Shown: positions 1 to 55,614 of the stretch, piece after piece | Layout of the letters: each line of letters opens with the position of its first letter | Position numbering within the stretch: the stretch's first letter is position 1 | Program-made: the position numbers and the translations under genes | NCBI GenBank assembly: GCA_003649205.1 | Contig: QMRC01000012.1 | Coordinates: forward strand, 1-55,614 | Direction: 5' to 3' | DNA: 55,614 nucleotides | Origin: Thermoprotei archaeon | GTDB lineage: Archaea > Thermoproteota > Thermoprotei > Thermoproteales > B15-G16 | Notes under the pieces: model-generated | The model's input: the letters and a program-made list of their open reading frames with translations, nothing else | Told to the model about the DNA's origin: nothing | Databases searched by the model: none

Positions 1-534
1 ACTTACTACATTCCTCAAGATCCAGCTATAGTACTTACGAAGGAGGTGGTGAGTAAGTACATACACAAGCTACCTAGACCAGATATAGTGCTTGAGGTGG
101 TGAAGTACCTTGGTTTAGAAGATTCTTTAGAGAAGTCACCACTAGTTCTTAGCTTAGGTCAGAGAAGATGTTTAGCTATTGCCCTTGCTCTAGGTATGGA
201 CGTTGACTTACTGCTAGTTGATGAACCTACTCTTGGTCTAGATAATGTGGTTCTAGTCAAGTTAGCTAGAGTACTTAGGACATTCATTGAGCAGGGTAGA
301 TTGTCACTTGTAATTGCTACACAGGATCTAGAGTTTGCCGAGCATCTAGGTGTACCCACTAGGGCTGTACTAGTTGATTGTGGACGTATTGTTTTAGAGG
401 GTGATCTCCAGACCGTAGCGAGGATTTGGTACGGTATGTTGAGGGTAGTGAAGGTACCGAGGCTATGTACTGAACTTGGGTTAGATGTTGTTATGACTGT
501 TGATAGATTTTTTGAGAGGTATCTCATGTGCTAA
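1..534 (+). CDS. ECF/ABC transporter ATPase, 5'-truncated by window edge
   Basis: Frame is open from base 1 (TYYIPQDP, Q-loop). Signature LSLGQRR, Walker B LLLVDEPT; H-loop appears as ATQD. Confidence 0.85.
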   Translation, partial: TYYIPQDPAIVLTKEVVSKYIHKLPRPDIVLEVVKYLGLEDSLEKSPLVLSLGQRRCLAIALALGMDVDLLLVDEPTLGLDNVVLVKLARVLRTFIEQGRLSLVIATQDLEFAEHLGVPTRAVLVDCGRIVLEGDLQTVARIWYGMLRVVKVPRLCTELGLDVVMTVDRFFERYLMC

Positions 535-1253
535 GTCTAGTTCTCAAGCTCCTATCGTGTATGCTACATGTTAGGTATGAGGATAGGTTATCTGTAAATA
601 CACATCCGGTCCTCAGGATTCTCTATATTGTGTCTACGATGCTCATTGCAGTTGTGTCAAATGATCTTCGTGTACTCGTGTACTTGCTCTCGGTGGTGCT
701 TGTTCTCTCGATCATTGGTGATGTGGTGAGACAGGTGCTGTATAGCTTGGTAATATCGTCCATACCTCTTACATTCGTTACTGTAGTGATTACGGTTCTG
801 GAGTTTGGTGATGTACCTACATTAATGCAGAGATTAGGTGCTGTGTGGTTGAGAGCTTTCGTGTTGACAACTTCAACTATTTTACTTGTGAACTTAGTTA
901 AGCCAAGAGAGCTTGTTACACTAGGTAAGTTCCTTAGAGTACCTAAGTGGGTTACCCTATCGTACGTACTATCCCTTAGGTTAATCCCCCAGGTACTCGA
1001 TATGATGTATGAACTAGTGAAGATACATAGACCGAGAAAGCTACGTGATTACGTCGACGTACTTTCACTGGCTGTTTTACTCATGGTGAGAACTGGTGAG
1101 GAGATGACAGAGCAACTAATCCTGAGATACGCTAGCTATGGTGAGTATGTGATGGTTAATAGAGGTACTACCATAGGTAATTTAACACTCATAGCAGTGA
1201 CGGCACTCACAATTACGTTGTACATCACCACTAGCTTCATACCACCATTCTAA
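528..1253 (+). CDS. ECF transporter transmembrane component (EcfT/CbiQ-like)
   Basis: Multi-TM protein with HP..RIL start and LRLIP motif; overlaps the ATPase stop. Confidence 0.75.
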   Translation: MLSLVLKLLSCMLHVRYEDRLSVNTHPVLRILYIVSTMLIAVVSNDLRVLVYLLSVVLVLSIIGDVVRQVLYSLVISSIPLTFVTVVITVLEFGDVPTLMQRLGAVWLRAFVLTTSTILLVNLVKPRELVTLGKFLRVPKWVTLSYVLSLRLIPQVLDMMYELVKIHRPRKLRDYVDVLSLAVLLMVRTGEEMTEQLILRYASYGEYVMVNRGTTIGNLTLIAVTALTITLYITTSFIPPF

Positions 1254-1720
1254 GTGCTAAACAGTGAATAACATAGCGAACATCTTTCAAAGAGACTAAT
1301 GTCCCAATTACAAGTAAAAACTCTTTTAAGTGAGAATGCACCCTTAGAGCTCTCCATCGAACTACATTCTTGAATCCACTGCAATAGGTAGGCGAGAGGT
1401 ACTAGCCTAATTGTCCTACTAAGTACTAATGCAGATCGCAGATTCTAGCTGAATCGAATTCTGATACCTTATAGAGGGTGAAAATGAGAGTACCGACTAG
1501 AGTATTAGTTGTCTCCTCGAGTAGAGGTACGTAACTACCATAGATATTTAAGGTCGATCCCTACGGACTTCCTTACCTCATATCTGAGAAGTAGGTGAAG
1601 TGTTGGAGTTAATAGGAACTCACCACCAATACCTAGTACTGATGGGAGAGCCCATGATGATTTCTGATAATGGTAGTAGTGTGCATGCACAGTATCCATT
1701 AACCTTTTCCGAATCCAGTC

Positions 1721-2401
1721 TTGATTATGATGTTTATTTTCCAGTGTTCTCATGTAGGATTTAGATCGTTAGTTGAGGTGATTGCTCTGGGTAGTGAAGT
1801 TGCTAGAGAGGTTCTGCAGAAGTTCGATGAAGTAACTTCTAGGTATGGTAGAGGGGAGAGAGCGTGTAAGGTGTTTATACGCTGGTTGGTATCGGATATT
1901 ACCCGTTACCTTGAAATTTCGTCACTTAGATTTGGAGAAGGTAAGACTATACTCGATGTGATTAATGAGGTGTTTGGTGTTGATGCTCAGTTACTCCTTG
2001 TTGATTCTCTTCGTGAAAAGCTTCAGAGTGAGAAGGTGCTTGAGCAGACACTTAATCTGATATTCGATACCTACTTTAGTGACCTCAACGTATTTAAGAA
2101 GGTCATTGGCAAGGTACATAGCTTTGTCATTGGTGTTCCCTGGACATATTTACCACCTAGGTATAGCTGTGATGGTGTTTTCTGGTTTGATGCTGAACAC
2201 GTTAGGACTAAGGTTCAGCTCGTGAGAGTTGGTAAGCAGCTTATCTACATGTCTCACTGGAGAGCTAGTACATCAGATCTCGTTATTACAGTTGATTTGA
2301 GGAGTTCTATGGCCATAGTGACGGGTCCAACACTTATAGTTAGAAGTTCAAGGGAGGGACTTGACATTGGTTACTTAGCTAAGGTCATGTTGCCTAGGTA
2401 G
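1721..2401 (+). CDS. hypothetical protein (start probably GTG 1778 or later)
   Basis: 226-codon ORF with host-like codon usage; no motif recognised. Confidence 0.65.
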   Translation: MIMMFIFQCSHVGFRSLVEVIALGSEVAREVLQKFDEVTSRYGRGERACKVFIRWLVSDITRYLEISSLRFGEGKTILDVINEVFGVDAQLLLVDSLREKLQSEKVLEQTLNLIFDTYFSDLNVFKKVIGKVHSFVIGVPWTYLPPRYSCDGVFWFDAEHVRTKVQLVRVGKQLIYMSHWRASTSDLVITVDLRSSMAIVTGPTLIVRSSREGLDIGYLAKVMLPR

Positions 2402-3124
2402 TAACTTAGTGACTAGATCTTTCCTCTTAGACCACTCACTCTCTCTCAGCTTTTCAGTTAATTGCTGAATTTCACTACACCAATTTGGTAACATACTCCT
2501 GTAGTCAGTAACGTACCATTGTTTGACATCTAAGCTCTTCAGTGCTCTTGCCGTTAAGACGACGGTTCGCCCGACATTAGCTGCATCCAGAAGAGCTCTC
2601 TCATCACTTAGCACGTCACCTGACTTCGTGTAGTAAGCTAGTGCCCAAGGAGGAATGGCTATTCCAAAGGAGTTTAATACAGACATCATGTAGGCTATTA
2701 CTTGGATAGCGCCGGTATCATTCCCTACGGCTATGAATCCAGCGACCTTACCTTCTGCCCAACACTTGCCCTCAATGAATATCATGTGCTCGAGACAGGT
2801 CAATCTATCTATGAAGTTCTTGAGCACACCACTAGGACCATACCAGTAGATCGGTGTAGCTATTATGAGCGCATCAGAGGATAGTACCTTATCGAGTAGT
2901 ATCCTCATGTCATCATCTATAACGCACGGATACCTGCAGCAGCGTTCATCATCGCACAGACACCCAATACATGGCTCAATCCTGTAATCGTATAGATCTA
3001 CTCTCTCAACATCAGCACCCTCGTACTTAGCTGCTTTAAGAGCTATTTCAAGTAGCTTAGCAGTATTACCGTACTTCCTTGGTGAAGCATTTATACCGAG
3101 TACCTTAATACCCAAAGTACTCAC
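2375..3124 (-). CDS. iron-sulfur flavoprotein / NADPH-dependent FMN reductase (flavodoxin-like)
   Basis: NASPRKYGNT FMN loop, Cys cluster PCIGCLCDDERCCRYPC, ATPIYW and LKNFIDR. Confidence 0.9.
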   Translation of the reverse strand: MSTLGIKVLGINASPRKYGNTAKLLEIALKAAKYEGADVERVDLYDYRIEPCIGCLCDDERCCRYPCVIDDDMRILLDKVLSSDALIIATPIYWYGPSGVLKNFIDRLTCLEHMIFIEGKCWAEGKVAGFIAVGNDTGAIQVIAYMMSVLNSFGIAIPPWALAYYTKSGDVLSDERALLDAANVGRTVVLTARALKSLDVKQWYVTDYRSMLPNWCSEIQQLTEKLRESEWSKRKDLVTKLLPRQHDLS

Positions 3125-3182
3125 CTCACTATGTACCTCTGGTCAGACCATAACGAAGTGGTGGTGACTTTAAAACTATACC

Positions 3183-3665
3183 CTAGACATAGTCGAGTAG
3201 TGATCTCACATCACTAACATCACTACTCTCCTTCAAGTGCTTAGATCTAGGTGGGTATCCTCTTGAGGAGGCAAATTCCTCAAGATATTTAATGACCTCG
3301 CGTTTAACCCCAATGAATATACCATCGACTTTACCTCCGACCACACATCCTCCTCTATAGTTTCTAGGTAAAATCTCACGAAGTTCTTCCGAGTATATTG
3401 ACATGTGAAGTTCTCTACTTGGGACTATGACCAGTACGTAATCCCTTGTTTGCGTACTGAGTATGGCCGGTAGTACCTCTCGATAACTAATACTGAGCAT
3501 CTTCTCTAGTTCTGGATACTCAACATCGATGTGTGTTACTCTAGCTAGTGAGTACCCCTTAACGTGGATGTAGAGGTCAGGCCTTATCGTTGAGATCTGT
3601 GCTCGTGACTTTATGACTACTTTATCACATCTAATGCTTACCTTCCCAGGTGCGGGACCTGTCAT
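3183..3665 (-). CDS. hypothetical protein
   Basis: 160-aa ORF, ATG start, downstream of the ECF operon on the same strand. Confidence 0.7.
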   Translation of the reverse strand: MTGPAPGKVSIRCDKVVIKSRAQISTIRPDLYIHVKGYSLARVTHIDVEYPELEKMLSISYREVLPAILSTQTRDYVLVIVPSRELHMSIYSEELREILPRNYRGGCVVGGKVDGIFIGVKREVIKYLEEFASSRGYPPRSKHLKESSDVSDVRSLLDYV

Positions 3666-3673
3666 GTAGTTCA

Positions 3674-3729
3674 GCTCAGTCTAGGTGTTGCTCCTCATCA
3701 AGTCAGGCCGCAGGGAAATTCATCATGGC
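3674..3729 (-). ncRNA. box C/D guide sRNA targeting 16S rRNA; overlaps the ATPase 3' end
   Basis: Minus strand reads ATGATGA-ATTTCCCTGCGGC-CTGA-cttg-ATGAGGA-GCAACACCTAGA-CTGA. Guides are complementary to recalled crenarchaeal 16S sequences GCCGCAGGGAA and CTAGGTGTTG. Confidence 0.92.
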
Positions 3730-5460
3730 CTCTTCACTACCTCTCCTAGGTTTGAGGTACTTAAGGAGTTCTCTAGTAGTTATTACATCTGCTAATACAC
3801 CATGCTTACGTAGTGCTCTAGCAACCTTCATCGCACAGGGGATTACTAGGTGTGCTTTCTCAACTATGTCTTCTCTACTCAGTACTTCACTTGGTACTCC
3901 ATCAGCAATAACCATACCATTGCATAGGACCACCATTCTATCCACATACTCGAGAGCTAGTGGTATATCGTGTGTAATCACGATAACCGTATGTCCTCTA
4001 TCTCTAAGCTCCTTAAGTAAGTCCATTATCTCTCTAGAGGTTCTACGATCTTGACCTGTTGTAGGTTCATCAACGATAATCACCTCAGGATCTAGAGCCA
4101 ATGTAGCTGCTAACGCTAATCTCCTCCGTTCACCTTTACTCAAGAAGAACGGGTGTTCATTCTCTAGACCCTTCAACCCAAAAACTTCAAGAAGCTCTCT
4201 AACCCGTCTCTCAACAACATCACTGGGTAAACCAAGCTGCCTAGGACCGAACTCAATTTCTTCCCTAACACTCCTACAGAATAGTTGATGATCTGGATTC
4301 TGAAACACATAGTTAACCACCTTAACTAAATCCCTCTTCCTCCACTTCGTCACACTAACACCCTTAACCAATACATCACCTCTAGTCGGTCGAAGCAAAC
4401 CACAGAGAATCTTAGCTAGAGTTGTCTTACCTGAACCATTAGGACCTACAAGAGCTACGTACTCACCCTTCCTAAATTCTAGAGAAACACCCCTAAGAGC
4501 AACAATATTAGGTGGATACACATGATGAACATCTACACACCTCAACACTACCTCATTACCTACACTGCATTGTTGAGTGATCTCCTCCGTAGCTGACTTA
4601 ACTTCCTTAACTTCCAGTAAACCCTTACTAAGGTAGTCGTCAACTAACCAACACAACTCATCACTAGACCTCGGTGGAGGTACCTTAAGTGCTCTCGAGA
4701 TCTCAACTACCTCAGGAACATCAACACCAATCTTCTTCAGCACATCATAGTACCTTGTAAAGACCTCCCTAGGTTCACCCTCACAAATGATCTCACCACT
4801 AGAAAGAACGATAACTCGATCAGCATACTTCAGTAGGAAATCTAGCTCATGAGTAACCAACACAATAGTCATATCTAGCTCCTTCCTGATACGTACAATA
4901 GCTGAGAGGACACCCTCCTTATCTCTAGGATCTAGATCGGATGTAGGTTCATCGAGAACTAAGATACGAGGTTGTCTAGCTAGTATAGACGCAATAGCAA
5001 CCCTCTGCTTCTCACCACCACTTAAATCAAGTGGACTCCTATTGAGGAACTCCATAGGTAAACCAACAATATCGAGAGCCCACCTAATTCTCTCCCTAAT
5101 CTCCTCAGGAGGTAGATTAAGCATCTCAAGACCAATAACCAGCTCATCCTCAACAGTAGTCATTATGAACTGAGTTTCAGGATCCTCAAAGACAAGACCA
5201 ACGTACTTCGCTAGCTCAGTGGTATCTACATCCGTTGTACTGCGGCCAAACACCTTAACGCAACCACTAAACTCACCAGGAATCCTCTGAGGAATAATCC
5301 CCACAAAGCAAAGACAGAGAGTAGTCTTACCAGCACCGGAAGGACCGACAATACCAACAAACTCGCCCTTCTCAACATGTAGATTAACGTCCTTAAGCAC
5401 ATACGTATCCCTACCTGAGTACTTCCACCGAAGAGATTCAACCTCAATCACCTTACCCAT
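3703..5460 (-). CDS. ECF transporter ATPase with duplicated ABC domains
   Basis: Two Walker A motifs (GPSGAGKT, GPNGSGKT), LSGGEKQR/LSKGERRR signatures and DEPT motifs. GAGGTGA RBS precedes ATG 5460. Confidence 0.95.
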   Translation of the reverse strand: MGKVIEVESLRWKYSGRDTYVLKDVNLHVEKGEFVGIVGPSGAGKTTLCLCFVGIIPQRIPGEFSGCVKVFGRSTTDVDTTELAKYVGLVFEDPETQFIMTTVEDELVIGLEMLNLPPEEIRERIRWALDIVGLPMEFLNRSPLDLSGGEKQRVAIASILARQPRILVLDEPTSDLDPRDKEGVLSAIVRIRKELDMTIVLVTHELDFLLKYADRVIVLSSGEIICEGEPREVFTRYYDVLKKIGVDVPEVVEISRALKVPPPRSSDELCWLVDDYLSKGLLEVKEVKSATEEITQQCSVGNEVVLRCVDVHHVYPPNIVALRGVSLEFRKGEYVALVGPNGSGKTTLAKILCGLLRPTRGDVLVKGVSVTKWRKRDLVKVVNYVFQNPDHQLFCRSVREEIEFGPRQLGLPSDVVERRVRELLEVFGLKGLENEHPFFLSKGERRRLALAATLALDPEVIIVDEPTTGQDRRTSREIMDLLKELRDRGHTVIVITHDIPLALEYVDRMVVLCNGMVIADGVPSEVLSREDIVEKAHLVIPCAMKVARALRKHGVLADVITTRELLKYLKPRRGSEEAMMNFPAA

Positions 5461-5484
5461 TTCATCACCTCTCAAGCAACAGCA

Positions 5485-6321
5485 CTAAACAAAACCAATT
5501 AAATGGAGGTAGAATAGCACAGGCACTAGAACAAACACCATAGACACAGCTAAGTCACGCATAGTGAAGGTCATTCTATAGTAAGTACTGACCTTACCTG
5601 GTCTTATTCTTAAACCTCTAGCCTCTAGAGCGAGTGAAACCTCATAGCTCCTCCTAATCATCAGTACAAATAACGGGATCAACATGTAGAAGTAAGTCCT
5701 TAACTTACCAGGTAGAGAAGCCTCTTCAAGAGAGAGACCACGTAGAGAAATAGCATCACGAACTACGAAGAAATCATTGATGAATAGTGAGATACCTCTA
5801 AACACAAGTGCGAGAGCTACAGCAACTACGTAAGGACACTTAATACTTCTCAAACCCCAAATGAGTTCACGCTCATTAACTATATTGAGCAGTAGCACTG
5901 CTGTGAATATCATAACTAAGAACTTAGAACCGAGAATGAAGATATACTTAAGAGATTCATCCGTGATGAGGATACGCCAAACGAAGACACCTCTCTCAGC
6001 AACCACACGAAGTAACTCAACATCAACCAGTACGTACCTACCTGGTAAGGGAGTAATCAAGGTATAGGAGAGAGCTATTAGCTGAAGAATGCCAATGAAT
6101 ACGAGCACGTACTTCCTAAGAGCACCTAGAGTTACGTGTGAGAGATAAAGCAAAGTACCAGAGAGCAGGAGGAGAGCAATAGCGCTAAAGACATCACCCA
6201 CCATTATCACAGAGATACTCAATGACATTACAATAACTAGCTTAGTCACGACGTGGAGTCTATGAATCCAAGTGGGTTTAGCACATATCCCCAGTAATGT
6301 GTGAAATACCTGTGTACCCAT
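5485..6321 (-). CDS. ECF transporter transmembrane component EcfT
   Basis: IHRLHVVTKL start and two coupling motifs (SLRG, ALEARG). GGTGA RBS precedes ATG 6321. Confidence 0.9.
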   Translation of the reverse strand: MGTQVFHTLLGICAKPTWIHRLHVVTKLVIVMSLSISVIMVGDVFSAIALLLLSGTLLYLSHVTLGALRKYVLVFIGILQLIALSYTLITPLPGRYVLVDVELLRVVAERGVFVWRILITDESLKYIFILGSKFLVMIFTAVLLLNIVNERELIWGLRSIKCPYVVAVALALVFRGISLFINDFFVVRDAISLRGLSLEEASLPGKLRTYFYMLIPLFVLMIRRSYEVSLALEARGLRIRPGKVSTYYRMTFTMRDLAVSMVFVLVPVLFYLHLIGFV

Positions 6322-6376
6322 AATGTCACCACGGTTACCTACATAGTGATAGGAAAAAGAGAGGGAGTACAACATG

Positions 6377-7168
6377 TTAACTAAACCAACCTCTCACATA
6401 TATTGGAGTTCTCTTGATTAGTGGAGTCAGGGTAACGAGTAGTGCTGTTCCAATGGTTGATAGCACTATCATGTCACCAATGACCCACCCAGTGAAGACA
6501 ATCGTGAATGGTGCTTTGCCGTAGAGCGGTGATAGACCAGGTATTAGGCACAGAGTTCCTGCACCCCATAGACCACTAACGAGAGAGGCCAATACAATAC
6601 CTGATACTATGTACGTGACCCAAGTCTTTACATCACCTACCAAGGCACCGATAATTATGCCTACAATAGCTAGCACTATGCCGCAGTACATGAGAGCAAG
6701 AGCTATGGTTGTAAAGGGATGACCGAATACACCGAGGTAGTGGTTGATTAGTGCACCTATTATGACTAGACCAGCACCTGTAACGACGAGTGGCGCCATT
6801 ACCTTGACGAACTTAGGCTTCTTAACGCTGAAGTCAGGATCTATCCTGAGCAATCTGAAGAACAGTAGCGGCATTAAACCCTCGAGGAAGTCACACCATG
6901 ACCATACAAATGAGAACAGTGGACTGTAGCCTGATGGTACTAGACCTAGGAAGAAACAGCTTAAGTACCCAGCCAAGCACCCCCACATACCCATCCATAT
7001 CGCTAGAGGAACGTAGACAGCAGCAGCTATGTAGAGAGCAGAAACACCAGGAGCTGGTGGTACAGGAGCAGCTATGACAGCAAAGACCGCTAGTACGTAG
7101 CACACTGCTGTAGCGAGAGCAAATGACGCAATGTGCATCCAGGTAATTCTAGTTCTCGACCTACTCAT
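6377..7168 (-). CDS. membrane protein, probable ECF substrate-specific component
   Basis: About 8 hydrophobic segments; first gene of the EcfT/ATPase operon. Confidence 0.7.
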   Translation of the reverse strand: MSRSRTRITWMHIASFALATAVCYVLAVFAVIAAPVPPAPGVSALYIAAAVYVPLAIWMGMWGCLAGYLSCFFLGLVPSGYSPLFSFVWSWCDFLEGLMPLLFFRLLRIDPDFSVKKPKFVKVMAPLVVTGAGLVIIGALINHYLGVFGHPFTTIALALMYCGIVLAIVGIIIGALVGDVKTWVTYIVSGIVLASLVSGLWGAGTLCLIPGLSPLYGKAPFTIVFTGWVIGDMIVLSTIGTALLVTLTPLIKRTPIYVRGWFS

Positions 7169-7323
7169 GGTTTACGTACTTGATTCAATGTAATATAAAG
7201 CTTACCCTCAATAGAGTCCATACGTAATTTAATCGAATAAGTAAATGATTTGAGGTTAGAGATTTTAGACAGTAACTTAACACCTAGTCTAGCACCCCCA
7301 GGTAAGGGCTTGAGATGTAGTCT

Positions 7324-7884
7324 ATGACTCAGCTAGCTATACTACTTCAACCACTTGTGTCTAGAGATGATGATCTCCTTCTCTACCTAGCTAATGGTAT
7401 TGAGCAAGTACTTGGTGTTAAGTGCTTTGTTGCTAGTGAAGTTCTTGAGATTCCTAGGGAATTCTATGATGTCGTTAGGGGTCAGTACATTAGCGATTTA
7501 GTGCTTCAGTACCTCAAGTACGTATTCGGTAGTAGTAACTTCTTGAGGGTGCTTGGTGTTGCTGATGTGGATGCGTACTCTAATGGCTTGAACTTCGTAT
7601 TTGGTCAAGCTGAGTTAGGTGGTAAGGTCGCTGTCATATATTTACCGAGGTTGAGATGTGAGTTTTACGGTATGGAACCTAATCGTGAGCTGTTCTTGGT
7701 TCGTGCACTTAAGGAGGCAATTCATGAACTTGGACATACCTTTGGTCTTGAGCACTGTAGTGATAGGCTTTGTGTCATGTCTTTTTCGAACTCCATACTC
7801 GATACAGATAGGAAGAGCTATAACTTCTGCTCCAAATGTAGATCATTAATTGAGAGTAGACTTAAAAGATACTTAGTGAAGTAG
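7324..7884 (+). CDS. amzA: archaemetzincin (peptidase M54)
   Basis: HELGHTFGLEHC-x4-CVMSFS...FCSKC motif, plus RGQY and NFVFG. Confidence 0.95.
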   Translation: MTQLAILLQPLVSRDDDLLLYLANGIEQVLGVKCFVASEVLEIPREFYDVVRGQYISDLVLQYLKYVFGSSNFLRVLGVADVDAYSNGLNFVFGQAELGGKVAVIYLPRLRCEFYGMEPNRELFLVRALKEAIHELGHTFGLEHCSDRLCVMSFSNSILDTDRKSYNFCSKCRSLIESRLKRYLVK

Positions 7885-8684
7885 TGTTCAACCACCAGCT
7901 TCGTGGTGATTTCGTGAATTTAGTGCTACCACTGTACAAAATCTGTACACTTCCTTCAAGTCTCTCTACGAGGAGACGTAGGATTGAGAGGTTTGCTAGA
8001 AGGATGCTGAGGAAGTTAACTGGTAGAGCAATTGATGTTAGGGTATACCTACTTCAAGCCAACTTAATTCACGGACTATCAATTCGTGAGAAGAGGGGTA
8101 AGTACAAAGTCGTTGTTGCTGGACCCCTCAAATACCCAATAGAGGCATTGGTTGTTCATGAAGTAATTCACGTAGTTCACGACTTTAAGGGTCTATACCC
8201 AAAGAGGTACCACCTAAAGGCTTGCCGATGCACAGCAGTTTGGAGGCTCTGCCTAGAGCTAGTGAAGGACCTCTACGTAGAGAACGAACTACTCGAGATC
8301 ACTGGTGGTATTCACCACGACCTACTGTACAGTGCCTACATTGACAGTATTAAGTGGTGTACAGAGCTAACACATAACTACTTTGAGAGGATGTGGAACA
8401 TAGCAACAATGCTACAGTACTACGTACTTTCACATATCTACATACCATCACTATACACGTACTTCAGAAAATTCTGGAATGAGTTTCTCGAGAATATGAG
8501 TAGGGAAGAGACCGAAAGAGTAGTTGAAGCTGCTGAGAAGCTACTTGACCTAGCAGAGAGCTGTGGAAAACCAAGTTCTGAGAAGATACTTCGTGAAACA
8601 ACAGCTATAGCAGAGGTATTGACGGGAACAGATCTCTACATAGTTTATGAGGGTGCATCACCTTACATATGCTGTATCCACTAG
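7884..8684 (+). CDS. hypothetical HExxH zinc-metallopeptidase-like protein
   Basis: LVVHEVIHVVH followed by KDLYVE; start overlaps the amzA stop (TAGTG). Confidence 0.6.
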   Translation: MFNHQLRGDFVNLVLPLYKICTLPSSLSTRRRRIERFARRMLRKLTGRAIDVRVYLLQANLIHGLSIREKRGKYKVVVAGPLKYPIEALVVHEVIHVVHDFKGLYPKRYHLKACRCTAVWRLCLELVKDLYVENELLEITGGIHHDLLYSAYIDSIKWCTELTHNYFERMWNIATMLQYYVLSHIYIPSLYTYFRKFWNEFLENMSREETERVVEAAEKLLDLAESCGKPSSEKILRETTAIAEVLTGTDLYIVYEGASPYICCIH

Positions 8685-8691
8685 TCGATCC

Positions 8692-9258
8692 CTACTTCCT
8701 ATACGTAATGTTCACAGGTTTACCTTGCTGTAGAATAATTTCAGGTACCTTATCCCTATATCTCATTAGGAACTCATAGTCCTCATCGAGAGATCTTAAG
8801 TCATCAGGAAGCATTTCAGGAATTTCCTCACGAATAGGGTACCACCTCAAACAATTTGGACAGTAGAGAATACCTTCAACTACTTCCCTCTTAATGCATT
8901 CTTCACAGGGTAGTTCACTTGGATTAGGATGAAACATCTCACTCTCCTTACCTTCCCTAATTATTTTCTCAACAATTTGTGCAATTTCCTCACTAAGGTA
9001 GTAACCAGTTTCTTCAGTAACTCTCTTCGCAACCTCAGAATACGATAAACCTTGATCTCTCAACTCAATAACTCTCCTTCTAACATTCTCTGGAACGATG
9101 TACTTCCTATAGAGACCACAGTACACTTCACAATGAGGCTTACTTAATTCACTAGGGTACTTAACCTCAGGATTGACCCTCTCAGAAAACACAACGTACT
9201 CTAGCGGAAAGTACTTACACATTGGGCAAGCTAATATATCCAGTAACCTGTATCTCAT
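8692..9258 (-). CDS. trm112: Trm112-family methyltransferase activator with internal HTH-like insertion
   Basis: LLDILACPMC...EGILYCPNCLRWYPIREEIPEML, plus a second Cys set CEVYC/CEEC. Confidence 0.88.
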   Translation of the reverse strand: MRYRLLDILACPMCKYFPLEYVVFSERVNPEVKYPSELSKPHCEVYCGLYRKYIVPENVRRRVIELRDQGLSYSEVAKRVTEETGYYLSEEIAQIVEKIIREGKESEMFHPNPSELPCEECIKREVVEGILYCPNCLRWYPIREEIPEMLPDDLRSLDEDYEFLMRYRDKVPEIILQQGKPVNITYRK

Positions 9259-9316
9259 CTACAACACCACGAAAAGACCTAGAGCCTAACCTCCTTAAAA
9301 GAAATACCTACATAAT

Positions 9317-9369
9317 GTTCAGCTAGGGGGCTTCCTCACTGCTCAGAGCTGCAATGGATCATCACTAAC
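9317..9369 (-). ncRNA. box C/D guide sRNA
   Basis: GTGATGA-TCCATTGCAGCT-CTGA-gca-GTGAGGA-AGCCCCCTAG-CTGA. The D' guide is complementary to recalled Thermoproteales 16S AGCTGCAATGG. Confidence 0.9.
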
Positions 9370-9430
9370 ACGATTAACTTAGAAACTCACCAAAATAACT
9401 TTAACTACAGTCACAAGATATTGAGTACGA

Positions 9431-9486
9431 AGAGATGATGAACCACGCAGGGACGGAATAGTGAAGAAGATTCTGAGTACTGACTT
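9431..9486 (+). ncRNA. box C/D guide sRNA
   Basis: ATGATGA-ACCACGCAGGGA-CGGA-ata-GTGAAGA-AGATTCTGAGTA-CTGA, with two 12-nt guides. Confidence 0.88.
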
Positions 9487-9554
9487 GCCCTACTTCCCTC
9501 CTCTACTTGCTACATCTACATTCAGGTTTAAACCTAGTTCTTAGAAACTATATG

Positions 9555-11141
9555 TTAAACTGGATAGGCTCCACATACTCGACAGTAGGTAAAGCCCTTG
9601 GGGATTCTAGCTCTGCACTGAGGACATTCCTTACCTACTCCCCCTATGTCCTTAGGAGGACCAAATATACTTCGAAATACTCGGTAGTAGTAAAGCTGCT
9701 CTTTATCTCTAATGACTACCGAGTCCTTCTCCATTATCTTGCATATTGATTCCTGAAATTCCTGATCATCAATCACCTCATCAAAGTACTTGGTTAGTAC
9801 ATTTGTTCCAGCTCCTTCCTCTATAGGGCTTTTAATTCTCCATACGATCTCCTGAGGTAGTACATCTTCGAAAGCTTTCCTCAATATCCATTTACCCCAT
9901 GTAACTCCTCTCTCCTCTCTAACCCTATGCTCAGGTTTAATTAGCATAGCGAAGTACCTAATCCTCTTGTCTAGGTATGGAGTCTTCACCTCAATACCTA
10001 TATGATTACCTAGGGTGATAGAAGAGAAGTTCATAGCTGCCCACAGTACTCTAAGCTCTAGTTCCCTCCTCTCTTCATCCATTCCACATAGGTAGCTGTA
10101 CCCAGCAAATAATTCATCTGCACCATCACCAGTCATTATGCTACTGAAACCTAAGCTCTTAGCTCTTGTCAAACCCAAATATATGACAACGTCGTTCCGT
10201 ACCTGCATAGGATCAAACGTCCTCATAATCTCTATTACGCGAGGTATGTGTCTCAATACCTCATCGATGCTGACCTCGATGATATGGTGTTCCATGTTAA
10301 GGAACTTAGCCATTAAAGAGGCGTACTCACGATCTTTTGCACAGTTACTTTTCACAAGTACTGTTATAGCCTCTACTTTCGTTAGTTTAGATGCTAGGTA
10401 AGCCACTACACTTGAATCAAGACCTCCCGAAAGTAGTACGGCCTCACCTAGATTCCTCCTAACAGCTTCTGCTAGCAATTTGCGAAGTTCTTCGCAAATC
10501 CAGGAAAAAGATGCTCTCTGTATTTGTTCTCTTTCAGAGAGGAACTTCTCACATACGCTAATATCCTCTGGTCTATTGACATTCATAGCTAGACCTTCAT
10601 GAGCTATGACTAGGTACTCTTCATCTAACTCTTCTTCTCTCAGCTTGCTACCATCGATCAGATTTATACCTGAAGGAACTACACTCCTCTCACCAACTTT
10701 AAATACATAGCTCGGTTTTAAGCCTAGAAGTTCGTACACATAGGTAGGGATCATCACAGCTAAGGAACTCCTTCCACACTTCTCATATCTCTCAACTATG
10801 AAGTCTATCAATGAAGGAGTTATCAAGGGGAGATCAGCTGATACAACTAAGTACACTTCAGGTCCTAGATTTCGAATAGCATACCTAATATCCTCAACGA
10901 AGCCAGCACCTGGACTCTCCATGACCTTTACTCTCGGTAACTTCATTTCCTTAACTACCCTAGTTGTCTTGGGGGTGTATCTGCTTGTAAGGACTATCAC
11001 CTCCTCAACGCTTCTAGCCTTAATAAGAGCATTCAGCACTAGCTTAATCATTGGCTCTCCTCTAATCTTTACAAGTGGTTTCTCATCTATACCCATTCTA
11101 GTCCCCTTACCTCCTGCCATGACTAAAGCCTTAACCTTCAC
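9555..11141 (-). CDS. cobY: CobY (GTP:adenosylcobinamide-phosphate guanylyltransferase) fused to an asparagine-synthase-like ATP-pyrophosphatase domain
   Basis: N-terminal ALVMAGGKGTRM..EKPL, VSADLP and NVNRPED. C-terminal LLSGGLDSS, TGDGADELFAGY, KWILRKAF and terminal CPQC..CRVC. Confidence 0.85.
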   Translation of the reverse strand: MKVKALVMAGGKGTRMGIDEKPLVKIRGEPMIKLVLNALIKARSVEEVIVLTSRYTPKTTRVVKEMKLPRVKVMESPGAGFVEDIRYAIRNLGPEVYLVVSADLPLITPSLIDFIVERYEKCGRSSLAVMIPTYVYELLGLKPSYVFKVGERSVVPSGINLIDGSKLREEELDEEYLVIAHEGLAMNVNRPEDISVCEKFLSEREQIQRASFSWICEELRKLLAEAVRRNLGEAVLLSGGLDSSVVAYLASKLTKVEAITVLVKSNCAKDREYASLMAKFLNMEHHIIEVSIDEVLRHIPRVIEIMRTFDPMQVRNDVVIYLGLTRAKSLGFSSIMTGDGADELFAGYSYLCGMDEERRELELRVLWAAMNFSSITLGNHIGIEVKTPYLDKRIRYFAMLIKPEHRVREERGVTWGKWILRKAFEDVLPQEIVWRIKSPIEEGAGTNVLTKYFDEVIDDQEFQESICKIMEKDSVVIRDKEQLYYYRVFRSIFGPPKDIGGVGKECPQCRARIPKGFTYCRVCGAYPV

Positions 11142-11938
11142 CCAAGAACACCCTCCATTACAAGAAGTGCTGTCATTCTAGAAATCTCATTTATTGCACC
11201 AAGCACATCCCCTGTAACATAGCCGAGGACCTTATGCGCAATACACACTATGAGGAGAGCTGTAAACCATGCGGTTGATATCAGGTATATCGAGTTCAGG
11301 ATGCCTACTAGGGGAAATGTCAATACGATACTCAGTACTAGTGAGGTCAGGAGCTTAATCATGCCTCGACTTCTCATGTATTCTATAAAGAGGTGGCCAG
11401 TACCTTCGGATAGAGATTTCCCGTGATAAGCACCTATGATTATGGAGAACTTAGCCATTACCTCAGATGCCGCTAAGAAGTGTGTTAGACCTTTAGACAT
11501 GAGATCAGCCATGACAATACCTGTTACAGTGAATACGAGTACCACCAAGGCAAGACCACCAACTCCTACTCGTTCGTCTCTCATAGCCTTCAGCTTCTTC
11601 TCAGCAGGACCTACACAGAGAAGAGCGTCTCCAAAGTCAGCAAGCCCATCTACATGGTAAAGGCCTGTTATCACGTAGATGAAGCCTAGCGTGAGAAAGC
11701 CCACTATTGTAGGGTTAAAGAACTTCAAGAGGCAGTACGCTATAATTGTAGCTGATGCACCTATGAGGAATCCTATCAGAGGTGATAAGTATGCGAACTT
11801 AGCTGCGTAGACTATGGTATCCTCATCCATGCCTAGGGGTATTGCGGTGAAGAATGATATGAGGCTCTTCAAGCCCTTTACCAGTTCACGTACTGACGCG
11901 AGTTTCCTAGATTTGTCCTCTTTTAAGGAGAAGTTCAT
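11138..11938 (-). CDS. cobS: adenosylcobinamide-GDP ribazoletransferase (cobalamin synthase)
   Basis: FFTAIP, TGLYHVDGLADFGD, AMRDERVG and GYVTGDVLGAINE. Confidence 0.95.
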   Translation of the reverse strand: MNFSLKEDKSRKLASVRELVKGLKSLISFFTAIPLGMDEDTIVYAAKFAYLSPLIGFLIGASATIIAYCLLKFFNPTIVGFLTLGFIYVITGLYHVDGLADFGDALLCVGPAEKKLKAMRDERVGVGGLALVVLVFTVTGIVMADLMSKGLTHFLAASEVMAKFSIIIGAYHGKSLSEGTGHLFIEYMRSRGMIKLLTSLVLSIVLTFPLVGILNSIYLISTAWFTALLIVCIAHKVLGYVTGDVLGAINEISRMTALLVMEGVLG

Positions 11939-13025
11939 AGTTTTTCTCCACCTCTCTCACAACATCATCAACTGTTATCCCTCCTCTGGTCTTGGCTATA
12001 GCAGATATAACAGCACCACCAGCTCCAACCCCTTCCTTGACAGCTCCTCTTTCATAGGCTCTAAGACCATCAAATCTAGATTTACTAAAGTCTATGTTAG
12101 CAGCTAGTATCGGTACATCAGCTATCTGCTCCACAAGACCCTTTATGTCCGATGTTTTATCATGGACTATCCACCTCGTAGTCCCTATAGCTATATTCTC
12201 AACGACACTTTCATCAAGTTCCTTAACGATCTTCAGTATTGCACACATTTGAGTACCTCCAGCCATTAGTACAGGTATTCTCTTAGCAGCTCCTACTACT
12301 ATTCCAGCAAAGGCAGGCATCACGGGGTCACCAACGAGAGAGATCGCCTTTAGGGGGTTGTTCCCTAGCTGACCAAAGGATACCCCAGCTGCTTTGAGAG
12401 CTTGCTCAACAACCCTAATCTTTAGATCGTGAGGATTGTGAGGCATACTACTACTCACCTTTCCTCTTGCATTAACTCCAAGCGCTAAAAGTACTGCTAG
12501 AGCTGTAGTGGTACCTCCTGGAATGCTCTCTCCCACAACTAGGTAGTCGGCTATCATGGAGAGCTGTTCTCCAAGGACCTTCGCTTTAAGAAATACTTCC
12601 TCAACATTTACCACAGCGCTTCCACTTCTTATGTCCTTACCGGGAAAACCGCCTAGACTTATGAAGGGGACTTGAGGCTTTATCCTAGCTCCAGCATCAA
12701 CCACGAGAACTGGTATGTGTGCAAGTCTTAGCGCAGATAGAGTTATTATAGCTGGAGTTGGTATACCCTCAGGGGTTACTGGAACTGTATCTATGCACTT
12801 ACATCTTCCCAAAATGAGAAGCTCTACATCAGCAGCGGGGGTGTACTCCGTTAATTCAGGTGTCTTACCTGCAGCAGAAATACCTGGAATCTTAGCTGTA
12901 TCAGTCGTTCCTATGACACATACAAATACTGGCTTCTTACCTGTGATCTTCTCCAGAAACTCCCTACCTCTCTCCTCCTCATGAAATAGCATGATACCAG
13001 TAAGCTCCTTAGGATGCATAGTCAA
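11907..13025 (-). CDS. cobT: archaeal nicotinate-mononucleotide:base phosphoribosyltransferase
   Basis: IPGISAAG, TPAADVE, GESIPGGTTTA, LMAGGTQM and VKEGVGAGG. Confidence 0.93.
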   Translation of the reverse strand: MTMHPKELTGIMLFHEEERGREFLEKITGKKPVFVCVIGTTDTAKIPGISAAGKTPELTEYTPAADVELLILGRCKCIDTVPVTPEGIPTPAIITLSALRLAHIPVLVVDAGARIKPQVPFISLGGFPGKDIRSGSAVVNVEEVFLKAKVLGEQLSMIADYLVVGESIPGGTTTALAVLLALGVNARGKVSSSMPHNPHDLKIRVVEQALKAAGVSFGQLGNNPLKAISLVGDPVMPAFAGIVVGAAKRIPVLMAGGTQMCAILKIVKELDESVVENIAIGTTRWIVHDKTSDIKGLVEQIADVPILAANIDFSKSRFDGLRAYERGAVKEGVGAGGAVISAIAKTRGGITVDDVVREVEKNYELLLKRGQI

Positions 13026-13340
13026 CTACCTCTGAGAAAGTGAGTAATTTCTCAAGCTTATGTACATTCATGACTTTAGCCTCTACTCTAAGAACAATTA
13101 CATCAGAAAGAACATTACCAACTTCATACTTCATTAAGAGGCTACAACTACGCTCTCAGATAAAGTAGCTTATTGTAAGGGATGTACTCTAGGTTTAGCT
13201 TGTGATGTATTACAGTGATCATGAGATACCTCCTACAGCGTGACCTCGCGATTGAGAGCACATACCAGTCATCACTATGAGGATATTTAATAGGTGATAA
13301 AGCACTGATTTTACCCTCCACTAAGGTAGATATCAAAACA

Positions 13341-13844
13341 CTAGTACGGTTTCCATAGACCTTTTTGTCTGGCTTCTCTAAGGGCCCTAGTGTACATGTT
13401 AGAGGAGGCACCAGCAATGAGTCCTCCTATAGCATCATTGGTGAAGGGACCTAGCTCCTTGAGTATACCTGGCTTTCTCTGGTCGAAACGTATGAACTCA
13501 AATACTCCTTTAGTTCCTGCAATATAGCTTGCTAAAGCCATACCTAAGAGCTCATCTACTACTAAACCGGGACCTCTTTCATACCTCTCTCTGCTTAGTC
13601 CAGGTATTCTACCCTCTCTCGCATCTTCCTCGAGGCGAAAACATGCTACCACTAGGCATGCAACATTTACATCCCATAGAATTTCTTCAAGTTCTTCTCT
13701 GAGTAGCTTCTCAGCTTTCTCTCTTGTTTCCACACCTGGATGTGGAACAAATAGCTCAAGAGCTGTATTGATGAGATCCTCTAACCTTATACCTCTCTCC
13801 TCAAGCCATTTAAGTAGAGGGGGCTTCTCAGACAAGTACAACAC
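13341..13844 (-). CDS. cobZ: alpha-ribazole phosphatase CobZ (PgpA-like)
   Basis: DVNV, DELLGMALASYIAG..GVFEFIRFD.KPGILKELGPF.DAIGGLIAG; upstream of cobT-cobS-cobY. Confidence 0.85.
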   Translation of the reverse strand: MLYLSEKPPLLKWLEERGIRLEDLINTALELFVPHPGVETREKAEKLLREELEEILWDVNVACLVVACFRLEEDAREGRIPGLSRERYERGPGLVVDELLGMALASYIAGTKGVFEFIRFDQRKPGILKELGPFTNDAIGGLIAGASSNMYTRALREARQKGLWKPY

Positions 13845-14176
13845 CCACTAGGCTTATGAGGACTATAATTATAACGCTTCCGTTGGTAATACAGTAATCG
13901 TGAGCACAGTAGATGCTTCAATACCTTGCTTGAGGTAGTCCTAAGACCCATGTAACTGATCGGTTAGCACTCTACGCTCTTCATCTATAGTTACATTATT
14001 TTGTTTCTAACTTTGAGCAAATATTGAAGCTTGCTTTTCTGGAACTCCGTTCTCTTAAGTAACTCACAATTATAATTCTTCATCGCTGTTGATGGATAAA
14101 ATTCTTAAGGTGCGGGATATCTCACTCATCCTAATAACTTATAGTAGCATTAGGAGGTATCTAAGGTACTATCTTT

Positions 14177-14231
14177 GGAGTGATGAAGCAGTCGGACGGT
14201 GATTGATGATCGATACGACTCGTTCTGATTA
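14177..14231 (+). ncRNA. box C/D guide sRNA
   Basis: GTGATGA-AGCAGTCGGACG-GTGA-t-TGATGA-TCGATACGACTCGTT-CTGA in an otherwise non-coding stretch. Confidence 0.75.
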
Positions 14232-14768
14232 GCTCTTCAATTCAGGAGAAGTCTTTTTAGAGCTAGTTTAGTGCTCTCCAAGAAATTTGGGGTCAAAACT
14301 GGAGAGGAAAAGGTATTGTACTAACTACCTGTGAAGTAAGCTATTCACAGGTCTTCCAAGGTATTGCTTTATAGATTTCCTACCAATGTCATCATCAATT
14401 TACTCATTATATTCACCACACACTCTTTCTCCAGCTACTATACCACACTAGGAATCTTGATGACGTATCAGTTATGACCTTCACGTCTAAGAGACTACAT
14501 TACGTTGTCCAGTTAACAAGAAGAGAAAGTTAACAGAGGAGGGATACCTGAAGCTCAAGAGATGCTACGTAATAACTAGTGACTTGTTGAAACATGGTAA
14601 ATTAAAATGATCGTACTACCCCCATTACTGAGAACTAAAAACAGATGAATTGTTGAGAAGAATCGATAGTACTCACGTGTAAAATACTTTGAAGAGGTTA
14701 GGTACAGTCTCTACGCTAAATCGATACTACTAGCTCTCGTTAGGAGCAGTAGAATAAGGGTATAGGGA

Positions 14769-15203
14769 TCAAGTACTCTCAATTACCTTAACAACATCGT
14801 CTACGTACTTCTTAGCTTTCTCCAATTCATCCTCAACATCCTCAATATCGATAATACCCTCATAGAAGACCAATTCATGAAGATTCCTCTCTCTAGCACA
14901 GTACCTATCCCTAAAACCATACTCAGCAATCTTCACATTACGTCTCTCTAATTCTCTAAGCAATCTCCTCCTCTCCCAATGGCTAGATGGAACCTTACCC
15001 ATGAACTTCAGTACAAGCGCATTTGATGCCTGAACAACAGCATTCCAAGCCTTCTCAGCGGCATCCCTAATAGCCATGACATTACCTTCCCTAGTACCTT
15101 TTTGAAACTCCTCAATAGCCTCCTCAATGAACTTCCTTGCATCAGATATGTACACTCTAATCCTGGTATTTACATCAACTGAAGTACACACAGGCAACAC
15201 CAC
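14769..15203 (-). CDS. PaREP1-family (HEPN-like) protein
   Basis: RDAAEKAWNAV, PSSH and NLHELVFYEG. Confidence 0.88.
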   Translation of the reverse strand: MVLPVCTSVDVNTRIRVYISDARKFIEEAIEEFQKGTREGNVMAIRDAAEKAWNAVVQASNALVLKFMGKVPSSHWERRRLLRELERRNVKIAEYGFRDRYCARERNLHELVFYEGIIDIEDVEDELEKAKKYVDDVVKVIEST

Positions 15204-15368
15204 ATAGGTATAGGATCTCGTATGAAATAACCTTGTTACTAACTCCTTAATAGTGATTTGTCCGAGTGAGCACCATGAACATGGATCTACTGGAGGTAGA
15301 TGAGTACCGATACAAGTAACAAAACATATAAACTGAGTGGAGTAAAGCGTGAAACGAGGTTACTAACC

Positions 15369-17585
15369 ATGGTTAGAATTATTGAGAAGAGAATTAGCGA
15401 GATGCTTGACATTGTGAAGAACCCGAAGCAGGTACGAAACGTAGGTACGCTAGCTCACGTCGATCATGGTAAGACAACGACAATGGATAGTCTACTCATG
15501 GGTGCTGGTCTGCTTTCACCTAAGGTTGCTGGTAAGGCCCTTGCACTAGACTACGTAGAGATTGAGCAGCTGAGGCAAATGACCATTAAGGCAGCTAACG
15601 TAAGCCTGTACTACGAGTACGAGGGTAAGCCATACGTCATAAACTTCGTCGACACACCGGGGCACATAGACTTCACAGGTCACGTAACTAGGTCACTACG
15701 TGTAATGGATGGTGCTATCGTAGTTGTCGATGCTGTTGAAGGTGTCATGACCCAGACAGAGACTGTCGTTAGGCAAGCTCTCGAGGAGAGAGTTAGACCG
15801 CTACTGTACATCAATAAGGTTGATAGGTTGATTAAGGAACTCAAGCTATCTCCAAGTGAGATTCAGCAGAGATTCATTCAGATAATTAAGGAGTTTAATC
15901 AGTTAATTGAGCTATATGGTGAACCGGATATCAAGGATAAGTGGAAGGTTGATCCAGCTAAGGGGCAAGTAGCTTTTGGTAGTGCTCTTCACAAGTGGGG
16001 GTTAACGATACCCCAAGCTCAGAGACTTGGTTTTAAGTTCTCTAACATAGTTGATGCTTATGAGAAGGGTTATGTAGATGAGCTAGCTCAGGAGATACCT
16101 CTGTACAAGGCTATTCTAGAGATGATTATTCAGCATGTACCTGACCCAGCAACGGCACAAAAGTACAGGATACCGAAGCTATGGAAGGGTAAGCTAGATA
16201 GTGAGATTGGTAAGGCGCTTCTCGAGTGTGATGCTAATGGACCAACGGTAATCTGTATTAGCAAGGTGACAGTGGATCCACATGCTGGCTTAGTTGCTAC
16301 AGGTAGAATATTCTCAGGTACCGTTAGGCCAGGTGATGAGGTTTACCTAGTATCCGCAAAGACTACAAGGAGAGTGCTACAGGTATCGCTCTACATGGGT
16401 CCAACGAGACAGGTCGTAGACTACATGCCTGCAGGTAACATAGTTGCTCTCCTAGGTGTCGATGAGGCAAGAGCTGGTGAAACAATTGTTGACGCTAAGT
16501 TCAAGGATCAAGCAGCACCGTTCGAGAGACTTAGGTACGTGACTGATGCTGTAGTCACAATAGCTATTGAGCCAAAGCATAGCTCAGATCTACCTAAGCT
16601 CGTTGAAGCACTAAAGGAATTAGCTATTGAAGATCCAACACTACAGGTTAGGATAAACCCAGAGACCGGTGAATACTTGCTAAGTGGTGTTGGATTCCTA
16701 CACCTAGAAATCGCCCTATGGCTACTCAAGGAGAGGACTAAGCTAGAGTTCGTCACTTCACCACCACAGGTAAGGTATAGAGAGACCATTAGGGATGTAG
16801 GTAAGGTATTTGAAGGTAAGTCACCTAACAAGCACAATAAGCTATACATCAGTGTTGAGCCACTAGATGAGACAACTATCAAGCTCATTCAGGAAGGCAA
16901 AGTATATGACGATCAAGATACACACGAGAGAGCTAAGATACTGAGAGAGGTAGCTGGTTGGGATGCTGATGAAGCTAGAAATGTCTGGGCCGTAGATGAC
17001 TTGAATTGTAACATCATAGTTAACAAAACCGTTGGTGTACAGCACTTAAGAGAAGTCAAGGACACGATCATACAGGGCTTTAGGTGGGCTATGTCAGCAG
17101 GACCACTCTGTCAGGAACCTGTTAGAGGGGTCAAGGTAATACTACACGACGCTATAATCCATGAAGATCCAGCGCACAGAGGCCCAGCACAGATAATGCC
17201 AGCAACTAAGAACGCTATCTTCGCAAGTATGTTAACGGCAAGACCAACACTACTAGAGCCAATCCTCAAGATCGAGGTCAAGGTACCACCAGAACAGCTA
17301 GGTGGAGTACTGAACGTAATCACAAGACACAGAGGAAAGATCTTCAGCGTCGAGCAGAGCGGCTACCTAATGTTTGTTAGAGGTGAGATACCAGTTGTCG
17401 AAACATACACACTAGCAGACGAGATGAGAAGCGCAACAGCAGGTAAGGCATTCTGGTCAACACAGTTCTCGAGATGGGCCCCCGTACCAGAGAACATGTT
17501 GGTTGACCTAATAATGAAGATCAGAGAGAGGAAAGGCCTCAAGAAGGAGTTACCAAAGCCAGAAGATTTCGTACCTCCATTCTAA
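15369..17585 (+). CDS. fusA: translation elongation factor aEF-2
   Basis: [18 protein letters not shown] and diphthamide loop [20 protein letters not shown] precedes ATG 15369. Confidence 0.99.
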
Positions 17586-17688
17586 ACCCAAATTCTTCAC
17601 TTGCATTACCAATTGAGGTTCTTCACAAGTCTTTTTAACTACCACAACCAAGTTATTCACGGCATTAACACATCATGGGGGCTTCAGT

Positions 17689-18318
17689 GTGGGTAGTGGA
17701 GGTGCTCCTAGATTAACAGAAACGGAAAAAGCTATTGTGAGACTACATCAGCAAGGTCTTAAACCTAAGGAGATTGCTGAGAAGTTAGGTTGTTCAGTTA
17801 AGACGGTTTACAAAGCTCTATCCAAATACAGAAAGCTAGTTAGTATGGGTATAAGCATTGATCTAGGTACACAGCAGGTAGTCTCACAGCAACAACAGAT
17901 ACAGACCACGGTACAAACTCCACTGCAGGTACAAATACCACGAATAGCTACTCAGGACCAGGTATTGACTGCTGTAAGGGAGGTCATGGAGGGTATGATA
18001 CGTGTCTACACGACATCACTAACTAATCTACTATCGTCACTACTTAGAGATTACGAGAGAACACTTATCGATGCAATTAATGAATTGAGGAGAAGTGTAG
18101 ATAGGTTGTGCAGTGAGATCACATCACTTCACTCTACAATACAGAGTCTTAGCTCTATCCTAAGTACGGTCTCTAGCTTGAAAGCACCTGCTGTGACATC
18201 GCCTCCAGCACCAGCTGTAGCTCAGATTCCTGTGAAAGAGGTTGAAATACCTGAGTTCGTAAGAGATAATCCATGGGTTGAGATCTTGAGGACAAGAGCT
18301 AAGTATCCACAGGTATAG
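17689..18318 (+). CDS. HTH DNA-binding protein with coiled coil
   Basis: LTETEKAIVRLHQQGLKPKEIAEKLGCSVKTVYKAL HTH, Q/T linker, heptad region and C-terminal PEFVRDNPWVEIL. Confidence 0.8.
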   Translation: MGSGGAPRLTETEKAIVRLHQQGLKPKEIAEKLGCSVKTVYKALSKYRKLVSMGISIDLGTQQVVSQQQQIQTTVQTPLQVQIPRIATQDQVLTAVREVMEGMIRVYTTSLTNLLSSLLRDYERTLIDAINELRRSVDRLCSEITSLHSTIQSLSSILSTVSSLKAPAVTSPPAPAVAQIPVKEVEIPEFVRDNPWVEILRTRAKYPQV

Positions 18319-18320
18319 CT

Positions 18321-19091
18321 ATGACGGAGATTAGAGTAGGTACCTGTGGATGGTCTGTAAGAGGTGGTAGGAGAGCTTACTTCACCAAGTTCAATGCCAT
18401 AGAGCTACAGGATACATTCTACAACCTACCAACACTAGATACAGCAAGGAGATTAAGAGAAGAAGCACCAAATAATTTCCACTACTGCATGAAGGCATGG
18501 CAGGTAATAACTCATCCACATACATCACCAACCTGGAGGAAGTTGAGGGTGAAGATACCTAGTGATAAGGCAAAGAATTACGGATTATTGAGACCAACTC
18601 GAGAGAATTTTGAGGCTTGGGAGAGCGTTCTTGAGTTTGCTCGTGAGTTAGGTGCTAAGTTCATAGTACTTCAAACGCCACCGAGCTTTGGCTATAGTGA
18701 AGAGGCAGTGAAGTGGGTTAAGGAGTTCTTTGCATCTGCCGTACCAGCTTCAGGTCCTGTAATTGGCTGGGAACCTAGAGGAACATGGAATCAGCACTTG
18801 GAGAAGGTCAGGGAGATATGTGATAGCTATGGTGTGGTTCACGTAGTTGACCCATTTAGACGTGACCCAGTTTCAAAACACAAGGTCACTTACCTTAGAC
18901 TTCATGGAATAGGACCTGGCGAGGTAAATTACAGGTACAAGTACACAGATGAGGATCTAGTTAAGTTGAGGAACAAGATAGAGCACTACAGTAAGGTGCT
19001 CAGCAAGGACATCATCTACGTATTCTTCAACAATGTGCACATGGCTAATGATGCAGAGAGGTTCCTGAAGCTAGTTAGAGGAACTCAATAA
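18321..19091 (+). CDS. DUF72-family TIM-barrel protein
   Basis: IRVGTCGW, ELQDTFY, LQTPPSF, WEPRG, YLRLHG and YVFFNN. Confidence 0.92.
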   Translation: MTEIRVGTCGWSVRGGRRAYFTKFNAIELQDTFYNLPTLDTARRLREEAPNNFHYCMKAWQVITHPHTSPTWRKLRVKIPSDKAKNYGLLRPTRENFEAWESVLEFARELGAKFIVLQTPPSFGYSEEAVKWVKEFFASAVPASGPVIGWEPRGTWNQHLEKVREICDSYGVVHVVDPFRRDPVSKHKVTYLRLHGIGPGEVNYRYKYTDEDLVKLRNKIEHYSKVLSKDIIYVFFNNVHMANDAERFLKLVRGTQ

Positions 19092-19098
19092 CCCAACT

Positions 19099-20322
19099 TC
19101 ATCTTCGAGCCACTATCTTTACAACTGCTCTATTCTCTAGAGGTGTATCTGCTCCAAGCCTCTGCTTAGTCCTAACATCGATAGCACATATGAAGTTCTC
19201 GCCAAGTTCCGTATGTATTCTATACGCTAGTTCTCTAGCTGTTGTTCCCTTAGGTACTAGGAGGACATCGGGAAGAACATTACCGTCCTTATCACATAGC
19301 TTGTTCTCGTCCTCAACTGGGAAAACGGCTACCATACCTAGCGCACCGAAGATAGCTTCATTTATTACCTGTTGAACACCAGTACTCCCCCACTTCTTCA
19401 GTATCCTCTCTCTAATGTACTCAAGAGCTTTTGCTTGTTGTGATGTTAACCTCTTCTCATCAATTACCTCGAAGTCTGGATCGCCAGGGAGGTACTTTAT
19501 CAATCCACTCTTCGCAGCTTTCCTTAGAGCTAACTCAGCTACTGCTGATGTAGGTACTATCTTGAGGTGAGGGAATTCACGTACCATTCTCTTGATATTA
19601 TCCTCGGCTTCAGGTATGTCTGCTTTGTTAGCTGCTATAACTATTGGCTTTGCTCTCACTCTCACCTCATGAACGAAGTTCAGTAAATCATTATCACTCC
19701 ACCTAGATGGTTTCTTCCTAGCTAGATCAAGCTCGTTTAAGACACACTCGATAACACCCCTTGAAACACCATAACCACTAAACCTCTCATAGAGTACATC
19801 GAGTATGTCCTTACCAGCCATCTCAACCAATCTAACAACTCTATCCCATTCACGCTTCAAATTCTGGAAAATCCACATGTCAACTTCCTTCTCTAGAAAC
19901 CTAATGTCTTCACACGGATCTCTAGTACCTGGTTTCGTTGGTCTACCTTCCTCATCTGTTGCTCCTGCAGCATCAACTACATGAATGAGGACAGGTGCTC
20001 TCCTAAGCTCGTCAAGAAACCTATTACCTAGTCCCCTACCCTCCCATGCACCCGGTACAAGACCAGCAACATCAATCAACTCAATGGGTATGAACCTCCA
20101 ACCATCAATGCAGATAGAGTTCCTTGGATTATCCCTAACACCGAACTCACGACAAACACACTCAATCCTTACATACCCAATACCTCTATTCGGCTCAATT
20201 GTCGTGAATGGATATGGTGCTATCTTCGCATCGATTAATGTCGCTGCTGCAAAGAATGTTGTTTTCCCTACATTTGGCTTCCCTACAACACCAACCTGTA
20301 CAGGTACGTACTGTATCGGCAT
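19099..20322 (-). CDS. ychF: Obg-family translation-associated NTPase YchF with TGS domain
   Basis: GKPNVGKTT, YPFTTIEPN, DVAGL, NKAD and C-terminal TGS (IHTELG). Confidence 0.95.
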   Translation of the reverse strand: MPIQYVPVQVGVVGKPNVGKTTFFAAATLIDAKIAPYPFTTIEPNRGIGYVRIECVCREFGVRDNPRNSICIDGWRFIPIELIDVAGLVPGAWEGRGLGNRFLDELRRAPVLIHVVDAAGATDEEGRPTKPGTRDPCEDIRFLEKEVDMWIFQNLKREWDRVVRLVEMAGKDILDVLYERFSGYGVSRGVIECVLNELDLARKKPSRWSDNDLLNFVHEVRVRAKPIVIAANKADIPEAEDNIKRMVREFPHLKIVPTSAVAELALRKAAKSGLIKYLPGDPDFEVIDEKRLTSQQAKALEYIRERILKKWGSTGVQQVINEAIFGALGMVAVFPVEDENKLCDKDGNVLPDVLLVPKGTTARELAYRIHTELGENFICAIDVRTKQRLGADTPLENRAVVKIVARR

Positions 20323-20341
20323 GCAGTTACCTCCCTAAATT

Positions 20342-20403
20342 GATCAGCCTACCGACCGTACTATCATCAGGTTTACCTCAATCCGTCGTGAGTTCATCAC
20401 CTA
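20342..20403 (-). ncRNA. box C/D guide sRNA directly upstream of ychF
   Basis: GTGATGA-ACTCACGACGGA-TTGA-(GGTAAACC hairpin)-TGATGA-TAGTACGGTCGGTAGG-CTGA. The D' guide is complementary to conserved 23S CCGTCGTGAG. Confidence 0.88.
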
Positions 20404-20451
20404 CAGGCTAAAGTCGGTAACTCACCTATAACTCTTAACGATATCGCTAAC

Positions 20452-20880
20452 TCACTCGCCAACCTTAGCACTCATTCTAACCCTTCCTGGAGGATCACTT
20501 ACGTGTCTCCACAAACCCTTAAAGAAGCTCTCAACTCTAATACCAAGAGCATCAATTGTAGCATCTGTAATTAGTGGTTCCTCAAGTCCTGGGTGAATCA
20601 CTAAATCAGCATCAACCCTCGAAAGTATCTCATCACCATCCCCGAGTAGCTCCAGTGTAAGAGCATTCTCAACAACGTACACAATACGTCTAGCATCCGC
20701 TACCGCTGCTTCCCAAGCATCACCACTAACATACCCTAACTCCCTAGCAGTACTCTCATCAACAACAAGAACCGGTCTAGGGCTATGAGAACCACCATTA
20801 ACCAACACCACAAGCTCCTTAACCTTACCAACCTTGGATCTCATTCTTAACTTAACATACACGACCATGCGCACAACCAC
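20452..20880 (-). CDS. clan AA aspartic-protease-like protein (catalytic Asp replaced by Asn)
   Basis: VLVNGGS at the DTG site; ARELG and EPLITDATIDALGI. Confidence 0.75.
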   Translation of the reverse strand: MVVRMVVYVKLRMRSKVGKVKELVVLVNGGSHSPRPVLVVDESTARELGYVSGDAWEAAVADARRIVYVVENALTLELLGDGDEILSRVDADLVIHPGLEEPLITDATIDALGIRVESFFKGLWRHVSDPPGRVRMSAKVGE

Positions 20881-20983
20881 ACCTACCTACAAGCACCCAC
20901 CTACTAATCCTCAATCTACGACCCTTAACCTCCACCTTACGAAGCAAGATCCACCTACCGTACCTAATAACTAACCTACTCAT
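20852..20983 (-). CDS. putative 43-aa basic peptide (not in ORF track)
   Basis: MSRLVIRYGRWILLRKVEVKGRRLRISRWVLVGRCGCAHGRVC with a GGTGG RBS; overlaps the start of the next gene. Confidence 0.35.
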   Translation of the reverse strand: MSRLVIRYGRWILLRKVEVKGRRLRISRWVLVGRCGCAHGRVC

Positions 20984-21089
20984 CCACCGCCACCAAGGAG
21001 AGATTCACAGTACTTAACTTCATCCCTACAGTGTAAATTGTAAATTATGTACTTACCCTTATTTCACAGATAATCACAACACAAACAAA

Positions 21090-21143
21090 CTATCAGTAAT
21101 GGGACTTCTCTTCACCTATCTGCTAGTAGGGAGTTCATCACAG
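21090..21143 (-). ncRNA. box C/D guide sRNA overlapping the stop of the zinc-ribbon gene
   Basis: GTGATGA-ACTCCCTACTAG-CAGA-tag-GTGAAGA-GAAGTCCCATTA-CTGA, with two 12-nt guides. Confidence 0.88.
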
Positions 21144-21338
21144 TTCATCAACATACCTGATCAAGTCATCTAGAGGGACCTCAGCACCACAGTAAGGACA
21201 CCTAAAATTCACTAACTTAAATGTAGTACCTCGTTTACCAAATCTAGCACTAACCAGTGTGAATTCTCTACCACACGACCTACATACGTAGGTTACTCTC
21301 GTCTTATGTACTCGAAAGATACCTTCCTCGTCAACCAT
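21138..21338 (-). CDS. small C4 zinc-ribbon protein
   Basis: CRSCG ... CPYCG in 66 aa. Confidence 0.8.
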   Translation of the reverse strand: MVDEEGIFRVHKTRVTYVCRSCGREFTLVSARFGKRGTTFKLVNFRCPYCGAEVPLDDLIRYVDEL

Positions 21339-21724
21339 GGTGTTTCCTCCTGAAGATCACCATACAGAGCAATAATCAACTTACCATCGTATTTCTTGAC
21401 TAATACCCTAATAAATATCTGTGATCTATGTCTATAGCATAAGATCCTGTAAACCACACCTGAAACTACCTTAGCTAACTCAACTCCAGAATCTAGTACA
21501 GTACCCTTGCTGATGATCAACTCCTCAACTTCTCCTCTAGGACCTATATGATCTACGATTGTGGATTTAATACCTGTACATAACCTACCTAGGTCACTCA
21601 TATACGTGGCTTCACTACTGGGTAAGATGCCCCAGAGAAAGTCCTCTTCCTCGATGTACTCACTTAAGTACTCCTTAATCCTACTCATTACCTCAAGTAG
21701 CAAGGTACACCTTCTAGCACCCAT
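21293..21724 (-). CDS. hypothetical protein
   Basis: 143-aa ORF with GAGGT RBS, between the MBL and zinc-ribbon genes. Confidence 0.7.
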   Translation of the reverse strand: MGARRCTLLLEVMSRIKEYLSEYIEEEDFLWGILPSSEATYMSDLGRLCTGIKSTIVDHIGPRGEVEELIISKGTVLDSGVELAKVVSGVVYRILCYRHRSQIFIRVLVKKYDGKLIIALYGDLQEETPWLTRKVSFEYIRRE

Positions 21725-21740
21725 GGCTCTACCTCTCAGG

Positions 21741-22826
21741 CTATAGAGTGTCTATTAGTGGTTTCCTCCCTAAGTACTCAGCAGCTGTAAGAACTTCAAC
21801 ACCACACTTCTCTGCTTCCTCAAATACTTCCGCAACTCTACTCCTCCATCTCTTCTCTCGAAGTAGGTGGTGATCGTATATCAGGAGTTTAGGTCTTGAA
21901 GATACTATGGTTACAGCATTGTCTACCGCCCTCTTGAGATTAACTCTGTTGAGCATGTAGGGAAAGAGGTATGTTGGAGGGCCATCCAGTATAACTACAT
22001 CAGGTCTTAATCTAGCTATGTACTCTGCATAGTCCTCAATCATTGGACCCATAAGATCACTAGAGTAGAAGACCACGTAGTTTCTTCGCTTGATAACTAT
22101 TGGTGTTACCCAACCAGTTCTATCGTATTCAATACCGTGAAACCAGGGGTTCAAAATCTCGAGAACAGTATCGCCAACCTCAAGACACTTACCGTCACCC
22201 CACATTATCTTGACTCCATTAGACAGAGTAATCTCCTCAATCCAAGACCTACGAGACCACAATTTCTCAACTAAATTACGAAACCAGGTACGTCCCTTAG
22301 CTAGTAGCTCCTCCCTCCTCCTCTGATAATCACCAAAGTTCTTCGACAAAGCAATACTCAAAGATTCAACAGGATCAGGAAACTCCCTAACCTTTGGTTC
22401 ACACATGTACTTCGTCAAATCCTCACCAACTAACCTAAGTAGTTCGGATAGAAATAACCTAGCTCTCTCCCACTGACTTTCATTAATGTACATGTTGGGA
22501 TTCTTCAACACGAGTAACTCAGCACCAAACCACATAGACTTCGGATCCCTAATAGCGTGATCACTTGGAAGCACATGATGATCGTAGTGATAGTGCGTAA
22601 TCACTATGACCTTAGCTACCCTACACCAATCCTCAATAACCTCAATAGCTCTTCTCCTCAAAGCAATCTTCTCCTCACTAGGAAGAGGGTAACTAGGCTG
22701 CATCTCAGCTGCACCTGGATCAATTACAATAGGACCAGCACTAGACTCAACAACAATAGATGCACACTTAGCACCTAAACTATCGAACCACAGCAACCTA
22801 ATACCAATCTCCTCAAGTAACCCCAT
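21741..22826 (-). CDS. metallo-beta-lactamase-fold hydrolase (UPF0282-like)
   Basis: DSLGAK, IDPG, ITHYHYDHH, LDGPPTY and DHHLLR. Confidence 0.9.
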   Translation of the reverse strand: MGLLEEIGIRLLWFDSLGAKCASIVVESSAGPIVIDPGAAEMQPSYPLPSEEKIALRRRAIEVIEDWCRVAKVIVITHYHYDHHVLPSDHAIRDPKSMWFGAELLVLKNPNMYINESQWERARLFLSELLRLVGEDLTKYMCEPKVREFPDPVESLSIALSKNFGDYQRRREELLAKGRTWFRNLVEKLWSRRSWIEEITLSNGVKIMWGDGKCLEVGDTVLEILNPWFHGIEYDRTGWVTPIVIKRRNYVVFYSSDLMGPMIEDYAEYIARLRPDVVILDGPPTYLFPYMLNRVNLKRAVDNAVTIVSSRPKLLIYDHHLLREKRWRSRVAEVFEEAEKCGVEVLTAAEYLGRKPLIDTL

Positions 22827-22932
22827 CTACACACCACCACAAAGCTAGAAGACGTAACTTAAAGTACCTAACTCTACACATGAAAGCAGTGATACACATT
22901 AGTGAGTTTGTGTAAAGTACATAGGGGGTCAC

Positions 22933-23478
22933 ATGTCCACTAAGTGTAGTATTACGTACAGAGGAGTAACTATTGATGTAGTCCTAGGAGATATAACCAA
23001 GCTCGAGGTAGATGCTGTAGTTAATCCAGCTAACACCCTCATGATAATGGGTGGAGGAGTTGCAGGTGCAATAAAGCGTGTTGGTGGTGAAGAGATTGAG
23101 AAGGAAGCGATGAAACAAGCACCAGTACCCATTGGAAGAGCTATCGCTACAACAGCTGGTAAATTACCAGCAAAGTACGTAATACACACACCAACTGTTG
23201 AGAGACCTGGCATGAGAGCAAGCATCGAGAATGTTGTCAAAGCTGTGAGAGCTGCTCTAGAGAAAGCTGATGAGCTGAACGTGAAGTCCATTGCGTTTCC
23301 CGGTATGGGTACTGGCGTCGGTGGTGTACCGTATAATCAAGCTGCTGAAGCCATGATATCAACGATAAGAAAGTACATTGATCAAGGTACAAAGATAGAG
23401 AAAATAGTGCTAGTTGCAATAGACGAGAAACTCTGCGAAGAATTCTGTAGAGCCATAGATAGACTACTCAAAGGATAA
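22933..23478 (+). CDS. macro domain protein (ADP-ribose binding/hydrolase)
   Basis: GDIT, VVNPAN, GGGVAGAI and AFPGMGTGVGG. Confidence 0.95.
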   Translation: MSTKCSITYRGVTIDVVLGDITKLEVDAVVNPANTLMIMGGGVAGAIKRVGGEEIEKEAMKQAPVPIGRAIATTAGKLPAKYVIHTPTVERPGMRASIENVVKAVRAALEKADELNVKSIAFPGMGTGVGGVPYNQAAEAMISTIRKYIDQGTKIEKIVLVAIDEKLCEEFCRAIDRLLKG

Positions 23479-23908
23479 TGCCGTGAACTCTCAAATCTTA
23501 TAGCTAAGGTATCTCTACCAACCAAAAACATTGAATTTATTCATTACGACTACCTCCTCATCAAGGTCTTTACCACAGCATCACGTAGAATAGATGTGAT
23601 AACGATGCTGATCTGAACTTCCTAATTTCCGCAGGTACACTAGCTATCAGAGCATAGTTACACTTATCGAAGCACCTTCTCGAACTACATTAGTTACTAC
23701 TCCATCAATGAACCAACCTGTAGAGTTACTGAAGACCAACAGAACTAGATAGTCTAGTACTCAATCATGAAAATCTCAGTACACCAAGTACACATACCAT
23801 CAGTTGAGGACAATACTAGATCTCCTGAGCTCTTATTGTGGAGTAGGATGGGGTGAGTGCACTATGGATTTAGGATCTGAGAATTAGGCGAGAAAGAGGT
23901 TATAGGAA

Positions 23909-23986
23909 TGGAGCCGGGGCCGGGATTCGAACCCGGGATTTACCGGGTCTGCAGCCCGGCGCCTTTGACCGCTCGGCCACCCCGGC
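23909..23986 (-). tRNA. tRNA-Cys(GCA), CCA encoded
   Basis: GCCGGGG acceptor stem, CCGGG-CTGCAGA-CCCGG anticodon arm, TTCGAAT T-loop and 3' TCCA. Confidence 0.98.
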
Positions 23987-24065
23987 TCTCTAGGTTAAAG
24001 AGTCAACTATGGGTTCATATGTTTTTCGTTGATTCCTCTACGTGATCTCAATTCTTGCTGTTGCT

Positions 24066-25025
24066 CTACTCTCTTGCCCAGTACGGTTTCTCTAGGTATA
24101 TGTAAGCACTTCTCGCAGCTATGAATCCCTGTGCTATCGCTGTGTGTATGGTCATTAAGCCACCTAGTCCACCTGTTACATCACCAGCAGCGAAAACACC
24201 AGGAATGTTCGTTCTACATTGAGAATCAACCTTTATGAACCCTCTATCATCTACATCTAGCCCTCTCTCCTTAAGTACCTCAGTTTCAGGTCTAACACCT
24301 ACAGCAAATATCACGAAGTTACATTCAAGCTGCTTTTCCTCACCTGTAATTACAGATTTCAACTTAATACCCTCTACGTGTTCCCTACCGAAGATTTCAG
24401 TAGGTACGTAACCAAGTACAAAGTGTATAGGTAGTTTCTTCGCTCTCTCTACCAATACCTCATCTGCTCTAAACTCTGTCCTCCTATGAACTAGGTACAC
24501 CTCAGAACATACTTCAGATAGTGCAATTGCAGCTTCCAATGCGGCATTACCACCACCAATAACAACGACACGTCGATTTCTAAACCTCGATAGACTCTTA
24601 GGGAAACCAGTTAAGACCCCGGGTAAATCACATCCAGGTACCAGCAACTTAATTGGTGATGCTCCGATGCAAACTATTATTGCTCTCGCCTCAAGTTCTA
24701 AACCCCGTAAGCTTCTAACAAACTTAACATCACCACGTAGCTCGTAGTCAATAATTCTATGCCCCAGGTAGATATCTACGTTCCCTAACTTCCTCAAATG
24801 CTCCTCAAAATGCTGAGCAAGCTCAATAGCTTTAATAGCAGGGAAGCCGAGGTAATCCTCAACGATCTTACTCGGATAGAGGTACCTAAGAGAACCACCA
24901 AGAGAATCTCTTGCTTCAACAATCGCTACCTGTAACCCCCTTCTACTGCAGTACAGTGTAGCCGCTAAACCTGCAGGACCACCGCCAATAATTACTACAT
25001 CGTAAGGAGACTGCATTACAGGCAC
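24066..25025 (-). CDS. TrxR-fold FAD/NAD(P) oxidoreductase lacking CxxC (ferredoxin-NADP reductase-like)
   Basis: IGGGPAG, LYPSKIVEDYLGFP, IGGGNAA, HRRTEFRA and AAGDV; no CxxC at the redox site. Confidence 0.85.
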   Translation of the reverse strand: MPVMQSPYDVVIIGGGPAGLAATLYCSRRGLQVAIVEARDSLGGSLRYLYPSKIVEDYLGFPAIKAIELAQHFEEHLRKLGNVDIYLGHRIIDYELRGDVKFVRSLRGLELEARAIIVCIGASPIKLLVPGCDLPGVLTGFPKSLSRFRNRRVVVIGGGNAALEAAIALSEVCSEVYLVHRRTEFRADEVLVERAKKLPIHFVLGYVPTEIFGREHVEGIKLKSVITGEEKQLECNFVIFAVGVRPETEVLKERGLDVDDRGFIKVDSQCRTNIPGVFAAGDVTGGLGGLMTIHTAIAQGFIAARSAYIYLEKPYWARE

Positions 25026-25041
25026 CTAGAGAAAGGAAGTA

Positions 25042-25095
25042 GCTCAGAGCTTTTAATCTTCTTCATGCACTCCGCAGGACCCGTTTCATCACAGC
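25042..25095 (-). ncRNA. box C/D guide sRNA
   Basis: GTGATGA-AACGGGTCCTG-CGGA-gtgc-ATGAAGA-AGATTAAAAGCT-CTGA with a short terminal stem. Confidence 0.88.
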
Positions 25096-25114
25096 GCAGT
25101 CAAATAAATGTAAG

Positions 25115-25178
25115 TGATGTAGCGCACGGCTCACGGCACAGGCTCATTGAGGGTCTCAAGACCCTCTCACCTGTGCGC
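25115..25178 (-). ncRNA. atypical H/ACA-like pseudouridine guide RNA with K-turn
   Basis: GCACAGG/CCTGTGC stem, K-turn (TGA / AATGAG), GAGGGTCT/AGACCCTC apical stem, a 15-nt 3' arm, then ACA. TTTATTA box lies about 30 nt upstream. Confidence 0.75.
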
Positions 25179-25408
25179 AAATTATCACCTACCGCCTTAG
25201 GTAATAAACTCTACCTCAATCTCAATCATGGTGACACTCCATAACTCTCCTATCGAACATGGAGAGACCTCAGAGCTATCTCAACTGGTTAGCCTACACC
25301 GTGCTAGAGATCGTTATCTGTATCATATATGTGATACTTACAGCTATATCACAACCACTTCATTCAGGAGCTTAAATTCCCTTTTGTTGAGTATGTTTAG
25401 GGATCTAT

Positions 25409-25549
25409 ATGAGATGCGACGTCTGTGGTAATGAGATGGAGTTAATTAAAAAGGATAGAGTTGGTAATAGTGTCGTCAGGTTCTGGATCTGTAAAAAATG
25501 TGGTAAAAAGTACATTGAAGAGCTCACTTCAACGCTAACTCTCTTCTAA
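25409..25549 (+). CDS. 46-aa C4 zinc-ribbon microprotein (below ORF-track cutoff)
   Basis: MRCDVCGNEMELIKKDRVGNSVVRFWICKKCGKKYIEELTSTLTLF; CTTAAA box upstream. Confidence 0.75.
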   Translation: MRCDVCGNEMELIKKDRVGNSVVRFWICKKCGKKYIEELTSTLTLF

Positions 25550-25559
25550 CGAGCTACTT

Positions 25560-26456
25560 CTATTTCCTCAACTTACTCAGTACTTCCTTTATCCCCTCAG
25601 CTATTACAGGTGCAACAGTTACCTTACTGTATGGTGTTGGTATCGTATCTGTAGCTATTATGTGATCTACTCCAGCAGACTTCATTTTCTCAATAGCTTC
25701 ACCAACGAATATTCCGTGAGCGCAAGCAGCTACTACTGATGTAGCTCCTTGCCTCTTAACCTCCCTAGCTGCTAGAGCTATCGTGCCACCAGTAGCTATT
25801 ATGTCATCAATAATTATGACATCTCTTCCCTGTACGGAGAGAGATTTTGGTTTTGCTGTAACCTCACCAGTTATTCTATCCCTACTCTTCTCAATGTAAT
25901 CGTAATCAACACCAAGTACCTCAGCAACTAACTTAGCTCTCCATAGAGCACCCATATCAGGTGCTAGTACGAGGGGTTTCCTAAGCCTTAACTCTCTCTG
26001 TATGTACTCTGCGAGTAACTTCATTGAGGTAACATCTAGTGTAGGTATGTTCACTACCTGTAAGCTCTCTCGTTTATGGACGTCAACAGTGATTATTGCA
26101 TCAGCACCACAGCTCTCAATACATTTGAGTACTGTCTTTACACTAATTGCCTCACCTTCTCTGAACCTCTTATCCTGTCTAGCATATGCTAGGTACGGAA
26201 TGACTGCAATAACAGATCTAGCACCTAGGTCCTTAGCTGTATCGATCATCAGCAGTAACTCTACTAGATGTTTGTCCTGTGGGTAGTAGAGTGATTGAAC
26301 AATAACGATATCCTCCCCCTTGATATCTCTTGGATACCTGATGTACGATTCACCGTCAGGAAATACCTTGTGCTCTACATCCATGTACGTAGTCTGTAGG
26401 TGTGAAGCTACTTTGATTGCGAGTTCTCTTGATGCTGGACCACCAACCACAATCAT
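25560..26456 (-). CDS. prs: ribose-phosphate pyrophosphokinase
   Basis: FPDGE, PYLAYARQD, APDMGA and IIDDIIATGGT. Confidence 0.97.
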   Translation of the reverse strand: MIVVGGPASRELAIKVASHLQTTYMDVEHKVFPDGESYIRYPRDIKGEDIVIVQSLYYPQDKHLVELLLMIDTAKDLGARSVIAVIPYLAYARQDKRFREGEAISVKTVLKCIESCGADAIITVDVHKRESLQVVNIPTLDVTSMKLLAEYIQRELRLRKPLVLAPDMGALWRAKLVAEVLGVDYDYIEKSRDRITGEVTAKPKSLSVQGRDVIIIDDIIATGGTIALAAREVKRQGATSVVAACAHGIFVGEAIEKMKSAGVDHIIATDTIPTPYSKVTVAPVIAEGIKEVLSKLRK

Positions 26457-26519
26457 AGTAAGTCCCCAGCAAAGCTCTAGTGGTGACTTACGATATTTGT
26501 ACTTTAGTCGTTGATGCCC

Positions 26520-27344
26520 TCATAGCTCGAGAGGTGTTGCTTGTTGTAGAACGGACTCAATAATCTCCTTCACGAAATTGAACCTCGTAATTAGCTCAGT
26601 TAGCAACGTATCTATCTTCATCTCTACAAGATCGACTACCTGATAACGTGAGAAGCTAATGGATCCTCTTTGGTAAAAGGTCTTAACTACAACAACCGGG
26701 AAGTAGATCAACTCCTTACCCAGTACAATGTAGTGCTGCGTCTCAGGTCGAATACCCAATTGATCAAGTATCATCTTAATTAGCCACAGCTTACTCCTCT
26801 TCTCAAGACCTTCACCTGCTACACCATGTAGTAGTGCTAGTGGTGGTAGGAATACTGAAGCTAGTAGTGACGAGATGGTGCTGAATTTACTACCTTCTTC
26901 TGAGGACTTAGACTCTAGTTCAGAGAGCTTAACCTCGATACTTCTTCTAAGGTCTAGGAAACCATAGAGAATGTACTCAGCATCTAAGTACTGTGGCTCA
27001 GCAATAGCTTCAAAGCTATGTCCACCAATTATACCGTAACTTCGCTTATGCTTCAAGATCTTTGAATTCAATACGTAAATACGCTCAAGGTCAAGTCTAC
27101 GAAAAATCTCATTAGCTATCAAAGCATTGACAGCAATCTTCCTCTCAACTCTAAATGAAATCCCCTCAGCAACGTAATCAATTAGGTAGTACGGTATCCA
27201 CAGCAACCAAGCACAAGCCCTCAACCTTAGTAAGAGAGCATCCCTAGCAATCCTCGCAGCCTTAAGAACCCCCTTCTCATCAATCTTCTTCAACTTAGGG
27301 ACGACATACGAGACAGCTTTCGTACTCAAACTACCACCTAACAC
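26520..27344 (-). CDS. hypothetical protein
   Basis: 274-aa ORF with one hydrophobic segment; downstream of the CARF gene. Confidence 0.7.
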   Translation of the reverse strand: MLGGSLSTKAVSYVVPKLKKIDEKGVLKAARIARDALLLRLRACAWLLWIPYYLIDYVAEGISFRVERKIAVNALIANEIFRRLDLERIYVLNSKILKHKRSYGIIGGHSFEAIAEPQYLDAEYILYGFLDLRRSIEVKLSELESKSSEEGSKFSTISSLLASVFLPPLALLHGVAGEGLEKRSKLWLIKMILDQLGIRPETQHYIVLGKELIYFPVVVVKTFYQRGSISFSRYQVVDLVEMKIDTLLTELITRFNFVKEIIESVLQQATPLEL

Positions 27345-27383
27345 TAGTACGCTACAATGGGTAATAAATTGTAAGCTTAGGAA

Positions 27384-28214
27384 CTACGGAAGTAACCTAA
27401 CGATGAACCTACCTAAGTCAGTCAACATGATAGCTCTGGTCTTACCCGTGAAGATCTTCCTAACTAAACCTTTTCTTTCAAGTGAATCTATGCATCGACT
27501 AAAGGCACTCCTAACACTTGAATCCTCAGAACTAAACCCAACAAGCTCTATAACATCTCTAATAGCTCTAACAACCCCACCCACCTCATCTACCTTCTTC
27601 AAAATCTTCCTCTCTAAATCCGTTAAGTCACCTAGCTTAAACGATGGTATTGTGAAGAGGATAATACTTGGTCTATCTGAAGACCTCACAACACTTCGTT
27701 CCTTAAGTAAGGTCACAATATCGCGAGATGATACAATGGAATTACTGAATCTATTGACTAGAAATGAGATCTCATCACCTCCTTCAGCTCTTGAGTAGAG
27801 CACAGTAACAGATCTCCTAAGCGCGGCGAAGATACAACTAGCAATTATCGACTCCTTAGTTGCTGAGGAGATGTCTATCACTAGCTCAGTACCGTACCTA
27901 CCAACTTCTTCCCTATTGTAGATAAAGGTTAGGTACTTCAGGACAGAATGTATAGACCTAGTATTTACCTTAGCTACAACTGGATTCAGTAACTTAACCC
28001 TCCTAGCGACCTCTCTAGCATTTTCACGAGAGATCCTACCAAATCTATCACTTGTTCTATCACATACTACGTATATTCTCCGAATAGGTACCTCCTTGAG
28101 TAAGTACTCGATAACTTCAGTAACTCTCCTAACCTCAGTCGTAACGAAACAGCACAACAGTATTGATCTTGAAGCGCTAACACCCATCATTGAATTCGCT
28201 ATGTGAAAAAGCAA
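27384..28214 (-). CDS. CARF (Csa3-like) plus winged-HTH transcriptional regulator
   Basis: Rossmann-like N-terminus (RRIYVV, LVIDISSATKES). C-terminal LTDLERKIL...SLERKGLVRK..GKTRAIMLTDLGR wHTH. Confidence 0.75.
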   Translation of the reverse strand: MLFHIANSMMGVSASRSILLCCFVTTEVRRVTEVIEYLLKEVPIRRIYVVCDRTSDRFGRISRENAREVARRVKLLNPVVAKVNTRSIHSVLKYLTFIYNREEVGRYGTELVIDISSATKESIIASCIFAALRRSVTVLYSRAEGGDEISFLVNRFSNSIVSSRDIVTLLKERSVVRSSDRPSIILFTIPSFKLGDLTDLERKILKKVDEVGGVVRAIRDVIELVGFSSEDSSVRSAFSRCIDSLERKGLVRKIFTGKTRAIMLTDLGRFIVRLLP

Positions 28215-28230
28215 CTAATATCTCAATAAC

Positions 28231-28379
28231 TATTGCTTGCTTACTCTCGAAAGTACATTGACTTCACTTCGTCGGTGAACCCCGTAAGTAGAGGGTTGAG
28301 TGAAAGTACGTACCGTAACAAGTAGTGGAGTACTTAGATATGCATCAGTTACATACCGTGTGTACTTTCCTAAGCAATA
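28231..28379. repeat. nested inverted repeats in the divergent CARF/nurA intergenic region
   Basis: TATTGCTT (28231)/AAGCAATA (28372) and GAAAGTACA (28249)/TGTACTTTC (28361). Internal pairs TTCACT/AGTGAA, AACCC/GGGTT and GTAAC/GTTAC. Confidence 0.55.
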
Positions 28380-28417
28380 AGTTCCTCTACACAACCTAGT
28401 TTTGGGGTACCTAACCT

Positions 28418-29416
28418 GTGTTTCCAAAAGATGACATTGAGAGGGTGCTGGAGAAACTTAGGAAGATGTATCTTGGTTCAGGGTCCAGTACTAGGTCGGT
28501 GTATCCAGTACTGAGGATTGGTTATGGTTTTGTTATTAGGGGGTTACCTATTGAGTTAAGTAATTTTAAGGTCTTTAAGCCACGAAGTCATCCCTACTAC
28601 TTAATTACAGTAGATGCTTCGCTCAAGACATTATTTGATTGTGGTGCGTATAGAGTTATCGAAGCTAAGTTATCATTTGGTATTTGGCGTGGTAGAGAAC
28701 GTATTTGTAGTCCTAAGGTACTTCTCAAGAGGATTAGCGTTGTACCTTCGAGAGATGCTGCTTTTGAGTGGTTGCTCAGGATTGAGCTAGAGACATTGCT
28801 CAAGACAATTGATGAGCTTTCACCTAGTAAACTGGATATATGTCTACTCGATAGAGCACTTGTCTGTCCACCTACCTACAGCGATAAGACTCGCTCTCTC
28901 TTCACTGAGTTCATATCTAATCTCGTCAAGAGGGGTATTACTGTTGTTGGTCTCTCTAAATCAACTCAGTTAAGGGTATCTACTGGTGAATCACTCATAG
29001 GGTATCTACTGCACCTCAGTTCTAGGAGTGAAGAGCTTAGGTATTCACGATGGGTGTACTACCCTGTCTTTAGTAGTAGATTACTACCTCCTTGGTACTA
29101 CGGTGATATAGCTATTGTCAAGCTTGATCCCGATTCCGAACATGCTTTTAGAATGGATTTCGTACTCTCTTCAGGACCTACTTTAGATGATATTGTTGAG
29201 GAATTAGCTTACTTAGTTGACCCTGTTACTCCAGGTTATCCTTACCCTCTACGTTGTGTTCACGAAGAATCTAGGTTCTCCAGGAGTGAGGTTGAGATTG
29301 ATCGCCTTAAATTTCTCGAGAAGCTTAGAGAGTATAATTTACTTGAGTACTTTCTCTCTGATGTCAGGTCAACTTCCTTTAGGAGTACATACCTGCTTAA
29401 GAGGGAGCTTGAGTGA
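28418..29416 (+). CDS. nurA: NurA-family nuclease
   Basis: ITVDAS, LLDRAL, VVGLSKST, FRMD and GYPYPL..VHEES. Confidence 0.88.
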   Translation: MFPKDDIERVLEKLRKMYLGSGSSTRSVYPVLRIGYGFVIRGLPIELSNFKVFKPRSHPYYLITVDASLKTLFDCGAYRVIEAKLSFGIWRGRERICSPKVLLKRISVVPSRDAAFEWLLRIELETLLKTIDELSPSKLDICLLDRALVCPPTYSDKTRSLFTEFISNLVKRGITVVGLSKSTQLRVSTGESLIGYLLHLSSRSEELRYSRWVYYPVFSSRLLPPWYYGDIAIVKLDPDSEHAFRMDFVLSSGPTLDDIVEELAYLVDPVTPGYPYPLRCVHEESRFSRSEVEIDRLKFLEKLREYNLLEYFLSDVRSTSFRSTYLLKRELE

Positions 29417-31044
29417 GGAAGCTAGGTGTCGTCATTGATGTTAATGGGTTGAAGATTAAGTTTCGCATTAGTGAAGGTGCTGTGGTTGAGCGTGGTCAAT
29501 TGTGTAAGGTAGTCTCTAATGGCGTTAAGTACGTACTCAAGGTTGTTGACTTTAGACCTGAGACACTACTCTCAACAGCTGAAATCGCTAGACTGAGCAA
29601 GAGAGTAGACTACGAGGAAGCTGAGTTAGATCTAGTGTATGACGGTGTTAGGATCTTCAATACCGCAATAGCAACCCTCGTATGTGAGATCTCTGACGAC
29701 GGTACTGTACACAAGCCACTATCTTCACCACCACTATTTTCAGAGGTGTACGAAGTTGATGAGAATGACCTTAAGCAACTTAACCTCAGTAGTGGTGACC
29801 TAGCTATAGGTACTGTTAGATTGGGGAGAAGAGCAACAAGCATACCGGTCACCCTCAACGGAAGTAAGGCCTTTCCACACCATGTGCTTATATGTGCAGC
29901 AACTGGTGGGGGTAAGACTAATTTAGCTAAGGTACTATCACTAGCCGTCATGAATGCTAACGAGAATTCAGGAGAGCGGAAGTACTCACTCATTGTATTC
30001 GATTGTGAAGCTGAGTACTTCGACGGTGGTGATCCCAGTCACCTAGGTCTAGTGCACTCACCTCTATCAGAGAAATGGCTATACCTCATCAGCAACAGAG
30101 TTTCTAGACCATGCAAGCTCAAGTATGTATTCAGGTACGGTAGAGTTGAGGTCGAGAGATACATCGAAGCACACCCACTAGCAATACCGTATAGCGAACT
30201 GAGACCAGAAGACATGGTACTTACAGGTGACTTCACACCAGCACAAGAGGAACTTATGTGGCTTGCGTGGAAGGTAAAGGAAAGTGATTGGTTAAGTTTC
30301 TTACTAAATTCAGCACCAGACACAATATTTTGTGTACTAAGGAAGGAAGTACATAAGAACACGATACTTACACTGAAGAGAAAGCTCAAGTACTTCCTGG
30401 GACATGGAGAAGTCTTTAGACAGGAAACAGAACACAACCTCATCCCCACTCTACTAGAGAAGATAGCTGAGGGAAAGGTAGTACTAATCGAGGTAACACA
30501 TCTATCAGAAGGTGAGGAGAAGCTACTCGCCACAGTAATTGCTAGTAGGATATTCAAGTTTTACGAGGGTACTAGAAAGAGGAAACCAGATACCTGGATT
30601 CGGCTACCTACGGTAGGTATCTTAGTTGAGGAAGCACACAGGTACCTCTCGAAAGAACTAGCAGAAAGGTATCGCGAAAACATATTTTCAGTAATTGCGA
30701 AGAGAGGTAGAAAGTACAGGGTAGGATTAATACTCATTACACAGATGCCTGGTGAACTACATGAAACAGTAATAAGGCAAAGCCTCACTAAGATCATACT
30801 ACCACTACCAACGAAACCAGATTACAGCAAGGTAATACACTACAGTCCATACCTCGATGAGTCTGAGAACGAGATAAAGACTCTAGAGAGAGGAGAGGCT
30901 CTAGTTGTTAGCACACCTTCAGGATATAGATTTGCTGTACCAGTTAAGGTGTATAGGTTTGAGGACTTAGTACTAGATCAGTTAAATGCTGAGATTAAGC
31001 TGAGAGAGTTAATGAAGGCACCACTCTACTCGCAATCTAGTTAA
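29413..31044 (+). CDS. herA: HerA-family ATPase/helicase (HAS barrel plus DUF87-type ATPase)
   Basis: HVLICAATGGGKTN, FDCEAEY, ILVEEAH, KRGRKY and ITQMP; GTGA overlap with nurA. Confidence 0.92.
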   Translation: MRKLGVVIDVNGLKIKFRISEGAVVERGQLCKVVSNGVKYVLKVVDFRPETLLSTAEIARLSKRVDYEEAELDLVYDGVRIFNTAIATLVCEISDDGTVHKPLSSPPLFSEVYEVDENDLKQLNLSSGDLAIGTVRLGRRATSIPVTLNGSKAFPHHVLICAATGGGKTNLAKVLSLAVMNANENSGERKYSLIVFDCEAEYFDGGDPSHLGLVHSPLSEKWLYLISNRVSRPCKLKYVFRYGRVEVERYIEAHPLAIPYSELRPEDMVLTGDFTPAQEELMWLAWKVKESDWLSFLLNSAPDTIFCVLRKEVHKNTILTLKRKLKYFLGHGEVFRQETEHNLIPTLLEKIAEGKVVLIEVTHLSEGEEKLLATVIASRIFKFYEGTRKRKPDTWIRLPTVGILVEEAHRYLSKELAERYRENIFSVIAKRGRKYRVGLILITQMPGELHETVIRQSLTKIILPLPTKPDYSKVIHYSPYLDESENEIKTLERGEALVVSTPSGYRFAVPVKVYRFEDLVLDQLNAEIKLRELMKAPLYSQSS

Positions 31045-31093
31045 TTCTTGAACACCCTAAATTGAGAAAGTAACTAGGTACTACGGAGTTAAC

Positions 31094-31510
31094 ATGTTGA
31101 ACAGAGAAGAATCTACAGTGAAGATACTTGATGAATGTCTTGAAAGAGCTAAACATGAAGTTAAGAGAATGAGGTATGTTAGGGTACTCGTACCTAGGTA
31201 CGAGATAATTGAGGTATTACCTGAGGAGCTTGATTTAGGTAATGAGCTTGTTATTGAAGCTATCTTCAAGCCCCTGGTCAAGAGGAGAAGTGAGAGATAC
31301 AGGTTGAAGAGGGAATTGGATGAGTTATGGAGGAGAGATGTCGTCAAGTACCTTTCTCACGACAATGTCGTTGTAGTTGGTAAAGGTATGAAAGTTGTGA
31401 AGTGTTTAGATCAAGACTGTAGGTCATGTAGGTACTATGAGCTGTGTAGAGGTGCTTTAAAGGATTTCACTCAGGAAGTTAAGTATGCTAAATGCAATGT
31501 GAATACCTAG
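31094..31510 (+). CDS. hypothetical protein with C-terminal Cys cluster
   Basis: CLDQDCRSCRYYELC; 3' end overlaps the convergent gene. Confidence 0.55.
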   Translation: MLNREESTVKILDECLERAKHEVKRMRYVRVLVPRYEIIEVLPEELDLGNELVIEAIFKPLVKRRSERYRLKRELDELWRRDVVKYLSHDNVVVVGKGMKVVKCLDQDCRSCRYYELCRGALKDFTQEVKYAKCNVNT

Positions 31511-32245
31511 GAATCTATAGAGTACATACCCGATAGTTATGTAGACTATCATCGGGACACCATACATAACGAGTACTTCGTCATCTCTCCCAAGTAGTCC
31601 CCTCTCAAGTGCTTGCTTCACTTCCTCTGCTAACTTATCCTGATCTTCAATCCTAATACTCAGTAGGTACCTCTTCTTTTCTTCGGCTGGTAGCTCAACG
31701 AGAAAGTACTTGAAGTGTTCAGATAGGTACTTACTCACTGGTACGTAGTATGATGTGAGAAAGAGCATAGCCTTGGTAAAGACATCTGCATTCGGTGCGA
31801 AGGTTCGGCGTCTCTTGAAGATCCAGACTACATTTCGAAGTACTACATATGGTATTAACGTTATGGCGGTTACGAGAACAGCATTTATCAATACAACTAC
31901 AGGTGTTGCTTCGAGACATGTTAGGAGAATGTAGCTGATTTCCATAGTCTTAGGTATGTTCTCTGGTAGTACTAGAGCTAGTATAGCTAGCGCCTTAGCG
32001 TCTGCTCCCCCCATGATTTGTGCGAGGTATATCGCTAACGATAGTAGTAGTCCAAATACTGTGGCAATTACCTTCGTTAAGTAGGGACTAGAGATTAAGT
32101 CAAGTACTAAGACAGGTACCGTTACGATAGCTGCGATCATCCATATTCTATCATCTATCTCCCGCGTCTTGATATCCTGTATAGACGCTACAATCAGTAA
32201 AATGAGGATTACCAGGTCCCTAATTTGATGGAGTAGTACGAACAT
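31457..32245 (-). CDS. prepilin/prearchaellin peptidase (A24, FlaK/PibD-like)
   Basis: ASIQDIKTREIDD, MGGADAK and C-terminal GVPMIVYITIGY. Confidence 0.9.
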   Translation of the reverse strand: MFVLLHQIRDLVILILLIVASIQDIKTREIDDRIWMIAAIVTVPVLVLDLISSPYLTKVIATVFGLLLSLAIYLAQIMGGADAKALAILALVLPENIPKTMEISYILLTCLEATPVVVLINAVLVTAITLIPYVVLRNVVWIFKRRRTFAPNADVFTKAMLFLTSYYVPVSKYLSEHFKYFLVELPAEEKKRYLLSIRIEDQDKLAEEVKQALERGLLGRDDEVLVMYGVPMIVYITIGYVLYRFLGIHIAFSILNFLSEIL

Positions 32246-32298
32246 GTGACTTACGCCCTCCCAAAAGGTATTTAATGGTGTTTTTCGAAGTTATTCCC

Positions 32299-32355
32299 TG
32301 GTGATGATTCGCTGTCCCCACCCTGAGCGGTGAAGGGCCTCCCCCTTTACTGATC
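32299..32355 (+). ncRNA. box C/D guide sRNA targeting the 16S helix 41 region
   Basis: GTGATGA-TTCGCTGTCCCCACC-CTGA-gcg-GTGAAGG-GCCTCCCCCTTTA-CTGA. Guides are complementary to recalled 16S GGGGACAGCG and AAAGGGGGAGGC. Confidence 0.93.
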
Positions 32356-32816
32356 TACTCTTCCTGTTGCTCAATTATTACAGGTGAGATCTCTCTAGTT
32401 AACGTACTTAAGGAGTAAGCTACTCTACACAACTTCCCAAGTAACTCAAGCAACTTTGCCGAGACTTCAGGATAGCTCCTATGAACACCGATGTTCTCTA
32501 TCATGGAGGCTATGGCCTCTAGACAAGTAGCAACCTCCTTTAGACTACTTGTATATGTCTTAATGACGTACTCACTCTCTTCCTTTGACAGCGCTGAGTA
32601 GACGAGTGGTATAACTGACTTAACTCTAGACAACCAATAAGCAACATCATCAACTACCAAACCCATTACGTGGTACTTGGTATCTCTGGAGATGAGCGCT
32701 ATTGAGAGTAGTACTGTTGAAAGATCTTCGAGTTCCCTAACGTTTCCTCTAATAACTTCCTTAGCTACATTCCTTATGAAGTTAGCTAAGTCTCTACAGG
32801 AAACTACCGTCTCCAC
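32355..32816 (-). CDS. hypothetical helical protein
   Basis: 153-aa ORF coupled to the upstream ORF. Confidence 0.7.
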   Translation of the reverse strand: METVVSCRDLANFIRNVAKEVIRGNVRELEDLSTVLLSIALISRDTKYHVMGLVVDDVAYWLSRVKSVIPLVYSALSKEESEYVIKTYTSSLKEVATCLEAIASMIENIGVHRSYPEVSAKLLELLGKLCRVAYSLSTLTREISPVIIEQQEE

Positions 32817-33124
32817 CTAACTTCTCTCCTCCTTCTCCTACCCATAGATATCATTGTGTAGAGCCTGACAACGTACTCCTTCAAATCCTCAATTATGCTA
32901 AGTAACTCATATATCCTCCTCTTCTCCTCCTCTGACATCGCAACCTCAAGAGCTTTCTTAAGCATACGCTCAGTAACGAGAAGCTCAAGGGCTAGGTTAC
33001 CTAGTTCATCAGGACTAACCCTCTCATACCCCTGAGAAATTAAGCTACGAAACCTACTCCTAACCCTCTCAATTCTCTGCTCACAGACAAAAACTATCCT
33101 TATCTCAGCAACATCAAAGCTCAT
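32804..33124 (-). CDS. hypothetical helical protein
   Basis: 106-aa ORF, ATG start, in operon context. Confidence 0.7.
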   Translation of the reverse strand: MSFDVAEIRIVFVCEQRIERVRSRFRSLISQGYERVSPDELGNLALELLVTERMLKKALEVAMSEEEKRRIYELLSIIEDLKEYVVRLYTMISMGRRRRREVRWRR

Positions 33125-33140
33125 AGTGGACCCAGCTTCA

Positions 33141-33428
33141 CTAGGTTTGCGTCCTAGAGTAGATTAACTTTTTTCTCAAACACCTACTCAAGTACATACA
33201 GGTCAACTTGTACCAGAGGCATAGCCATAGACCAGCAAGAGCAAAAGCGATGAAGTGAACAAGTAATTTGAGGAATTTGCCGTGAGCTATATCAACTAGG
33301 TAATTCACCAGTACTAGAATACCCATGAGTAACGACCAAACACAGACTATTATCGCTATGAGAGGTACAGTATTCCTTAACCAGCTACGTGAACTCTCAT
33401 TAATAGGCTCGATATAATGGCTAGACAA
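33141..33428 (-). CDS. small two-TM membrane protein
   Basis: Two hydrophobic segments; overlaps the aglH 3' end. Confidence 0.6.
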   Translation of the reverse strand: MSSHYIEPINESSRSWLRNTVPLIAIIVCVWSLLMGILVLVNYLVDIAHGKFLKLLVHFIAFALAGLWLCLWYKLTCMYLSRCLRKKLIYSRTQT

Positions 33429-34408
33429 CAGGAAACCACCTCAAGCACAGTAACTGATAGGACAATATCTCTCTCACATAGGGGACCCCTAGCTAAAATC
33501 AATCTAACTAAGGTCATTGGTGCTCTTGGATCGGGATTAGCCTCAATTACTCCATCATCTCTAACAACTGTAGGCCTTAAAGCTATTTTCCTCCTCTCTT
33601 TCAATCCCTTGACAGAAGTTATCACGTAGAATCCATTCATTATGTGAGGTAGTAAGGTAACTATTGTTGGGAACTCCATACCGAAGATAACTGCGTAAGC
33701 ACCTAGTGCTGCACCTACAGCTATTGTACCTACATCGCCATTGAAGACCTTAGCTGGGTACTTGTTGTAGGGTAGGTAACCAAGTAGTAGGCTAGCTAGC
33801 ATAAGTGCTACTAGAGCAGCATCGTACTTACCCAATATGGTGGCAGAGATCGCCAAGGAGGTAAATGCTAGACTACAGGTAATCGGCATGATACCATTCA
33901 TAACATCGAGCATATTAACAGCATTTGCTGGTACGGCAATTGCAAATGGTAGTAGTAACCAGTAAATTATCGTTAATCTCAACCTACCCACTATCGGTAG
34001 GACTGGTCTGCCCAAGGTATATAGACCTATGTAACCACCGTACAGAATTGGTAAGCATGCAAGTACAGTCGATATGACCTTTATTTCTGGTGACAGTACA
34101 TAGAGGTCATCAATTAGTCCAATACAGGCAGCAACGACAAATGTAAGGTAGAGTAGAGTGAGCTTCTTGATGAATACATGGTCTAGAAAGCCTACAAGTG
34201 CTAGTAAGTGAGCTACTAGCACTGTTGCTGTTAGCGATACCAAGAGGGCGGTACCTCCCATCTCTGGTACTAATGGTCTACCTGGTTTGTGCATGTCAGG
34301 AGCTAGTGCACCGAATCTCTTCATTACCTTGATTACCCGTGGTGTGACTACGTACGCTATGAGACCAGGTAGCAAGATGAGTAGTATTGAGGAGAGCATT
34401 ATCACCAC
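33377..34408 (-). CDS. aglH: UDP-GlcNAc:dolichyl-phosphate GlcNAc-1-P transferase (GT4/MraY family)
   Basis: DMHKP..VPEMGG, IGLIDD, NAVNMLDVMNG and NKYPAKVFNGDVG. Confidence 0.88.
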   Translation of the reverse strand: MVIMLSSILLILLPGLIAYVVTPRVIKVMKRFGALAPDMHKPGRPLVPEMGGTALLVSLTATVLVAHLLALVGFLDHVFIKKLTLLYLTFVVAACIGLIDDLYVLSPEIKVISTVLACLPILYGGYIGLYTLGRPVLPIVGRLRLTIIYWLLLPFAIAVPANAVNMLDVMNGIMPITCSLAFTSLAISATILGKYDAALVALMLASLLLGYLPYNKYPAKVFNGDVGTIAVGAALGAYAVIFGMEFPTIVTLLPHIMNGFYVITSVKGLKERRKIALRPTVVRDDGVIEANPDPRAPMTLVRLILARGPLCERDIVLSVTVLEVVSCCLAIISSLLMRVHVAG

Positions 34409-35382
34409 TCGAGAGGTAGCTCTCTTCTCCTACGTTCACCAACTACATCAATTAGGTAACATGCGAGTAGAGGTAGTGCTATTGTGGCATCACACACTAC
34501 ATGTGCTACCTCAGCATCTCTCTTAACCTTACCCCATGTAATAGCTTCATGAGGTCTAGCACCACTAAGTGATCCATCATACTCACTAGCTGTCGTTACA
34601 TAGATTACGTAATCTAGTCCACCACTGAACTGAGACCACCAAATTACGTGATGCTTCGAAATGCCACCACCAAGAACTACAGCACCTAGCTTACTAAACT
34701 TCATCACGATACTAGACAACTCCTCTTCATCGAGTAATGGATCAACTACGAGATCTAGATCACGACCCTTAGTTCTAAGTAAACCTCTGAACGTCAGTAG
34801 GGCTGTACCGAATGCACCGTCTACGAAACCAGGTACGTACATGGGTACTCTACATCGAGAACAGATACCAAGTAGTGAATTCTCCGGCATTAACTTACCG
34901 ATCTCAAATAGTAGCTTCCTACAGCTGACTCTTCTCGGTACTTTATCAACTACCTTCATCAGTAGTTCGTGAACTTTCCTCTCTATGAGTACTCCGTAGT
35001 GCTGCCTTGGTATCAAGACATTACCTAGCCTATGTACTTCCTTCTCAGCAAGCTCTAAGTCACTAGACCAGAAACTCCCTACAAGGTATTGCCCACCATA
35101 GCTTCTCGCTATGTCGTGATCGATGGTGCCTGCAGTCGTCACTACGACATCTACAAAACCTCTCCTAATCAACTCAATCAATACACCACGGGTACCTGTA
35201 GCTACTAAATTTGCTGTGAATGAGAGAAAGATCAAGCAATTACCATCCTTAACCATGTCTGTAAGCACTTTAGCAGCTTCATAGAGGCATTGAGCCATGA
35301 ATCCACCGACAGAGCTAAATTGCTCAATTAAGTCACGTACCTTCTCACCGGGCCTTACCACTATGTCTCTGATGGGCTTCAT
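34402..35382 (-). CDS. dys: deoxyhypusine synthase
   Basis: SFTANLVATG, TTAG, GGGISKHH and DGSLSGARPHEAITWGK (catalytic Lys present). Confidence 0.96.
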   Translation of the reverse strand: MKPIRDIVVRPGEKVRDLIEQFSSVGGFMAQCLYEAAKVLTDMVKDGNCLIFLSFTANLVATGTRGVLIELIRRGFVDVVVTTAGTIDHDIARSYGGQYLVGSFWSSDLELAEKEVHRLGNVLIPRQHYGVLIERKVHELLMKVVDKVPRRVSCRKLLFEIGKLMPENSLLGICSRCRVPMYVPGFVDGAFGTALLTFRGLLRTKGRDLDLVVDPLLDEEELSSIVMKFSKLGAVVLGGGISKHHVIWWSQFSGGLDYVIYVTTASEYDGSLSGARPHEAITWGKVKRDAEVAHVVCDATIALPLLACYLIDVVGERRRRELPLEW

Positions 35383-35392
35383 GTGCTACAGC

Positions 35393-35860
35393 TCACTTCT
35401 TAATTACGTAGAGGTAGATTCTGTGACTCCTCCACTCTTCATAGAGATCCTCAACCTTTACAGGTTTCCATCCAAGAACTTCAAAGTCGTGAGAAACAAC
35501 TCTAGCACCTGGTTTCAACTCCTTTTCTAACTTTGGCCTTAACCTCTCATTAACACTTGTCAAGAGATACAGGAAGACTACATCAGCTTCGCTGATATCA
35601 ACTTCAAAGAAATTCCCGTGAATTACCTTCACTCTATCCTCCAAACCAAGTTCCTTAATCTTCTTGATACACTGCTCATAGAGATCCTTCCTAATTTCAA
35701 TACCTACAGCTCTAGCTCCAAACTCTCTAGCAGCAATTATTAGAACCCTACCATCACCACAACCAAGGTCATAAACGACTTCACCAGGTTTCACCTCAGC
35801 CAGTTGAAGCATTCTCCTAACCACAACCTCAGGTGAGGGCACGAATGGGGCATCGTACAC
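35393..35860 (-). CDS. class I SAM methyltransferase (aKMT-like protein lysine methyltransferase)
   Basis: PFVPSP, YDLGCGDGR, VFLYL and GARVVSHDF. Confidence 0.85.
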   Translation of the reverse strand: MYDAPFVPSPEVVVRRMLQLAEVKPGEVVYDLGCGDGRVLIIAAREFGARAVGIEIRKDLYEQCIKKIKELGLEDRVKVIHGNFFEVDISEADVVFLYLLTSVNERLRPKLEKELKPGARVVSHDFEVLGWKPVKVEDLYEEWRSHRIYLYVIKK

Positions 35861-35909
35861 CCATATCGCCTCCTCACTATGTGAAGGACTTAGTCACGAG
35901 AGGTCTACT

Positions 35910-36377
35910 CTACGTGGGGCTCTTTGTCACCCATTTAATAACGTTATCCTTCAACAGTAACCTAGACACTCTCTTAAAGACAGGAGTACGTACACCGTAT
36001 TCTCTCCTCGCTGTTACAACTACGTGCCCATCGGCAATGAGCTTCTGTAAAACAGCTTCAGCCAACTTCTCATCACCCACAATAGAGACTATGGTACTGT
36101 AGTCAAGCTCTTCACCAGGACTCCACACTCTTAAGAGCTTTGAAACAACTTCCTCAACTTTCTTCCTCTCAACATCATCAACAGCAAGGTACCTGTAAGC
36201 TACATCACTCGACATATGCAAATCACGAAGCCTACACTTAAGGGCAATAAGGAGATCACGGATCTGAAGCAACTCATCCCTAATACCTTCTAGCTCCTCC
36301 CTTAGTACATCATCTCCAGCTCTTTCAATAACACGTTCCAATCTCTCTAAGACACTGTTCACTCGATTAATTATCAT
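35910..36377 (-). CDS. hypothetical coiled-coil / winged-helix-like protein
   Basis: Heptad N-terminus; LQKLIADGHV wHTH-like C-terminus. Confidence 0.65.
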   Translation of the reverse strand: MIINRVNSVLERLERVIERAGDDVLREELEGIRDELLQIRDLLIALKCRLRDLHMSSDVAYRYLAVDDVERKKVEEVVSKLLRVWSPGEELDYSTIVSIVGDEKLAEAVLQKLIADGHVVVTARREYGVRTPVFKRVSRLLLKDNVIKWVTKSPT

Positions 36378-36422
36378 ACCTAAGCACGGTAATTCAGTAG
36401 AGTAAGTATAAGTAATTCGTAT

Positions 36423-38084
36423 CTACGAGGTTTCCTGGATATCACGAGAGTATTCTCTCAATACTTCACTAAGCGCAATATCCTCCTTAACCGCATCCTC
36501 AAGAAGTAATAACGCTTCAAGTAACTCCTTCAAACTCTCAACCCTACCAACCAACTTAGCATCAGCAATACCCTCATCAATCAGTTCCTGGTACTTAGAG
36601 ACATCACCACATACCCTCTTAACCTCACTCCTCAACTCCTCACTACACCTAATTAACCTCCTCAGTACCTCCTCCTTAAACTCACGGATAACCTCAAGTA
36701 CTTTCTTTAACTCTTCACAGTTAGCTATAAACCTAGGTCTGTAAGGGACTTCGTACACCGTCTCATCCTCATTAACAAGTACGTACGTAGCTATGTTATC
36801 CTCACCAACAACATCAACTAATTCAGTACCTTCCTCATAGAGGTATGGATTGACACGAACTAGGTAGCAGTAATCAATGTAGTGTAGAATTCGCTCTAGG
36901 TTGTAGCGTAGTAATCTAGCTGACGTTATTGGGCTAGCTAGAATAACGTACATTGTCCAGATGACACCACTCCTACTCACAGCTTCAAGTGCACGCTCAA
37001 GCTCATCACTAGTTAATCCTCGACGAGTAAAGGCGAGCTCGCTATCATTAAAGAACTCAACACCTAGATCAATGACGAATTTCCTACGTAGATTCTCCGG
37101 AATGTACTTCACTATTTCAGCAGCGTACTCAGGTCTAGTTTGGAACTTAACTATGTGGATGTCATGTATGAGCCCTGTCTCAAGTAACTTATCGAAGAGT
37201 TTCCTGAAGTTCTTCGGTGTAACTGCATCATCAACAAGTACCACGCTAACTCTCTTAACGTAGGGTAGAGCTAGGAAGTAGTCAAGAGCATTCTCTATAT
37301 CCTTGATAACCCTATCAACATCGAAGAAAGTTAATCTCCTAACTACCTCATGAAAATCACTACCATAGACCTCCCTATACTCCTTAATCATCCTCGCAAT
37401 ACTACAGTAGACACAACCAGATACGTAGTATCGTGGGCAAGGTGCTAGTGCACCTACTACAGGAACGAGAACACTACCCCTCTCAACGTAATCTCTAGGG
37501 TCAAGACCATAGCTCTCTAGATCCCAATCAACTAGTGGTATCTCACAGGGTTTAGGCACTTCCTCAAGACCTGTAGACACCAACTCATTACCACACTTAA
37601 GGACTAGACCACGGACGTGCCTCAACTCACTGAATTCACCAGCTAGGAGGTCCTCTAAATAGGTACTGAATAGATTACTTAACGTCCGTAGAGCTTGCAT
37701 GTGAACTCCACGAATGACGATGTCGACACCAACGTAGAGTAGGTACAGCTGTGGATACACCGTAGGACCCCATCCACCAGCTATGAACTTCACACCAGGA
37801 ACCCTGCTCCTGACCATAGACACTAACTTCCTATCTACAGGAGCACACATCTTAAATGATGAGATACCAACTACATCAAGCTCTCTAATCACCTCATCAA
37901 GTACTGATGGATTGACATCTATCACAATGTCTCCACTATCATCCTCCCTAGCGAACTTGTTTGGATCAAACAACCTAACTCTACAACCCATGTCCTTCAA
38001 TACCTTAGCTACGTATAGAAGCCCTAGGTAGATATCTCGTTCACCATGTGGAGGTGCTATCAAAAGAACATTTACATCAGGCAT
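36423..38084 (-). CDS. B12-binding-domain radical SAM protein
   Basis: VLLIAPP..LGLLYVA, VVGISS and IAGGWGPT; cluster motif CPRYYVSGCVYC (Cx7Cx2C); LVDD and LGVE. Confidence 0.88.
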   Translation of the reverse strand: MPDVNVLLIAPPHGERDIYLGLLYVAKVLKDMGCRVRLFDPNKFAREDDSGDIVIDVNPSVLDEVIRELDVVGISSFKMCAPVDRKLVSMVRSRVPGVKFIAGGWGPTVYPQLYLLYVGVDIVIRGVHMQALRTLSNLFSTYLEDLLAGEFSELRHVRGLVLKCGNELVSTGLEEVPKPCEIPLVDWDLESYGLDPRDYVERGSVLVPVVGALAPCPRYYVSGCVYCSIARMIKEYREVYGSDFHEVVRRLTFFDVDRVIKDIENALDYFLALPYVKRVSVVLVDDAVTPKNFRKLFDKLLETGLIHDIHIVKFQTRPEYAAEIVKYIPENLRRKFVIDLGVEFFNDSELAFTRRGLTSDELERALEAVSRSGVIWTMYVILASPITSARLLRYNLERILHYIDYCYLVRVNPYLYEEGTELVDVVGEDNIATYVLVNEDETVYEVPYRPRFIANCEELKKVLEVIREFKEEVLRRLIRCSEELRSEVKRVCGDVSKYQELIDEGIADAKLVGRVESLKELLEALLLLEDAVKEDIALSEVLREYSRDIQETS

Positions 38085-38187
38085 CGTTCATCCCTGGTAG
38101 AGCCTCAGTAGAAGTTCACTACCGTAAAACTCACAAGGCTACCCTTAAGATTAACTTTATTCTCACACGTAGAGAGTTGCAGCTTAG

Positions 38188-39075
38188 GTGAGCTATGTCT
38201 TGAGGATAGTACCGATAGCATTTGAATCTCTTGGTGTTAGGTCAATGGCAACCTTCATAGAGACACCAGATACCAGGATAGTAATTGACCCAAGTGCAGC
38301 ACTTGCACCACGTAGATTTGGTCTACCACCTCACCCTCTTGAGAAGCAGAGACTTCAAGAACTACTGAAGGAAATTGAGAGATATTGTAGTCAAGCCGAG
38401 GTAGTGATAATAACTCACTACCACTACGATCACCATAATCCAGCACAACCAGAGCTACTTGATGGGAAGTACGTACTAATTAAGCACCCAACAAATCACA
38501 TAAACATATCTCAGAGAATTAGAGCAGCTAGATACCTGAAGTCGATTAGAGAAAGATGTAGATTGAAAGCATTAGAGTATGGAGAGAACAAGGAACTACA
38601 TTTCGGGAATACTAGAGTAAGAACCTCACCACCACTACCACATGGTGCAGATTCAAGATTGGGGTACATATTCATGGTACTCATTGAGTACGGCGATGAG
38701 AAACTACTATTTACCTCCGATGTTGAGGGACCAGCATTGAGAGAACAGGTTGAATGGATTAAACACGTAAGACCAACAGTACTAATACTAGATGGCCCAA
38801 TGACCTACATGCTAGGTCACAGATACAGTAATGACTTACTGAATTTCGCCCTCAACTCAATAGTTGAGATACTTAATGAGTGCCCCATACATACACTGAT
38901 TATAGATCACCATTTTATGAGAGATGTAGAGTACAGGAAGTACGTTAATGAAATTCTCTCAAGAACTAAACGAGATGTAAGTATCGTATCAGCAGCTGAA
39001 TTTCTCGGTAGAGAACCTCTACTACTCGAAGCTAAGAGAAGAGAACTCTATTCCAAGTACCCAGTTAGTCAATAG
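38188..39075 (+). CDS. metallo-beta-lactamase-fold hydrolase (UPF0282-like), paralog of 21741..22826
   Basis: ESLGVRSMAT, ITHYHYDHH, TSDVEG, LDGPMTY and DHHFMR. Confidence 0.9.
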   Translation: MSYVLRIVPIAFESLGVRSMATFIETPDTRIVIDPSAALAPRRFGLPPHPLEKQRLQELLKEIERYCSQAEVVIITHYHYDHHNPAQPELLDGKYVLIKHPTNHINISQRIRAARYLKSIRERCRLKALEYGENKELHFGNTRVRTSPPLPHGADSRLGYIFMVLIEYGDEKLLFTSDVEGPALREQVEWIKHVRPTVLILDGPMTYMLGHRYSNDLLNFALNSIVEILNECPIHTLIIDHHFMRDVEYRKYVNEILSRTKRDVSIVSAAEFLGREPLLLEAKRRELYSKYPVSQ

Positions 39076-39126
39076 AGTTAAGGTAGATAAAGGTCATCCT
39101 ACTTTACTAGAGTAGGTGATTTCACT

Positions 39127-40104
39127 GTGTACACTACTCACGTTGGTAGTTTTCCACTAGATTTCACTAGAGATAATGTATTGAGGGTTTTCCACGATAT
39201 GATCAATATAGGTATCGACTATCCACCCTATCCACAACTACGTAACTTCATAAAGATCTTCCTAGATCCACTAGTGGATATACATGTCCTAAAGTTGGTT
39301 AACAGTAAGTACGTGATCAACATATCGCTAAGTGAATTGAAGAACTTACCCCTACCTGCTGTAAGGCTTGAGGAAGCTGAAATAGTAGCTAGTATTGTGA
39401 AGAAGGAGAGGATATGTGTAGAAGCTATTCGAGGTTGCGTAACTGGGCCCTTTACCCTTGCTTCGGAAATTCAGATATCTGAAAGAGAGACACGAGGATT
39501 ATTCACATCTGCTTTAAGTAGTAAGGATTTCGTGCTCAAGTACATGACTAGAATTGTTAGGGAATTTGTCACGTATCTACATGATGTTCTTGGATTCAAG
39601 TTCATAGTAATTGATGAGCCAGTACTCTCAGTAATAGTTGGCTCGAGACGCATACTATTTGATTACACGATTGAGGAAATTAGTAAATGCCTTGATGAGG
39701 TTCTTCAGGGTGTAGAACTAGCTGGTGTACATGTCTGTGGTAGGGTACCTCCACTACTTAAGGACGTTCTACTGAGTACTCGGTACGTTAAAGTTCTCGA
39801 TCATGAGTTTAAGGACAATCCAAAGAATCTAACGGTCTACACTAAGGACGAACTGGAGAAGTATGATAAGTTCATCTCATTTGGTTGCGTATCATCGAGG
39901 AAACCAGTGATTGAGTCAGTAGAGGAGATAATGGACGTAGTTAAGAGAGGTATTGACACGTTTGGTAGTAGATTGCTGATGATTAAGCCAGATTGTGGTT
40001 TTAGGGGATTAGCTGGATTCTTTGAGAATAAGGAAAAAGCCTATGAGGTAGCTATTGAGAAGTTGAGGAGGATTGTTGAGGTAAAACGTAGATTACATGT
40101 ATAG
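39127..40104 (+). CDS. core (MesA-like) methionine synthase / methylcorrinoid:homocysteine methyltransferase
   Basis: Single MetE catalytic barrel with HVGSFP, VTGPFTL, IDEP and Zn ligands HVC, DHE, PDCG; no N-terminal folate domain. Confidence 0.85.
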   Translation: MYTTHVGSFPLDFTRDNVLRVFHDMINIGIDYPPYPQLRNFIKIFLDPLVDIHVLKLVNSKYVINISLSELKNLPLPAVRLEEAEIVASIVKKERICVEAIRGCVTGPFTLASEIQISERETRGLFTSALSSKDFVLKYMTRIVREFVTYLHDVLGFKFIVIDEPVLSVIVGSRRILFDYTIEEISKCLDEVLQGVELAGVHVCGRVPPLLKDVLLSTRYVKVLDHEFKDNPKNLTVYTKDELEKYDKFISFGCVSSRKPVIESVEEIMDVVKRGIDTFGSRLLMIKPDCGFRGLAGFFENKEKAYEVAIEKLRRIVEVKRRLHV

Positions 40105-40114
40105 GGGGTTTGCC

Positions 40115-40759
40115 ATGGAGGATCTAATCAATAAGCTTAAGGTAGCGATCATTGAGGGTGATGAGGAAGAAGCTCTGAAGGTAACTAAGGAATTGCTGGA
40201 GAGGGGTATAGATCCTAAATTAATTATTGAACGGGCATTGGAACCAGCTATGAAAATTGTAGGTGAGAAGTTTGAACGAGAAGAGTACTTCATACCTGAA
40301 GTCATGTTAGCAGCTGAGGTATTTAAGAAGGTTATGGAGTTTCTCAAACCTCATCTTGGTCAAGAGGTAGGTGAGAAGTCAAAGGGTAGAGTAGTGATAG
40401 GTACTGTTCGTGGTGATATACATGAGCTCGGTAAGAATCTTGTTGCTACAATGCTTTCAGTAGCTGGGTTTGAGGTTATAGATCTTGGTGTTGATGTGAG
40501 TCCAGAGAAATTCATTGAAGCAGTGGAGAAGTATAGACCTGATGTACTTGGTCTTAGCGCCTTAATGACTACGACAATGATTGAGCAGAAGGTAGTTATT
40601 GAGGAGTTGAAGAGGAGAGGATTAAGGGATAAAGTCAAGGTCATTGTTGGGGGAGCACCTGTTACAGAAGAATGGGCTAGAGAGATCGGTGCTGATGGTT
40701 ACGCTGCAAATGCGTACGAGGCTGTAAGATTAGTTAAGAAGTTGCTAGGTGTTGAGTAG
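40115..40759 (+). CDS. methyltransferase corrinoid protein (MttC/MtbC family)
   Basis: Cap domain, GDIHELGKN (DxHxxG), DLGVDV, GLSALMTTT and VGGAP. Confidence 0.96.
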   Translation: MEDLINKLKVAIIEGDEEEALKVTKELLERGIDPKLIIERALEPAMKIVGEKFEREEYFIPEVMLAAEVFKKVMEFLKPHLGQEVGEKSKGRVVIGTVRGDIHELGKNLVATMLSVAGFEVIDLGVDVSPEKFIEAVEKYRPDVLGLSALMTTTMIEQKVVIEELKRRGLRDKVKVIVGGAPVTEEWAREIGADGYAANAYEAVRLVKKLLGVE

Positions 40760-42202
40760 ATGCCAAGACCTACAATCTCGTTATTGAGTAAAAACGATAT
40801 TGAGCTAATACATGAGAAGGCGCTAGAGGTTCTCGAGGTAATTGGTGTCAGGATTGAGAGTAGAAGAGTTGTGAACCTACTTAAGAGCTACGGTCTTGAG
40901 GTTAGTGAGGGTAATGTAGTTAAGTTTCCAAGAGATCTAGTTGAGAGTAAAGTTAAGGATTGCCCACATGAATTCACACTCTATGATAGAGAAGGAAAGC
41001 CGAGATTATTGGTTGGAGGTGATAGAACTTACTTCAACCCAGGTTCAGCAGCTACGAAGATACTTGACTTGAGACAGAACACCATTAGGGATCCCACACT
41101 TTGGGATTTACGCGACATAGCTATCCTAGTTAATGAACTTGAGAACATTGATGCTCAGAGCACAGCTGTTGTACCTCATGAATTTCCACCAGAGACCCGA
41201 GATAGAGTTAGACTATATCCACTTCTGAAGTACTCGACTAAGCCTATAGTCACAGGAGCCTTTACGGTAGATGGTGTACACGACATGGTTAAGCTCTTAA
41301 GCATCTTCATCAGCGACCTCGATAAAAGACCAATAGCTATATTCGATGTTTGTCCATCACCACCCCTTAAGTGGAGTGAAGTCACTGTGGAGAATTTAGT
41401 TGATTGTGCTAAGTATGGACTACCTATAGAGATAATATCAATGCCATCTCTCGGCGCTACATCACCAGTGACAATTGCTGGTGCTCTAGTGCAGCACCAT
41501 GCTGAAGTACTTTCAGGTATAGTAATAGCTCAGTTAGTTAGAAAGGGTGTACCTGTTGTATATGGTGGATCACCTTCGACATTTGACATGAGGTATGGGA
41601 CACCGAACATAGTTGCTCCTGAAGCCCTTCTGGTGTCACTTGCATATGTTGAGATAGCAAAGTATCTGAACTTACTAACACACACGTACATGGCTTTAAG
41701 CGACACTATCTTACTCGACTATCAATCTGGTGTAGAGACAGGTATCAGCGCTCTTGTAGCTTGTTTAAGAGGAATAAACGTTGTCTCAGGTCCTGGTATG
41801 TTAGAGCACGAGAGTACTCAATGTCTTGAGAAGTTAGTTCTCGATAATGAGGTCTGTGGATTAGTTAGGAGGTTTAGTAGAGGATTCAACATCGGTATAG
41901 AGGAGTTAGCTATTGACTTACTAAGAGATGTAGGTCCTGGTGGTACATTTCTATCTAAGAAGCATACCGTTAAGCACTTTAAGAAGGAAATTTACCATCC
42001 TCACATACTATTAAGATATGACATGAGAGAATGGATGAGGAGAGGTAGTCCCTCACTCCTGGAGAGAGCTAAACAGGAAGTTGAGCAGTTGCTAAAGAGG
42101 GGCACTAGAGAGTTACCTCCATCGGACCTACTTCAGGAACTAAATAGAGCAATTAATGGAATACTTAGGAAATTCGGTATTACAGTAAGGGAACTCCCTT
42201 AA
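40760..42202 (+). CDS. non-pyrrolysine MttB-superfamily methyltransferase
   Basis: IHEKALEVLEVIG, SPPL, GATSPVTIAGAL, GVPVVYG, DYQSGVE, LVLDNE and VGPGGTFL; no in-frame amber codon. Confidence 0.93.
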   Translation: MPRPTISLLSKNDIELIHEKALEVLEVIGVRIESRRVVNLLKSYGLEVSEGNVVKFPRDLVESKVKDCPHEFTLYDREGKPRLLVGGDRTYFNPGSAATKILDLRQNTIRDPTLWDLRDIAILVNELENIDAQSTAVVPHEFPPETRDRVRLYPLLKYSTKPIVTGAFTVDGVHDMVKLLSIFISDLDKRPIAIFDVCPSPPLKWSEVTVENLVDCAKYGLPIEIISMPSLGATSPVTIAGALVQHHAEVLSGIVIAQLVRKGVPVVYGGSPSTFDMRYGTPNIVAPEALLVSLAYVEIAKYLNLLTHTYMALSDTILLDYQSGVETGISALVACLRGINVVSGPGMLEHESTQCLEKLVLDNEVCGLVRRFSRGFNIGIEELAIDLLRDVGPGGTFLSKKHTVKHFKKEIYHPHILLRYDMREWMRRGSPSLLERAKQEVEQLLKRGTRELPPSDLLQELNRAINGILRKFGITVRELP

Positions 42203-42218
42203 GGTATAGATTTCACCA

Positions 42219-43514
42219 CTATGGAGTTGGTACAATACCAGGCACTTTGGGAAAAGGTACTGCTTCCCACACATACCTAAGACCTAGTATGTACCTAGTA
42301 AATCTCTCCACGCCTAATCCAAAACCAGCACTTGGAGGTATACCAATCTTTGCTAACTCTAAAAACCATGAGTACCGTTCTAAGTCCTCACCCATTTGTC
42401 GCAACCTTTCAACGATCTTATCGTATCTGTACTCACGTTCTCCTCCATCCACAACTTCTCCAAACCCACAAGGTAGTATGAGGTTGAAATCTCTATTGTA
42501 GCCTGGTTTCTCTGGATCCTCTAGGTAGTAGAAGCCTCTACTAGTTTTCGGATACTTAATAATCCAGAAAGGTTCATCACCTAGGTACTCACTCAACTTT
42601 GTTTCTCCTTCCTGTGTTAACTCATGTCCTTTAGGAGTTTCTATACCTAACTTCCTCAGTATGTCAGTAGCTTCATCATATGTAAGTACCTTAAAGGGCT
42701 TCTTAGGTACCTTAAGTGAGGGATTGAACTTCATCACAACATCTCTACACGTTTCAAGAACTTTTTCCATCGTGTAAACTACTAAATCCTCACATAGCTT
42801 CATCACATCCCACATCGAGGCATAAGCCCACTCTACATCGACCTGCGTAAATTCACAGAGATGCCTACCAGTGTGCATGTTTTCTAATGGTTCCTCCCTA
42901 ACATTCCTAGCTACAAAGAATATCTTCTCTAGAGAGGCCACCGCAGCTTGCTTAAACATTATTACGCTAGACATAAGTTCGTACTCATACCCATAGAGCT
43001 TTGTTTTCAGTTTCCTTGCTCCTCTCAAACCTGGATCACTACACGGACTAATTATTGGTGGTAAGAGCTCTACAAAGCCACTCTTTATAAGGAAGTCCCT
43101 CACGTAGTATAGAACCCACTGCTGGATCTTAAGTACATTAGCGTACTTTGGAGACCTTATAATGAAGTAACTGTACCTTGCGAACTTCCTCACATCACTT
43201 GGATCTACCTCCTTAAGATCTACGGGTAGTTCAGGAGGAGCCTTAACTATGGTCCTTAACTCACATACTTTCAATACATCACCTTCCACAAAACCCTTGA
43301 CATACACCAAGCTCTCTCTCGTTAGGTTCCTTACTACCTCTACCTGAGGTACTATGAACGAAGCCACACCTGTTGAATCACGTAACTCAAGAATACACCT
43401 ATCTCCAACGAACTTCAAATCGTGAACCCAGGCAAGTAGCTCTACCTCACCACCATGTCTAACTACATCACGTACGTACATAGACTTACTGGGGTATAGG
43501 CGATCGAACCTCAT
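42219..43514 (-). CDS. AsnRS-like protein: archaeal asparagine synthetase A-type core with retained OB-fold
   Basis: LAWVHD..LRDSTG OB fold. Class IIb core with LLPPIISPCSDPG, SSVIMFKQ, RHLCEFTQVD, GGERE and GFGLGVER. Confidence 0.8.
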   Translation of the reverse strand: MRFDRLYPSKSMYVRDVVRHGGEVELLAWVHDLKFVGDRCILELRDSTGVASFIVPQVEVVRNLTRESLVYVKGFVEGDVLKVCELRTIVKAPPELPVDLKEVDPSDVRKFARYSYFIIRSPKYANVLKIQQWVLYYVRDFLIKSGFVELLPPIISPCSDPGLRGARKLKTKLYGYEYELMSSVIMFKQAAVASLEKIFFVARNVREEPLENMHTGRHLCEFTQVDVEWAYASMWDVMKLCEDLVVYTMEKVLETCRDVVMKFNPSLKVPKKPFKVLTYDEATDILRKLGIETPKGHELTQEGETKLSEYLGDEPFWIIKYPKTSRGFYYLEDPEKPGYNRDFNLILPCGFGEVVDGGEREYRYDKIVERLRQMGEDLERYSWFLELAKIGIPPSAGFGLGVERFTRYILGLRYVWEAVPFPKVPGIVPTP

Positions 43515-43719
43515 ATGTAGCTCACAGTAACCACAACAGACACTACAATATTAAATTTACTGGCAATTTAACACAGTTAGTAAGTATGCAATACACTAAT
43601 TATCCACAGTAAATTTAGCGAAGAAGACATTCTTCCAATCATCCTCAATGCATATCGTTAGATTGACAATATTCCTATAGACCCAATGAATAAATACCTC
43701 CTAGAAACTATATTGAAAC

Positions 43720-43774
43720 GGGATGAAGAGGACTTGCCCCCTTGAACGATGAAGATATTACCGCGACCTGACCC
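43720..43774 (+). ncRNA. box C/D guide sRNA targeting 16S helix 18 / 530 loop
   Basis: GGG-ATGAAGA-GGACTTGCCCCC-TTGA-acg-ATGAAGA-TATTACCGCGAC-CTGA-CCC. Guides are complementary to GGGGGCAAGTC and universal CGCGGTAATA. Confidence 0.95.
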
Positions 43775-43962
43775 CCTCAAGCTCACTCCACAACACTCCA
43801 CTACCTAGTATGATACGTAGCATCTCTATAGGTTAAGTAAATTGAAAGCGATGTGAGGAGTTAGAGGTGAAAGTATCTGCAGCGTGACTGTGGATTAGAG
43901 AGCATTTTCAGAAAAGAAAGTACATACACAGTACGTAGAGCATTTAACAGCACTTAGTGAGG

Positions 43963-45126
43963 TTAACTTAGAAGTAGCAGAGCGTATGAAATGAAGAACA
44001 AATAGGAAAGTAGAGTAGAAGGACCAATGTACTTATACACACGTACAACATCGGCATTATAGTACTTCACACTATAGACTAGACATAGATGTACTGGAGA
44101 TGGTACATAGCCAAAGAAACTGGAGTTAAATATTAATACAGCATCCTTGAATGAGCTAGCAGTTAAGACAGATGCTGAAACAGTAATAGAAAAAGTTTGA
44201 GACCCCGTTACCAAGCTAAGTACATAGGGTACAAGCAATAGCAATACATCACGGGGAAGGTGCTTGCTAAGTCCACTAATCACCGTATAAGCACTAGTCA
44301 TCTTAACTGAGAAACTAAGTAGTATGACAGCGAAGCTGGCTAGTGTTGTAGACCAAACCCTTTTACTACTCAAAACCTTACGTAGTATAGTGGAGCTTGG
44401 TCTGTATGTGAATACTATGAACACGATACTAGCTATGACACCAATACCAATAGAAAAACCACTCACTAGGGGTCTAGTAGCTAGAGCTATTACCAGAGGA
44501 ATTAAGAGGGTAAGGAGTGACGTATATTTCGGTCTAACTCTAACCAAATGAACTACCTCGAGTTTTCTAACCCCAATTACATAGCCAACAGCAACAGTAA
44601 GGAGCATCAAGGGGGTATTGAATAAAGCTATAGAAAAGGAATCGGCACCACTTAGTGACGAAATCAAGATCATGGAGTTGGTAATCGGATAGGCAAGAAA
44701 TATCGTGTGCCTAAACCACACGTTAATGTAGGCCTTCATCACCGAATTACAGAGTGAAAGAGCATCAACCAATGGAGCGGACAGTAGAGCACCACCAGCA
44801 ACTGGTAGAAGACCTAGTACAGCAGGTAATAACATAATAGCCACCTTAGGCCTCATAATCGAGACTACTGTCTGCGCAACTTCGTTGTCAATTCCCAAGT
44901 TATGAAACAATTCAGCTAAAATACATATACTAGCTGTAGCAGAGAAAACAATCCAGAAAGTCTCGCTCAGTAACGTGGTCAAGATTACTTTAGGAAGTAG
45001 AAGAGGATTTGTCAGCAGGACTAACGTTATAGCTCCTGCAAGCAGGCATAGACTAATATCGAGTTTCATGTACATTAGCAGTAGCATTAACGCTATAGAT
45101 ATCAGCAATGAAGCAGCTGAGTACAT
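43963..45126 (-). CDS. DUF401-family membrane protein
   Basis: PAVLGLLPVAGGALLSAP, NVWFRH and SPVHLCL. Confidence 0.85.
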   Translation of the reverse strand: MYSAASLLISIALMLLLMYMKLDISLCLLAGAITLVLLTNPLLLPKVILTTLLSETFWIVFSATASICILAELFHNLGIDNEVAQTVVSIMRPKVAIMLLPAVLGLLPVAGGALLSAPLVDALSLCNSVMKAYINVWFRHTIFLAYPITNSMILISSLSGADSFSIALFNTPLMLLTVAVGYVIGVRKLEVVHLVRVRPKYTSLLTLLIPLVIALATRPLVSGFSIGIGVIASIVFIVFTYRPSSTILRKVLSSKRVWSTTLASFAVILLSFSVKMTSAYTVISGLSKHLPRDVLLLLVPYVLSLVTGSQTFSITVSASVLTASSFKDAVLIFNSSFFGYVPSPVHLCLVYSVKYYNADVVRVYKYIGPSTLLSYLFFISYALLLLS

Positions 45127-45427
45127 GGGAGAGTGTTACACTCAATGAGAATATATGGTTTTTCGCCTCTGAACCTACTTCAAAAATCAAGACATCACGA
45201 TAGAGGAGGTGAACTTCAGCATTGAAGGTAGAGAGTACCTTGAGCTAATCTAGGTGAGAAGCCTTTTGGGCATATAGGTATGTAGATGGAAATTGAAGAT
45301 TTATCGTCTAGATTACGAACTACAGTGATTGAAGCAGATGAAAATCTAGGTAACCATAGTCACACATAGAGGAGTAAACCTATAATCTCTAATATCCAAA
45401 AACGAGAGGTAAGTAGCAACTAAGACG

Positions 45428-46291
45428 GTGGTAGTGATGGAGTTTGGAGTAGCTACAATGGTGTACTACCCAGGTTCAACACCTAGAAGAGCCATACTCG
45501 ACTCACAGAGCTTTGGTTTCAGGTACCTTGAGATAAGTTACGAGCACTTCATCAAGTACATAGAGAACAACGACCTAATGAGGGTAAAGGAGCTACAGAA
45601 ATCCATAGTGGAAGTACTTGAGACAACACAGCTAAAGGTACTTCAAGTACATGCACCATACGGTAAGGTGAACTACTACATGGTTGCAGATGATGTGGGA
45701 TTAAGGAAGTACGCTACTACACTGATGGAGATGTGGATTGAGTTCTGTAGAGAGGTGGACTGTAGAACCCTAGTAACCCACACAGGATGGGCACCACCAC
45801 GAGTCACAGTACCATACCACAAACATATAGAGATAATGTTGAGGAAGAACATAGAGTTCTATAGGGAACTGAGTAAGGTAGCTAAGGATAAAGGAGTTGA
45901 AATAGCAATTGAAAATAGATTGGAAAGAGTCTTCGGTATAACACCAAAGGACATAGCAGCAATAGTGAGTGAAGTAGGTAGTGAAGTACTTGGACTCTGC
46001 CTAGACGTAGGTCATGCACACATAAACAAGCTACCAATACCAGAGATACTGCAGAGGTACGGTAGCATCCTAAAGGCAACACACATACATGATAACAACG
46101 GTGAAGTAGATCAGCACCTACCACCATACATGGGATCAATAGACTGGAAAACCATCATCAAAGCATTCAAGAACATAAACTACAGTAGACCACTAATATT
46201 CGAGGTAGCAGGGGATCGAGTAGAGGAAATATGTAGGAATAGACTGTACCTACTATCAAAGATCAGGGACATACTAGCAGAAGAGACATGA
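45428..46291 (+). CDS. sugar phosphate isomerase/epimerase (xylose-isomerase-like TIM barrel)
   Basis: HAPY, IAIEN, LDVGH, HIHDN, HLPP and IFE. Confidence 0.9.
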   Translation: MVVMEFGVATMVYYPGSTPRRAILDSQSFGFRYLEISYEHFIKYIENNDLMRVKELQKSIVEVLETTQLKVLQVHAPYGKVNYYMVADDVGLRKYATTLMEMWIEFCREVDCRTLVTHTGWAPPRVTVPYHKHIEIMLRKNIEFYRELSKVAKDKGVEIAIENRLERVFGITPKDIAAIVSEVGSEVLGLCLDVGHAHINKLPIPEILQRYGSILKATHIHDNNGEVDQHLPPYMGSIDWKTIIKAFKNINYSRPLIFEVAGDRVEEICRNRLYLLSKIRDILAEET

Positions 46292-47433
46292 GTAGATACA
46301 CACTAACGATAAAACCCAGTACACACATCAGCACACTCTGCTACTCAGTACTAAGGATAGAACCATACGCAACCTGCGAATACAGCTGCGCGTACTGTTA
46401 CGGGAAGTGGTATAGAGTAGAGACAGAGAACAAACCACTCAAATCACTAATCAACGAATTCAGGAACCTAGTCAAGGTACTGACCAGGAGAAACCTAAAG
46501 ACAATACCCTTCAGACTATCAACCCTCGTAGATCCACTACAACCAATTGAGCAAGAGCACAGACTCAGTAGGTACATAATGAAGCTATGTCTGAGATACG
46601 ATGTACCACTCATCATATGCACAAAGTCAACACTCATACTAGAGAGACCCTGGATAGAATTAGTTACGAAGCTAAGCTCAAGACAGCTAGCAATCGTACA
46701 GATCACCTTAACAACACTAAGAGACGAAGTGGCTAAGGTACTAGAGCCAAGAGCACCAAAACCAGAGGACAGATTGAAGGTCGTAGAGAAGCTAAGTAGT
46801 GAAGGAGTACCTGTAGTAGCTAGGTACCAACCACTGATACCAGGTGTAGTAGAGGATGAGTACATCGAGATGATACAGCAGCTCAAGTACGCAGGAGCAA
46901 AACAAGTAGTCGTTGAGTCACTGAGGCTAACACTAGGAGAAATCAACAACCTAAGCAAGGTAATTCCAGAGCTAAGGAAAGTGGAGTGGGAACCATACAC
47001 ACCACAGCAACCACAGGTAACTAGACCGCACATAGGCTGGAGAAGGTACGTAGTGAGCAAGATAGCAGAGACGTGTAGGAAGTACGGACTAGAATTCAGC
47101 ACCTGTAAGGAAGGATTTCTCGAACTATGCACAGCAGAGAACTGCTGTGGAATGCACTACCTAGATCCAGAGAAGTACGTACTAAGACCAACACTACACG
47201 AAGTATGGAGAAAGTGGTTAATCAGAGGAAAAGTACCAACACCACAGGAACTAACTCAAGAACACGAACAAGATCCAAAGTACATCTGCGGAAATAAACT
47301 CATGAACTACCCAAGACAACTCAGAAGAGCACTGAAACAACACGAGAAAACACTAGTGAAGGTACTAGAGAAGGAAAACCTACTCAAGCACGTACTCGGA
47401 ATAGAGGAAACACCAAAGAAAGCCAAGACATAG
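46288..47433 (+). CDS. radical SAM protein (spore-photoproduct-lyase-like)
   Basis: EPYATCEYSCAYCY, DPLQPIE, CTKS and LEPRAP...R. Confidence 0.9.
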   Translation: MSRYTLTIKPSTHISTLCYSVLRIEPYATCEYSCAYCYGKWYRVETENKPLKSLINEFRNLVKVLTRRNLKTIPFRLSTLVDPLQPIEQEHRLSRYIMKLCLRYDVPLIICTKSTLILERPWIELVTKLSSRQLAIVQITLTTLRDEVAKVLEPRAPKPEDRLKVVEKLSSEGVPVVARYQPLIPGVVEDEYIEMIQQLKYAGAKQVVVESLRLTLGEINNLSKVIPELRKVEWEPYTPQQPQVTRPHIGWRRYVVSKIAETCRKYGLEFSTCKEGFLELCTAENCCGMHYLDPEKYVLRPTLHEVWRKWLIRGKVPTPQELTQEHEQDPKYICGNKLMNYPRQLRRALKQHEKTLVKVLEKENLLKHVLGIEETPKKAKT

Positions 47434-47442
47434 TAGACATAG

Positions 47443-47982
47443 GTGAAGAACTTGCTGAGAGGACTCTTCATAGGTAGATTCCAACCATTCCACAACGGAC
47501 ATCTACATGCAGTAAAACACATACTAAGCGAAGTAGATGAGGTAGTCATCGCAGTAGCATCAGCACAGTACAACTACACCATAGACAACCCATTCACAGC
47601 AGGAGAGAGAATAGAGATGATAAAGCTAGCACTAGGACCACTCTACAACAGAACCTACGTAATACCAGTCGACAACATACCAAACAACTACACATGGCCA
47701 AGACACGTACTAAACTACGTACCTAGAGTACACGTAGTCTACACAAACAACGAATTCGTAGCAAAACTCTTCAAAGACTACGGACTAGAGACAAGACCAG
47801 TACCACACCTAGAAGGAGTAAGCGGAACACTCATAAGGAAACTCATCGTAGAGGACAAACCCTGGAAACACCTAGTACCAGAACCAGTAGCAAAGTACAT
47901 CGAGGAAATAGGAGGAGTAGAGAGAATAAAGCTAGTACACAGAATGAGAGTAGTAGCAGAGGGCGAGAGACATGGAAGGTAG
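47443..47982 (+). CDS. nadM: nicotinamide-nucleotide adenylyltransferase
   Basis: GRFQPFHNGH, NPFTAGER and SGTLIR. Confidence 0.95.
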   Translation: MKNLLRGLFIGRFQPFHNGHLHAVKHILSEVDEVVIAVASAQYNYTIDNPFTAGERIEMIKLALGPLYNRTYVIPVDNIPNNYTWPRHVLNYVPRVHVVYTNNEFVAKLFKDYGLETRPVPHLEGVSGTLIRKLIVEDKPWKHLVPEPVAKYIEEIGGVERIKLVHRMRVVAEGERHGR

Positions 47983-48757
47983 GAAGTACACAGCAGCAGT
48001 AGTGACAATAGGAACCGAACTACTGAGAGGACTCATAGAGAACACAAACGCAACATGGCTCTGCAAACAACTAACAGACCTAGGAATAGAGGTAAAGAGA
48101 GTAGTCACAGTACCAGACGACATGAACGAAATAGTCGAGACAATAAGGGAACTACTCAGGAAAGTAGATATCATAGTAACAACAGGAGGACTAGGATTCA
48201 CGAGAGACGACATAACAGTAGAGGCAATAGCAGAAGCAATACAGCAACCACTACACCACAGACGAGACATAGAGCAAATGGTACTAACTAGGTGTAGAGA
48301 ACTAAACTACGAGATAACACAGGAAGCACTCGTGAAAGTATCGAGAGCACCACCAACAGCACAACCACTACCAAACAACACAGGAATCGTACCAGGACTA
48401 CACATAGAACACCAAGGAAAACACATCTACGTACTACCAGGAGTACCAAGAGAAATGAAGCAAATATTCCAAGACCACGTAAAACCACACCTACAACAAC
48501 TCACAGAAACAAAACACACCATAGAGCTGATAGTACACACGAGACACAGAACCGAGATCGAGGTAGAGAACAAGCTCAAGAACATAGACATGAGCAGGTA
48601 CCACGTAACCTACATCAAGATCCACCCAAGACAACCAGTACAGATATCCATAACACTACAGCACACAGACAAACAAGAACTAATGAAGAAAGTACAGGAA
48701 CTACAGCAAGAACTAGGTAAGGTACTCAACATAGAGAAGATAGAGATCAAGACCTAG
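47972..48757 (+). CDS. cinA: CinA-like protein (molybdopterin-binding-type domain, no PncC domain)
   Basis: IGTELL.G...NTN, VPDD, TTGGLG.T.DDIT and LPGVPREM. Confidence 0.88.
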   Translation: MEGRKYTAAVVTIGTELLRGLIENTNATWLCKQLTDLGIEVKRVVTVPDDMNEIVETIRELLRKVDIIVTTGGLGFTRDDITVEAIAEAIQQPLHHRRDIEQMVLTRCRELNYEITQEALVKVSRAPPTAQPLPNNTGIVPGLHIEHQGKHIYVLPGVPREMKQIFQDHVKPHLQQLTETKHTIELIVHTRHRTEIEVENKLKNIDMSRYHVTYIKIHPRQPVQISITLQHTDKQELMKKVQELQQELGKVLNIEKIEIKT

Positions 48758-48777
48758 AGGAGGAAAGGGTAAGGAAG

Positions 48778-49563
48778 ATGACGACAACCATAGAGCTACC
48801 GAAGAAACTAGTAGAGAAACTAAAGGAGAGAGGACTAGACCCAACAACACACATCGTAGACACCCTAGTACGAGAACTAGAGCTAGATCCAGTAGAGGAA
48901 GCAGAGACAAGAATAGAACTCGCAGAGAAATACCTAGAAGAAGCGAGGAAATACATCGAGAGAGGCGACGCAGTACAAGCAAGCGAGAAAATGTACAAAG
49001 TAGTCGAGGAATGCATAAAGGCACTAGCACACATGCACAAACTACCTGAGTACGAAAAAGCAGTGAAAGAAGGAAGATGGTGGACACAACTACTAGGAAA
49101 AGCAGCTAGAAAACTAGCTAAACTACTCAACGAACCAAGAATTGAATCAACATGGTCAATCGCCTACGACATACACGTATGGGGATTCCACGAAGCAAAG
49201 TACACAGTAGAAGACATAGCACAAGACATACAGCACATAGAGTGGCTACTCAACCACACAAAGAAACAAATCAAAACAACAACCAAACACCAATCAAACA
49301 ACAACTCAATTAAGAAACAAAGAGAGCAGAAACAACAAAGAGCAGAGAGGGAAAACCCACATGACACTAGTGAGAGCAAGAGTAGAGATACACGGAACAA
49401 AGAAGCAAGTAACAGCAACAGCACTAGTAGGTACAGGAGCAACACTAACACTCATAGACAGAGAAGTAGCAGACGAGATAGGAGTCAAGTACACAGGAAG
49501 AAAAATCAAACTAGTAGTAGCAGACGGACACGAACTACCCAGCGAACTAGCTATAGTGGATAA
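48778..49563 (+). CDS. PaREP1-family protein (domain ends near residue 165; low-complexity tail)
   Basis: GDAVQASEKMYK, GRWWT and HVWGFHE. Confidence 0.85.
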   Translation: MTTTIELPKKLVEKLKERGLDPTTHIVDTLVRELELDPVEEAETRIELAEKYLEEARKYIERGDAVQASEKMYKVVEECIKALAHMHKLPEYEKAVKEGRWWTQLLGKAARKLAKLLNEPRIESTWSIAYDIHVWGFHEAKYTVEDIAQDIQHIEWLLNHTKKQIKTTTKHQSNNNSIKKQREQKQQRAERENPHDTSESKSRDTRNKEASNSNSTSRYRSNTNTHRQRSSRRDRSQVHRKKNQTSSSRRTRTTQRTSYSG

Positions 49564-49759
49564 GGTGGTAATCGAAGGAGAAGAACTACCACAAGCACAC
49601 ATAGCAGTAACAGAATTCCCACAGAAACTAAGACAAAGACTAGAGACACTACAGCTATGTACATGGTGCATCATAGGAGCAACAACACTAGAGACACTGG
49701 AACTAACACCAAACCCAAAAACAGGAAAACTAGAGAAAACACAAGCACTACTACTCTAA
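49361..49759 (+). CDS. clan AA aspartic-protease-like protein, catalytic DTG present as GTG
   Basis: ALVGTGATLTLID..VADEIG, ADG and IIGATTLE. Confidence 0.8.
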   Translation: MTLVRARVEIHGTKKQVTATALVGTGATLTLIDREVADEIGVKYTGRKIKLVVADGHELPSELAIVDKVVIEGEELPQAHIAVTEFPQKLRQRLETLQLCTWCIIGATTLETLELTPNPKTGKLEKTQALLL

Positions 49760-49811
49760 ACAAGACGAAAAACACATAACACCCCCACACAACCACGTGA
49801 AACGAGAACAA

Positions 49812-49912
49812 CCCCCGGTAGCTCAGCCTGGCAGAGCGGCCGGCTGTAGTGGGGTAGGAAAGAACAACCCGCAGCAACCGGCAGGCCGGGGGTTCAAATC
49901 CCCCCCGGGGGA
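49812..49912 (+). tRNA. tRNA-Tyr(GTA) with a 27-nt intron at 37/38 (49850-49876)
   Basis: CCCCCGG/CCGGGGG acceptor with C1-G72 and A73, GCCGG-CTGTAG|ACCGGC anticodon arm. BHB motif: CTGT/GCAG helix with AGT and CAA bulges. CCA not encoded. Confidence 0.97.
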
Positions 49913-49988
49913 TCATTTACTCATTTCTTCTTCACCAATTTTGGTGGGTTTTTCACATGATTCTTTGGTTCTGAGGTTTTGATTGGGG

Positions 49989-50032
49989 ATCTTATATACT
50001 ACTTAGCTTAGTTCTATCTCGGTGAATTCTCT
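49989..50032 (+). promoter_or_regulatory. TATA box and RBS, duplicated at 50599-50642
   Basis: ATCTTATATACT...GGTGAAT(T/C)CTCT-GTGCCTAT occurs twice, exactly 610 bp apart. Confidence 0.8.
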
Positions 50033-50464
50033 GTGCCTATCATCATAAGGTTACCGATCAAGGTTAAGGAAATTAAACCTATTACTGTTAGCTTTGTTGC
50101 TGAGGTTCCTTACTTAGTCCCTGGTGAGTTGAGGGTTCCGGAGGATGTTTTGAAGAGGTTTAGGGATTTTGGTGTTCCTGATGGGTATCCTGTTCAGGTT
50201 TGTGTAGCGCCGTTGGAGTATGTTATTGAGAAAGAGGGTGGTGTGAATCTAGAGAGACCTGAGGTTTTTGGGTTGCCAGTAGCTGCTGTTGTGTATTTTC
50301 GGTATGGTAGGGGTATTTGGTTGAGTGAGTACTTTTGGGATTTCTTTAGTGCTAACTTCAGGAAGTATGTAGGTCACCTTAAGAAGGGTGATCCTGTAAA
50401 AGTGAGAGTAGTGATACATACAGCACTATTCATAGTTGATGAGGATGTGAGGAAGACAGCTTGA
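50033..50464 (+). CDS. hypothetical protein, tandem paralog 1 (AbrB-like motifs)
   Basis: Collinear with and highly similar to 50643..51080; own promoter and RBS. Confidence 0.85.
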   Translation: MPIIIRLPIKVKEIKPITVSFVAEVPYLVPGELRVPEDVLKRFRDFGVPDGYPVQVCVAPLEYVIEKEGGVNLERPEVFGLPVAAVVYFRYGRGIWLSEYFWDFFSANFRKYVGHLKKGDPVKVRVVIHTALFIVDEDVRKTA

Positions 50465-50642
50465 AGGGAAAGTAAGAGATCTTGAGTTGATGCTTCATTT
50501 AGCTATGTTATCCTGATCTCAGGTGTACTCTGTATCCTTGTTAGTTGGTACTGTAGATTACTCTGTGTAGTCTACACATGCTCTTCATTGTATCAGGAAT
50601 CTTATATACTGGCTTGCCTCTCCTCTTGTTGGTGAATCCTCT

Positions 50643-51080
50643 GTGCCTATTGTCATTAAGCTTCCAGTTGAGGTTAAGGAGATTAGGCCTATTACGGTTT
50701 GCTTCATAGCTGAAGTACCTTATATGATGCCTACTGAGGTTAAGATACCGAATGAAGTACTTAAAAAGCTGAGGGAGAGTGGTCTGCCCGACGGGTATCC
50801 TGTTAGTATTTGTGTTGCACCGCTCAAGTATGTTGAGGAGAAGGAGGGGTGTGTGAGGCTTGAGGATCCGGAGGTCTTTGGTTTGCCTGTAGCTGCTATC
50901 GTGTACTTTCGGTATGACAGAGGTATTCGTTTAAGCGAACTTTTCTGGGACCTCTTTGCTGCTGGTTATAGGAAATACCTCGAGGGTTTGAAGAAGGGGG
51001 ATCCTGTAAAGGTGCGTATCGTCATTCATGCTGCACTATTCGTTATTGAGAGAGAAAAAAGTAATGTGGAAAAGAGTTAG
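50643..51080 (+). CDS. hypothetical protein, tandem paralog 2 (AbrB-like motifs)
   Basis: Shares PDGYPV, VAPL.YV.EKEG, PEVFGLPVAA.VYFRY and LKKGDPVKVR with paralog 1. Confidence 0.85.
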   Translation: MPIVIKLPVEVKEIRPITVCFIAEVPYMMPTEVKIPNEVLKKLRESGLPDGYPVSICVAPLKYVEEKEGCVRLEDPEVFGLPVAAIVYFRYDRGIRLSELFWDLFAAGYRKYLEGLKKGDPVKVRIVIHAALFVIEREKSNVEKS

Positions 51081-51109
51081 AGCACCTTCTGAGGCTTAGC
51101 AACGCCTTA

Positions 51110-53239
51110 TCAGAGGTGTTTGATACCATAATCAAATACCGCAACATAGACCATTATGCCGTTAACTGTCCTTTCAGCACTAGTCAACACTACCGATATG
51201 TACATGATGTAATCAGCCCCTATGCCTATTGCATGCTCTTTAGCTTCCCTAATACACATCTTCCTCAACGATTCAAGGACGCTAGGAGCCTCTTCATAGC
51301 TTGCAAACCGAATCTTTGTCTCAACAACCGCTACTACCTTTCCCTTCTCAGACAATATTATAAAGTCAGGCTTGCCCGGCTGCCCGAGCATTTCAATCGT
51401 GAAGTCCTTGAGCTTAAGTGCTTCTGATATGTACCTACGCAGTACTCGGTGATGTAGTAGCTTCTGTGCTATGTACTCTCCAATGTAGCCTTTACTTCGT
51501 GAATCTAATGTAAGGTATGTAAACAGCAAGTTAGGTTTCACAAAGATCCCTATGTATCCTTCAGACTCCATGACTATCAGGTTCTTCTCCACTAGTTGTT
51601 TTGCTTTTGCTCTTGGTATGGTTTCGTATATTTGCTTTAGTTCTGGTAGCTTGAAGTACCTCGTGTATGGTCTTTGTGGTTCGTGGAATCTTATGTAGTA
51701 CCCTATGACTTGTTCTCTCTCGTTTCTTACTGGTATGATGTCTAGTATTTTCCAGGCTTTTACTACTCCTTCTGCTTTTGTTACTATGTTCCAGTGTAGG
51801 TTGTTTGGTTGGAGGACTAGGTGTAGTTCTAGGTCTCCTCTCTTGAATACGATGTATGGTGATCTGTAGCCTGCGTACTGTGGTCTTAGTTCTCCTTGGA
51901 TGGTGGTGGTTCCTGGTAGTTTGAGTACTGGTTTCTCGTCTATGACATCTATCTCGAGTACTTGTCTTAGCTTTGGTTCTATGGTGTTTATCCACCTATC
52001 TAGTACTTGTTTGAGGGTTGTCTGTTCGAGGACTATACCTATCCACTGTCCTGTGTACTTCTTGAGGTGTAGCTTGATCTTGTCTACCTTGGTTAGGTAT
52101 CTTAGCTGTATTTCCTGTACTCCCCATTCGTTGATTAGTTTTAGGGTATAGAGCCCTGGTTTCTGTACCATGTACTTGCTGAAGGTCTTTGGTATTGCTA
52201 CTGTTCCTGTCTTTGGTACCTTGGCTACGTATCCTCTTCCTGTGCTGAGTGTTCTTACCCAGGTCTCGATTAGTGTTGTTACTTCGTGTCTTGGTGTTGT
52301 CTTGAGTTGTGTCCTTATGTACTGTATGATCTCTGGGTCATCTCGGTAGAGTTTCTTTACTAGTTCTCTCAGTTGTCTTAGGTAGGTGTTTGCTATGTGG
52401 TGTGTTGTTGGGTAGAGTTTTCCTAGTGCTCTGATTGCTACCTCTATGAGTGCTGTTGCTAGGAGTTGTGCTGCTGCTCTCTCCTTTACTTCCTTTGGTA
52501 CGTCTGGTCGTACTATGGCTGCTGCTAGTGTTCCTAAGGTTCCTGGGTATGTTTCGGTTAGTGCTGTTAGTGGGTCGTATCCTCTAAGTACGTCGTCTAT
52601 GGCTTTGGGTATTCCGAGGTTCACTATATTGCCTATGTGGTAGAGTAGTGCTATGGTGTGGATGAGTACTGGTGTGTCTAGTCCTGTTGCTTCTCTTATC
52701 CTCTCTAAGCTATCTCGGTAGTCCTGTACGAGGTATGCTGGTGATTCTCTGTATACCTCTATGACTTGTCTAAGTACGTTACCTATGTCTACGGTGCTTA
52801 CCTGTACTCTGTAGCTCTTAGGTACTTTGCTTCCGTTGATCTCTATCGGTATGGTTAGGGTTATGGTGTTGTTGCTTATCTCTACCTTGGTTTGGTTTAG
52901 TAGGTATGTTACGTTTCCTACGGTGATGTAGTTTCCTATCTCTGTGATTGCTTTTGTGAGGTTTCCTGTTTCTAGGTACTTATCGAGTACGTTGCTGCAC
53001 CTAGTTACTCTTAGTCCTGGGTACTTGATTGCTAGGTATGTTGTTGAGAGTGCTAGTCCGATGATGAGTATTCCTAGGAATTTCCTTAGTGCTCTGTCAC
53101 TTACTACGTACCTACCTAGGAGGAACCACATGAGTATGGTTGCTAGTGGTAGTGGTGACTTCACGAGTAATCCGGCTATTGCTGATGCTATTGTTACTAG
53201 GATTAGTAGTATCCTGAGGATTTTGGTTACTGGGGTCAC
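51110..53239 (-). CDS. membrane-anchored protein with C-terminal PD-(D/E)XK nuclease domain
   Basis: Three N-terminal hydrophobic helices; C-terminal KGYIGE..A...KPDFII...VVAVVETK. Confidence 0.75.
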   Translation of the reverse strand: MTPVTKILRILLILVTIASAIAGLLVKSPLPLATILMWFLLGRYVVSDRALRKFLGILIIGLALSTTYLAIKYPGLRVTRCSNVLDKYLETGNLTKAITEIGNYITVGNVTYLLNQTKVEISNNTITLTIPIEINGSKVPKSYRVQVSTVDIGNVLRQVIEVYRESPAYLVQDYRDSLERIREATGLDTPVLIHTIALLYHIGNIVNLGIPKAIDDVLRGYDPLTALTETYPGTLGTLAAAIVRPDVPKEVKERAAAQLLATALIEVAIRALGKLYPTTHHIANTYLRQLRELVKKLYRDDPEIIQYIRTQLKTTPRHEVTTLIETWVRTLSTGRGYVAKVPKTGTVAIPKTFSKYMVQKPGLYTLKLINEWGVQEIQLRYLTKVDKIKLHLKKYTGQWIGIVLEQTTLKQVLDRWINTIEPKLRQVLEIDVIDEKPVLKLPGTTTIQGELRPQYAGYRSPYIVFKRGDLELHLVLQPNNLHWNIVTKAEGVVKAWKILDIIPVRNEREQVIGYYIRFHEPQRPYTRYFKLPELKQIYETIPRAKAKQLVEKNLIVMESEGYIGIFVKPNLLFTYLTLDSRSKGYIGEYIAQKLLHHRVLRRYISEALKLKDFTIEMLGQPGKPDFIILSEKGKVVAVVETKIRFASYEEAPSVLESLRKMCIREAKEHAIGIGADYIMYISVVLTSAERTVNGIMVYVAVFDYGIKHL

Positions 53240-53428
53240 GTGGGGGCCCTTTCTCTAGTTGATCAGAATCGATTATAGTCTCGTAGAGTGTTGGTTATGT
53301 GATTTCATAGAGCTACGTTACTGTACTGTACTACTGATTGATCTAGTGTGTTCCTGTGTTCGGTTGAGTCTGTGTTGGTGTAGGTATGTTATTTAGCTCC
53401 CTCTGTACTGTGGTTTATTGGGTGGGTT

Positions 53429-53956
53429 TTGTTGGGTTGTATTGTTTGGGTTCCTAGGAGGATTGTTAAGGAGATTGAGAGGAGGGGTTTGTGTGTTGAG
53501 GATGTTTTAGTTGAAGTTCTTGCTGAGAAGTTTAATCTTGATTCTCAGAGTGTTGCTGAGGTTCGTCTTGAGCTTGCTGAGAAGTACTTGGAGGAAGCTA
53601 GGAGCTATGTTGAGAAGGGTGATGCTGTTCAAGCAAGTGAGAAGTTGTATAAGGTTGTTGAGGAGTGTGTGAAGGCTCTTGCTGAACTCCTTAACCTTCC
53701 TGAGGTTGAGAAGGCTAAGAGGTTAGGGAGGTGGTTTACTTGGCTTCTTGGTAGTGCTTCTTCGAGGGCTTCTAAGGTGCTTGGTGAGCCGAGGATTGAG
53801 TTTGTCTGGGGTATTGCGTATGACCTACATGTCTGGGGTTTTCATGAGGTGAAGTACGGTATTGATGTTGTTGAGATGAGATTTCCTCATATTGAGTGGC
53901 TTCTACGGTACACTAAGGAGAAGGTGAAGGAGCTTTCGAAGGGTTCTCAGAGGTAG
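53429..53956 (+). CDS. PaREP1-family protein
   Basis: GDAVQASEKLYK, GRWFT and LHVWGFHE. Confidence 0.9.
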   Translation: MLGCIVWVPRRIVKEIERRGLCVEDVLVEVLAEKFNLDSQSVAEVRLELAEKYLEEARSYVEKGDAVQASEKLYKVVEECVKALAELLNLPEVEKAKRLGRWFTWLLGSASSRASKVLGEPRIEFVWGIAYDLHVWGFHEVKYGIDVVEMRFPHIEWLLRYTKEKVKELSKGSQR

Positions 53957-54017
53957 CTTAGTGTGTTTAGCTACCTTAATTTACCTGTTAACTCATTTAC
54001 TGATTGAGGTGGGAAGA

Positions 54018-54518
54018 GTGGAGTTCACTGTTATTGAGGTTCCTGATGTTGTTTATGAGGTCCTTGCTCGAAAGGCTAAGTACTTGGGTAGGACGGTAGT
54101 AGATGTGATTGTGGACTCTGTAATCTCTAATCTCGATCCTGAATCCAGAGTTGAGGTGTACCTCAAACTCCATGATAAGTACCTTAGCGATGCTGAGGAT
54201 CTGTATAGGAGAGGTGACCTTACTCAAGCTAGTGAGAAGTACTGGGGTGCTGTCTACGCTATCTTGAGTGCTATTGCCGAGTCGGGAGGGTTGCCACATT
54301 TTAGACATGGTCATTTTGAGGAATTGATTGAGTTACTTAGTGAGGAGCTTAATGACCGTGAGTTACCTAAGCTCTTCGCTAGTGCTGAGAGACTTCACGC
54401 AAATTTCTACCATGGTTTTCTCAGGAAGTTTGGATTTGAGATTCATCGTGAAGACGTGCTTAAGCTAGTTGAGAAGCTTCGTAATTACCTAACTGAGCTT
54501 AGGAGTACTCGGTGCTAG
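54018..54518 (+). CDS. PaREP1-family protein with RHH-like N-terminus
   Basis: VIEVPDVVYEVL, GDLTQASEKYWGA and AERLHANFYH; GAGGTG RBS precedes GTG 54018. Confidence 0.9.
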   Translation: MEFTVIEVPDVVYEVLARKAKYLGRTVVDVIVDSVISNLDPESRVEVYLKLHDKYLSDAEDLYRRGDLTQASEKYWGAVYAILSAIAESGGLPHFRHGHFEELIELLSEELNDRELPKLFASAERLHANFYHGFLRKFGFEIHREDVLKLVEKLRNYLTELRSTRC

Positions 54519-54567
54519 GTCTACTAGGTACCTCATTCTCAACTCTAGATGTGTGGGGTAACTTAAA

Positions 54568-55401
54568 ATGAAGGACAGATCATCTATGAATGTCATTGAT
54601 AGGCTCAAGAAGGTTTTCATCAAGTATCCTCAGGTTCTCCTAGCGTATCTCTACGGTAGCTATGCTAGGGGTTGTCCTAGTCCATTAAGTGATGTCGATA
54701 TAGCTATCTTGACTAGTGATCGTGGTGTAGTGCTTGATCTCGTAGCTGATGTAGCTAGAGAACTTGGTATACCTGAGAGTCAGGTATCGATTACTGACTT
54801 GGAGCTTATGGATCCTCTAATTAGGTTGAAGATACTTCGTGAAGGTGTTGAACTTGTTAATAGGGGTGTTGATACTCGATCACTTCTCCCTCGTGATCAG
54901 TCCTATGTCGAGGTCTATGAACTTGAGGAGAGGTCGAGTTCTCTAAGTTGGTTGAGAGGTGATCCTATAGATATTGTCTTGATTAGGGATGTAGTTGCTA
55001 GAATTCATGAGGATGTTCGTGATCTAGAGGAGTTACTTAGCTTTGGTTTTGAGAGGGTTATTGGTGATAAGCATTTGAGGAAGTCCTTTGAGAGAACGAT
55101 GCAGACTCTCATAGAGTCTATGGTGGATCTACTGAGACATATCGTAGCTGGGTTGAATCTGGGTGTAGCGATGTACTACAGGGACTACGTTGATTTTGCT
55201 GTTAAGGGGGGTGTCATCTCTAGTGATGTAGCTGAGCAACTACGGAGATTCATACCGATTAGACATGCACTAGTACACAGGTACCGTAGTCTGGATTACG
55301 AGAAGTTATGGGGTGAAGCTCCTAAACTAGTACAGTTAGCTAATCAACTAGTTAGTGAAGTTAGGGAATTCCTGAAGAGGAGATTGGGGCTCAAGGTATA
55401 G
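54568..55401 (+). CDS. fused MNT (MntA) nucleotidyltransferase and HEPN (HepT/DUF86) RNase
   Basis: YLYGSYARG...SDVDIA; ERTMQ..IES..D; RHALVHRY (Rx4H). Confidence 0.9.
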   Translation: MKDRSSMNVIDRLKKVFIKYPQVLLAYLYGSYARGCPSPLSDVDIAILTSDRGVVLDLVADVARELGIPESQVSITDLELMDPLIRLKILREGVELVNRGVDTRSLLPRDQSYVEVYELEERSSSLSWLRGDPIDIVLIRDVVARIHEDVRDLEELLSFGFERVIGDKHLRKSFERTMQTLIESMVDLLRHIVAGLNLGVAMYYRDYVDFAVKGGVISSDVAEQLRRFIPIRHALVHRYRSLDYEKLWGEAPKLVQLANQLVSEVREFLKRRLGLKV

Positions 55402-55406
55402 AGGAC

Positions 55407-55614
55407 CTACTCCCTAAGTGCTACCGATATGACGTCTCTTGGTGCTACCTTCTCACATTGCTTACTCACCATAGTCTTCAGAATCCAGTAGTAGATAGGT
55501 ACCTGAAAACTCCACACCTTACCTACCCAAGGTTCACTTGGTACTTTACTCAATCTCCGTAACCTAGCATCAACACGAATCACGACACTATTCCTGAGAA
55601 GGAACTCACATAAC
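55407..55614 (-). CDS. 3' end of a CDS entering from the window edge (resembles the C-terminus of crenarchaeal ATPase families)
   Basis: Open frame ...LLRNSVV...EPWVGKVWSFQVPIYYWILK...ALRE-stop. Confidence 0.55.
   Translation of the reverse strand, partial: LCEFLLRNSVVIRVDARLRRLSKVPSEPWVGKVWSFQVPIYYWILKTMVSKQCEKVAPRDVISVALRE

Follow-up and report, generated by a model that had tools for sequence, protein, structure and literature searches.

Core methionine synthases, of which Price et al. (2021, PMC7857596) described the families MesA to MesD, are built from a single C-terminal MetE barrel with a His/Cys/Glu/Cys zinc site and have no folate-binding half, as in the MesA and core-MetE proteins of Methanothermobacter and Dehalococcoides (PMC7857596, PMC7005905). 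The physiological methyl donor of the archaeal enzymes has been an open question since 1999; a corrinoid protein was postulated, methylcobalamin in free form being regarded as unphysiological (Deobald et al., 2020, PMC7005905). Price et al. predicted MtrA or CoFeSP as donor, from co-occurrence only, and their account gives the Thermoprotei split MetE only (PMC7857596).

In Proteobacteria, MttB-type demethylation has been linked to methionine through a shared corrinoid protein by the MtgBCDE system of Ruegeria pomeroyi and Sinorhizobium meliloti (Mausz et al., 2025, PMC12478193). The S. meliloti genes lie together, and in the model presented in this study the methyl group of methyl-folate reaches homocysteine via MtgD (PF00809) acting in reverse, MtgD being essential (PMC12478193). 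In TACK and Asgard archaea without MCR, mtrH-mttB-mttC-ramA clusters have been described that carry MtrH on the acceptor side and were read as catabolic (Culexarchaeia, PMC9723716; Atabey-/Freyarchaeia, PMC11291895).

Here we describe a locus of Thermoprotei archaeon (GCA_003649205.1, genome G000) where a MetE-type protein (Mes), a corrinoid protein (Cor) and an MttB homologue are encoded side by side. We rate bacterial MtgBCDE as its closest precedent and regard it as a probable variant of the three-component corrinoid methyltransferase systems. As in MtgBCDE, an MttB-family enzyme and a candidate homocysteine methyltransferase are grouped around one corrinoid protein, whereas the host is an anaerobic archaeon and the acceptor enzyme is of the MetE type, not of the MetH/BHMT type (PF02574) of MtgE. 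With the archaeal clusters the locus shares an orthologous non-pyrrolysine MttB and an MtbC-like Cor, but Mes fills the place of MtrH.

The Mes, Cor and MttB genes

The window, that is, the whole stretch of 55,614 nt that was analysed (contig QMRC01000012.1), contains the following features.

Spacer, 39076..39126, + strand: 51 bp between the upstream MBL-fold gene and Mes, with A/T-rich stretches and GGTGA before the GTG; possibly a promoter or ribosome-binding region
Mes, 39127..40104, + strand: 325 aa, GTG start after GGTGA; candidate methyl-corrinoid:homocysteine methyltransferase (MT2), a single-barrel MetE-type (core) methionine synthase
Cor, 40115..40759, + strand: 214 aa, MtbC/MtgC-like, with a DxHxxG motif for His-on cobamide binding; candidate methyl carrier
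MttB homologue, 40760..42202, + strand: 480 aa, non-pyrrolysine; candidate substrate:corrinoid methyltransferase (MT1)

The three genes are co-directional and almost gap-free. Direct reading of the sequence placed the TAG stop codon of Mes at 40102-40104, followed by a 10-bp gap to the ATG of Cor, and the TAG of Cor (40757-40759) abuts the ATG of MttB with a 0-bp gap. An alternative in-frame ATG at 40097 would extend Cor to 220 aa with an 8-bp overlap with Mes; the alignment to the MtgC NCBIfam model begins at residue 7 of this longer form, which corresponds to 40115. The spacing of 10 bp and then 0 bp argues for one transcript, and the limits of the putative operon were drawn from gene spacing only. 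In an independent assembly (L012) the gene order rSAM-MBL-Mes-Cor-MttB was repeated at 89-100% amino acid identity. Genes for cobamide loop assembly are present in the window. A domain search of its 57 ORFs did not detect a RACo/RamA domain, as an earlier note on this DNA had stated for the reactivase; one RACo is encoded elsewhere in the genome. The tight packing described in that note was seen at the coordinates given above.

Mes matched PF01717 (Meth_synt_2) with 47.4 bits against a cut-off of 21, and this was the sole family reported for the protein. A core synthase was defined by a PF01717 barrel without the N-terminal Meth_synt_1 barrel and a length of about 300-350 aa, and Mes has these features. 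Its zinc ligands H202, C204, E227 and C290 were invariant in family alignments of 26 and 82 rows and aligned to the His/Cys/Glu/Cys of T. maritima MetE, so that the single-barrel MetE core with an intact zinc site, proposed earlier, was borne out. Homocysteine is bound by Ser, Glu/Gln and Asp in this enzyme group, corresponding to S433, E484 and D599 of E. coli (Price et al., PMC7857596). In Mes these are S8 (82 of 82 family rows), Q37 (82/82), at the position of the MetE Glu, and D163 (81/82, with one D-to-E change), which sits in an IDEP motif. The Ser/Gln/Asp set, including the Gln, agrees with the residues given for MesA and MesC (PMC7857596), and the conservation of the homocysteine and zinc ligands takes in all MttB-linked Mes rows. 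Judged by these residues, Mes is built for homocysteine binding.

Mes missed the cut-offs of all curated NCBIfam methionine-synthase equivalogs and was rejected as a member of any of them. The best model was NF002119 (PRK00957), with 108.7 bits against 258; we infer that it stands for MesA from its length of 306 positions and its pattern in the control genomes. Two proteins passing this model (P0198, 365.6 bits; P0209, 328.6 bits) showed 26% identity to Mes in a full-length comparison and 31% across 223 aa, and scored about 99-147 bits with the Mes family profile, where family members score above 190. NF004712 (PRK06052; 60 vs 387 bits), NF003317 (PRK04326; 59.4 vs 406) and the MetE model TIGR01371 (15.8 vs 929.95) were likewise not reached. 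MesB and MesD proteins are recognised by an identity above roughly 30% to DET0516 or to a MesD, and MesD in addition by its aerobic host and the partner protein MesX (DUF1852) (PMC7857596). PDB 3rpd, a MesD according to the same source, matched the Mes family profile at an E-value of 2e-4 only. Family records span Thermoproteota, Bathyarchaeia, Asgard and Nitrososphaerales.

Cor matched PF02310 (111.8 bits) and the cap domain PF02607 (81.3 bits) and passed the corrinoid-protein model TIGR02370 (230.1 vs 215.3 bits), while MtgC_2 gave 238.1 bits, below its cut-off of 370. The expected DxHxxG motif is present as D-I-H-E-L-G, and D101, H103 and G106 were invariant in 40 corrinoid proteins. Cor falls into a 10-row clade of MttB-adjacent corrinoid proteins (SH-aLRT 95); in total, a branch with SH-aLRT 89 separates the 19 MttB-adjacent rows from a 14-row clade of the Mes/MtrH type. 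On this tree the Cor lineage tracks MttB, not Mes.

The MttB homologue matched PF06253 with 292.9 bits (cut-off 25), residues 4-451 aligning to positions 29-478 of the 500 in the profile. Its 480-aa ORF is uninterrupted and lacks the amber codon, as had been noticed before, and Leu313 aligns with the pyrrolysine that M. barkeri MttB carries (X334 in 7xcl); the residue in this column is L, I or V in 31 of the 34 rows aligned, and MtgB too has Leu there. With the Leu in place of Pyl and 376.3 bits on TIGR02369, below the cut-off of 525, the protein was rejected as a true trimethylamine methyltransferase. The glycine-betaine ligands of MtgB are reported as Y97, R312, H348 and F356 (PMC13080624). 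When mapped by hand on the 9yce alignment (chain index offset of 2), the corresponding residues were S96, H308, S343 and E351, i.e. 0 of 4 ligands were kept, and an S-H-L-S-E signature was common to 23 of the 34 rows. We therefore rejected an assignment as MtgB; the amine substrate is probably not glycine betaine, and the analogy to betaine-homocysteine methyltransferase drawn in the earlier note proved weak.

Neighbours of Mes across genomes

At least one corrinoid-type partner was found beside Mes in 32 of 80 loci, namely Cor in 22, an MtrH-like gene in 21, a RACo/RamA activase in 20 and MttB in 5; four of the MtrH-type clusters also contained an MTHFR-like gene. Mtr or CoFeSP had been taken to be the usual methyl source of such synthases, and this family was instead found near MtbC-like Cor, MtrH-like enzymes and RACo. 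The trio itself, which had been expected to recur, was rare: it occurred in 5 of 80 Mes loci, and of the 29 loci that encode the closest MttB orthologues, one had Mes within 7 kb. Among the eight best of these (50-57% identity), seven had neither Cor nor Mes alongside, and L013 and L014, which encode the Mes proteins most similar to this one beyond its genus (56-59% identity), had no partner genes within 6 kb.

Linkage of Mes and MttB nevertheless requires at least five changes on the Mes tree and at least four on the MttB tree. Together with the repeated order in L012, the at least five separate changes on the Mes tree argue for an adjacency beyond chance. In locus L015, the genes Mes-RACo-Cor-MttB form one tight operon whose ORFs overlap. 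Another MttB-linked locus (L036) is nested among Mes loci of the MtrH type, which suggests a donor swap. Within one clade of MttB orthologues, some members have an MtrH-like gene and others have Mes as their MT2-type neighbour, and an MtrH-like gene adjoins orthologous Cor-MttB modules in 3 of 29 loci; Mes thus holds the position that an MtrH-like second methyltransferase has elsewhere. The Mes family looks like a plug-in acceptor module that would combine with interchangeable units of a donor enzyme and a corrinoid protein, mostly with MtrH-like enzymes and here with MttB. A search for Mes-corrinoid fusion proteins, which we count as weak evidence, did not find any.

These distributions also bear on whether the genes are merely neighbours, Mes being a housekeeping synthase fed by CoFeSP or another corrinoid protein, in the way predicted for MesB and MesC, and Cor-MttB an independent amine demethylase downstream. 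[quoted passage not shown] Mes was found in 24 of 29 genomes with the best MttB orthologues, as against 80 of 401 overall, a figure that overstates the link since related genomes are not independent. However, the spacing in the window, the at least five independent co-localisations, the inclusion of RACo in the L015 operon and the general linkage of the Mes family to MtbC-type corrinoid proteins, not to cdh genes, all speak against unrelated neighbours, and we consider this explanation quite improbable.

Proposed methyl transfer to homocysteine

We lean towards the reading that the three genes would form a complete corrinoid methyl-transfer chain, from a methylated amine through MttB, cobalt and Mes to methionine. 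MttB (MT1) would move a methyl group from the amine onto the Co(I) cobamide of its cognate Cor, and Mes (MT2) would activate homocysteine at the zinc and take the methyl group from methyl-Co(III) to give methionine; the activase of the RACo/RamA type, whose gene lies on a different contig (C1:292814-293545), would return Cor oxidised to Co(II) to the reduced state. The direction of methyl flow, the contact between Cor and Mes and all substrates are inferred here. As in the systems MtgB/MtgC/MtgA, MttB/MttC/MtbA, MtcB, MtpB and MtyB with RamA, the MttB-type MT1 lies directly downstream of a DxHxxG corrinoid protein, and an activase is present in the genome. The difference lies in the candidate MT2, which belongs to the MetE type, a family not known from MttB systems, and is not pterin-binding (MtgA/MtqA), of the URO-D type (MtbA) or of the MtrH type. 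Like the known core synthases, Mes is predicted to need a methyl-corrinoid protein; unlike them, its predicted donor would be the MtbC-type Cor encoded next door, and not MtrA or CoFeSP.

A contact between Mes and Cor was weakly supported by complex prediction, with a score of 0.60 compared to 0.07 for the best of three controls, agreement between runs in at least 66% of contacts and a partner pLDDT of at least 82. Of 80 solved complexes, 58 attained the mark applied, as did 2 of 110 mismatched pairs; only 7 of the 80 but both of these mismatches did so at a score of 0.60 or lower.

In the genome itself (93.8% complete), searches found no MCR, no PF02574 (MetH/BHMT-type), no Pterin_bind PF00809 and no second PF01717 gene besides Mes. 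An MtgBCDE-type system was rejected, PF00809 and PF02574 not having been found, and the absence of MCR agrees with the non-methanogenic host assumed in the earlier note. As a second methyltransferase in methylamine systems is usually a zinc thiol methyltransferase, MtbA or MtaA, Mes might methylate CoM or another small thiol, or the chain might run in reverse. Mes also showed a weak match to NF004889 (methylcobalamin:CoM methyltransferase; 20.4 bits, cut-off 244). Its fold family is, however, that of MetE and not URO-D, the genome has no MCR, and a thioether is a poor methyl donor to Co(I), which stands against a reverse chain; we regard both variants as highly improbable.

More weight has to be given to other routes for methyl groups. 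Of the genes that the earlier note proposed to look for, MetH and further PF01717 genes were not found and a RACo is present, but CdhD/CoFeSP of the Wood-Ljungdahl pathway and MtrH are present as well. In the MtrH cluster on contig C1 there is a separate corrinoid protein, along with RACo, an MFS transporter and three enzymes of the URO-D type. As CdhD, MtrH and RACo are encoded, the amine route need not be the sole methyl supply; H4MPT could receive the methyl group of methyl-Cor, or another source could supply Mes. Cor-MttB might then be mainly catabolic and serve the supply of carbon and energy, its methyl groups entering H4MPT and the Wood-Ljungdahl pathway through the C1 MtrH, with Mes tapping the methyl-corrinoid pool or being co-regulated. 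Such an arrangement would resemble Ruegeria MtgBCDE, where one corrinoid protein serves demethylation and methionine synthesis (PMC12478193), and it would fit both the catabolic reading of the mtrH-mttB-mttC-ramA clusters in non-methanogenic archaea (PMC9723716, PMC11291895) and the MtrH-like genes beside orthologous Cor-MttB modules. Against it, the corrinoid protein of the C1 MtrH cluster is distant from Cor on the tree, and spacing couples Cor-MttB to Mes, not to MtrH. We hold a shared or catabolic hub to be unlikely, though less so than unrelated neighbours. That Mes is the sole methionine synthase is not secure either, since G000 is 93.8% complete and another genome of the genus (G401, 71% complete) has a second core-MetE paralogue of 25% identity.

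Genus g10 provided a test by elimination, with genomes 81-99% complete and eight or five examined per family. Each of eight genomes had one PF01717 gene, which is Mes, and RACo; MttB was found in 6 of 8 and URO-D in 1 of 5, while PF02574 (0/8), MtrH (0/8), Pterin_bind (0/5) and CdhD (0/5) were not detected. Mes is thus the sole recognisable methionine synthase and the sole recognisable acceptor-side methyltransferase of g10, and the catabolic hub finds no methyl receiver there in MtrH, a pterin-binding enzyme or CdhD. Mes is not tied to MttB: in two genomes of g10, G083 and G403, it is retained along with RACo while MttB is lacking.

Taken with the g10 elimination, the conserved ligands, the corrinoid linkage and the recurrence with MttB make the amine-to-methionine chain the best-supported mechanism. 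Of the earlier proposal, the homocysteine and zinc ligands, the place of Mes in the MtrH-like slot and the recurrent linkage spoke for the chain, and the rarity of the trio and the other methyl routes in the genome spoke against it. More tentatively, and as a possibility that we would put below the chain itself, Mes may represent a fifth core synthase family whose donor is a dedicated MtbC-type Cor loaded by MtrH-like enzymes (with methyl-pterin as source), MttB, non-Pyl MtmB homologues or URO-D-type demethylases; in lineages of the g10 type, methylated amines or methoxy compounds from the environment might then be the sole source of the methyl group of methionine and SAM, and methionine synthesis would be 'methylotrophic' and independent of pterins.

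If the chain operates as proposed, it would name the natural methyl donor that has long been sought for a core methionine synthase, and homocysteine would join CoM, THF and H4MPT as acceptors of MttB-type systems. Anaerobic archaea could take the methyl group of methionine and SAM straight from methylated amines, and reconstructions of methionine synthesis would change for Thermoproteota, Bathyarchaeia and Asgard. The gene of the candidate donor follows that of the synthase after 10 bp and is itself followed by the gene of its putative loading enzyme, and in related loci the activase gene joins them, so that three or four recombinant proteins would suffice for a direct test of the donor question. 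In Thermoproteota, Bathyarchaeia and Asgard, such genes are presently annotated as 'MetE' and 'trimethylamine methyltransferase'.

Gene arrangement and proteins of the trio

ORFs were called mechanically, and the packed three-gene arrangement described in the earlier note was confirmed in every detail of ORFs, spacing and domains. It consists of a predicted single-barrel MetE-type (core) methionine synthase (Mes), a corrinoid protein (Cor) and a non-pyrrolysine MttB homologue (MttB). As claimed earlier, no RACo/RamA (corrinoid activase) domain was found by Pfam scan among the 57 ORFs of the window.

Features of the trio and its neighbours
36423-38084, minus strand: B12-binding radical SAM protein, 553 aa, divergent from the MBL-fold gene, upstream of the trio
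38188-39075, plus strand: MBL-fold protein (NF003287, 293.3 bits, cut-off 286), directly upstream of the trio
39127-40104, plus strand: Mes, 325 aa, GTG start (PF01717, Meth_synt_2, 47.4 bits)
40097/40115-40759, plus strand: Cor (Pfam B12-binding_2, 81.3 bits; B12-binding, 111.8 bits)
40760-42202, plus strand: MttB, 480 aa (MTTB, PF06253, 292.9 bits)
42219-43514, convergent to the trio: class II aminoacyl-tRNA synthetase, next gene downstream

Mes ends with a TAG at 40102-40104, and Cor most likely starts with the ATG at 40115, leaving a gap of 10 bp, since the curated MtgC model aligns from the residue at that position. The TAG of Cor (40757-40759) abuts the ATG of MttB, and the convergent orientation of the synthetase gene indicates that the unit ends at 42202. 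The radical SAM and MBL-fold genes were set aside as members of the system, because they accompany the trio only in L012, a locus from the same genus.

Cor passes TIGR02370 (230.1 bits against 215.3) and carries the motif D-I-H-E-L-G, in which D101, H103 and G106 are invariant in 40 sequences. MttB is stop-free over its 480 aa and aligns end to end with both MtgB (9yce/2qne, E 1.5e-65) and M. barkeri MttB (7xcl, E 4e-60), the pyrrolysine of the latter facing Leu313. According to the accessible text of PMC13080624, the glycine-betaine ligands of MtgB are Y97, R312, H348 and F356; their counterparts here, mapped by hand from the structure alignment, are S96, H308, S343 and E351. The pattern S-H-L-S-E is common to 23 of 34 aligned MttB rows, and together with the ligands differing from those of MtgB this argues for a conserved orthologous MttB clade, the substrate of which is not glycine betaine by MtgB's rule. 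Betaine had been listed among the amines to be assayed, and glycine betaine is ruled out here by the MtgB ligand rule only. As a speculation, the conserved Glu351 and the lost carboxylate-binding Arg/His may reflect a carboxylate-free substrate.

Elsewhere in the window, nothing beyond two tRNAs reached Rfam gathering scores (23912-23986 and 49812-49912, the second of which, with 101 bases, may hold an intron). Four PaREP1-family genes (14769-15203, 48778-49563, 53429-53956 and 53961-54518) and a HepT-like/nucleotidyltransferase pair (54568-55401) are also present.

The Mes family and its neighbourhoods

Across 26 aligned relatives, H202, C204, E227 and C290 as well as S8, Q37 and D163 of Mes are all invariant, and in comparison with T. 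maritima MetE the conserved positions match the zinc ligands and the Glu/Asp holding the homocysteine amino group. Ser/Gln/Asp plus His/Cys/Glu/Cys is the exact residue set given for the core synthases MesA and MesC in the accessible text of Price et al. (PMC7857596). The seven positions read S/Q/D/H/C/E/C in 82 family members, all MttB-linked ones included, with one D-to-E exception. None of the curated methionine-synthase models is passed by Mes, its highest score being 108.7 bits against 258 for NF002119. With its own family profile, 78 out of 1.84 billion representatives were retrieved at E ≤ 1e-30, and representatives scoring above the NF002119 cut-off (P0198, for one, at 365.6 bits) reach only about 99-147 bits on this profile. 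P0198 shares 26% identity with the window Mes over the full length, and a second representative protein, P0209, shares 31% over 223 residues. Based on these scores and identities we place Mes in a family of its own, with the MesA-type model as its closest match; the distinction was drawn by means of NCBIfam models and unnamed representatives rather than named MesA-D references. We infer that NF002119 corresponds to MesA and NF004712 to MesC, an equation in which the control-genome data do not tell which genome passed. Named family members come from Methanomethylicia, Desulfurococcaceae, Ignisphaera, Thermogladius, Thermofilum, Bathyarchaeota, Nitrososphaerales and Promethearchaeota records; for Thermoprotei, the accessible text of Price et al. 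reports only split MetE. A search of 6264 candidates for longer (fusion, 'Rosetta stone') proteins containing Mes found none at E ≤ 1e-10, a result that carries little weight.

The neighbours of Mes were counted in the best 80 of 137 confirmed loci on genome contigs, and the counts vary with flank length and contig ends. By tblastn a corrinoid protein was detected in 24 of these loci and MttB in 5 (L012, L015, L036, L075 and L082). A census in which 874 ORFs were clustered and the cluster representatives scanned gave Cor in 22, MtrH-like proteins in 21, RACo in 20 and MttB in 5 loci. At least one partner was present in 32/80, and none in 48/80, several of which lie on short contigs. The commonest layout, in Desulfurococcales-type records, is MtrH-like … RACo < Cor <> Mes, and the cluster of these four was seen in L041, L047, L052, L057, L058, L059, L062, L069, L076 and others; four MtrH-type clusters (L025, L041, L052 and L057) also contain an MTHFR-like gene. 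Such a cluster resembles a MetH-like methionine synthase split into four parts, its homocysteine module being of the MetE type. Main texts of the open-access and bioRxiv literature yielded no description of either an MttB-corrinoid-core-MetE operon or an MtrH-corrinoid-Mes-RACo cluster.

In 12 of the 80 loci, mainly in MtrH-type clusters, Mes adjoins a protein of some 242 aa without a Pfam match (cluster c4; for example L047:6962-7690, minus strand, and 11 further loci), which may be an additional component. In L075:4345-8357 (labelled Methylomirabilota) and L082:5116-8374 (Bathyarchaeia), Mes is flanked on one side by a distant MttB (29% identity) and on the other by a LarA-like gene of the lactate racemase family, in surroundings with URO-D-type genes and an amino-acid permease. 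The near-identity of the two Mes proteins under such different labels suggests transfer or a binning error.

Recurrence of the Mes-MttB linkage

Conservation of the trio was found in part: L012, from an independent assembly, repeats the order rSAM-MBL-Mes-Cor-MttB at 89-100% amino acid identity, but this is within the genus, and the 5 MttB-bearing loci are a small share of the 80. Trees were built with a quick method and carry SH-aLRT support only. On the Mes tree (82 proteins) MttB linkage amounts to five changes, all five of them forced by supported branches, and the separate linkages are the window with L012, L015, L036, L152, and L082 with L075; L036 is nested among MtrH-type loci. On the MttB tree (33 proteins) adjacency to Mes changes at least four times, and within one clade (support 99) both Mes and MtrH-like genes occur as the neighbour, depending on the locus. 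The layouts differ as well, with Mes-RACo-Cor-MttB as overlapping ORFs on a single strand in L015, divergent pairs in L152 and L075 and a convergent one in L036. All 19 MttB-adjacent proteins fall on one side of the Cor tree (SH-aLRT 89), and the window Cor belongs to a clade of 10 rows (95), apart from a Mes/MtrH-type clade of 14 rows (100). Taken together, the three trees indicate that Cor travels with MttB and that this unit has repeatedly been set beside Mes. Chance adjacency was rejected because of these repeated independent co-localisations.

Viewed from the MttB side, in a sample of 401 genomes of the phylum, the association is looser. At the 29 loci that carry the closest MttB orthologues, Cor is directly upstream in 16, whereas an MtrH-like gene is present in 3, RACo in 2 and Mes in only 1. 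Both Cor and Mes are missing within 7 kb of seven of the best eight orthologues (50-57% identity), and the nearest out-of-genus Mes relatives (L013 and L014) have partner-free surroundings. MttB occurs in 61 genomes (E ≤ 1e-20), Mes in 80 (E ≤ 1e-40) and both in 36. By hand count, in which relatives are not independent, Mes is present in 24 of the 29 genomes carrying the best MttB orthologues and adjacent only in G000, the genome of the window, and in G259.

Candidate acceptor-side enzymes in genus g10 and in the host genome

An elimination test was performed in g10, another genus of the same class, with eight genomes that are 81-99% complete, four of them single-contig.

Gene content of genus g10 (genomes with a match/genomes counted)
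Exactly one PF01717 match, the Mes gene: 8/8
PF02574: 0/8
MtrH: 0/8
Pterin_bind: 0/5
CdhD: 0/5
URO-D: 1/5
RACo: 8/8
MttB: 6/8
MtmB-family genes of 451-463 aa (PF05369, 246-266 bits): L155:5209-6579, minus strand; L156:7696-9087, plus strand; L158:7379-8734, plus strand

Each g10 genome has one to three corrinoid proteins, and at all three loci inspected a second corrinoid gene is followed by an uninterrupted (non-pyrrolysine) MtmB homologue. The three MtmB-bearing genomes are without MCR-type context, MtrH and pterin methyltransferases, and G083, an MttB-free member of the genus, carries a URO-D-Cor-RACo cluster. Judged by gene content, Mes is the only recognisable methionine synthase in g10 and the only recognisable acceptor-side partner for modules of a substrate:corrinoid methyltransferase (MT1) and a corrinoid protein. 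Mes is not bound to MttB alone.

G000 (93.8% complete, 31 contigs) has a single PF01717 gene, the window Mes, and a single MttB gene, along with three corrinoid proteins and three URO-D-type genes. Within this incomplete assembly no MetH/BHMT-type PF02574, Pterin_bind, MCR alpha or MtmB homologue was detected; the description of the host as non-methanogenic holds. The earlier note had named Wood-Ljungdahl and Mtr proteins as the normal methyl suppliers of core synthases, and G000 does contain two copies of CdhD and one MtrH. The reported absence of RamA is correct for the window but not for the genome, which has one RACo (L092:11750-13558; 602 aa, with a 2Fe-2S domain) on contig C1. This RACo and the sole MtrH lie in one cluster (G000:C1:284300-293560; L092:4300-13558) in the order MtrH, Cor, URO-D-type (425 aa), MFS transporter, URO-D-type (421 aa), URO-D-type (425 aa), RACo. 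The layout matches the Mto methoxy-aromatic O-demethylase operon of Methermicoccus (MtoA/C/B/D and MFS), as far as given in the accessible text of PMC8630106.

Complex prediction for Mes and Cor gave a score of 0.60, with 0.07 for the best of three controls; at least 66% of contacts were common to the runs, and the pLDDT of the partner was 82 or higher. The mark applied was reached by 58/80 solved complexes and 2/110 mismatches, and at 0.60 or under by only 7/80 solved complexes and by both mismatches, counts that are only approximate here because our own alignments were used as input. The prediction lends weak support to a Mes-Cor contact.

In the best-supported mechanism, an amine methyl group would pass via MttB to the cobalt of Cor and via Mes to methionine, and Cor would be reactivated by the RACo encoded on C1. 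Its chief competitor is a shared-hub reading, by which this methyl-Cor would additionally, or even chiefly, pass its methyl group through MtrH to H4MPT. Such a hub agrees with how mtrH-mttB-mttC clusters of Culexarchaeia (PMC9723716) and Asgard archaea (PMC11291895) have been interpreted in print, and with the MtgBCDE model of Ruegeria (PMC12478193), as described in the accessible parts of those sources. The trio differs from MtgBCDE by its MetE-type homocysteine module, and neither a pterin module nor a MetH-type homocysteine domain was found in G000; the host, by contrast, is an anaerobic archaeon. We file the trio with the three-component corrinoid methyltransferase systems, as a variant. 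With transfer from MttB through Cor to Mes as the preferred reading, it gives the clearest indication yet, at the genomic level, of what serves a core methionine synthase as its methyl donor in the cell.

A second core-MetE paralogue occurs in G401, a same-genus genome (71% complete), at L153:2-784 (G401:C96), and was not found in G000. It is 25% identical to the window Mes, retains the HVCG, E and NCGF motifs and sits at a contig edge, adjoining DNA syntenic with G000 C2:172-177 kb, a few kb from cdh genes. Habitat is indicated only by the sediment and hydrothermal-vent metagenomes in which the DNA was matched; two runs contain at least half of the sampled words, and one may be the source. 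All seven runs listed were DNA, and none was RNA.

The third corrinoid protein of G000 is an orphan (G000:C2:65364-65993; L093:7329-8015, minus strand), 48% identical to the window Cor, with no methyltransferase nearby and adjoining a PLD-like gene and a Vut_1 vitamin-uptake transporter. The window itself holds cobamide-related genes at 3703-6375 and 9555-13025, both on the minus strand. They encode a double ABC ATPase and CbiQ (an ECF-type cobalt/vitamin transporter), CobS, a CobT-like phosphoribosyltransferase, and a CobY-like nucleotidyltransferase fused to an asparagine-synthase-like domain.

Follow-up and report, generated by a model that had tools for sequence, protein, structure and literature searches.

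Local inversion of strand composition, with origin-like polarity, at the 3' end of a tRNA-Tyr gene in a Thermoprotei archaeon

Strand asymmetry of base composition is normally weak and chromosome-wide. In vertebrate mitochondrial DNA, as treated by Xia (2012, PMC3269012), displacement along the amino/keto axis is an accepted sign of prolonged single-strandedness, and the asymmetry is explained by A and C being deaminated on whichever strand is single-stranded. Archaeal origins of replication are described as combining ORB repeats with an AT-rich element for unwinding, and an initiator gene, cdc6 or whiP, usually lies next to them (PMC4010727). The long single-stranded nascent DNA of break-induced replication is reported as a known target of damage (PMC9262586), and damage of single-stranded DNA is given as the source of kilobase-scale, strand-coordinated changes in mutation clusters of yeast and tumours (PMC9262586, PMC6786661). 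Literature searches on this question gave no description of local skew islands in archaea such as the one reported here, which is not proof of their absence.

The DNA analyzed, hereafter the window, is a stretch of 55,614 nt from a Thermoprotei archaeon (B15-G16; contig QMRC01000012.1, assembly GCA_003649205.1). AT skew of the + strand, calculated in 1-kb windows, ranged from +0.36 to +0.57 between 46 and 50 kb and from −0.21 to −0.49 between 50 and 54 kb, compared with −0.17 to +0.23 elsewhere. Absolute values of 0.45 or more occurred in 7 of 110 such windows taken at 500-base steps, all at 47-53 kb, and in just 1 of the 2262 1-kb windows of a control set of 80 archaeal loci; this lone control (locus L049) is accounted for by gene orientation. 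GC content was 0.43-0.44 and the same in the biased zone. Each arm consists of a plateau of about 4 kb, in which saturation would mask any gradient with the time spent single-stranded, and a shoulder of 0.5-1.5 kb (fourfold A/T on the + strand going from 44/32% to 58/20% in the left shoulder, T/A being 55/14% and then 52/21% in the right one). The asymmetry is near the maximum that the genetic code allows, local, and symmetric about one point of base-pair scale.

This point was located by three-state HMM segmentation and cumulative walks. The segmentation placed the switch at 49915/49916 and the walks had their minima at 49898 and 49906, that is, at the 3' end of the tRNA-Tyr gene, on which the preliminary description had centred the inversion, and the two arms were nearly equal in length (3.9 kb on the left, 4.15 kb on the right). 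The tRNA gene is interrupted by an intron, about 27-30 nt long and following position 37, because of which ARAGORN did not detect the gene, and its anticodon was taken from the sequence. On both sides of the window's other tRNA gene, for tRNA-Cys (23909-23986), the DNA is unbiased, so that a tRNA gene by itself is not sufficient for the bias. Coordinates of all features are given in Table 1.

Table 1. Segments and genes of the biased domain, by position in the window
Feature	Position	Strand	Basis and remarks
Left shoulder, bias fading	43900..46015		500-base fourfold bins and per-gene table
Left arm	46016..49915		+ strand A 42%, C 22%, G 22%, T 14%; HMM segmentation
NMN adenylyltransferase (NMNAT) gene	47443-47982	+	Pfam, NCBIfam; inside left plateau
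CinA/MoCF-domain protein gene	47972-48757	+	Pfam, NCBIfam; inside left plateau
Left PaREP1 gene	48778..49270	+	Pfam PF05942, E 3e-36; ORF extends to 49563
tRNA-Tyr, anticodon GUA	49812..49912	+	Rfam RF00005, 55.1 bits, full model 1-71
Right arm, first part	49916..50353		+ strand T/G-rich; HMM; 120-base spacer and most of p1
p1 and p2, tandem paralogues	50033-50464 and 50643-51080	+	610-base duplication (repeat D1)
Unbiased patch, C-terminal 156 codons of 709-codon ORF	51110..51580	-	Fourfold sites
N-terminal 553 codons of 709-codon ORF	51581..53239	-	Orphan; + strand T/G-rich
Right arm, second part	51580..54070		+ strand A 17%, C 17%, G 27%, T 40%; HMM
Right PaREP1 gene	53429..53956	+	Pfam PF05942, E 2e-35; coding strand T/G-rich
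Right shoulder, bias fading	54071..55401		Second PaREP1 gene and NTase-HepT fusion (Pfam)

Five + strand genes lie in the left arm, together with the end of another. At fourfold sites of the five genes (46288-49759), G and T made up 50 of 485 bases of the + strand (10%; A 371, C 64, G 32, T 18), as against 253 of 269 (94%; A 7, C 9, G 61, T 192) in the minus-strand gene part on the right and 67 of 73 (92%; A 3, C 3, G 10, T 57) in the right PaREP1 gene, which lies on the + strand. The background for the + strand was 1029 of 2054 in + genes and 1604 of 3586 in − genes, i.e. about 45-50% (Fisher p for these contrasts, 7e-14 to 2e-65). Since the + strand of the minus-strand gene part is T/G-rich, its coding strand is A-rich, as in the left-arm genes. 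In the latter, codons ending in T are nearly absent (AAT 1 versus AAC 32, TAT 1 versus TAC 39). The bias is therefore independent of gene orientation, as had been claimed, and every count of the preliminary description was reproduced (53 of 60 bases A/C at 49261-49320, 50 of 60 G/T at 53401-53460), the bias itself being stronger than described there. The same description had the whole minus-strand gene 51110..53239 following its position; this was true of the 553-codon part, whereas in the remaining 156 codons fourfold G+T was 32 of 66, indistinguishable from background (p = 0.62).

The two PaREP1 genes lie on the same strand and are oppositely biased: fourfold sites of the left one, with an A-rich coding strand, were 77% A and 4% T, and third bases of the two genes matched at 24 of 88 identical residues. 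The two 21-mers quoted for them previously were located at 48922 and 53576, and the opposite codon choice stood, although paralogues with 54% protein identity are hardly close. Spacers obeyed the same rule as genes, with 3-5% T on the left and 41-47% on the right (49913-50032, T 47% and A 17%; 53240-53428, T 41% and A 15%; G+T of background spacers 0.37-0.62), and codon-level selection is therefore not the cause. Gene orientation or amino-acid content as the cause was rejected on the fourfold, spacer and paralogue data together. One could still suppose selection on the sequence, for instance for structure-free DNA or RNA or for particular codons: strands of A and C only, or rich in G and T, cannot self-pair, and the flanks folded no better than shuffled sequences, with single-strand hairpins not beyond chance in either (z = −0.37 and −0.77). 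With spacers and fourfold sites equally biased and paralogues opposed on one strand, selection is barely credible; we know of no function that would demand 8 kb of such sequence.

Regarding the history of the segment, the NMNAT and CinA genes were informative. They are adjacent also in two other archaeal loci (L001 and L002), the sole loci of this kind among the matches listed, and both loci are unbiased (maximum absolute AT skew 0.19). T at third positions of the two genes was 1-3% here and 20-32% in these orthologues, while T at second positions was unchanged. In L002 a tRNA gene likewise adjoins CinA, but this one encodes tRNA-Met/Ile (CAU) and has the opposite orientation. The 80 loci listed from the scan of archaeal contigs included no close relative, the best match among them having 65% protein identity. 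NMNAT was 60% identical to that of L002 and 56% to that of L003, with 64% between L002 and L003, a modest signal of protein acceleration. Non-synonymous changes polarized for NMNAT and CinA were weakly directional (G->A 19 versus A->G 15; T lost 12, gained 9). Judging from the unchanged GC content and the syntenic pair, the biased segment of about 8 kb is native chromosomal DNA. Taken together, the fourfold, spacer and orthologue evidence means that the bias is a position-dependent mutational effect and not one of gene orientation, codon selection or foreign DNA.

tRNA 3' ends are known integration sites and the right flank carries orphan and accessory genes, so a historical artefact had to be weighed: the DNA could be foreign and have brought its bias along, an inversion could recently have broken at the tRNA, or the assembly could be chimeric. 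Against it, the left arm consists of vertically inherited, syntenic core genes, and both arms peak beside the junction and fade outward, as neither the inversion of a uniformly biased block nor a chance join would produce. The tRNA is intact, the 36 bases of its 3' part are single-copy in the window with up to 3 mismatches allowed (the far end of an element could exceed the window), and an integrase family was absent from the window. Such an artefact is very improbable. An integrated element at the tRNA was rejected: besides the missing integrase and att repeat, neither the 709-aa nor the p1 protein matched phage or archaeal-virus records or PHROGs.

In its sign, the switch resembles the skew at bacterial and archaeal origins: the change occurs at a point, with the top strand passing from A/C-rich to G/T-rich regardless of gene orientation. 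This origin-like polarity was noted before as a C-rich to G-rich switch, of which the sign change stood; the dominant axis is A versus T, GC skew shifts less, and C in the left arm barely exceeds background. A conventional chromosomal origin, dependent on Orc1/Cdc6 or WhiP and with ordinary leading/lagging asymmetry, would give this polarity. Further points in its favour are that capture of origins from extrachromosomal elements has been suggested in Aeropyrum and Sulfolobus (Wu 2014, PMC4010727) and that the right flank here is an accessory-gene region adjoining a tRNA. However, ordinary origin skews span whole replichores and are far weaker. Here the plateau stops about 4 kb out on both sides and replichore-scale skew is absent from the other 45 kb of the window, where fourfold sites of genes at 1-43 kb show no consistent strand bias, and the magnitude lies far above that of any control window apart from the orientation-explained L049. 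The window includes 5.7 kb of DNA to the right of the switch.

The hallmarks of archaeal origins were also not found in the window, consistent with the earlier statement that cdc6/whiP genes and obvious ORB repeats are lacking nearby. Among its 57 ORFs there were no orc1/cdc6, whiP or MCM genes, although such a gene could lie beyond the 55.6 kb. No ORB-like repeats occurred within about 650-800 bases of the switch except for low-complexity matches and the 610-base gene duplication. The ORB core motif TCCANNGGAAAC had two one-mismatch matches in the window, neither near the switch, against 3.05 expected by chance; ORB sequences differ among lineages, and divergent boxes could escape such a search. 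Nor did we observe an AT-rich unwinding element near the switch, the 80-base peak there being 0.65 AT (49921-50000) and the highest in the window 0.72 at 7171-7250. A conventional origin is accordingly improbable, and of the two possibilities originally raised, an origin or a site of persistent single-stranded DNA, it is the exposure of single-stranded DNA that survives.

Transcription has to be considered as well, because transcription-associated asymmetry follows the same chemical axis, the non-template strand gaining G and T. If the tRNA and p1/p2 were read through rightwards and strong antisense transcription ran leftwards, R-loops or divergent transcription could expose the non-template strand on both sides; the G/T-rich strand is indeed the non-template strand of outward transcription, 6 of 7 right-side genes including the tRNA point rightwards, and TATA-like elements lie upstream of p1 and p2 (repeat D9). 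Yet 7 of the 11 protein genes in the domain are oppositely biased on their coding strand: all six left-arm genes run toward the tRNA and have an A/C-rich coding, non-template strand, as has the 553-codon part of the 709-codon gene on the right. Antisense transcription would therefore have to dominate 4 kb of core genes. The equal lengths of the arms, which ignore the boundaries of transcription units, and the unbiased flanks of tRNA-Cys weigh against this explanation too, and we consider it rather improbable.

The tRNA gene could, alternatively, act as a two-sided fork barrier or termination point behind which the leading-strand template is exposed. By strand geometry an exposed leading template would give the origin-like polarity, and the switch coincides exactly with the end of a tRNA gene, for which a high level of transcription is expected. 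On the other hand, tRNA-Cys shows nothing comparable, no sign of a barrier was seen in the sequence, and leading-template exposure over kilobases behind a barrier is, to our knowledge, not an established behaviour. The probability of this explanation is low. From the polarity alone one cannot tell an origin from forks that restart at a barrier, from strand displacement that begins at a nick or from divergent transcription.

More was learned from the base spectrum of the outward-running strand, i.e. the strand that reads 5'->3' away from the tRNA. At fourfold sites it had A.029, C.035, G.208 and T.728 in the right arm and A.037, C.066, G.132 and T.765 in the left arm (pooled over 827 sites, A.034, C.053, G.163 and T.750), showing that the spectra of the arms are mirrored across the switch. 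This strand has lost A and C and gained T most, then G. Such depletion of amino bases and enrichment of keto bases extends over synonymous and non-coding sites, which are close to saturation, and the spectrum is of the single-strand DNA deamination type. A toy equilibrium model in which nothing but additional A->G and C->T changes affected one strand, roughly 20-fold above background A->G, gave A.03, C.03, G.17 and T.77 when G->T was the main background transversion, and failed when all transversions were equally likely; within this model, a deamination-type asymmetry suffices for the observed spectrum.

As in vertebrate mitochondrial DNA, G/T-rich and A/C-rich strands set codon usage here whatever the orientation of genes (PMC3269012). 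Unlike that system, the asymmetry is bidirectional and mirror-symmetric, is limited to some 4 kb of a cellular chromosome in either direction, and has T, not G, as its main sink. We know of no displacement replication in archaeal chromosomes.

In the best reading, the site would be a localized zone of recurrent single-strandedness that resembles an origin in polarity without being a canonical one. The geometry fits outward-moving DNA synthesis in which the damaged strand is the lagging-strand template, a displaced strand or a nascent leading strand. DNA synthesis would start or restart at or beside the tRNA and extend outward both ways over some 4 kb ahead of synthesis of the complementary strand, leaving the outward-running strand repeatedly single-stranded at a high growth temperature, which the Desulfurococcales-like affinities of one protein suggest for this organism. 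On the exposed strand heat would drive hydrolytic deamination of A to hypoxanthine, read as G, and of C to uracil, read as T, and depurination may contribute. Candidate forms are a localized zone of initiation or restart in which synthesis of the two strands is uncoupled, a bubble of the strand-displacement or D-loop type, and restart resembling break-induced replication, whose nascent-strand polarity fits (PMC9262586, PMC6786661). If a break at the tRNA were simply resected 5'->3', the polarity would be the opposite, with the damage on the 3'-ended strand that runs toward the break; on both sides the strand running toward the tRNA is the undamaged, A/C-rich one. Whereas the mutation clusters of yeast and tumours are single somatic events, the pattern here would reflect a process that recurs at one fixed site and has come to evolutionary equilibrium.

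We regard it as quite possible that a strong, strand-asymmetric, position-anchored mutation pressure arises in this way, from repeated exposure of single-stranded DNA and outward synthesis at the tRNA. A more far-reaching proposition seems unlikely to us: that an undescribed kind of DNA-synthesis start lies at the 3' end of the tRNA, lacking ORB/Orc1 hallmarks, that synthesis from it extends outward to both sides for about 4 kb with the strands uncoupled, much as in mitochondria or a D-loop, and that heat deaminates the displaced strands often enough to recode every gene in this zone of a hyperthermophilic archaeal chromosome. If recurrent single-strandedness is the cause, the sequence of this uncultured hyperthermophile itself records the place, the strand and the extent of exposed DNA, and may offer a way into non-canonical initiation or restart in archaea. 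The locus is also a natural experiment on the mutation pressure that core enzymes tolerate, its synonymous sites being saturated while the proteins are conserved. A genome-wide scan for such islands could cheaply find further sites in metagenomes.

Several observations stand against repeated exposure with outward synthesis: origin hallmarks are missing, tRNA-Cys has unbiased flanks, the non-synonymous changes are only weakly directional, the toy model depends on its background transversions, and the right arm is heterogeneous, being broken at 50354-51579 by a weakly biased to unbiased stretch. The two moderately biased genes p1 and p2 (fourfold G+T 49 of 61 and 48 of 63) and the unbiased patch call for further assumptions, for instance that they arrived recently; the drift of newcomers toward the local composition could serve to date them. 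p1 and p2 are 67% identical in alignment and belong to a family of just five representatives, self included, among 1.84 billion proteins. The AF2 model of p1 had a pLDDT of 88; its fold search of PDB and BFVD gave nothing at E 0.001, the top PDB rows being Y-family DNA polymerases without significance (E 0.05-0.4, TM about 0.2), and a profile search of PDB sequences gave nothing related. For the 709-aa protein, the single match among 5.8 billion proteins was itself, and its N-terminal 553-codon part matched nothing in Pfam, NCBIfam, PHROG, PDB or phage records; the Atlas gave weak leads (0.77) to families of the restriction-endonuclease fold. The patch module is NERD-like, of this same fold (Pfam NERD E 0.029, below threshold), and exists elsewhere as a separate protein of 156 aa: P0127 is 61% identical to it over 152 residues, and its start coincides with the patch boundary.

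The preliminary description had reported an inversion of strand composition, which we confirmed; its two spot counts were exact (A or C at 53 of 60 bases in 49261–49320, G or T at 50 of 60 in 53401–53460). The window contains 0 ambiguous bases and its GC content is near-constant (0.39–0.46 per 1-kb window, 0.43–0.44 over 46–54 kb). AT skew of the + strand was about +0.2 at 43.5 kb, had risen to +0.60 by 48.5–49.5 kb, then reversed its sign within about 100 bases and ranged from −0.2 to −0.52 up to about 54 kb; outside the feature it reached about ±0.26 at most in 500-base windows. Three-state segmentation gave arm lengths of 3.9 and 4.15 kb, and cumulative walks had their minima at 49898 and 49906. 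Taken together with the Rfam placement of the tRNA gene, these data locate the switch at the 3′ end of tRNA-Tyr, so that the inversion is centred on this gene as originally proposed. At fourfold-degenerate positions in 500-base bins, both arms showed a plateau, where the depleted base (T or A) remained at about 1–8% per bin, and then a shoulder of 0.5–1.5 kb.

Features in and around the inversion (coordinates on the + strand; base counts at fourfold-degenerate positions, read on the + strand)
Feature	Position	Strand	Details
T-rich stretch, left window end	362–866		three-state segmentation
tRNA-Cys	23909–23986		ARAGORN
Putative methyl-transfer cluster	39127–42202		
A-rich block	46016–49915		three-state segmentation
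Five genes	46288–49759	+	n=485: A 371, C 64, G 32, T 18; G+T 10%
Left PaREP1 ORF	48778–49563	+	
tRNA-Tyr, intact	49812–49912	+	Rfam, 55.1 bits
T-rich block	49916–50353		three-state segmentation
p1	50033–50464	+	tandem paralogue
Neutral block	50354–51579		three-state segmentation
p2	50643–51080	+	tandem paralogue
709-codon ORF	51110–53239	−	
T-rich block	51580–54070		three-state segmentation
Minus-strand gene part	51581–53239	−	n=269: A 7, C 9, G 61, T 192; G+T 94%
Right PaREP1 gene	53429–53956	+	n=73: A 3, C 3, G 10, T 57; G+T 92%
Joined MntA-like/HepT-like ORF	54568–55401		

In 1-kb windows with 500-base steps, absolute AT skew was at least 0.45 at 7 of 110 window positions, all within 47–53 kb, and in 1 of 2262 control windows from the 80 archaeal loci listed. 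The sole control exceedance, L049, comprises two divergent genes with a T-rich coding strand in both, and its skew is an orientation effect. This Methanosarcinales MAG locus provides an example of orientation-driven skew (positions 250–3250, −0.46 then +0.49). Segmentation also flagged the short, mild T-rich stretch at the left window end (A 20%, T 36%). It reaches from the end of one + strand ORF into the beginning of the following one (528–1253), and its bias is nowhere near as strong as that of the inversion.

The skew at the switch does not follow gene orientation, in agreement with the earlier claim: fourfold G+T was 10% in the left + genes, 94% in the right minus-strand part and 92% in the right + gene (background: 1029/2054 for + genes and 1604/3586 for − genes; p ≤ 7e-14 for all contrasts). 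Codons ending in T are nearly gone from the A-rich strand (AAT 1 versus AAC 32, TAT 1 versus TAC 39, ATT 3 of 83 Ile codons, CTT 0), and AAA accounts for 44 of 89 Lys codons versus 40 of 226 in background + genes; codon preferences are reversed in the right-side + genes. The opposite synonymous usage pointed out for the pair of + strand PaREP1 paralogues was likewise borne out, since at 54% protein identity their third bases agree at 24 of 88 identical residues (mismatches: A/T 25, A/G 19, C/T 15). Spacer composition parallels the fourfold sites, with T at 3–5% in both spacers to the left of the tRNA and 41–47% in right-side spacers (G+T of 18 background spacers, 0.37–0.62).

The tRNA-Tyr gene, whose anticodon (GUA) and intron (after position 37) were read by eye, was reported by Rfam only and missed by ARAGORN, which found tRNA-Cys at 23.9 kb. 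Because the flanks of tRNA-Cys are compositionally ordinary and unbiased, a tRNA gene alone is insufficient for the bias. In the comparison locus L002 (Thermogladius sp. 4427co), the CinA orthologue is immediately followed by a tRNA gene with an intron (anticodon CAU; 11285–11394, −) that is encoded on the other strand, and the surroundings of this tRNA show no compositional bias.

The left arm carries ordinary chromosomal genes, encoding a sugar-epimerase-like TIM barrel, a radical SAM protein, NMN adenylyltransferase (NMNAT), CinA/MoCF, PaREP1 and a small aspartic protease. For the adenylyltransferase, the nearest relatives were Desulfurococcaceae-like and shared at most 68% identity; the host is accordingly an undescribed, probably hyperthermophilic member of Thermoprotei. 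Among the matches listed in a genome scan, the NMNAT–CinA adjacency was present in two relatives, L001 and L002, both of them unbiased (maximum absolute AT skew 0.19). Compared codon by codon, third-position T was 3% in NMNAT and 1% in CinA versus 20–32% in the orthologues, first-position T was lower and second-position T was unchanged. Protein divergence of NMNAT was raised only modestly and polarised non-synonymous changes had weak directionality, indicating that the proteins were held by selection while free sites ran to saturation.

The right arm is interrupted. The genes p1 and p2 form a 610-base tandem duplication, 67% identical, with moderate bias (fourfold G+T 49/61 and 48/63). A search of 1.84 billion proteins gave 5 representatives of their very small family, including one of 536 aa in which nine stretches match. 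The AF2 model was confident, but structure comparison gave no significant neighbour. The leading PDB rows were Y-family DNA polymerases, all below threshold; this is a curiosity beside a mutational hot zone, not evidence. In the 709-codon ORF, the last 156 codons are unbiased (32/66 G+T, p 0.62 versus background) and gave a sub-threshold match to NERD nucleases. Residue 1 of a separate 156-residue homologue, P0127 (61% identical), aligns with the start of this patch, and out-of-frame TGA and TAG codons immediately precede an internal ATG at 51571. The upstream 553 codons, for which no homologues were found, show extreme bias and encode N-terminal hydrophobic segments. The ORF looks like two genes read through, a 553-codon orphan and a 156-codon NERD-like module. 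The simplest reading would be that the right flank, adjoining the tRNA 3′ end, is a mosaic of accessory genes with differing residence times, of which the NERD-like gene arrived last and is now reached by read-through from its upstream neighbour. If so, the biased state predates the arrival of this gene and, given the low plateau residue of T or A, the pressure would be active or recently ended.

Along the strand running 5′ to 3′ outward from the tRNA, fourfold composition was A.029, C.035, G.208, T.728 on the right and A.037, C.066, G.132, T.765 on the left, a mirror image: the amino bases A and C are depleted and the keto bases G and T enriched. Twofold (transition-only) sites shifted 2- to 8-fold relative to background, as calculated from codon counts, and fourfold sites underwent near-complete A–T exchange. 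A toy equilibrium model started from a strand-symmetric background with G→T as the main transversion, and A→G and C→T were raised on one strand only. An extra rate of about 20× the background A→G rate yielded A.03, C.03, G.17, T.77; with equal transversions the model failed, giving G and T roughly equal. Under a plausible G→T-dominated background, deamination-type asymmetry is therefore sufficient, and a direct A→T route, such as one following depurination, may contribute.

Deamination is far faster in single-stranded DNA, and by this chemistry the A/C-poor strand is the deaminated one; it runs 5′ to 3′ away from the tRNA on both sides. In vertebrate mtDNA, the G/T richness of the H strand and the A/C richness of the L strand are explained by single-strand deamination (PMC3269012). 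The damaged strand could be the lagging-strand template of forks departing the site, the strand displaced when synthesis sets out from a nick or D-loop there, the nascent leading strand of a restart resembling break-induced replication (PMC9262586), or the non-template strand under outward transcription. Resection 5′ to 3′ from a break at the tRNA would expose the other strand, and forks converging on the tRNA have a lagging-strand template that is not the damaged strand; both were rejected. Transcription is unlikely as the cause, since the six left-arm genes and the 553-codon gene run the wrong way and the arms are symmetric, not moulded by transcription units. As for the proposal of an origin or another site of single-strand exposure, the origin-like polarity and the single-strand damage signature stand, but a canonical origin is unlikely: neither repeated boxes nor an AT-rich element was found, the window has no initiator gene and the signal is gone after 4 kb. 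Archaeal origins are characterized by an AT-rich unwinding region, ORBs and adjacent cdc6/whiP genes (PMC4010727); scans of window ORFs, motifs and repeats found no cdc6/whiP gene or ORB repeats near the switch, as previously stated. We favour, at a little below even probability, a localised zone in which outward-moving DNA synthesis is initiated or restarted at the 3′ end of tRNA-Tyr, the other strand being made with a delay. Targeted literature searches turned up no description of such strand-bias islands in archaea, which does not prove their absence; the feature is a new, extreme, local variant of strand compositional asymmetry and merits experimental follow-up.

Some further observations concern individual ORFs. 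The left PaREP1 ORF runs about 97 codons beyond its paralogue's stop, as a low-complexity K/Q/T/N/S/R-rich tail that overlaps the protease gene start (49361) in another frame; its stop codon may have been lost to the T-depleting pressure, or the extension may be real. An MntA-like nucleotidyltransferase and a HepT-like RNase, normally two separate type VII toxin-antitoxin genes, are joined in one ORF near the right window end. At 40–41 kb, GC skew is unusually high (+0.44) within a cluster encoding a Meth_synt_2-like protein, a B12-binding corrinoid protein and an MttB-family methyltransferase; this cluster points to a system for methyl transfer in a Thermoprotei-like genome.

Follow-up and report, generated by a model that had tools for sequence, protein, structure and literature searches.

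A probable composite reading frame with a nuclease-like end, beside a tRNA gene within a mirror-image strand skew in a Thermoprotei archaeon

The window analysed here, meaning the whole 55,614-nt stretch of DNA, carries on its minus strand a 709-aa open reading frame (ORF; 51110-53239), found by ORF calling, that couples hydrophobic N-terminal helices to a C-terminal E...PD...ExK motif. An earlier note, made from the sequence alone, had described both of these elements, and both are indeed present. It had also remarked on two small genes convergent with the end of this ORF, and these were recovered as plus-strand ORFs facing the minus-strand 709-aa frame: gene A (143 aa, 50033-50464), of no known family, and its paralog gene B (145 aa, 50643-51080), whose stop codon lies 29 nt from that of the long ORF. 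To the left of gene A is a T-rich spacer (49913..50032, plus strand; A21 C21 G21 T57) that holds a promoter-like motif for this gene, and next to it an intron-bearing tRNA gene (49812..49912, plus strand), which was missed by ARAGORN and found with Rfam model RF00005 (55.1 bits, E 7.4e-10). The anticodon loop of this tRNA carries a 30-nt insert, with 2 T in the 30 nt of the intron; we read the loop as CU-GUA, which makes it a tRNA-Tyr.

The tRNA gene forms the left edge of a 1.66-kb block of ordinary composition (49913-51571) and marks the point at which the strand skew changes sign. This block is less skewed than either flank, as had been observed earlier for the segment from the tRNA 3' end to about 51570: measured against 44 reference genes, the composition of the small genes has z = -2.3 and -1.9 and that of the last part of the long ORF (hereafter the tip) +0.5, whereas the flanks reach +4.4 to +5.1, with the first part of the ORF (hereafter the body) at +5.1. 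It is therefore the flanks that are anomalous, with T at 2-3% of third codon positions as compared to 34% in the 44 other genes, while the block is ordinary.

The skew extends for about 4-5 kb on each side as a mirror image with an origin-like polarity, and switches at the 3' end of the tRNA gene. In the left arm (45428..49811) the plus strand is rich in A + C, increasingly so towards the tRNA. Along its six plus-strand genes, assigned by Pfam as TIM-barrel, radical SAM, NMNAT-type, CinA-type, PaREP1 and retropepsin-like, T at third positions drops through 0.15, 0.07, 0.03, 0.02, 0.03 and 0.03, with a third-position keto excess of -0.14 to -0.42, and the non-coding stretch that ends the arm (49760-49811) has 2 T in 52 nt. 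In the right arm (51572..54000) the plus strand is rich in G + T, with a keto excess of +0.37, +0.37, +0.45, +0.41 and +0.28 and then, as the skew decays further right, of +0.13 to +0.09. This arm spans the minus-strand ORF, the intergenic region 53240-53428 (A30 C27 G54 T78) and a plus-strand PaREP1 gene (53429-53956), whose four-fold sites hold T at 0.78, G at 0.14, A at 0.04 and C at 0.04; the favoured base at such sites reaches 0.71-0.80 in the skew arms. Another PaREP1 gene in the skewed zone (48778-49563) encodes 261 aa as compared to 175 aa in its paralog, and homology stops near codon 174. A limited literature search found no other description of such a local skew, which argues only weakly that none has been published.

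The right edge of the block falls inside the 709-codon ORF, dividing it into the body (codons 1-556; 51572..53239, minus strand), with its hydrophobic helices, sequon cluster and T-poor sense strand, and the nuclease-like module or tip (codons 557-709 and the stop; 51110..51571, minus strand), which starts with an ATG at 51571-51569 and is of normal composition. The earlier claim that the skew stops abruptly near 51570 holds up well. For T at codon positions 1 and 3 the best change point lies after codon 558 (about 51565 in the window), with a 2-unit support interval of codons 553-565 and a log-likelihood ratio of 30.3, as compared to a maximum of 8.3 over 300 codon shuffles, and third-position T is 0.03 in codons 1-555 versus 0.25 in codons 556-709. 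The break coincides with Met557, where the match to the tip's only relatives also starts. By our reading of the sequence, all T in the 54 nt 5' of the ATG at 51571 sit at position 2 of the body frame, so that the old coding pattern reaches the ATG. The two parts of the frame have different histories, with the body probably being the older one.

A phmmer search with the 709 aa against the full library of 1.84 billion representatives retrieved four matches, none of them longer than 158 aa and each to the N-terminal part or the tip only, with no match to residues 157-555. Homologs with different C-termini, which the earlier note's toxin reading leads one to expect, were therefore not seen in this library. 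A word-seeded search with the whole protein found only the protein itself (1 hit among 8000 candidates scored), and its 90%-identity cluster has four member sequences.

Within the body, Kyte-Doolittle 19-residue windows above 1.6 begin at residues 1-14, 21-24 and 53-55. These hydrophobic segments are kept in both N-terminal relatives, P0006 (48% identity, residues 4-156) and P0007 (68%, residues 3-77), which are the only relatives of the body; residues 1-556 have no full-length relative among the 1.84 billion representatives. N-x-S/T sequons are clustered at residues 93-135 (5 observed versus a shuffle mean of 2.0), and this cluster, together with the N-terminal helices, suggests from sequence features that the body is surface-exposed. 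The roughly 400 residues of the body that follow the cluster are without relatives. No trafficking, secretion, repeat, pre-toxin or processing domain was found (no Pfam family at E <= 0.1; no NCBIfam, PADLOC or PHROG family, for the whole protein), and look-alikes in the ESM Atlas scored 0.77, under the tool's stated noise level. T at codon positions 1, 2 and 3 of the body is 0.09, 0.34 and 0.03, and the same periodicity appears in every 40-codon window, with position-2 T at 0.25-0.55 across codons 1-556. This points to a genuine, selected coding frame, and the retention of position-2 T argues that the upstream part was under protein-level selection while the skew was building up.

The relatives of the tip are two free-standing proteins that match over their whole length, P0005 (156 aa, 60% identical) and P0008 (158 aa, 39% identical), with residues 2-154 of the former matching residues 556-708 of the query and the latter matching residues 560-706. 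The three sequences have their Met within 2 positions, and their ends within 3 residues, of one another. A profile search for the tip on other long proteins (278-2000 aa; 8000 candidates scored) gave a single hit, the query. In tip numbering, all three family members share E32, D69 (within KPDF) and E84-x-K86 without variation. In an AF2 model of the tip (pLDDT 88.0, pTM 0.82) the core runs helix-strand-strand-strand-helix-strand, placing E32 on helix 24-39, D69 at the start of strand 2 (67-75) and E84-x-K86 on strand 3 (78-89). This is the PD-(D/E)xK arrangement, with E in the first core helix, D opening strand 2 and E-x-K in strand 3. The invariant residues, the predicted core topology and the abrupt change in composition all agree with the earlier description of a separable tip with a restriction-endonuclease-type motif, and the tip is probably a metal-dependent nuclease.

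Matches of the tip to known families were weak. Profile matches were to REase_II (E 0.019), NERD (E 0.029; 15.3 bits, cut-off 22.1) and YraN (E 0.11). Foldseek found no match in the PDB at E <= 0.001, the best matches (E 0.018-0.15) often being nucleases of this fold (Hjc, CinB, HincII, R2, BsaXI and a cap-snatching endonuclease). The best Hjc structure was 2eo0_B (E 0.018, probability 0.33), others being 2wcw_A, 4tkd_D and 1hh1, and the Hjc family profile was absent among Pfam hits up to E 10 for all three tip-family members. The tip resembles Hjc and minimal PD-(D/E)xK proteins (NERD, YraN/UPF0102) in its roughly 150 residues and in the motif order E ... D ... E-x-K, carried by a helix-strand-strand-strand-helix-strand core, but it has an extra N-terminal strand and helices and reaches no curated cut-off. 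These extra elements, together with the lack of a fold match at E <= 0.001 and of a curated-cut-off hit, lead us to regard the tip as a separate small family with three known members.

The products of genes A and B are identical at 93 of 138 aligned residues (67%, E 7e-73), which, together with shared upstream motifs, bears out their description as paralogs. Upstream of gene A are a TATA-like TTATATA at 49992-49998 and a GGTGA 8 nt before the GTG start, and both motifs are repeated before gene B, 610 nt further on. Over 138 codons the two genes have a dN/dS of 0.17 and a dS of 1.44. Gene A had no noteworthy match in Pfam, NCBIfam, PADLOC or PHROG, and an AF2 model of the gene B product (pLDDT 78.9, pTM 0.73) had no fold match at E <= 0.001 in the PDB or BFVD. 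A word-seeded search retrieved only near-identical relatives of the small proteins (3 of 50 candidates, counting the paralog in the window itself), and protein B is present at 99% identity on three contigs from three sources. On a 1270-nt contig elsewhere, the first 44 residues of gene B are fused to unrelated sequence. Since near-identical copies are the only relatives of the small proteins, they were not seen beside the tip's relatives in this word-seeded search. They may nevertheless be linked to the nuclease module, their adjacency being the one line of evidence for this. A type II toxin-antitoxin pair was considered and rejected, as the small genes converge on the nuclease module instead of forming a co-directional operon with it, and both have promoter-like motifs of their own.

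A block of orphan genes starting exactly at a tRNA 3' end, with PaREP1 and MNT-HepT genes in the neighbourhood, resembles the tRNA-linked integrated elements and islands of archaea. Unlike these, the locus shows no integrase among the Pfam hits of genes in the window, no match to phage or plasmid collections and no direct repeat of the tRNA 3' end: the 22-nt end occurs once in the window at up to 3 mismatches, and the repeat scan held no copy of it. With neither an integrase nor such a repeat found in the window, a tRNA-targeting integrative element was rejected.

The reading that we consider probable is that the 709-codon ORF is a composite, in which a nuclease gene of the free-standing type, lying in a later block, was joined in frame to an older, skewed membrane-protein gene. 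Codons 1-556 would represent an old resident gene, with a membrane-anchored and probably surface-exposed product, inside a zone of locally produced skew. Codons 557-709 would be a complete copy of a PD-(D/E)xK gene of about 155 residues that stands alone elsewhere, with its four catalytic-motif residues intact, and the joint would lie within a few codons of the small nuclease gene's own ATG. Together with two tandem, diverged copies of an orphan gene, the nuclease module would form the 1.66-kb block of ordinary composition, which most likely replaced earlier DNA after most of the skew had accumulated; the replacement would have removed the end of the old gene, whose frame would now continue into the nuclease gene. 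The chance of such a joint falling in frame would be 1 in 3, and stop codons are scarce because the strand is T-poor.

Composition suggests that the block is later than its flanks, and it is from composition that we take this order of events. The earlier proposal that a tip and immunity cassette was recently acquired next to the tRNA is thus upheld in part: the block is separate and probably later, but its reading as a toxin and immunity cassette is not supported. Its codon usage is native-like and therefore indicates no foreign donor, and the dS of 1.44 between genes A and B implies that the small genes arrived already diverged or that the block is not young. The position of the joint right at the ATG speaks against a composite formed by passive run-on; it leaves the module without a promoter of its own, and a true expressed fusion, such as a module swap would give, fits better.

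It is also possible, though somewhat unlikely, that the fusion is formal only, with the nuclease translated alone from Met557 and the 556 upstream codons being a truncated relic that stays open because the T-poor strand rarely has stop codons. The free-standing relatives start at the same place, an in-frame joint had the prior chance of 1 in 3, and spurious ORFs do occur on the T-poor strand, for example a 144-aa ORF in another frame (51561-51995) and the 87-codon run-on of the PaREP1 gene at 48778-49563. However, in the sequence before the ATG at 51571 we recognised no promoter or ribosome-binding motif at the usual distance, the sole TATA-like string lying about 55-62 nt upstream, and the level of position-2 T in every window of codons 1-556 (0.25-0.55) points to protein-level selection. 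The earlier note had instead read the locus as polymorphic-toxin-like, with a membrane protein whose tip was apparently swapped and with candidate immunity genes; in the form weighed here, a surface protein exchanged its tip by recombination with a free-standing toxin cassette, and the small genes came along as immunity genes. The long protein does end in a separable restriction-endonuclease-fold module that is modular, carries a nuclease motif and has free-standing relatives, and Zhang et al. 2012 (PMC3482391) describe C-terminal toxin diversity as arising via recombination with standalone toxin cassettes; P0005 and P0008 could be silent cassettes of this kind or ordinary genes. The joint lies exactly at the module boundary, in frame and with no promoter retained, the body's helices and sequon cluster suggest surface exposure, and the adjoining small genes, of no known family, are kept by selection (dN/dS 0.17). 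Yet with no full-length relative of residues 1-556, no differing C-terminus is available to show swapping, although such homologs may be missing because the lineage is sparsely sampled. In the 278-2000 aa search no second long protein with the tip turned up, and domain searches revealed no secretion, trafficking, repeat, pre-toxin or processing domain. The candidate immunity genes at the tip's 3' end lie on the opposite strand, convergent with it instead of downstream on the same strand, and within reach of the word-seeded search neither P0005 nor P0008 is accompanied by them. Zhang et al. 2012 (PMC3482391) also report polymorphic toxin systems as generally absent in most archaea and tending to be lacking in hyperthermophiles, and the Thermoprotei host here is of the hyperthermophile type. 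The polymorphic-toxin reading is thus not upheld, and we regard it as distinctly unlikely.

Two further explanations were considered. The block may be no younger than its flanks but the source of their skew, or lie at that source, an outward process from both of its edges leaving the displaced strand single-stranded; we hold this to be unlikely. The candidate processes are DNA synthesis that starts at nicks or at a cryptic origin, and strong divergent transcription with R-loops, with the centre spared. In favour of this view, the strand rich in T is the minus strand to the left and the plus strand to the right, as it would be if synthesis moved outward; in both arms the skew fades with growing distance, the small paralogs diverged long ago (dS 1.44), and a nuclease-fold protein is encoded in the block. 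The pattern also matches the strand-displacement asymmetry of vertebrate mtDNA, where, according to Xia 2012 (PMC3269012), the strand left single in replication becomes G + T rich and the gradient is attributed to single-stranded time and deamination of C and A. As in mtDNA, one strand is G + T rich and its complement A + C rich, with strong third-position effects; unlike in mtDNA, the skew is confined to mirror-image arms of about 4-5 kb flanking one chromosomal site, the favoured four-fold base reaches 0.71-0.80, and no replication function was identified at the centre. Against the block as a source, the window lacks orc1/cdc6, Rep and integrase genes as well as any recurring intergenic motif, a process that begins at the tRNA end would be expected to sweep rightwards through the block too, where the tip is unshifted (z +0.5), and the window's other tRNA gene lies in a 1-kb bin without comparable skew (AT skew 0.14, GC skew 0.07). 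An assembly artefact or chimera, joining DNA from different organisms or damaged templates, is extremely unlikely. The window apparently comes from a metagenome-assembled genome, and the 1270-nt contig mentioned above joins part of gene B to unrelated sequence; however, the skew climbs gradually over about 4 kb and not stepwise, position-2 T is retained, the skewed genes still have intact Pfam domains (NMNAT-type 1e-16, CinA-type 1.6e-39), and both the four-member cluster of the 709-aa protein and the copies of protein B on three contigs from three sources argue against it.

A more speculative view, to which we give very little credence, is that a fixed chromosomal site of repeated bidirectional outward synthesis, or of very strong transcription, produces a mitochondrion-like mutational gradient within an archaeal chromosome, with the nuclease-fold protein, whose gene lies exactly where the polarity switches, starting the process by nicking or cutting and the long ORF being a by-product. 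At hyperthermophilic growth temperatures the displaced strand would remain single-stranded, and cytosine deamination together with purine loss would push it towards T; third-position T on the complementary strand would fall to 2-3%, proteins would be forced into compositional drift, and the 709-residue composite ORF would result from stop-codon loss and rearrangement in the skewed zone.

Where one strand is nearly without T, stop codons are rare and frames run on, so a long ORF with a nuclease end does not count as evidence for a multi-domain toxin. The tip forms a very small new minimal PD-(D/E)xK family, with three members among 1.84 billion representatives, and merits biochemistry. The skew covers about 10 kb, is mirror-imaged about one site, affects coding and non-coding DNA alike and reshapes the amino-acid content of housekeeping enzymes. 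If it proves true in long reads and sister genomes, it would be a natural record, for a single archaeal chromosomal site, of which of the two strands becomes exposed, over what distance and in what direction, and would inform the question of how replication, or synthesis that depends on recombination, is initiated in Thermoprotei.

The window carries chromosomal Thermoprotei DNA, with genes for EF-2, AspRS, deoxyhypusine synthase and similar functions. Within it, an intron-bearing tRNA gene (49812-49912, plus strand; Rfam 55.1 bits), with an insert of about 30 nt in the anticodon loop, is followed by a T-rich spacer of 120 nt and by two plus-strand small genes, A (50033-50464, 143 aa) and B (50643-51080, 145 aa), which are convergent with a minus-strand ORF of 709 codons (51110-53239). 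The tRNA gene is called by Rfam and not by ARAGORN, and from its anticodon loop (CU-GUA) we read it as a probable tRNA-Tyr. An Rfam scan of 49000-54000 at E <= 1 returned this tRNA and one sub-threshold U3 match and nothing else; a promoter/terminator scan with a sigma-70 model, which is not applicable to archaea, gave sites not above shuffle level. To the right of the ORF, 53429-55401 (plus strand) is occupied by a pair of PaREP1 genes and by a nucleotidyltransferase (Polbeta/MNT)-HepT/HEPN fusion gene, a variable, defence- or toxin-antitoxin-like type of neighbourhood often seen near tRNA genes.

The 709-codon ORF is compositionally split. The earlier note had described N-terminal membrane segments, a C-terminal nuclease motif and an abrupt end of codon skew, and all three observations held: hydrophobic segments lie within residues 1-33, 21-43 and 53-74, an E...PD...ExK motif is present near the C-terminus, and a two-segment likelihood scan places a sharp break after codon 558 (support codons 553-565), with a log-likelihood ratio of 30.3 as compared to at most 8.3 in 300 shuffles. 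The frequencies of T at codon positions 1, 2 and 3 are 0.09, 0.34 and 0.03 in codons 1-555, and 0.19, 0.36 and 0.25 in codons 556-709. As a scale we used 44 reference genes from the rest of the window, in which sense-strand A+C at third positions averages 0.430 (sd 0.082) and T at third positions (T3) averages 0.335, with a minimum of 0.228. On this scale the old part of the ORF (codons 1-556, 51572-53239) has a z-score of +5.1, the C-terminal tip (codons 557-709, 51110-51571) +0.5, and the two small genes -2.3 and -1.9. It is therefore the flanks that are anomalous, and the block formed by spacer, small genes and tip (49913 to about 51571) is of normal composition.

Full-length relatives of the 709-residue protein were not found. 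A phmmer search against 1.84 billion cluster representatives gave four matches only, which fall on its two ends: a 156-aa protein (P0005, 60% identity), whose own residues 2-154 correspond to query residues 556-708, and a 158-aa protein (P0008, 39% identity) matching 560-706; and, at the N-terminus, proteins of 158 aa (P0006, 48% identity; query 4-156) and 84 aa (P0007, 68% identity; query 3-77). Query residues 157-555 had no match in that search, and a best ESM Atlas score of 0.77 for residues 80-556 is noise by the tool's own rating. Met557 (ATG at 51571-51569) aligns within 2 positions of Met1 in both P0005 and P0008, and the C-terminal ends of the three tip sequences lie within 3 residues of one another; the compositional break therefore coincides with the start codon of a gene that is complete elsewhere. 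In the 54 nt before this ATG, T occupies codon position 2 of the old frame in 6 of 6 cases by our reading. The old coding pattern thus reaches the joint, and the tip module brought no promoter of its own. A word-seeded search with the whole protein recovered only the protein itself among 8000 candidates scored, and a tip profile run on proteins of 278-2000 aa likewise found the 709-residue protein only, a blank that is weak evidence in that length class. In genome contigs, a peptide pattern from the tip alignment matched 138 stretches, none of which was confirmed.

The motif residues E32, D69 (in KPDF), E84 and K86 (tip numbering) are invariant in all three known members. An AF2 model of the tip is confident (pLDDT 88.0, pTM 0.82; the underlying alignment is shallow) and places E32 on a helix (24-39), D69 at the start of a strand (67-75) and E84-x-K86 on a second strand (78-89), with a long helix (95-117) and two more strands C-terminal to them. 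Helices and strands thus follow one another as they do in the core of the restriction-endonuclease fold. In Foldseek no PDB entry matched at E <= 0.001; many of the top fold matches were nucleases of this fold, including Hjc (2eo0_B, E 0.018, and further Hjc entries), CinB, HincII, R2 and BsaXI. Sequence comparisons gave E 0.029 for NERD, which is below the cut-off, 0.11 for YraN and 0.019 for a type II restriction enzyme model, with nothing lower in PADLOC and PHROGs; against PDB sequences the best E was 0.6 for the tip and 0.48 for its profile. Because the similarity to established families is weak, we filed the tip as a very small new family of predicted minimal PD-(D/E)xK nucleases. It is not a member of the Hjc, NERD or YraN families.

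Small proteins A and B agree at 93 of 138 residues (67% identity). Each copy of the duplicated unit spans 610 nt and includes a conserved TATA-like string and a GGTGA 8 nt upstream of the GTG start. Over 138 codons the pair shows dS 1.44 and dN/dS 0.17, so that both genes have been maintained by selection after an old duplication. Neither protein belongs to a Pfam, NCBIfam, PADLOC or PHROG family. The AF2 model of small protein B is moderately confident (pLDDT 78.9), and fold searches with it found nothing at E <= 0.001 (the lowest E values were 0.15 for PDB and 0.078 for BFVD); ESM Atlas gave no usable match, and the best E of the small-protein profile against PDB sequences was 1.3. An internal repeat of two AbrB-like halves in small protein B was not supported, since BLASTP of one half against the other produced no alignment. 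A word-seeded search with small protein B found three proteins among 50 candidates: a 99% identical copy (three contigs, each from a different source), the paralog in the window itself, and an 84-aa chimera-like fragment (P0004). Residues 1-44 of this fragment, which is encoded on a 1270-nt contig elsewhere, are 89% identical to the part of small protein B encoded at 50643-50774, and its remainder is unrelated to anything in the window; it is either a further junction of the small gene in a genome or an assembly chimera. No relatives as distant as those of the tip (60% and 39% identity) appeared in the word-seeded search, and to the extent that it can show this, A and B do not travel with the tip. 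Searching 50,697 phage and 72,556 plasmid records by tblastn, we found no match to the tip or to small protein B at E <= 0.01. A 13-nt string inside the old part of the ORF (51685-51697, plus strand) differs at a single position from the promoter-like motif of the small genes and belongs to a 31-nt match of 71% identity; no third small-gene copy follows it, so the likeness may be due to chance.

The flanks of the block are skewed as mirror images of each other, with an origin-like polarity. The plus strand is A+C-rich at 45428-49811 (left arm) and G+T-rich at 51572-54000 (right arm), more weakly to about 55400, and the sign changes at the 3' end of the tRNA gene. T3 is 2-3% in six or seven skewed genes as compared to a mean of 34% in the 44 others. 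T3 declines toward the tRNA across the six plus-strand genes of 45428-49759, with values of 0.15, 0.07, 0.03, 0.02, 0.03 and 0.03. The Pfam domains of these genes are intact (xylose-isomerase-like TIM barrel, radical SAM, NMNAT-type cytidylyltransferase-like, MoCF/CinA-type, PaREP1 and retropepsin-like). At four-fold sites on the sense strand, A, C, G and T frequencies are 0.33, 0.14, 0.13 and 0.41 in the reference genes (n=5897), 0.80, 0.12, 0.05 and 0.03 in the four genes of the left-arm core (n=331), 0.71, 0.23, 0.04 and 0.03 in the old part of the ORF (n=271), and 0.04, 0.04, 0.14 and 0.78 in the plus-strand PaREP1 gene to the right of the ORF (53429-53956; n=73). The skew therefore tracks the DNA strand rather than the sense strand, and it extends to non-coding DNA: T accounts for 2 of 52 nt at 49760-49811, and the composition of 53240-53428 is A30 C27 G54 T78. 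The tRNA intron is T-poor like the left arm (2 T in 30 nt).

We also computed a keto excess in 500-nt bins, defined as third-position G+T on the plus strand minus the expectation from gene orientation. It ranges from -0.14 to -0.42 in the left arm (45500-49999), is +0.19, +0.18 and +0.04 in the block (50000-51499), rises to +0.37, +0.37, +0.45, +0.41 and +0.28 in the right arm (51500-53999) and is +0.13, +0.15 and +0.09 from there to 55499; bins of 38000-45499 stay between -0.16 and +0.10. Of 552 windows of 500 nt, 38 have an absolute AT skew of at least 0.4, all within 46901-53100, as compared to none of 648 in five loci of related genomes. T at codon position 2 remains 0.30-0.34, so that selection on the proteins persisted as the bias accumulated. 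This argues for a long-acting mutational pressure rather than a single burst or an artefact. Between the PaREP1 paralogs on opposite arms (48778-49299 and 53429-53956), 90 of 174 residues are identical, and the third base differs at 66 of these 90 codons, nearly always in one direction (from right-arm to left-arm copy, T>A 25, G>A 21, T>C 15).

The five loci came from an AspRS-based scan of genome contigs, and none is syntenic with the window beyond AspRS; 14 of 19 window proteins, including every gene from 43963 rightwards, had no match in them. Among public records, the closest is a contig from an uncultured Thermoproteales MAG, whose AspRS is 98% identical. Positions 1-4968 of this contig correspond to about 37900-42870 of the window, with five proteins 90-98% identical, and it stops inside the AspRS gene, a few kb short of the skewed zone.

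As to the origin of the skew, several explanations were rejected. Selection at the codon or mRNA level does not account for skewed non-coding DNA, nor for the opposite skew of the sense strand of the plus-strand PaREP1 gene at 53429, and import from an organism with other codon usage is at odds with the gradient, which spans six genes. Two further explanations predict the reverse of the observed polarity, in which T is enriched on the minus strand to the left and on the plus strand to the right: a central break whose 3' tails are damaged after 5'-3' resection, which would make the plus strand T-rich on the left, and transcription of the resident genes, all directed toward the centre. If enrichment in T marks the strand exposed as single-stranded, by cytosine deamination and by purine loss with later insertion of A opposite the gap, the polarity would fit machines moving outward from the centre. 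These may be forks or strand-displacement synthesis that start at an origin-like site, or divergent transcription strong enough to form R-loops. Such deamination is described for vertebrate mitochondrial DNA in section 7 of PMC3269012. No orc1/cdc6 gene, Rep gene or repeated intergenic motif was seen in the window, and the window's other tRNA gene shows no comparable skew (AT skew 0.14 and GC skew 0.07 in its 1-kb bin). Literature searches turned up only general work on replication skews and no such local pattern; passages of a recent paper on archaeal skews (PMC12999951) describe none either. The block sits exactly at the sign change; we prefer to see it as a later insertion at a fragile site, and consider it unlikely that the block was itself part of the cause of the skew.

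The best reading of the 709-codon ORF is a composite of an old membrane-protein gene and the nuclease gene of the block. The 1.66-kb block of ordinary composition would have come between the old gene (codons 1-556) and the tRNA gene, its arrival would have removed the end of the old gene, and the old reading frame would now continue into the nuclease gene. An in-frame joint has a prior chance of 1 in 3, and run-on frames are expected in a T-poor zone, as every stop codon contains T. The cell may make one chain of 709 residues or a nuclease of 153 residues, and the old part may no longer be functional. The PaREP1 gene at 48778-49563 (plus strand) has 261 codons as compared to 175 in its paralog at 53429-53956, with homology stopping near codon 174, and looks like such a case, its tail being a run-on after stop-codon loss on the T-poor strand. 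In the old part of the ORF, a frame of 144 codons is open besides the coding one. The extra, low-complexity tail of PaREP1 overlaps the retropepsin-like gene (49361-49759). The earlier note had taken the block to be a recent arrival; the dS of the small-gene paralogs and the native-like codon usage of the block both count against this, as does the lack of any integrase or att-type repeat at the locus.

The same note had proposed a polymorphic-toxin-like protein with an exchanged tip and with the small genes as immunity genes. The modular, nuclease-like tip and the separate history of the block are supported; no positive evidence was found for the polymorphic-toxin label or for an immunity role of the small genes, and we regard the toxin reading as quite improbable. 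In its favour, a joint exactly at the module boundary, in frame and with no promoter retained, is the expected trace of a tip exchange, and the body of the ORF looks surface-exposed, judging from a cluster of five N-x-S/T sequons at residues 93-135 (shuffle mean 2.0; 39 of 1000 shuffles reached five). Among the features that define such systems in Zhang et al. 2012 (PMC3482391), one is present, namely the occurrence of the tip as a standalone cassette; trafficking, repeat and pre-toxin domains were not detected in the 709-residue protein, and there is no downstream immunity gene on the same strand, because the small genes are convergent. Varied tips on a shared body were not seen, because no full-length homologs were found. 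According to the same paper, most archaea generally lack polymorphic toxin systems, and these tend to be missing from hyperthermophiles.

What makes the locus interesting is not so much a toxin as the very small new PD-(D/E)xK family and, chiefly, a mirror-image hyper-skewed zone with the block at its centre.
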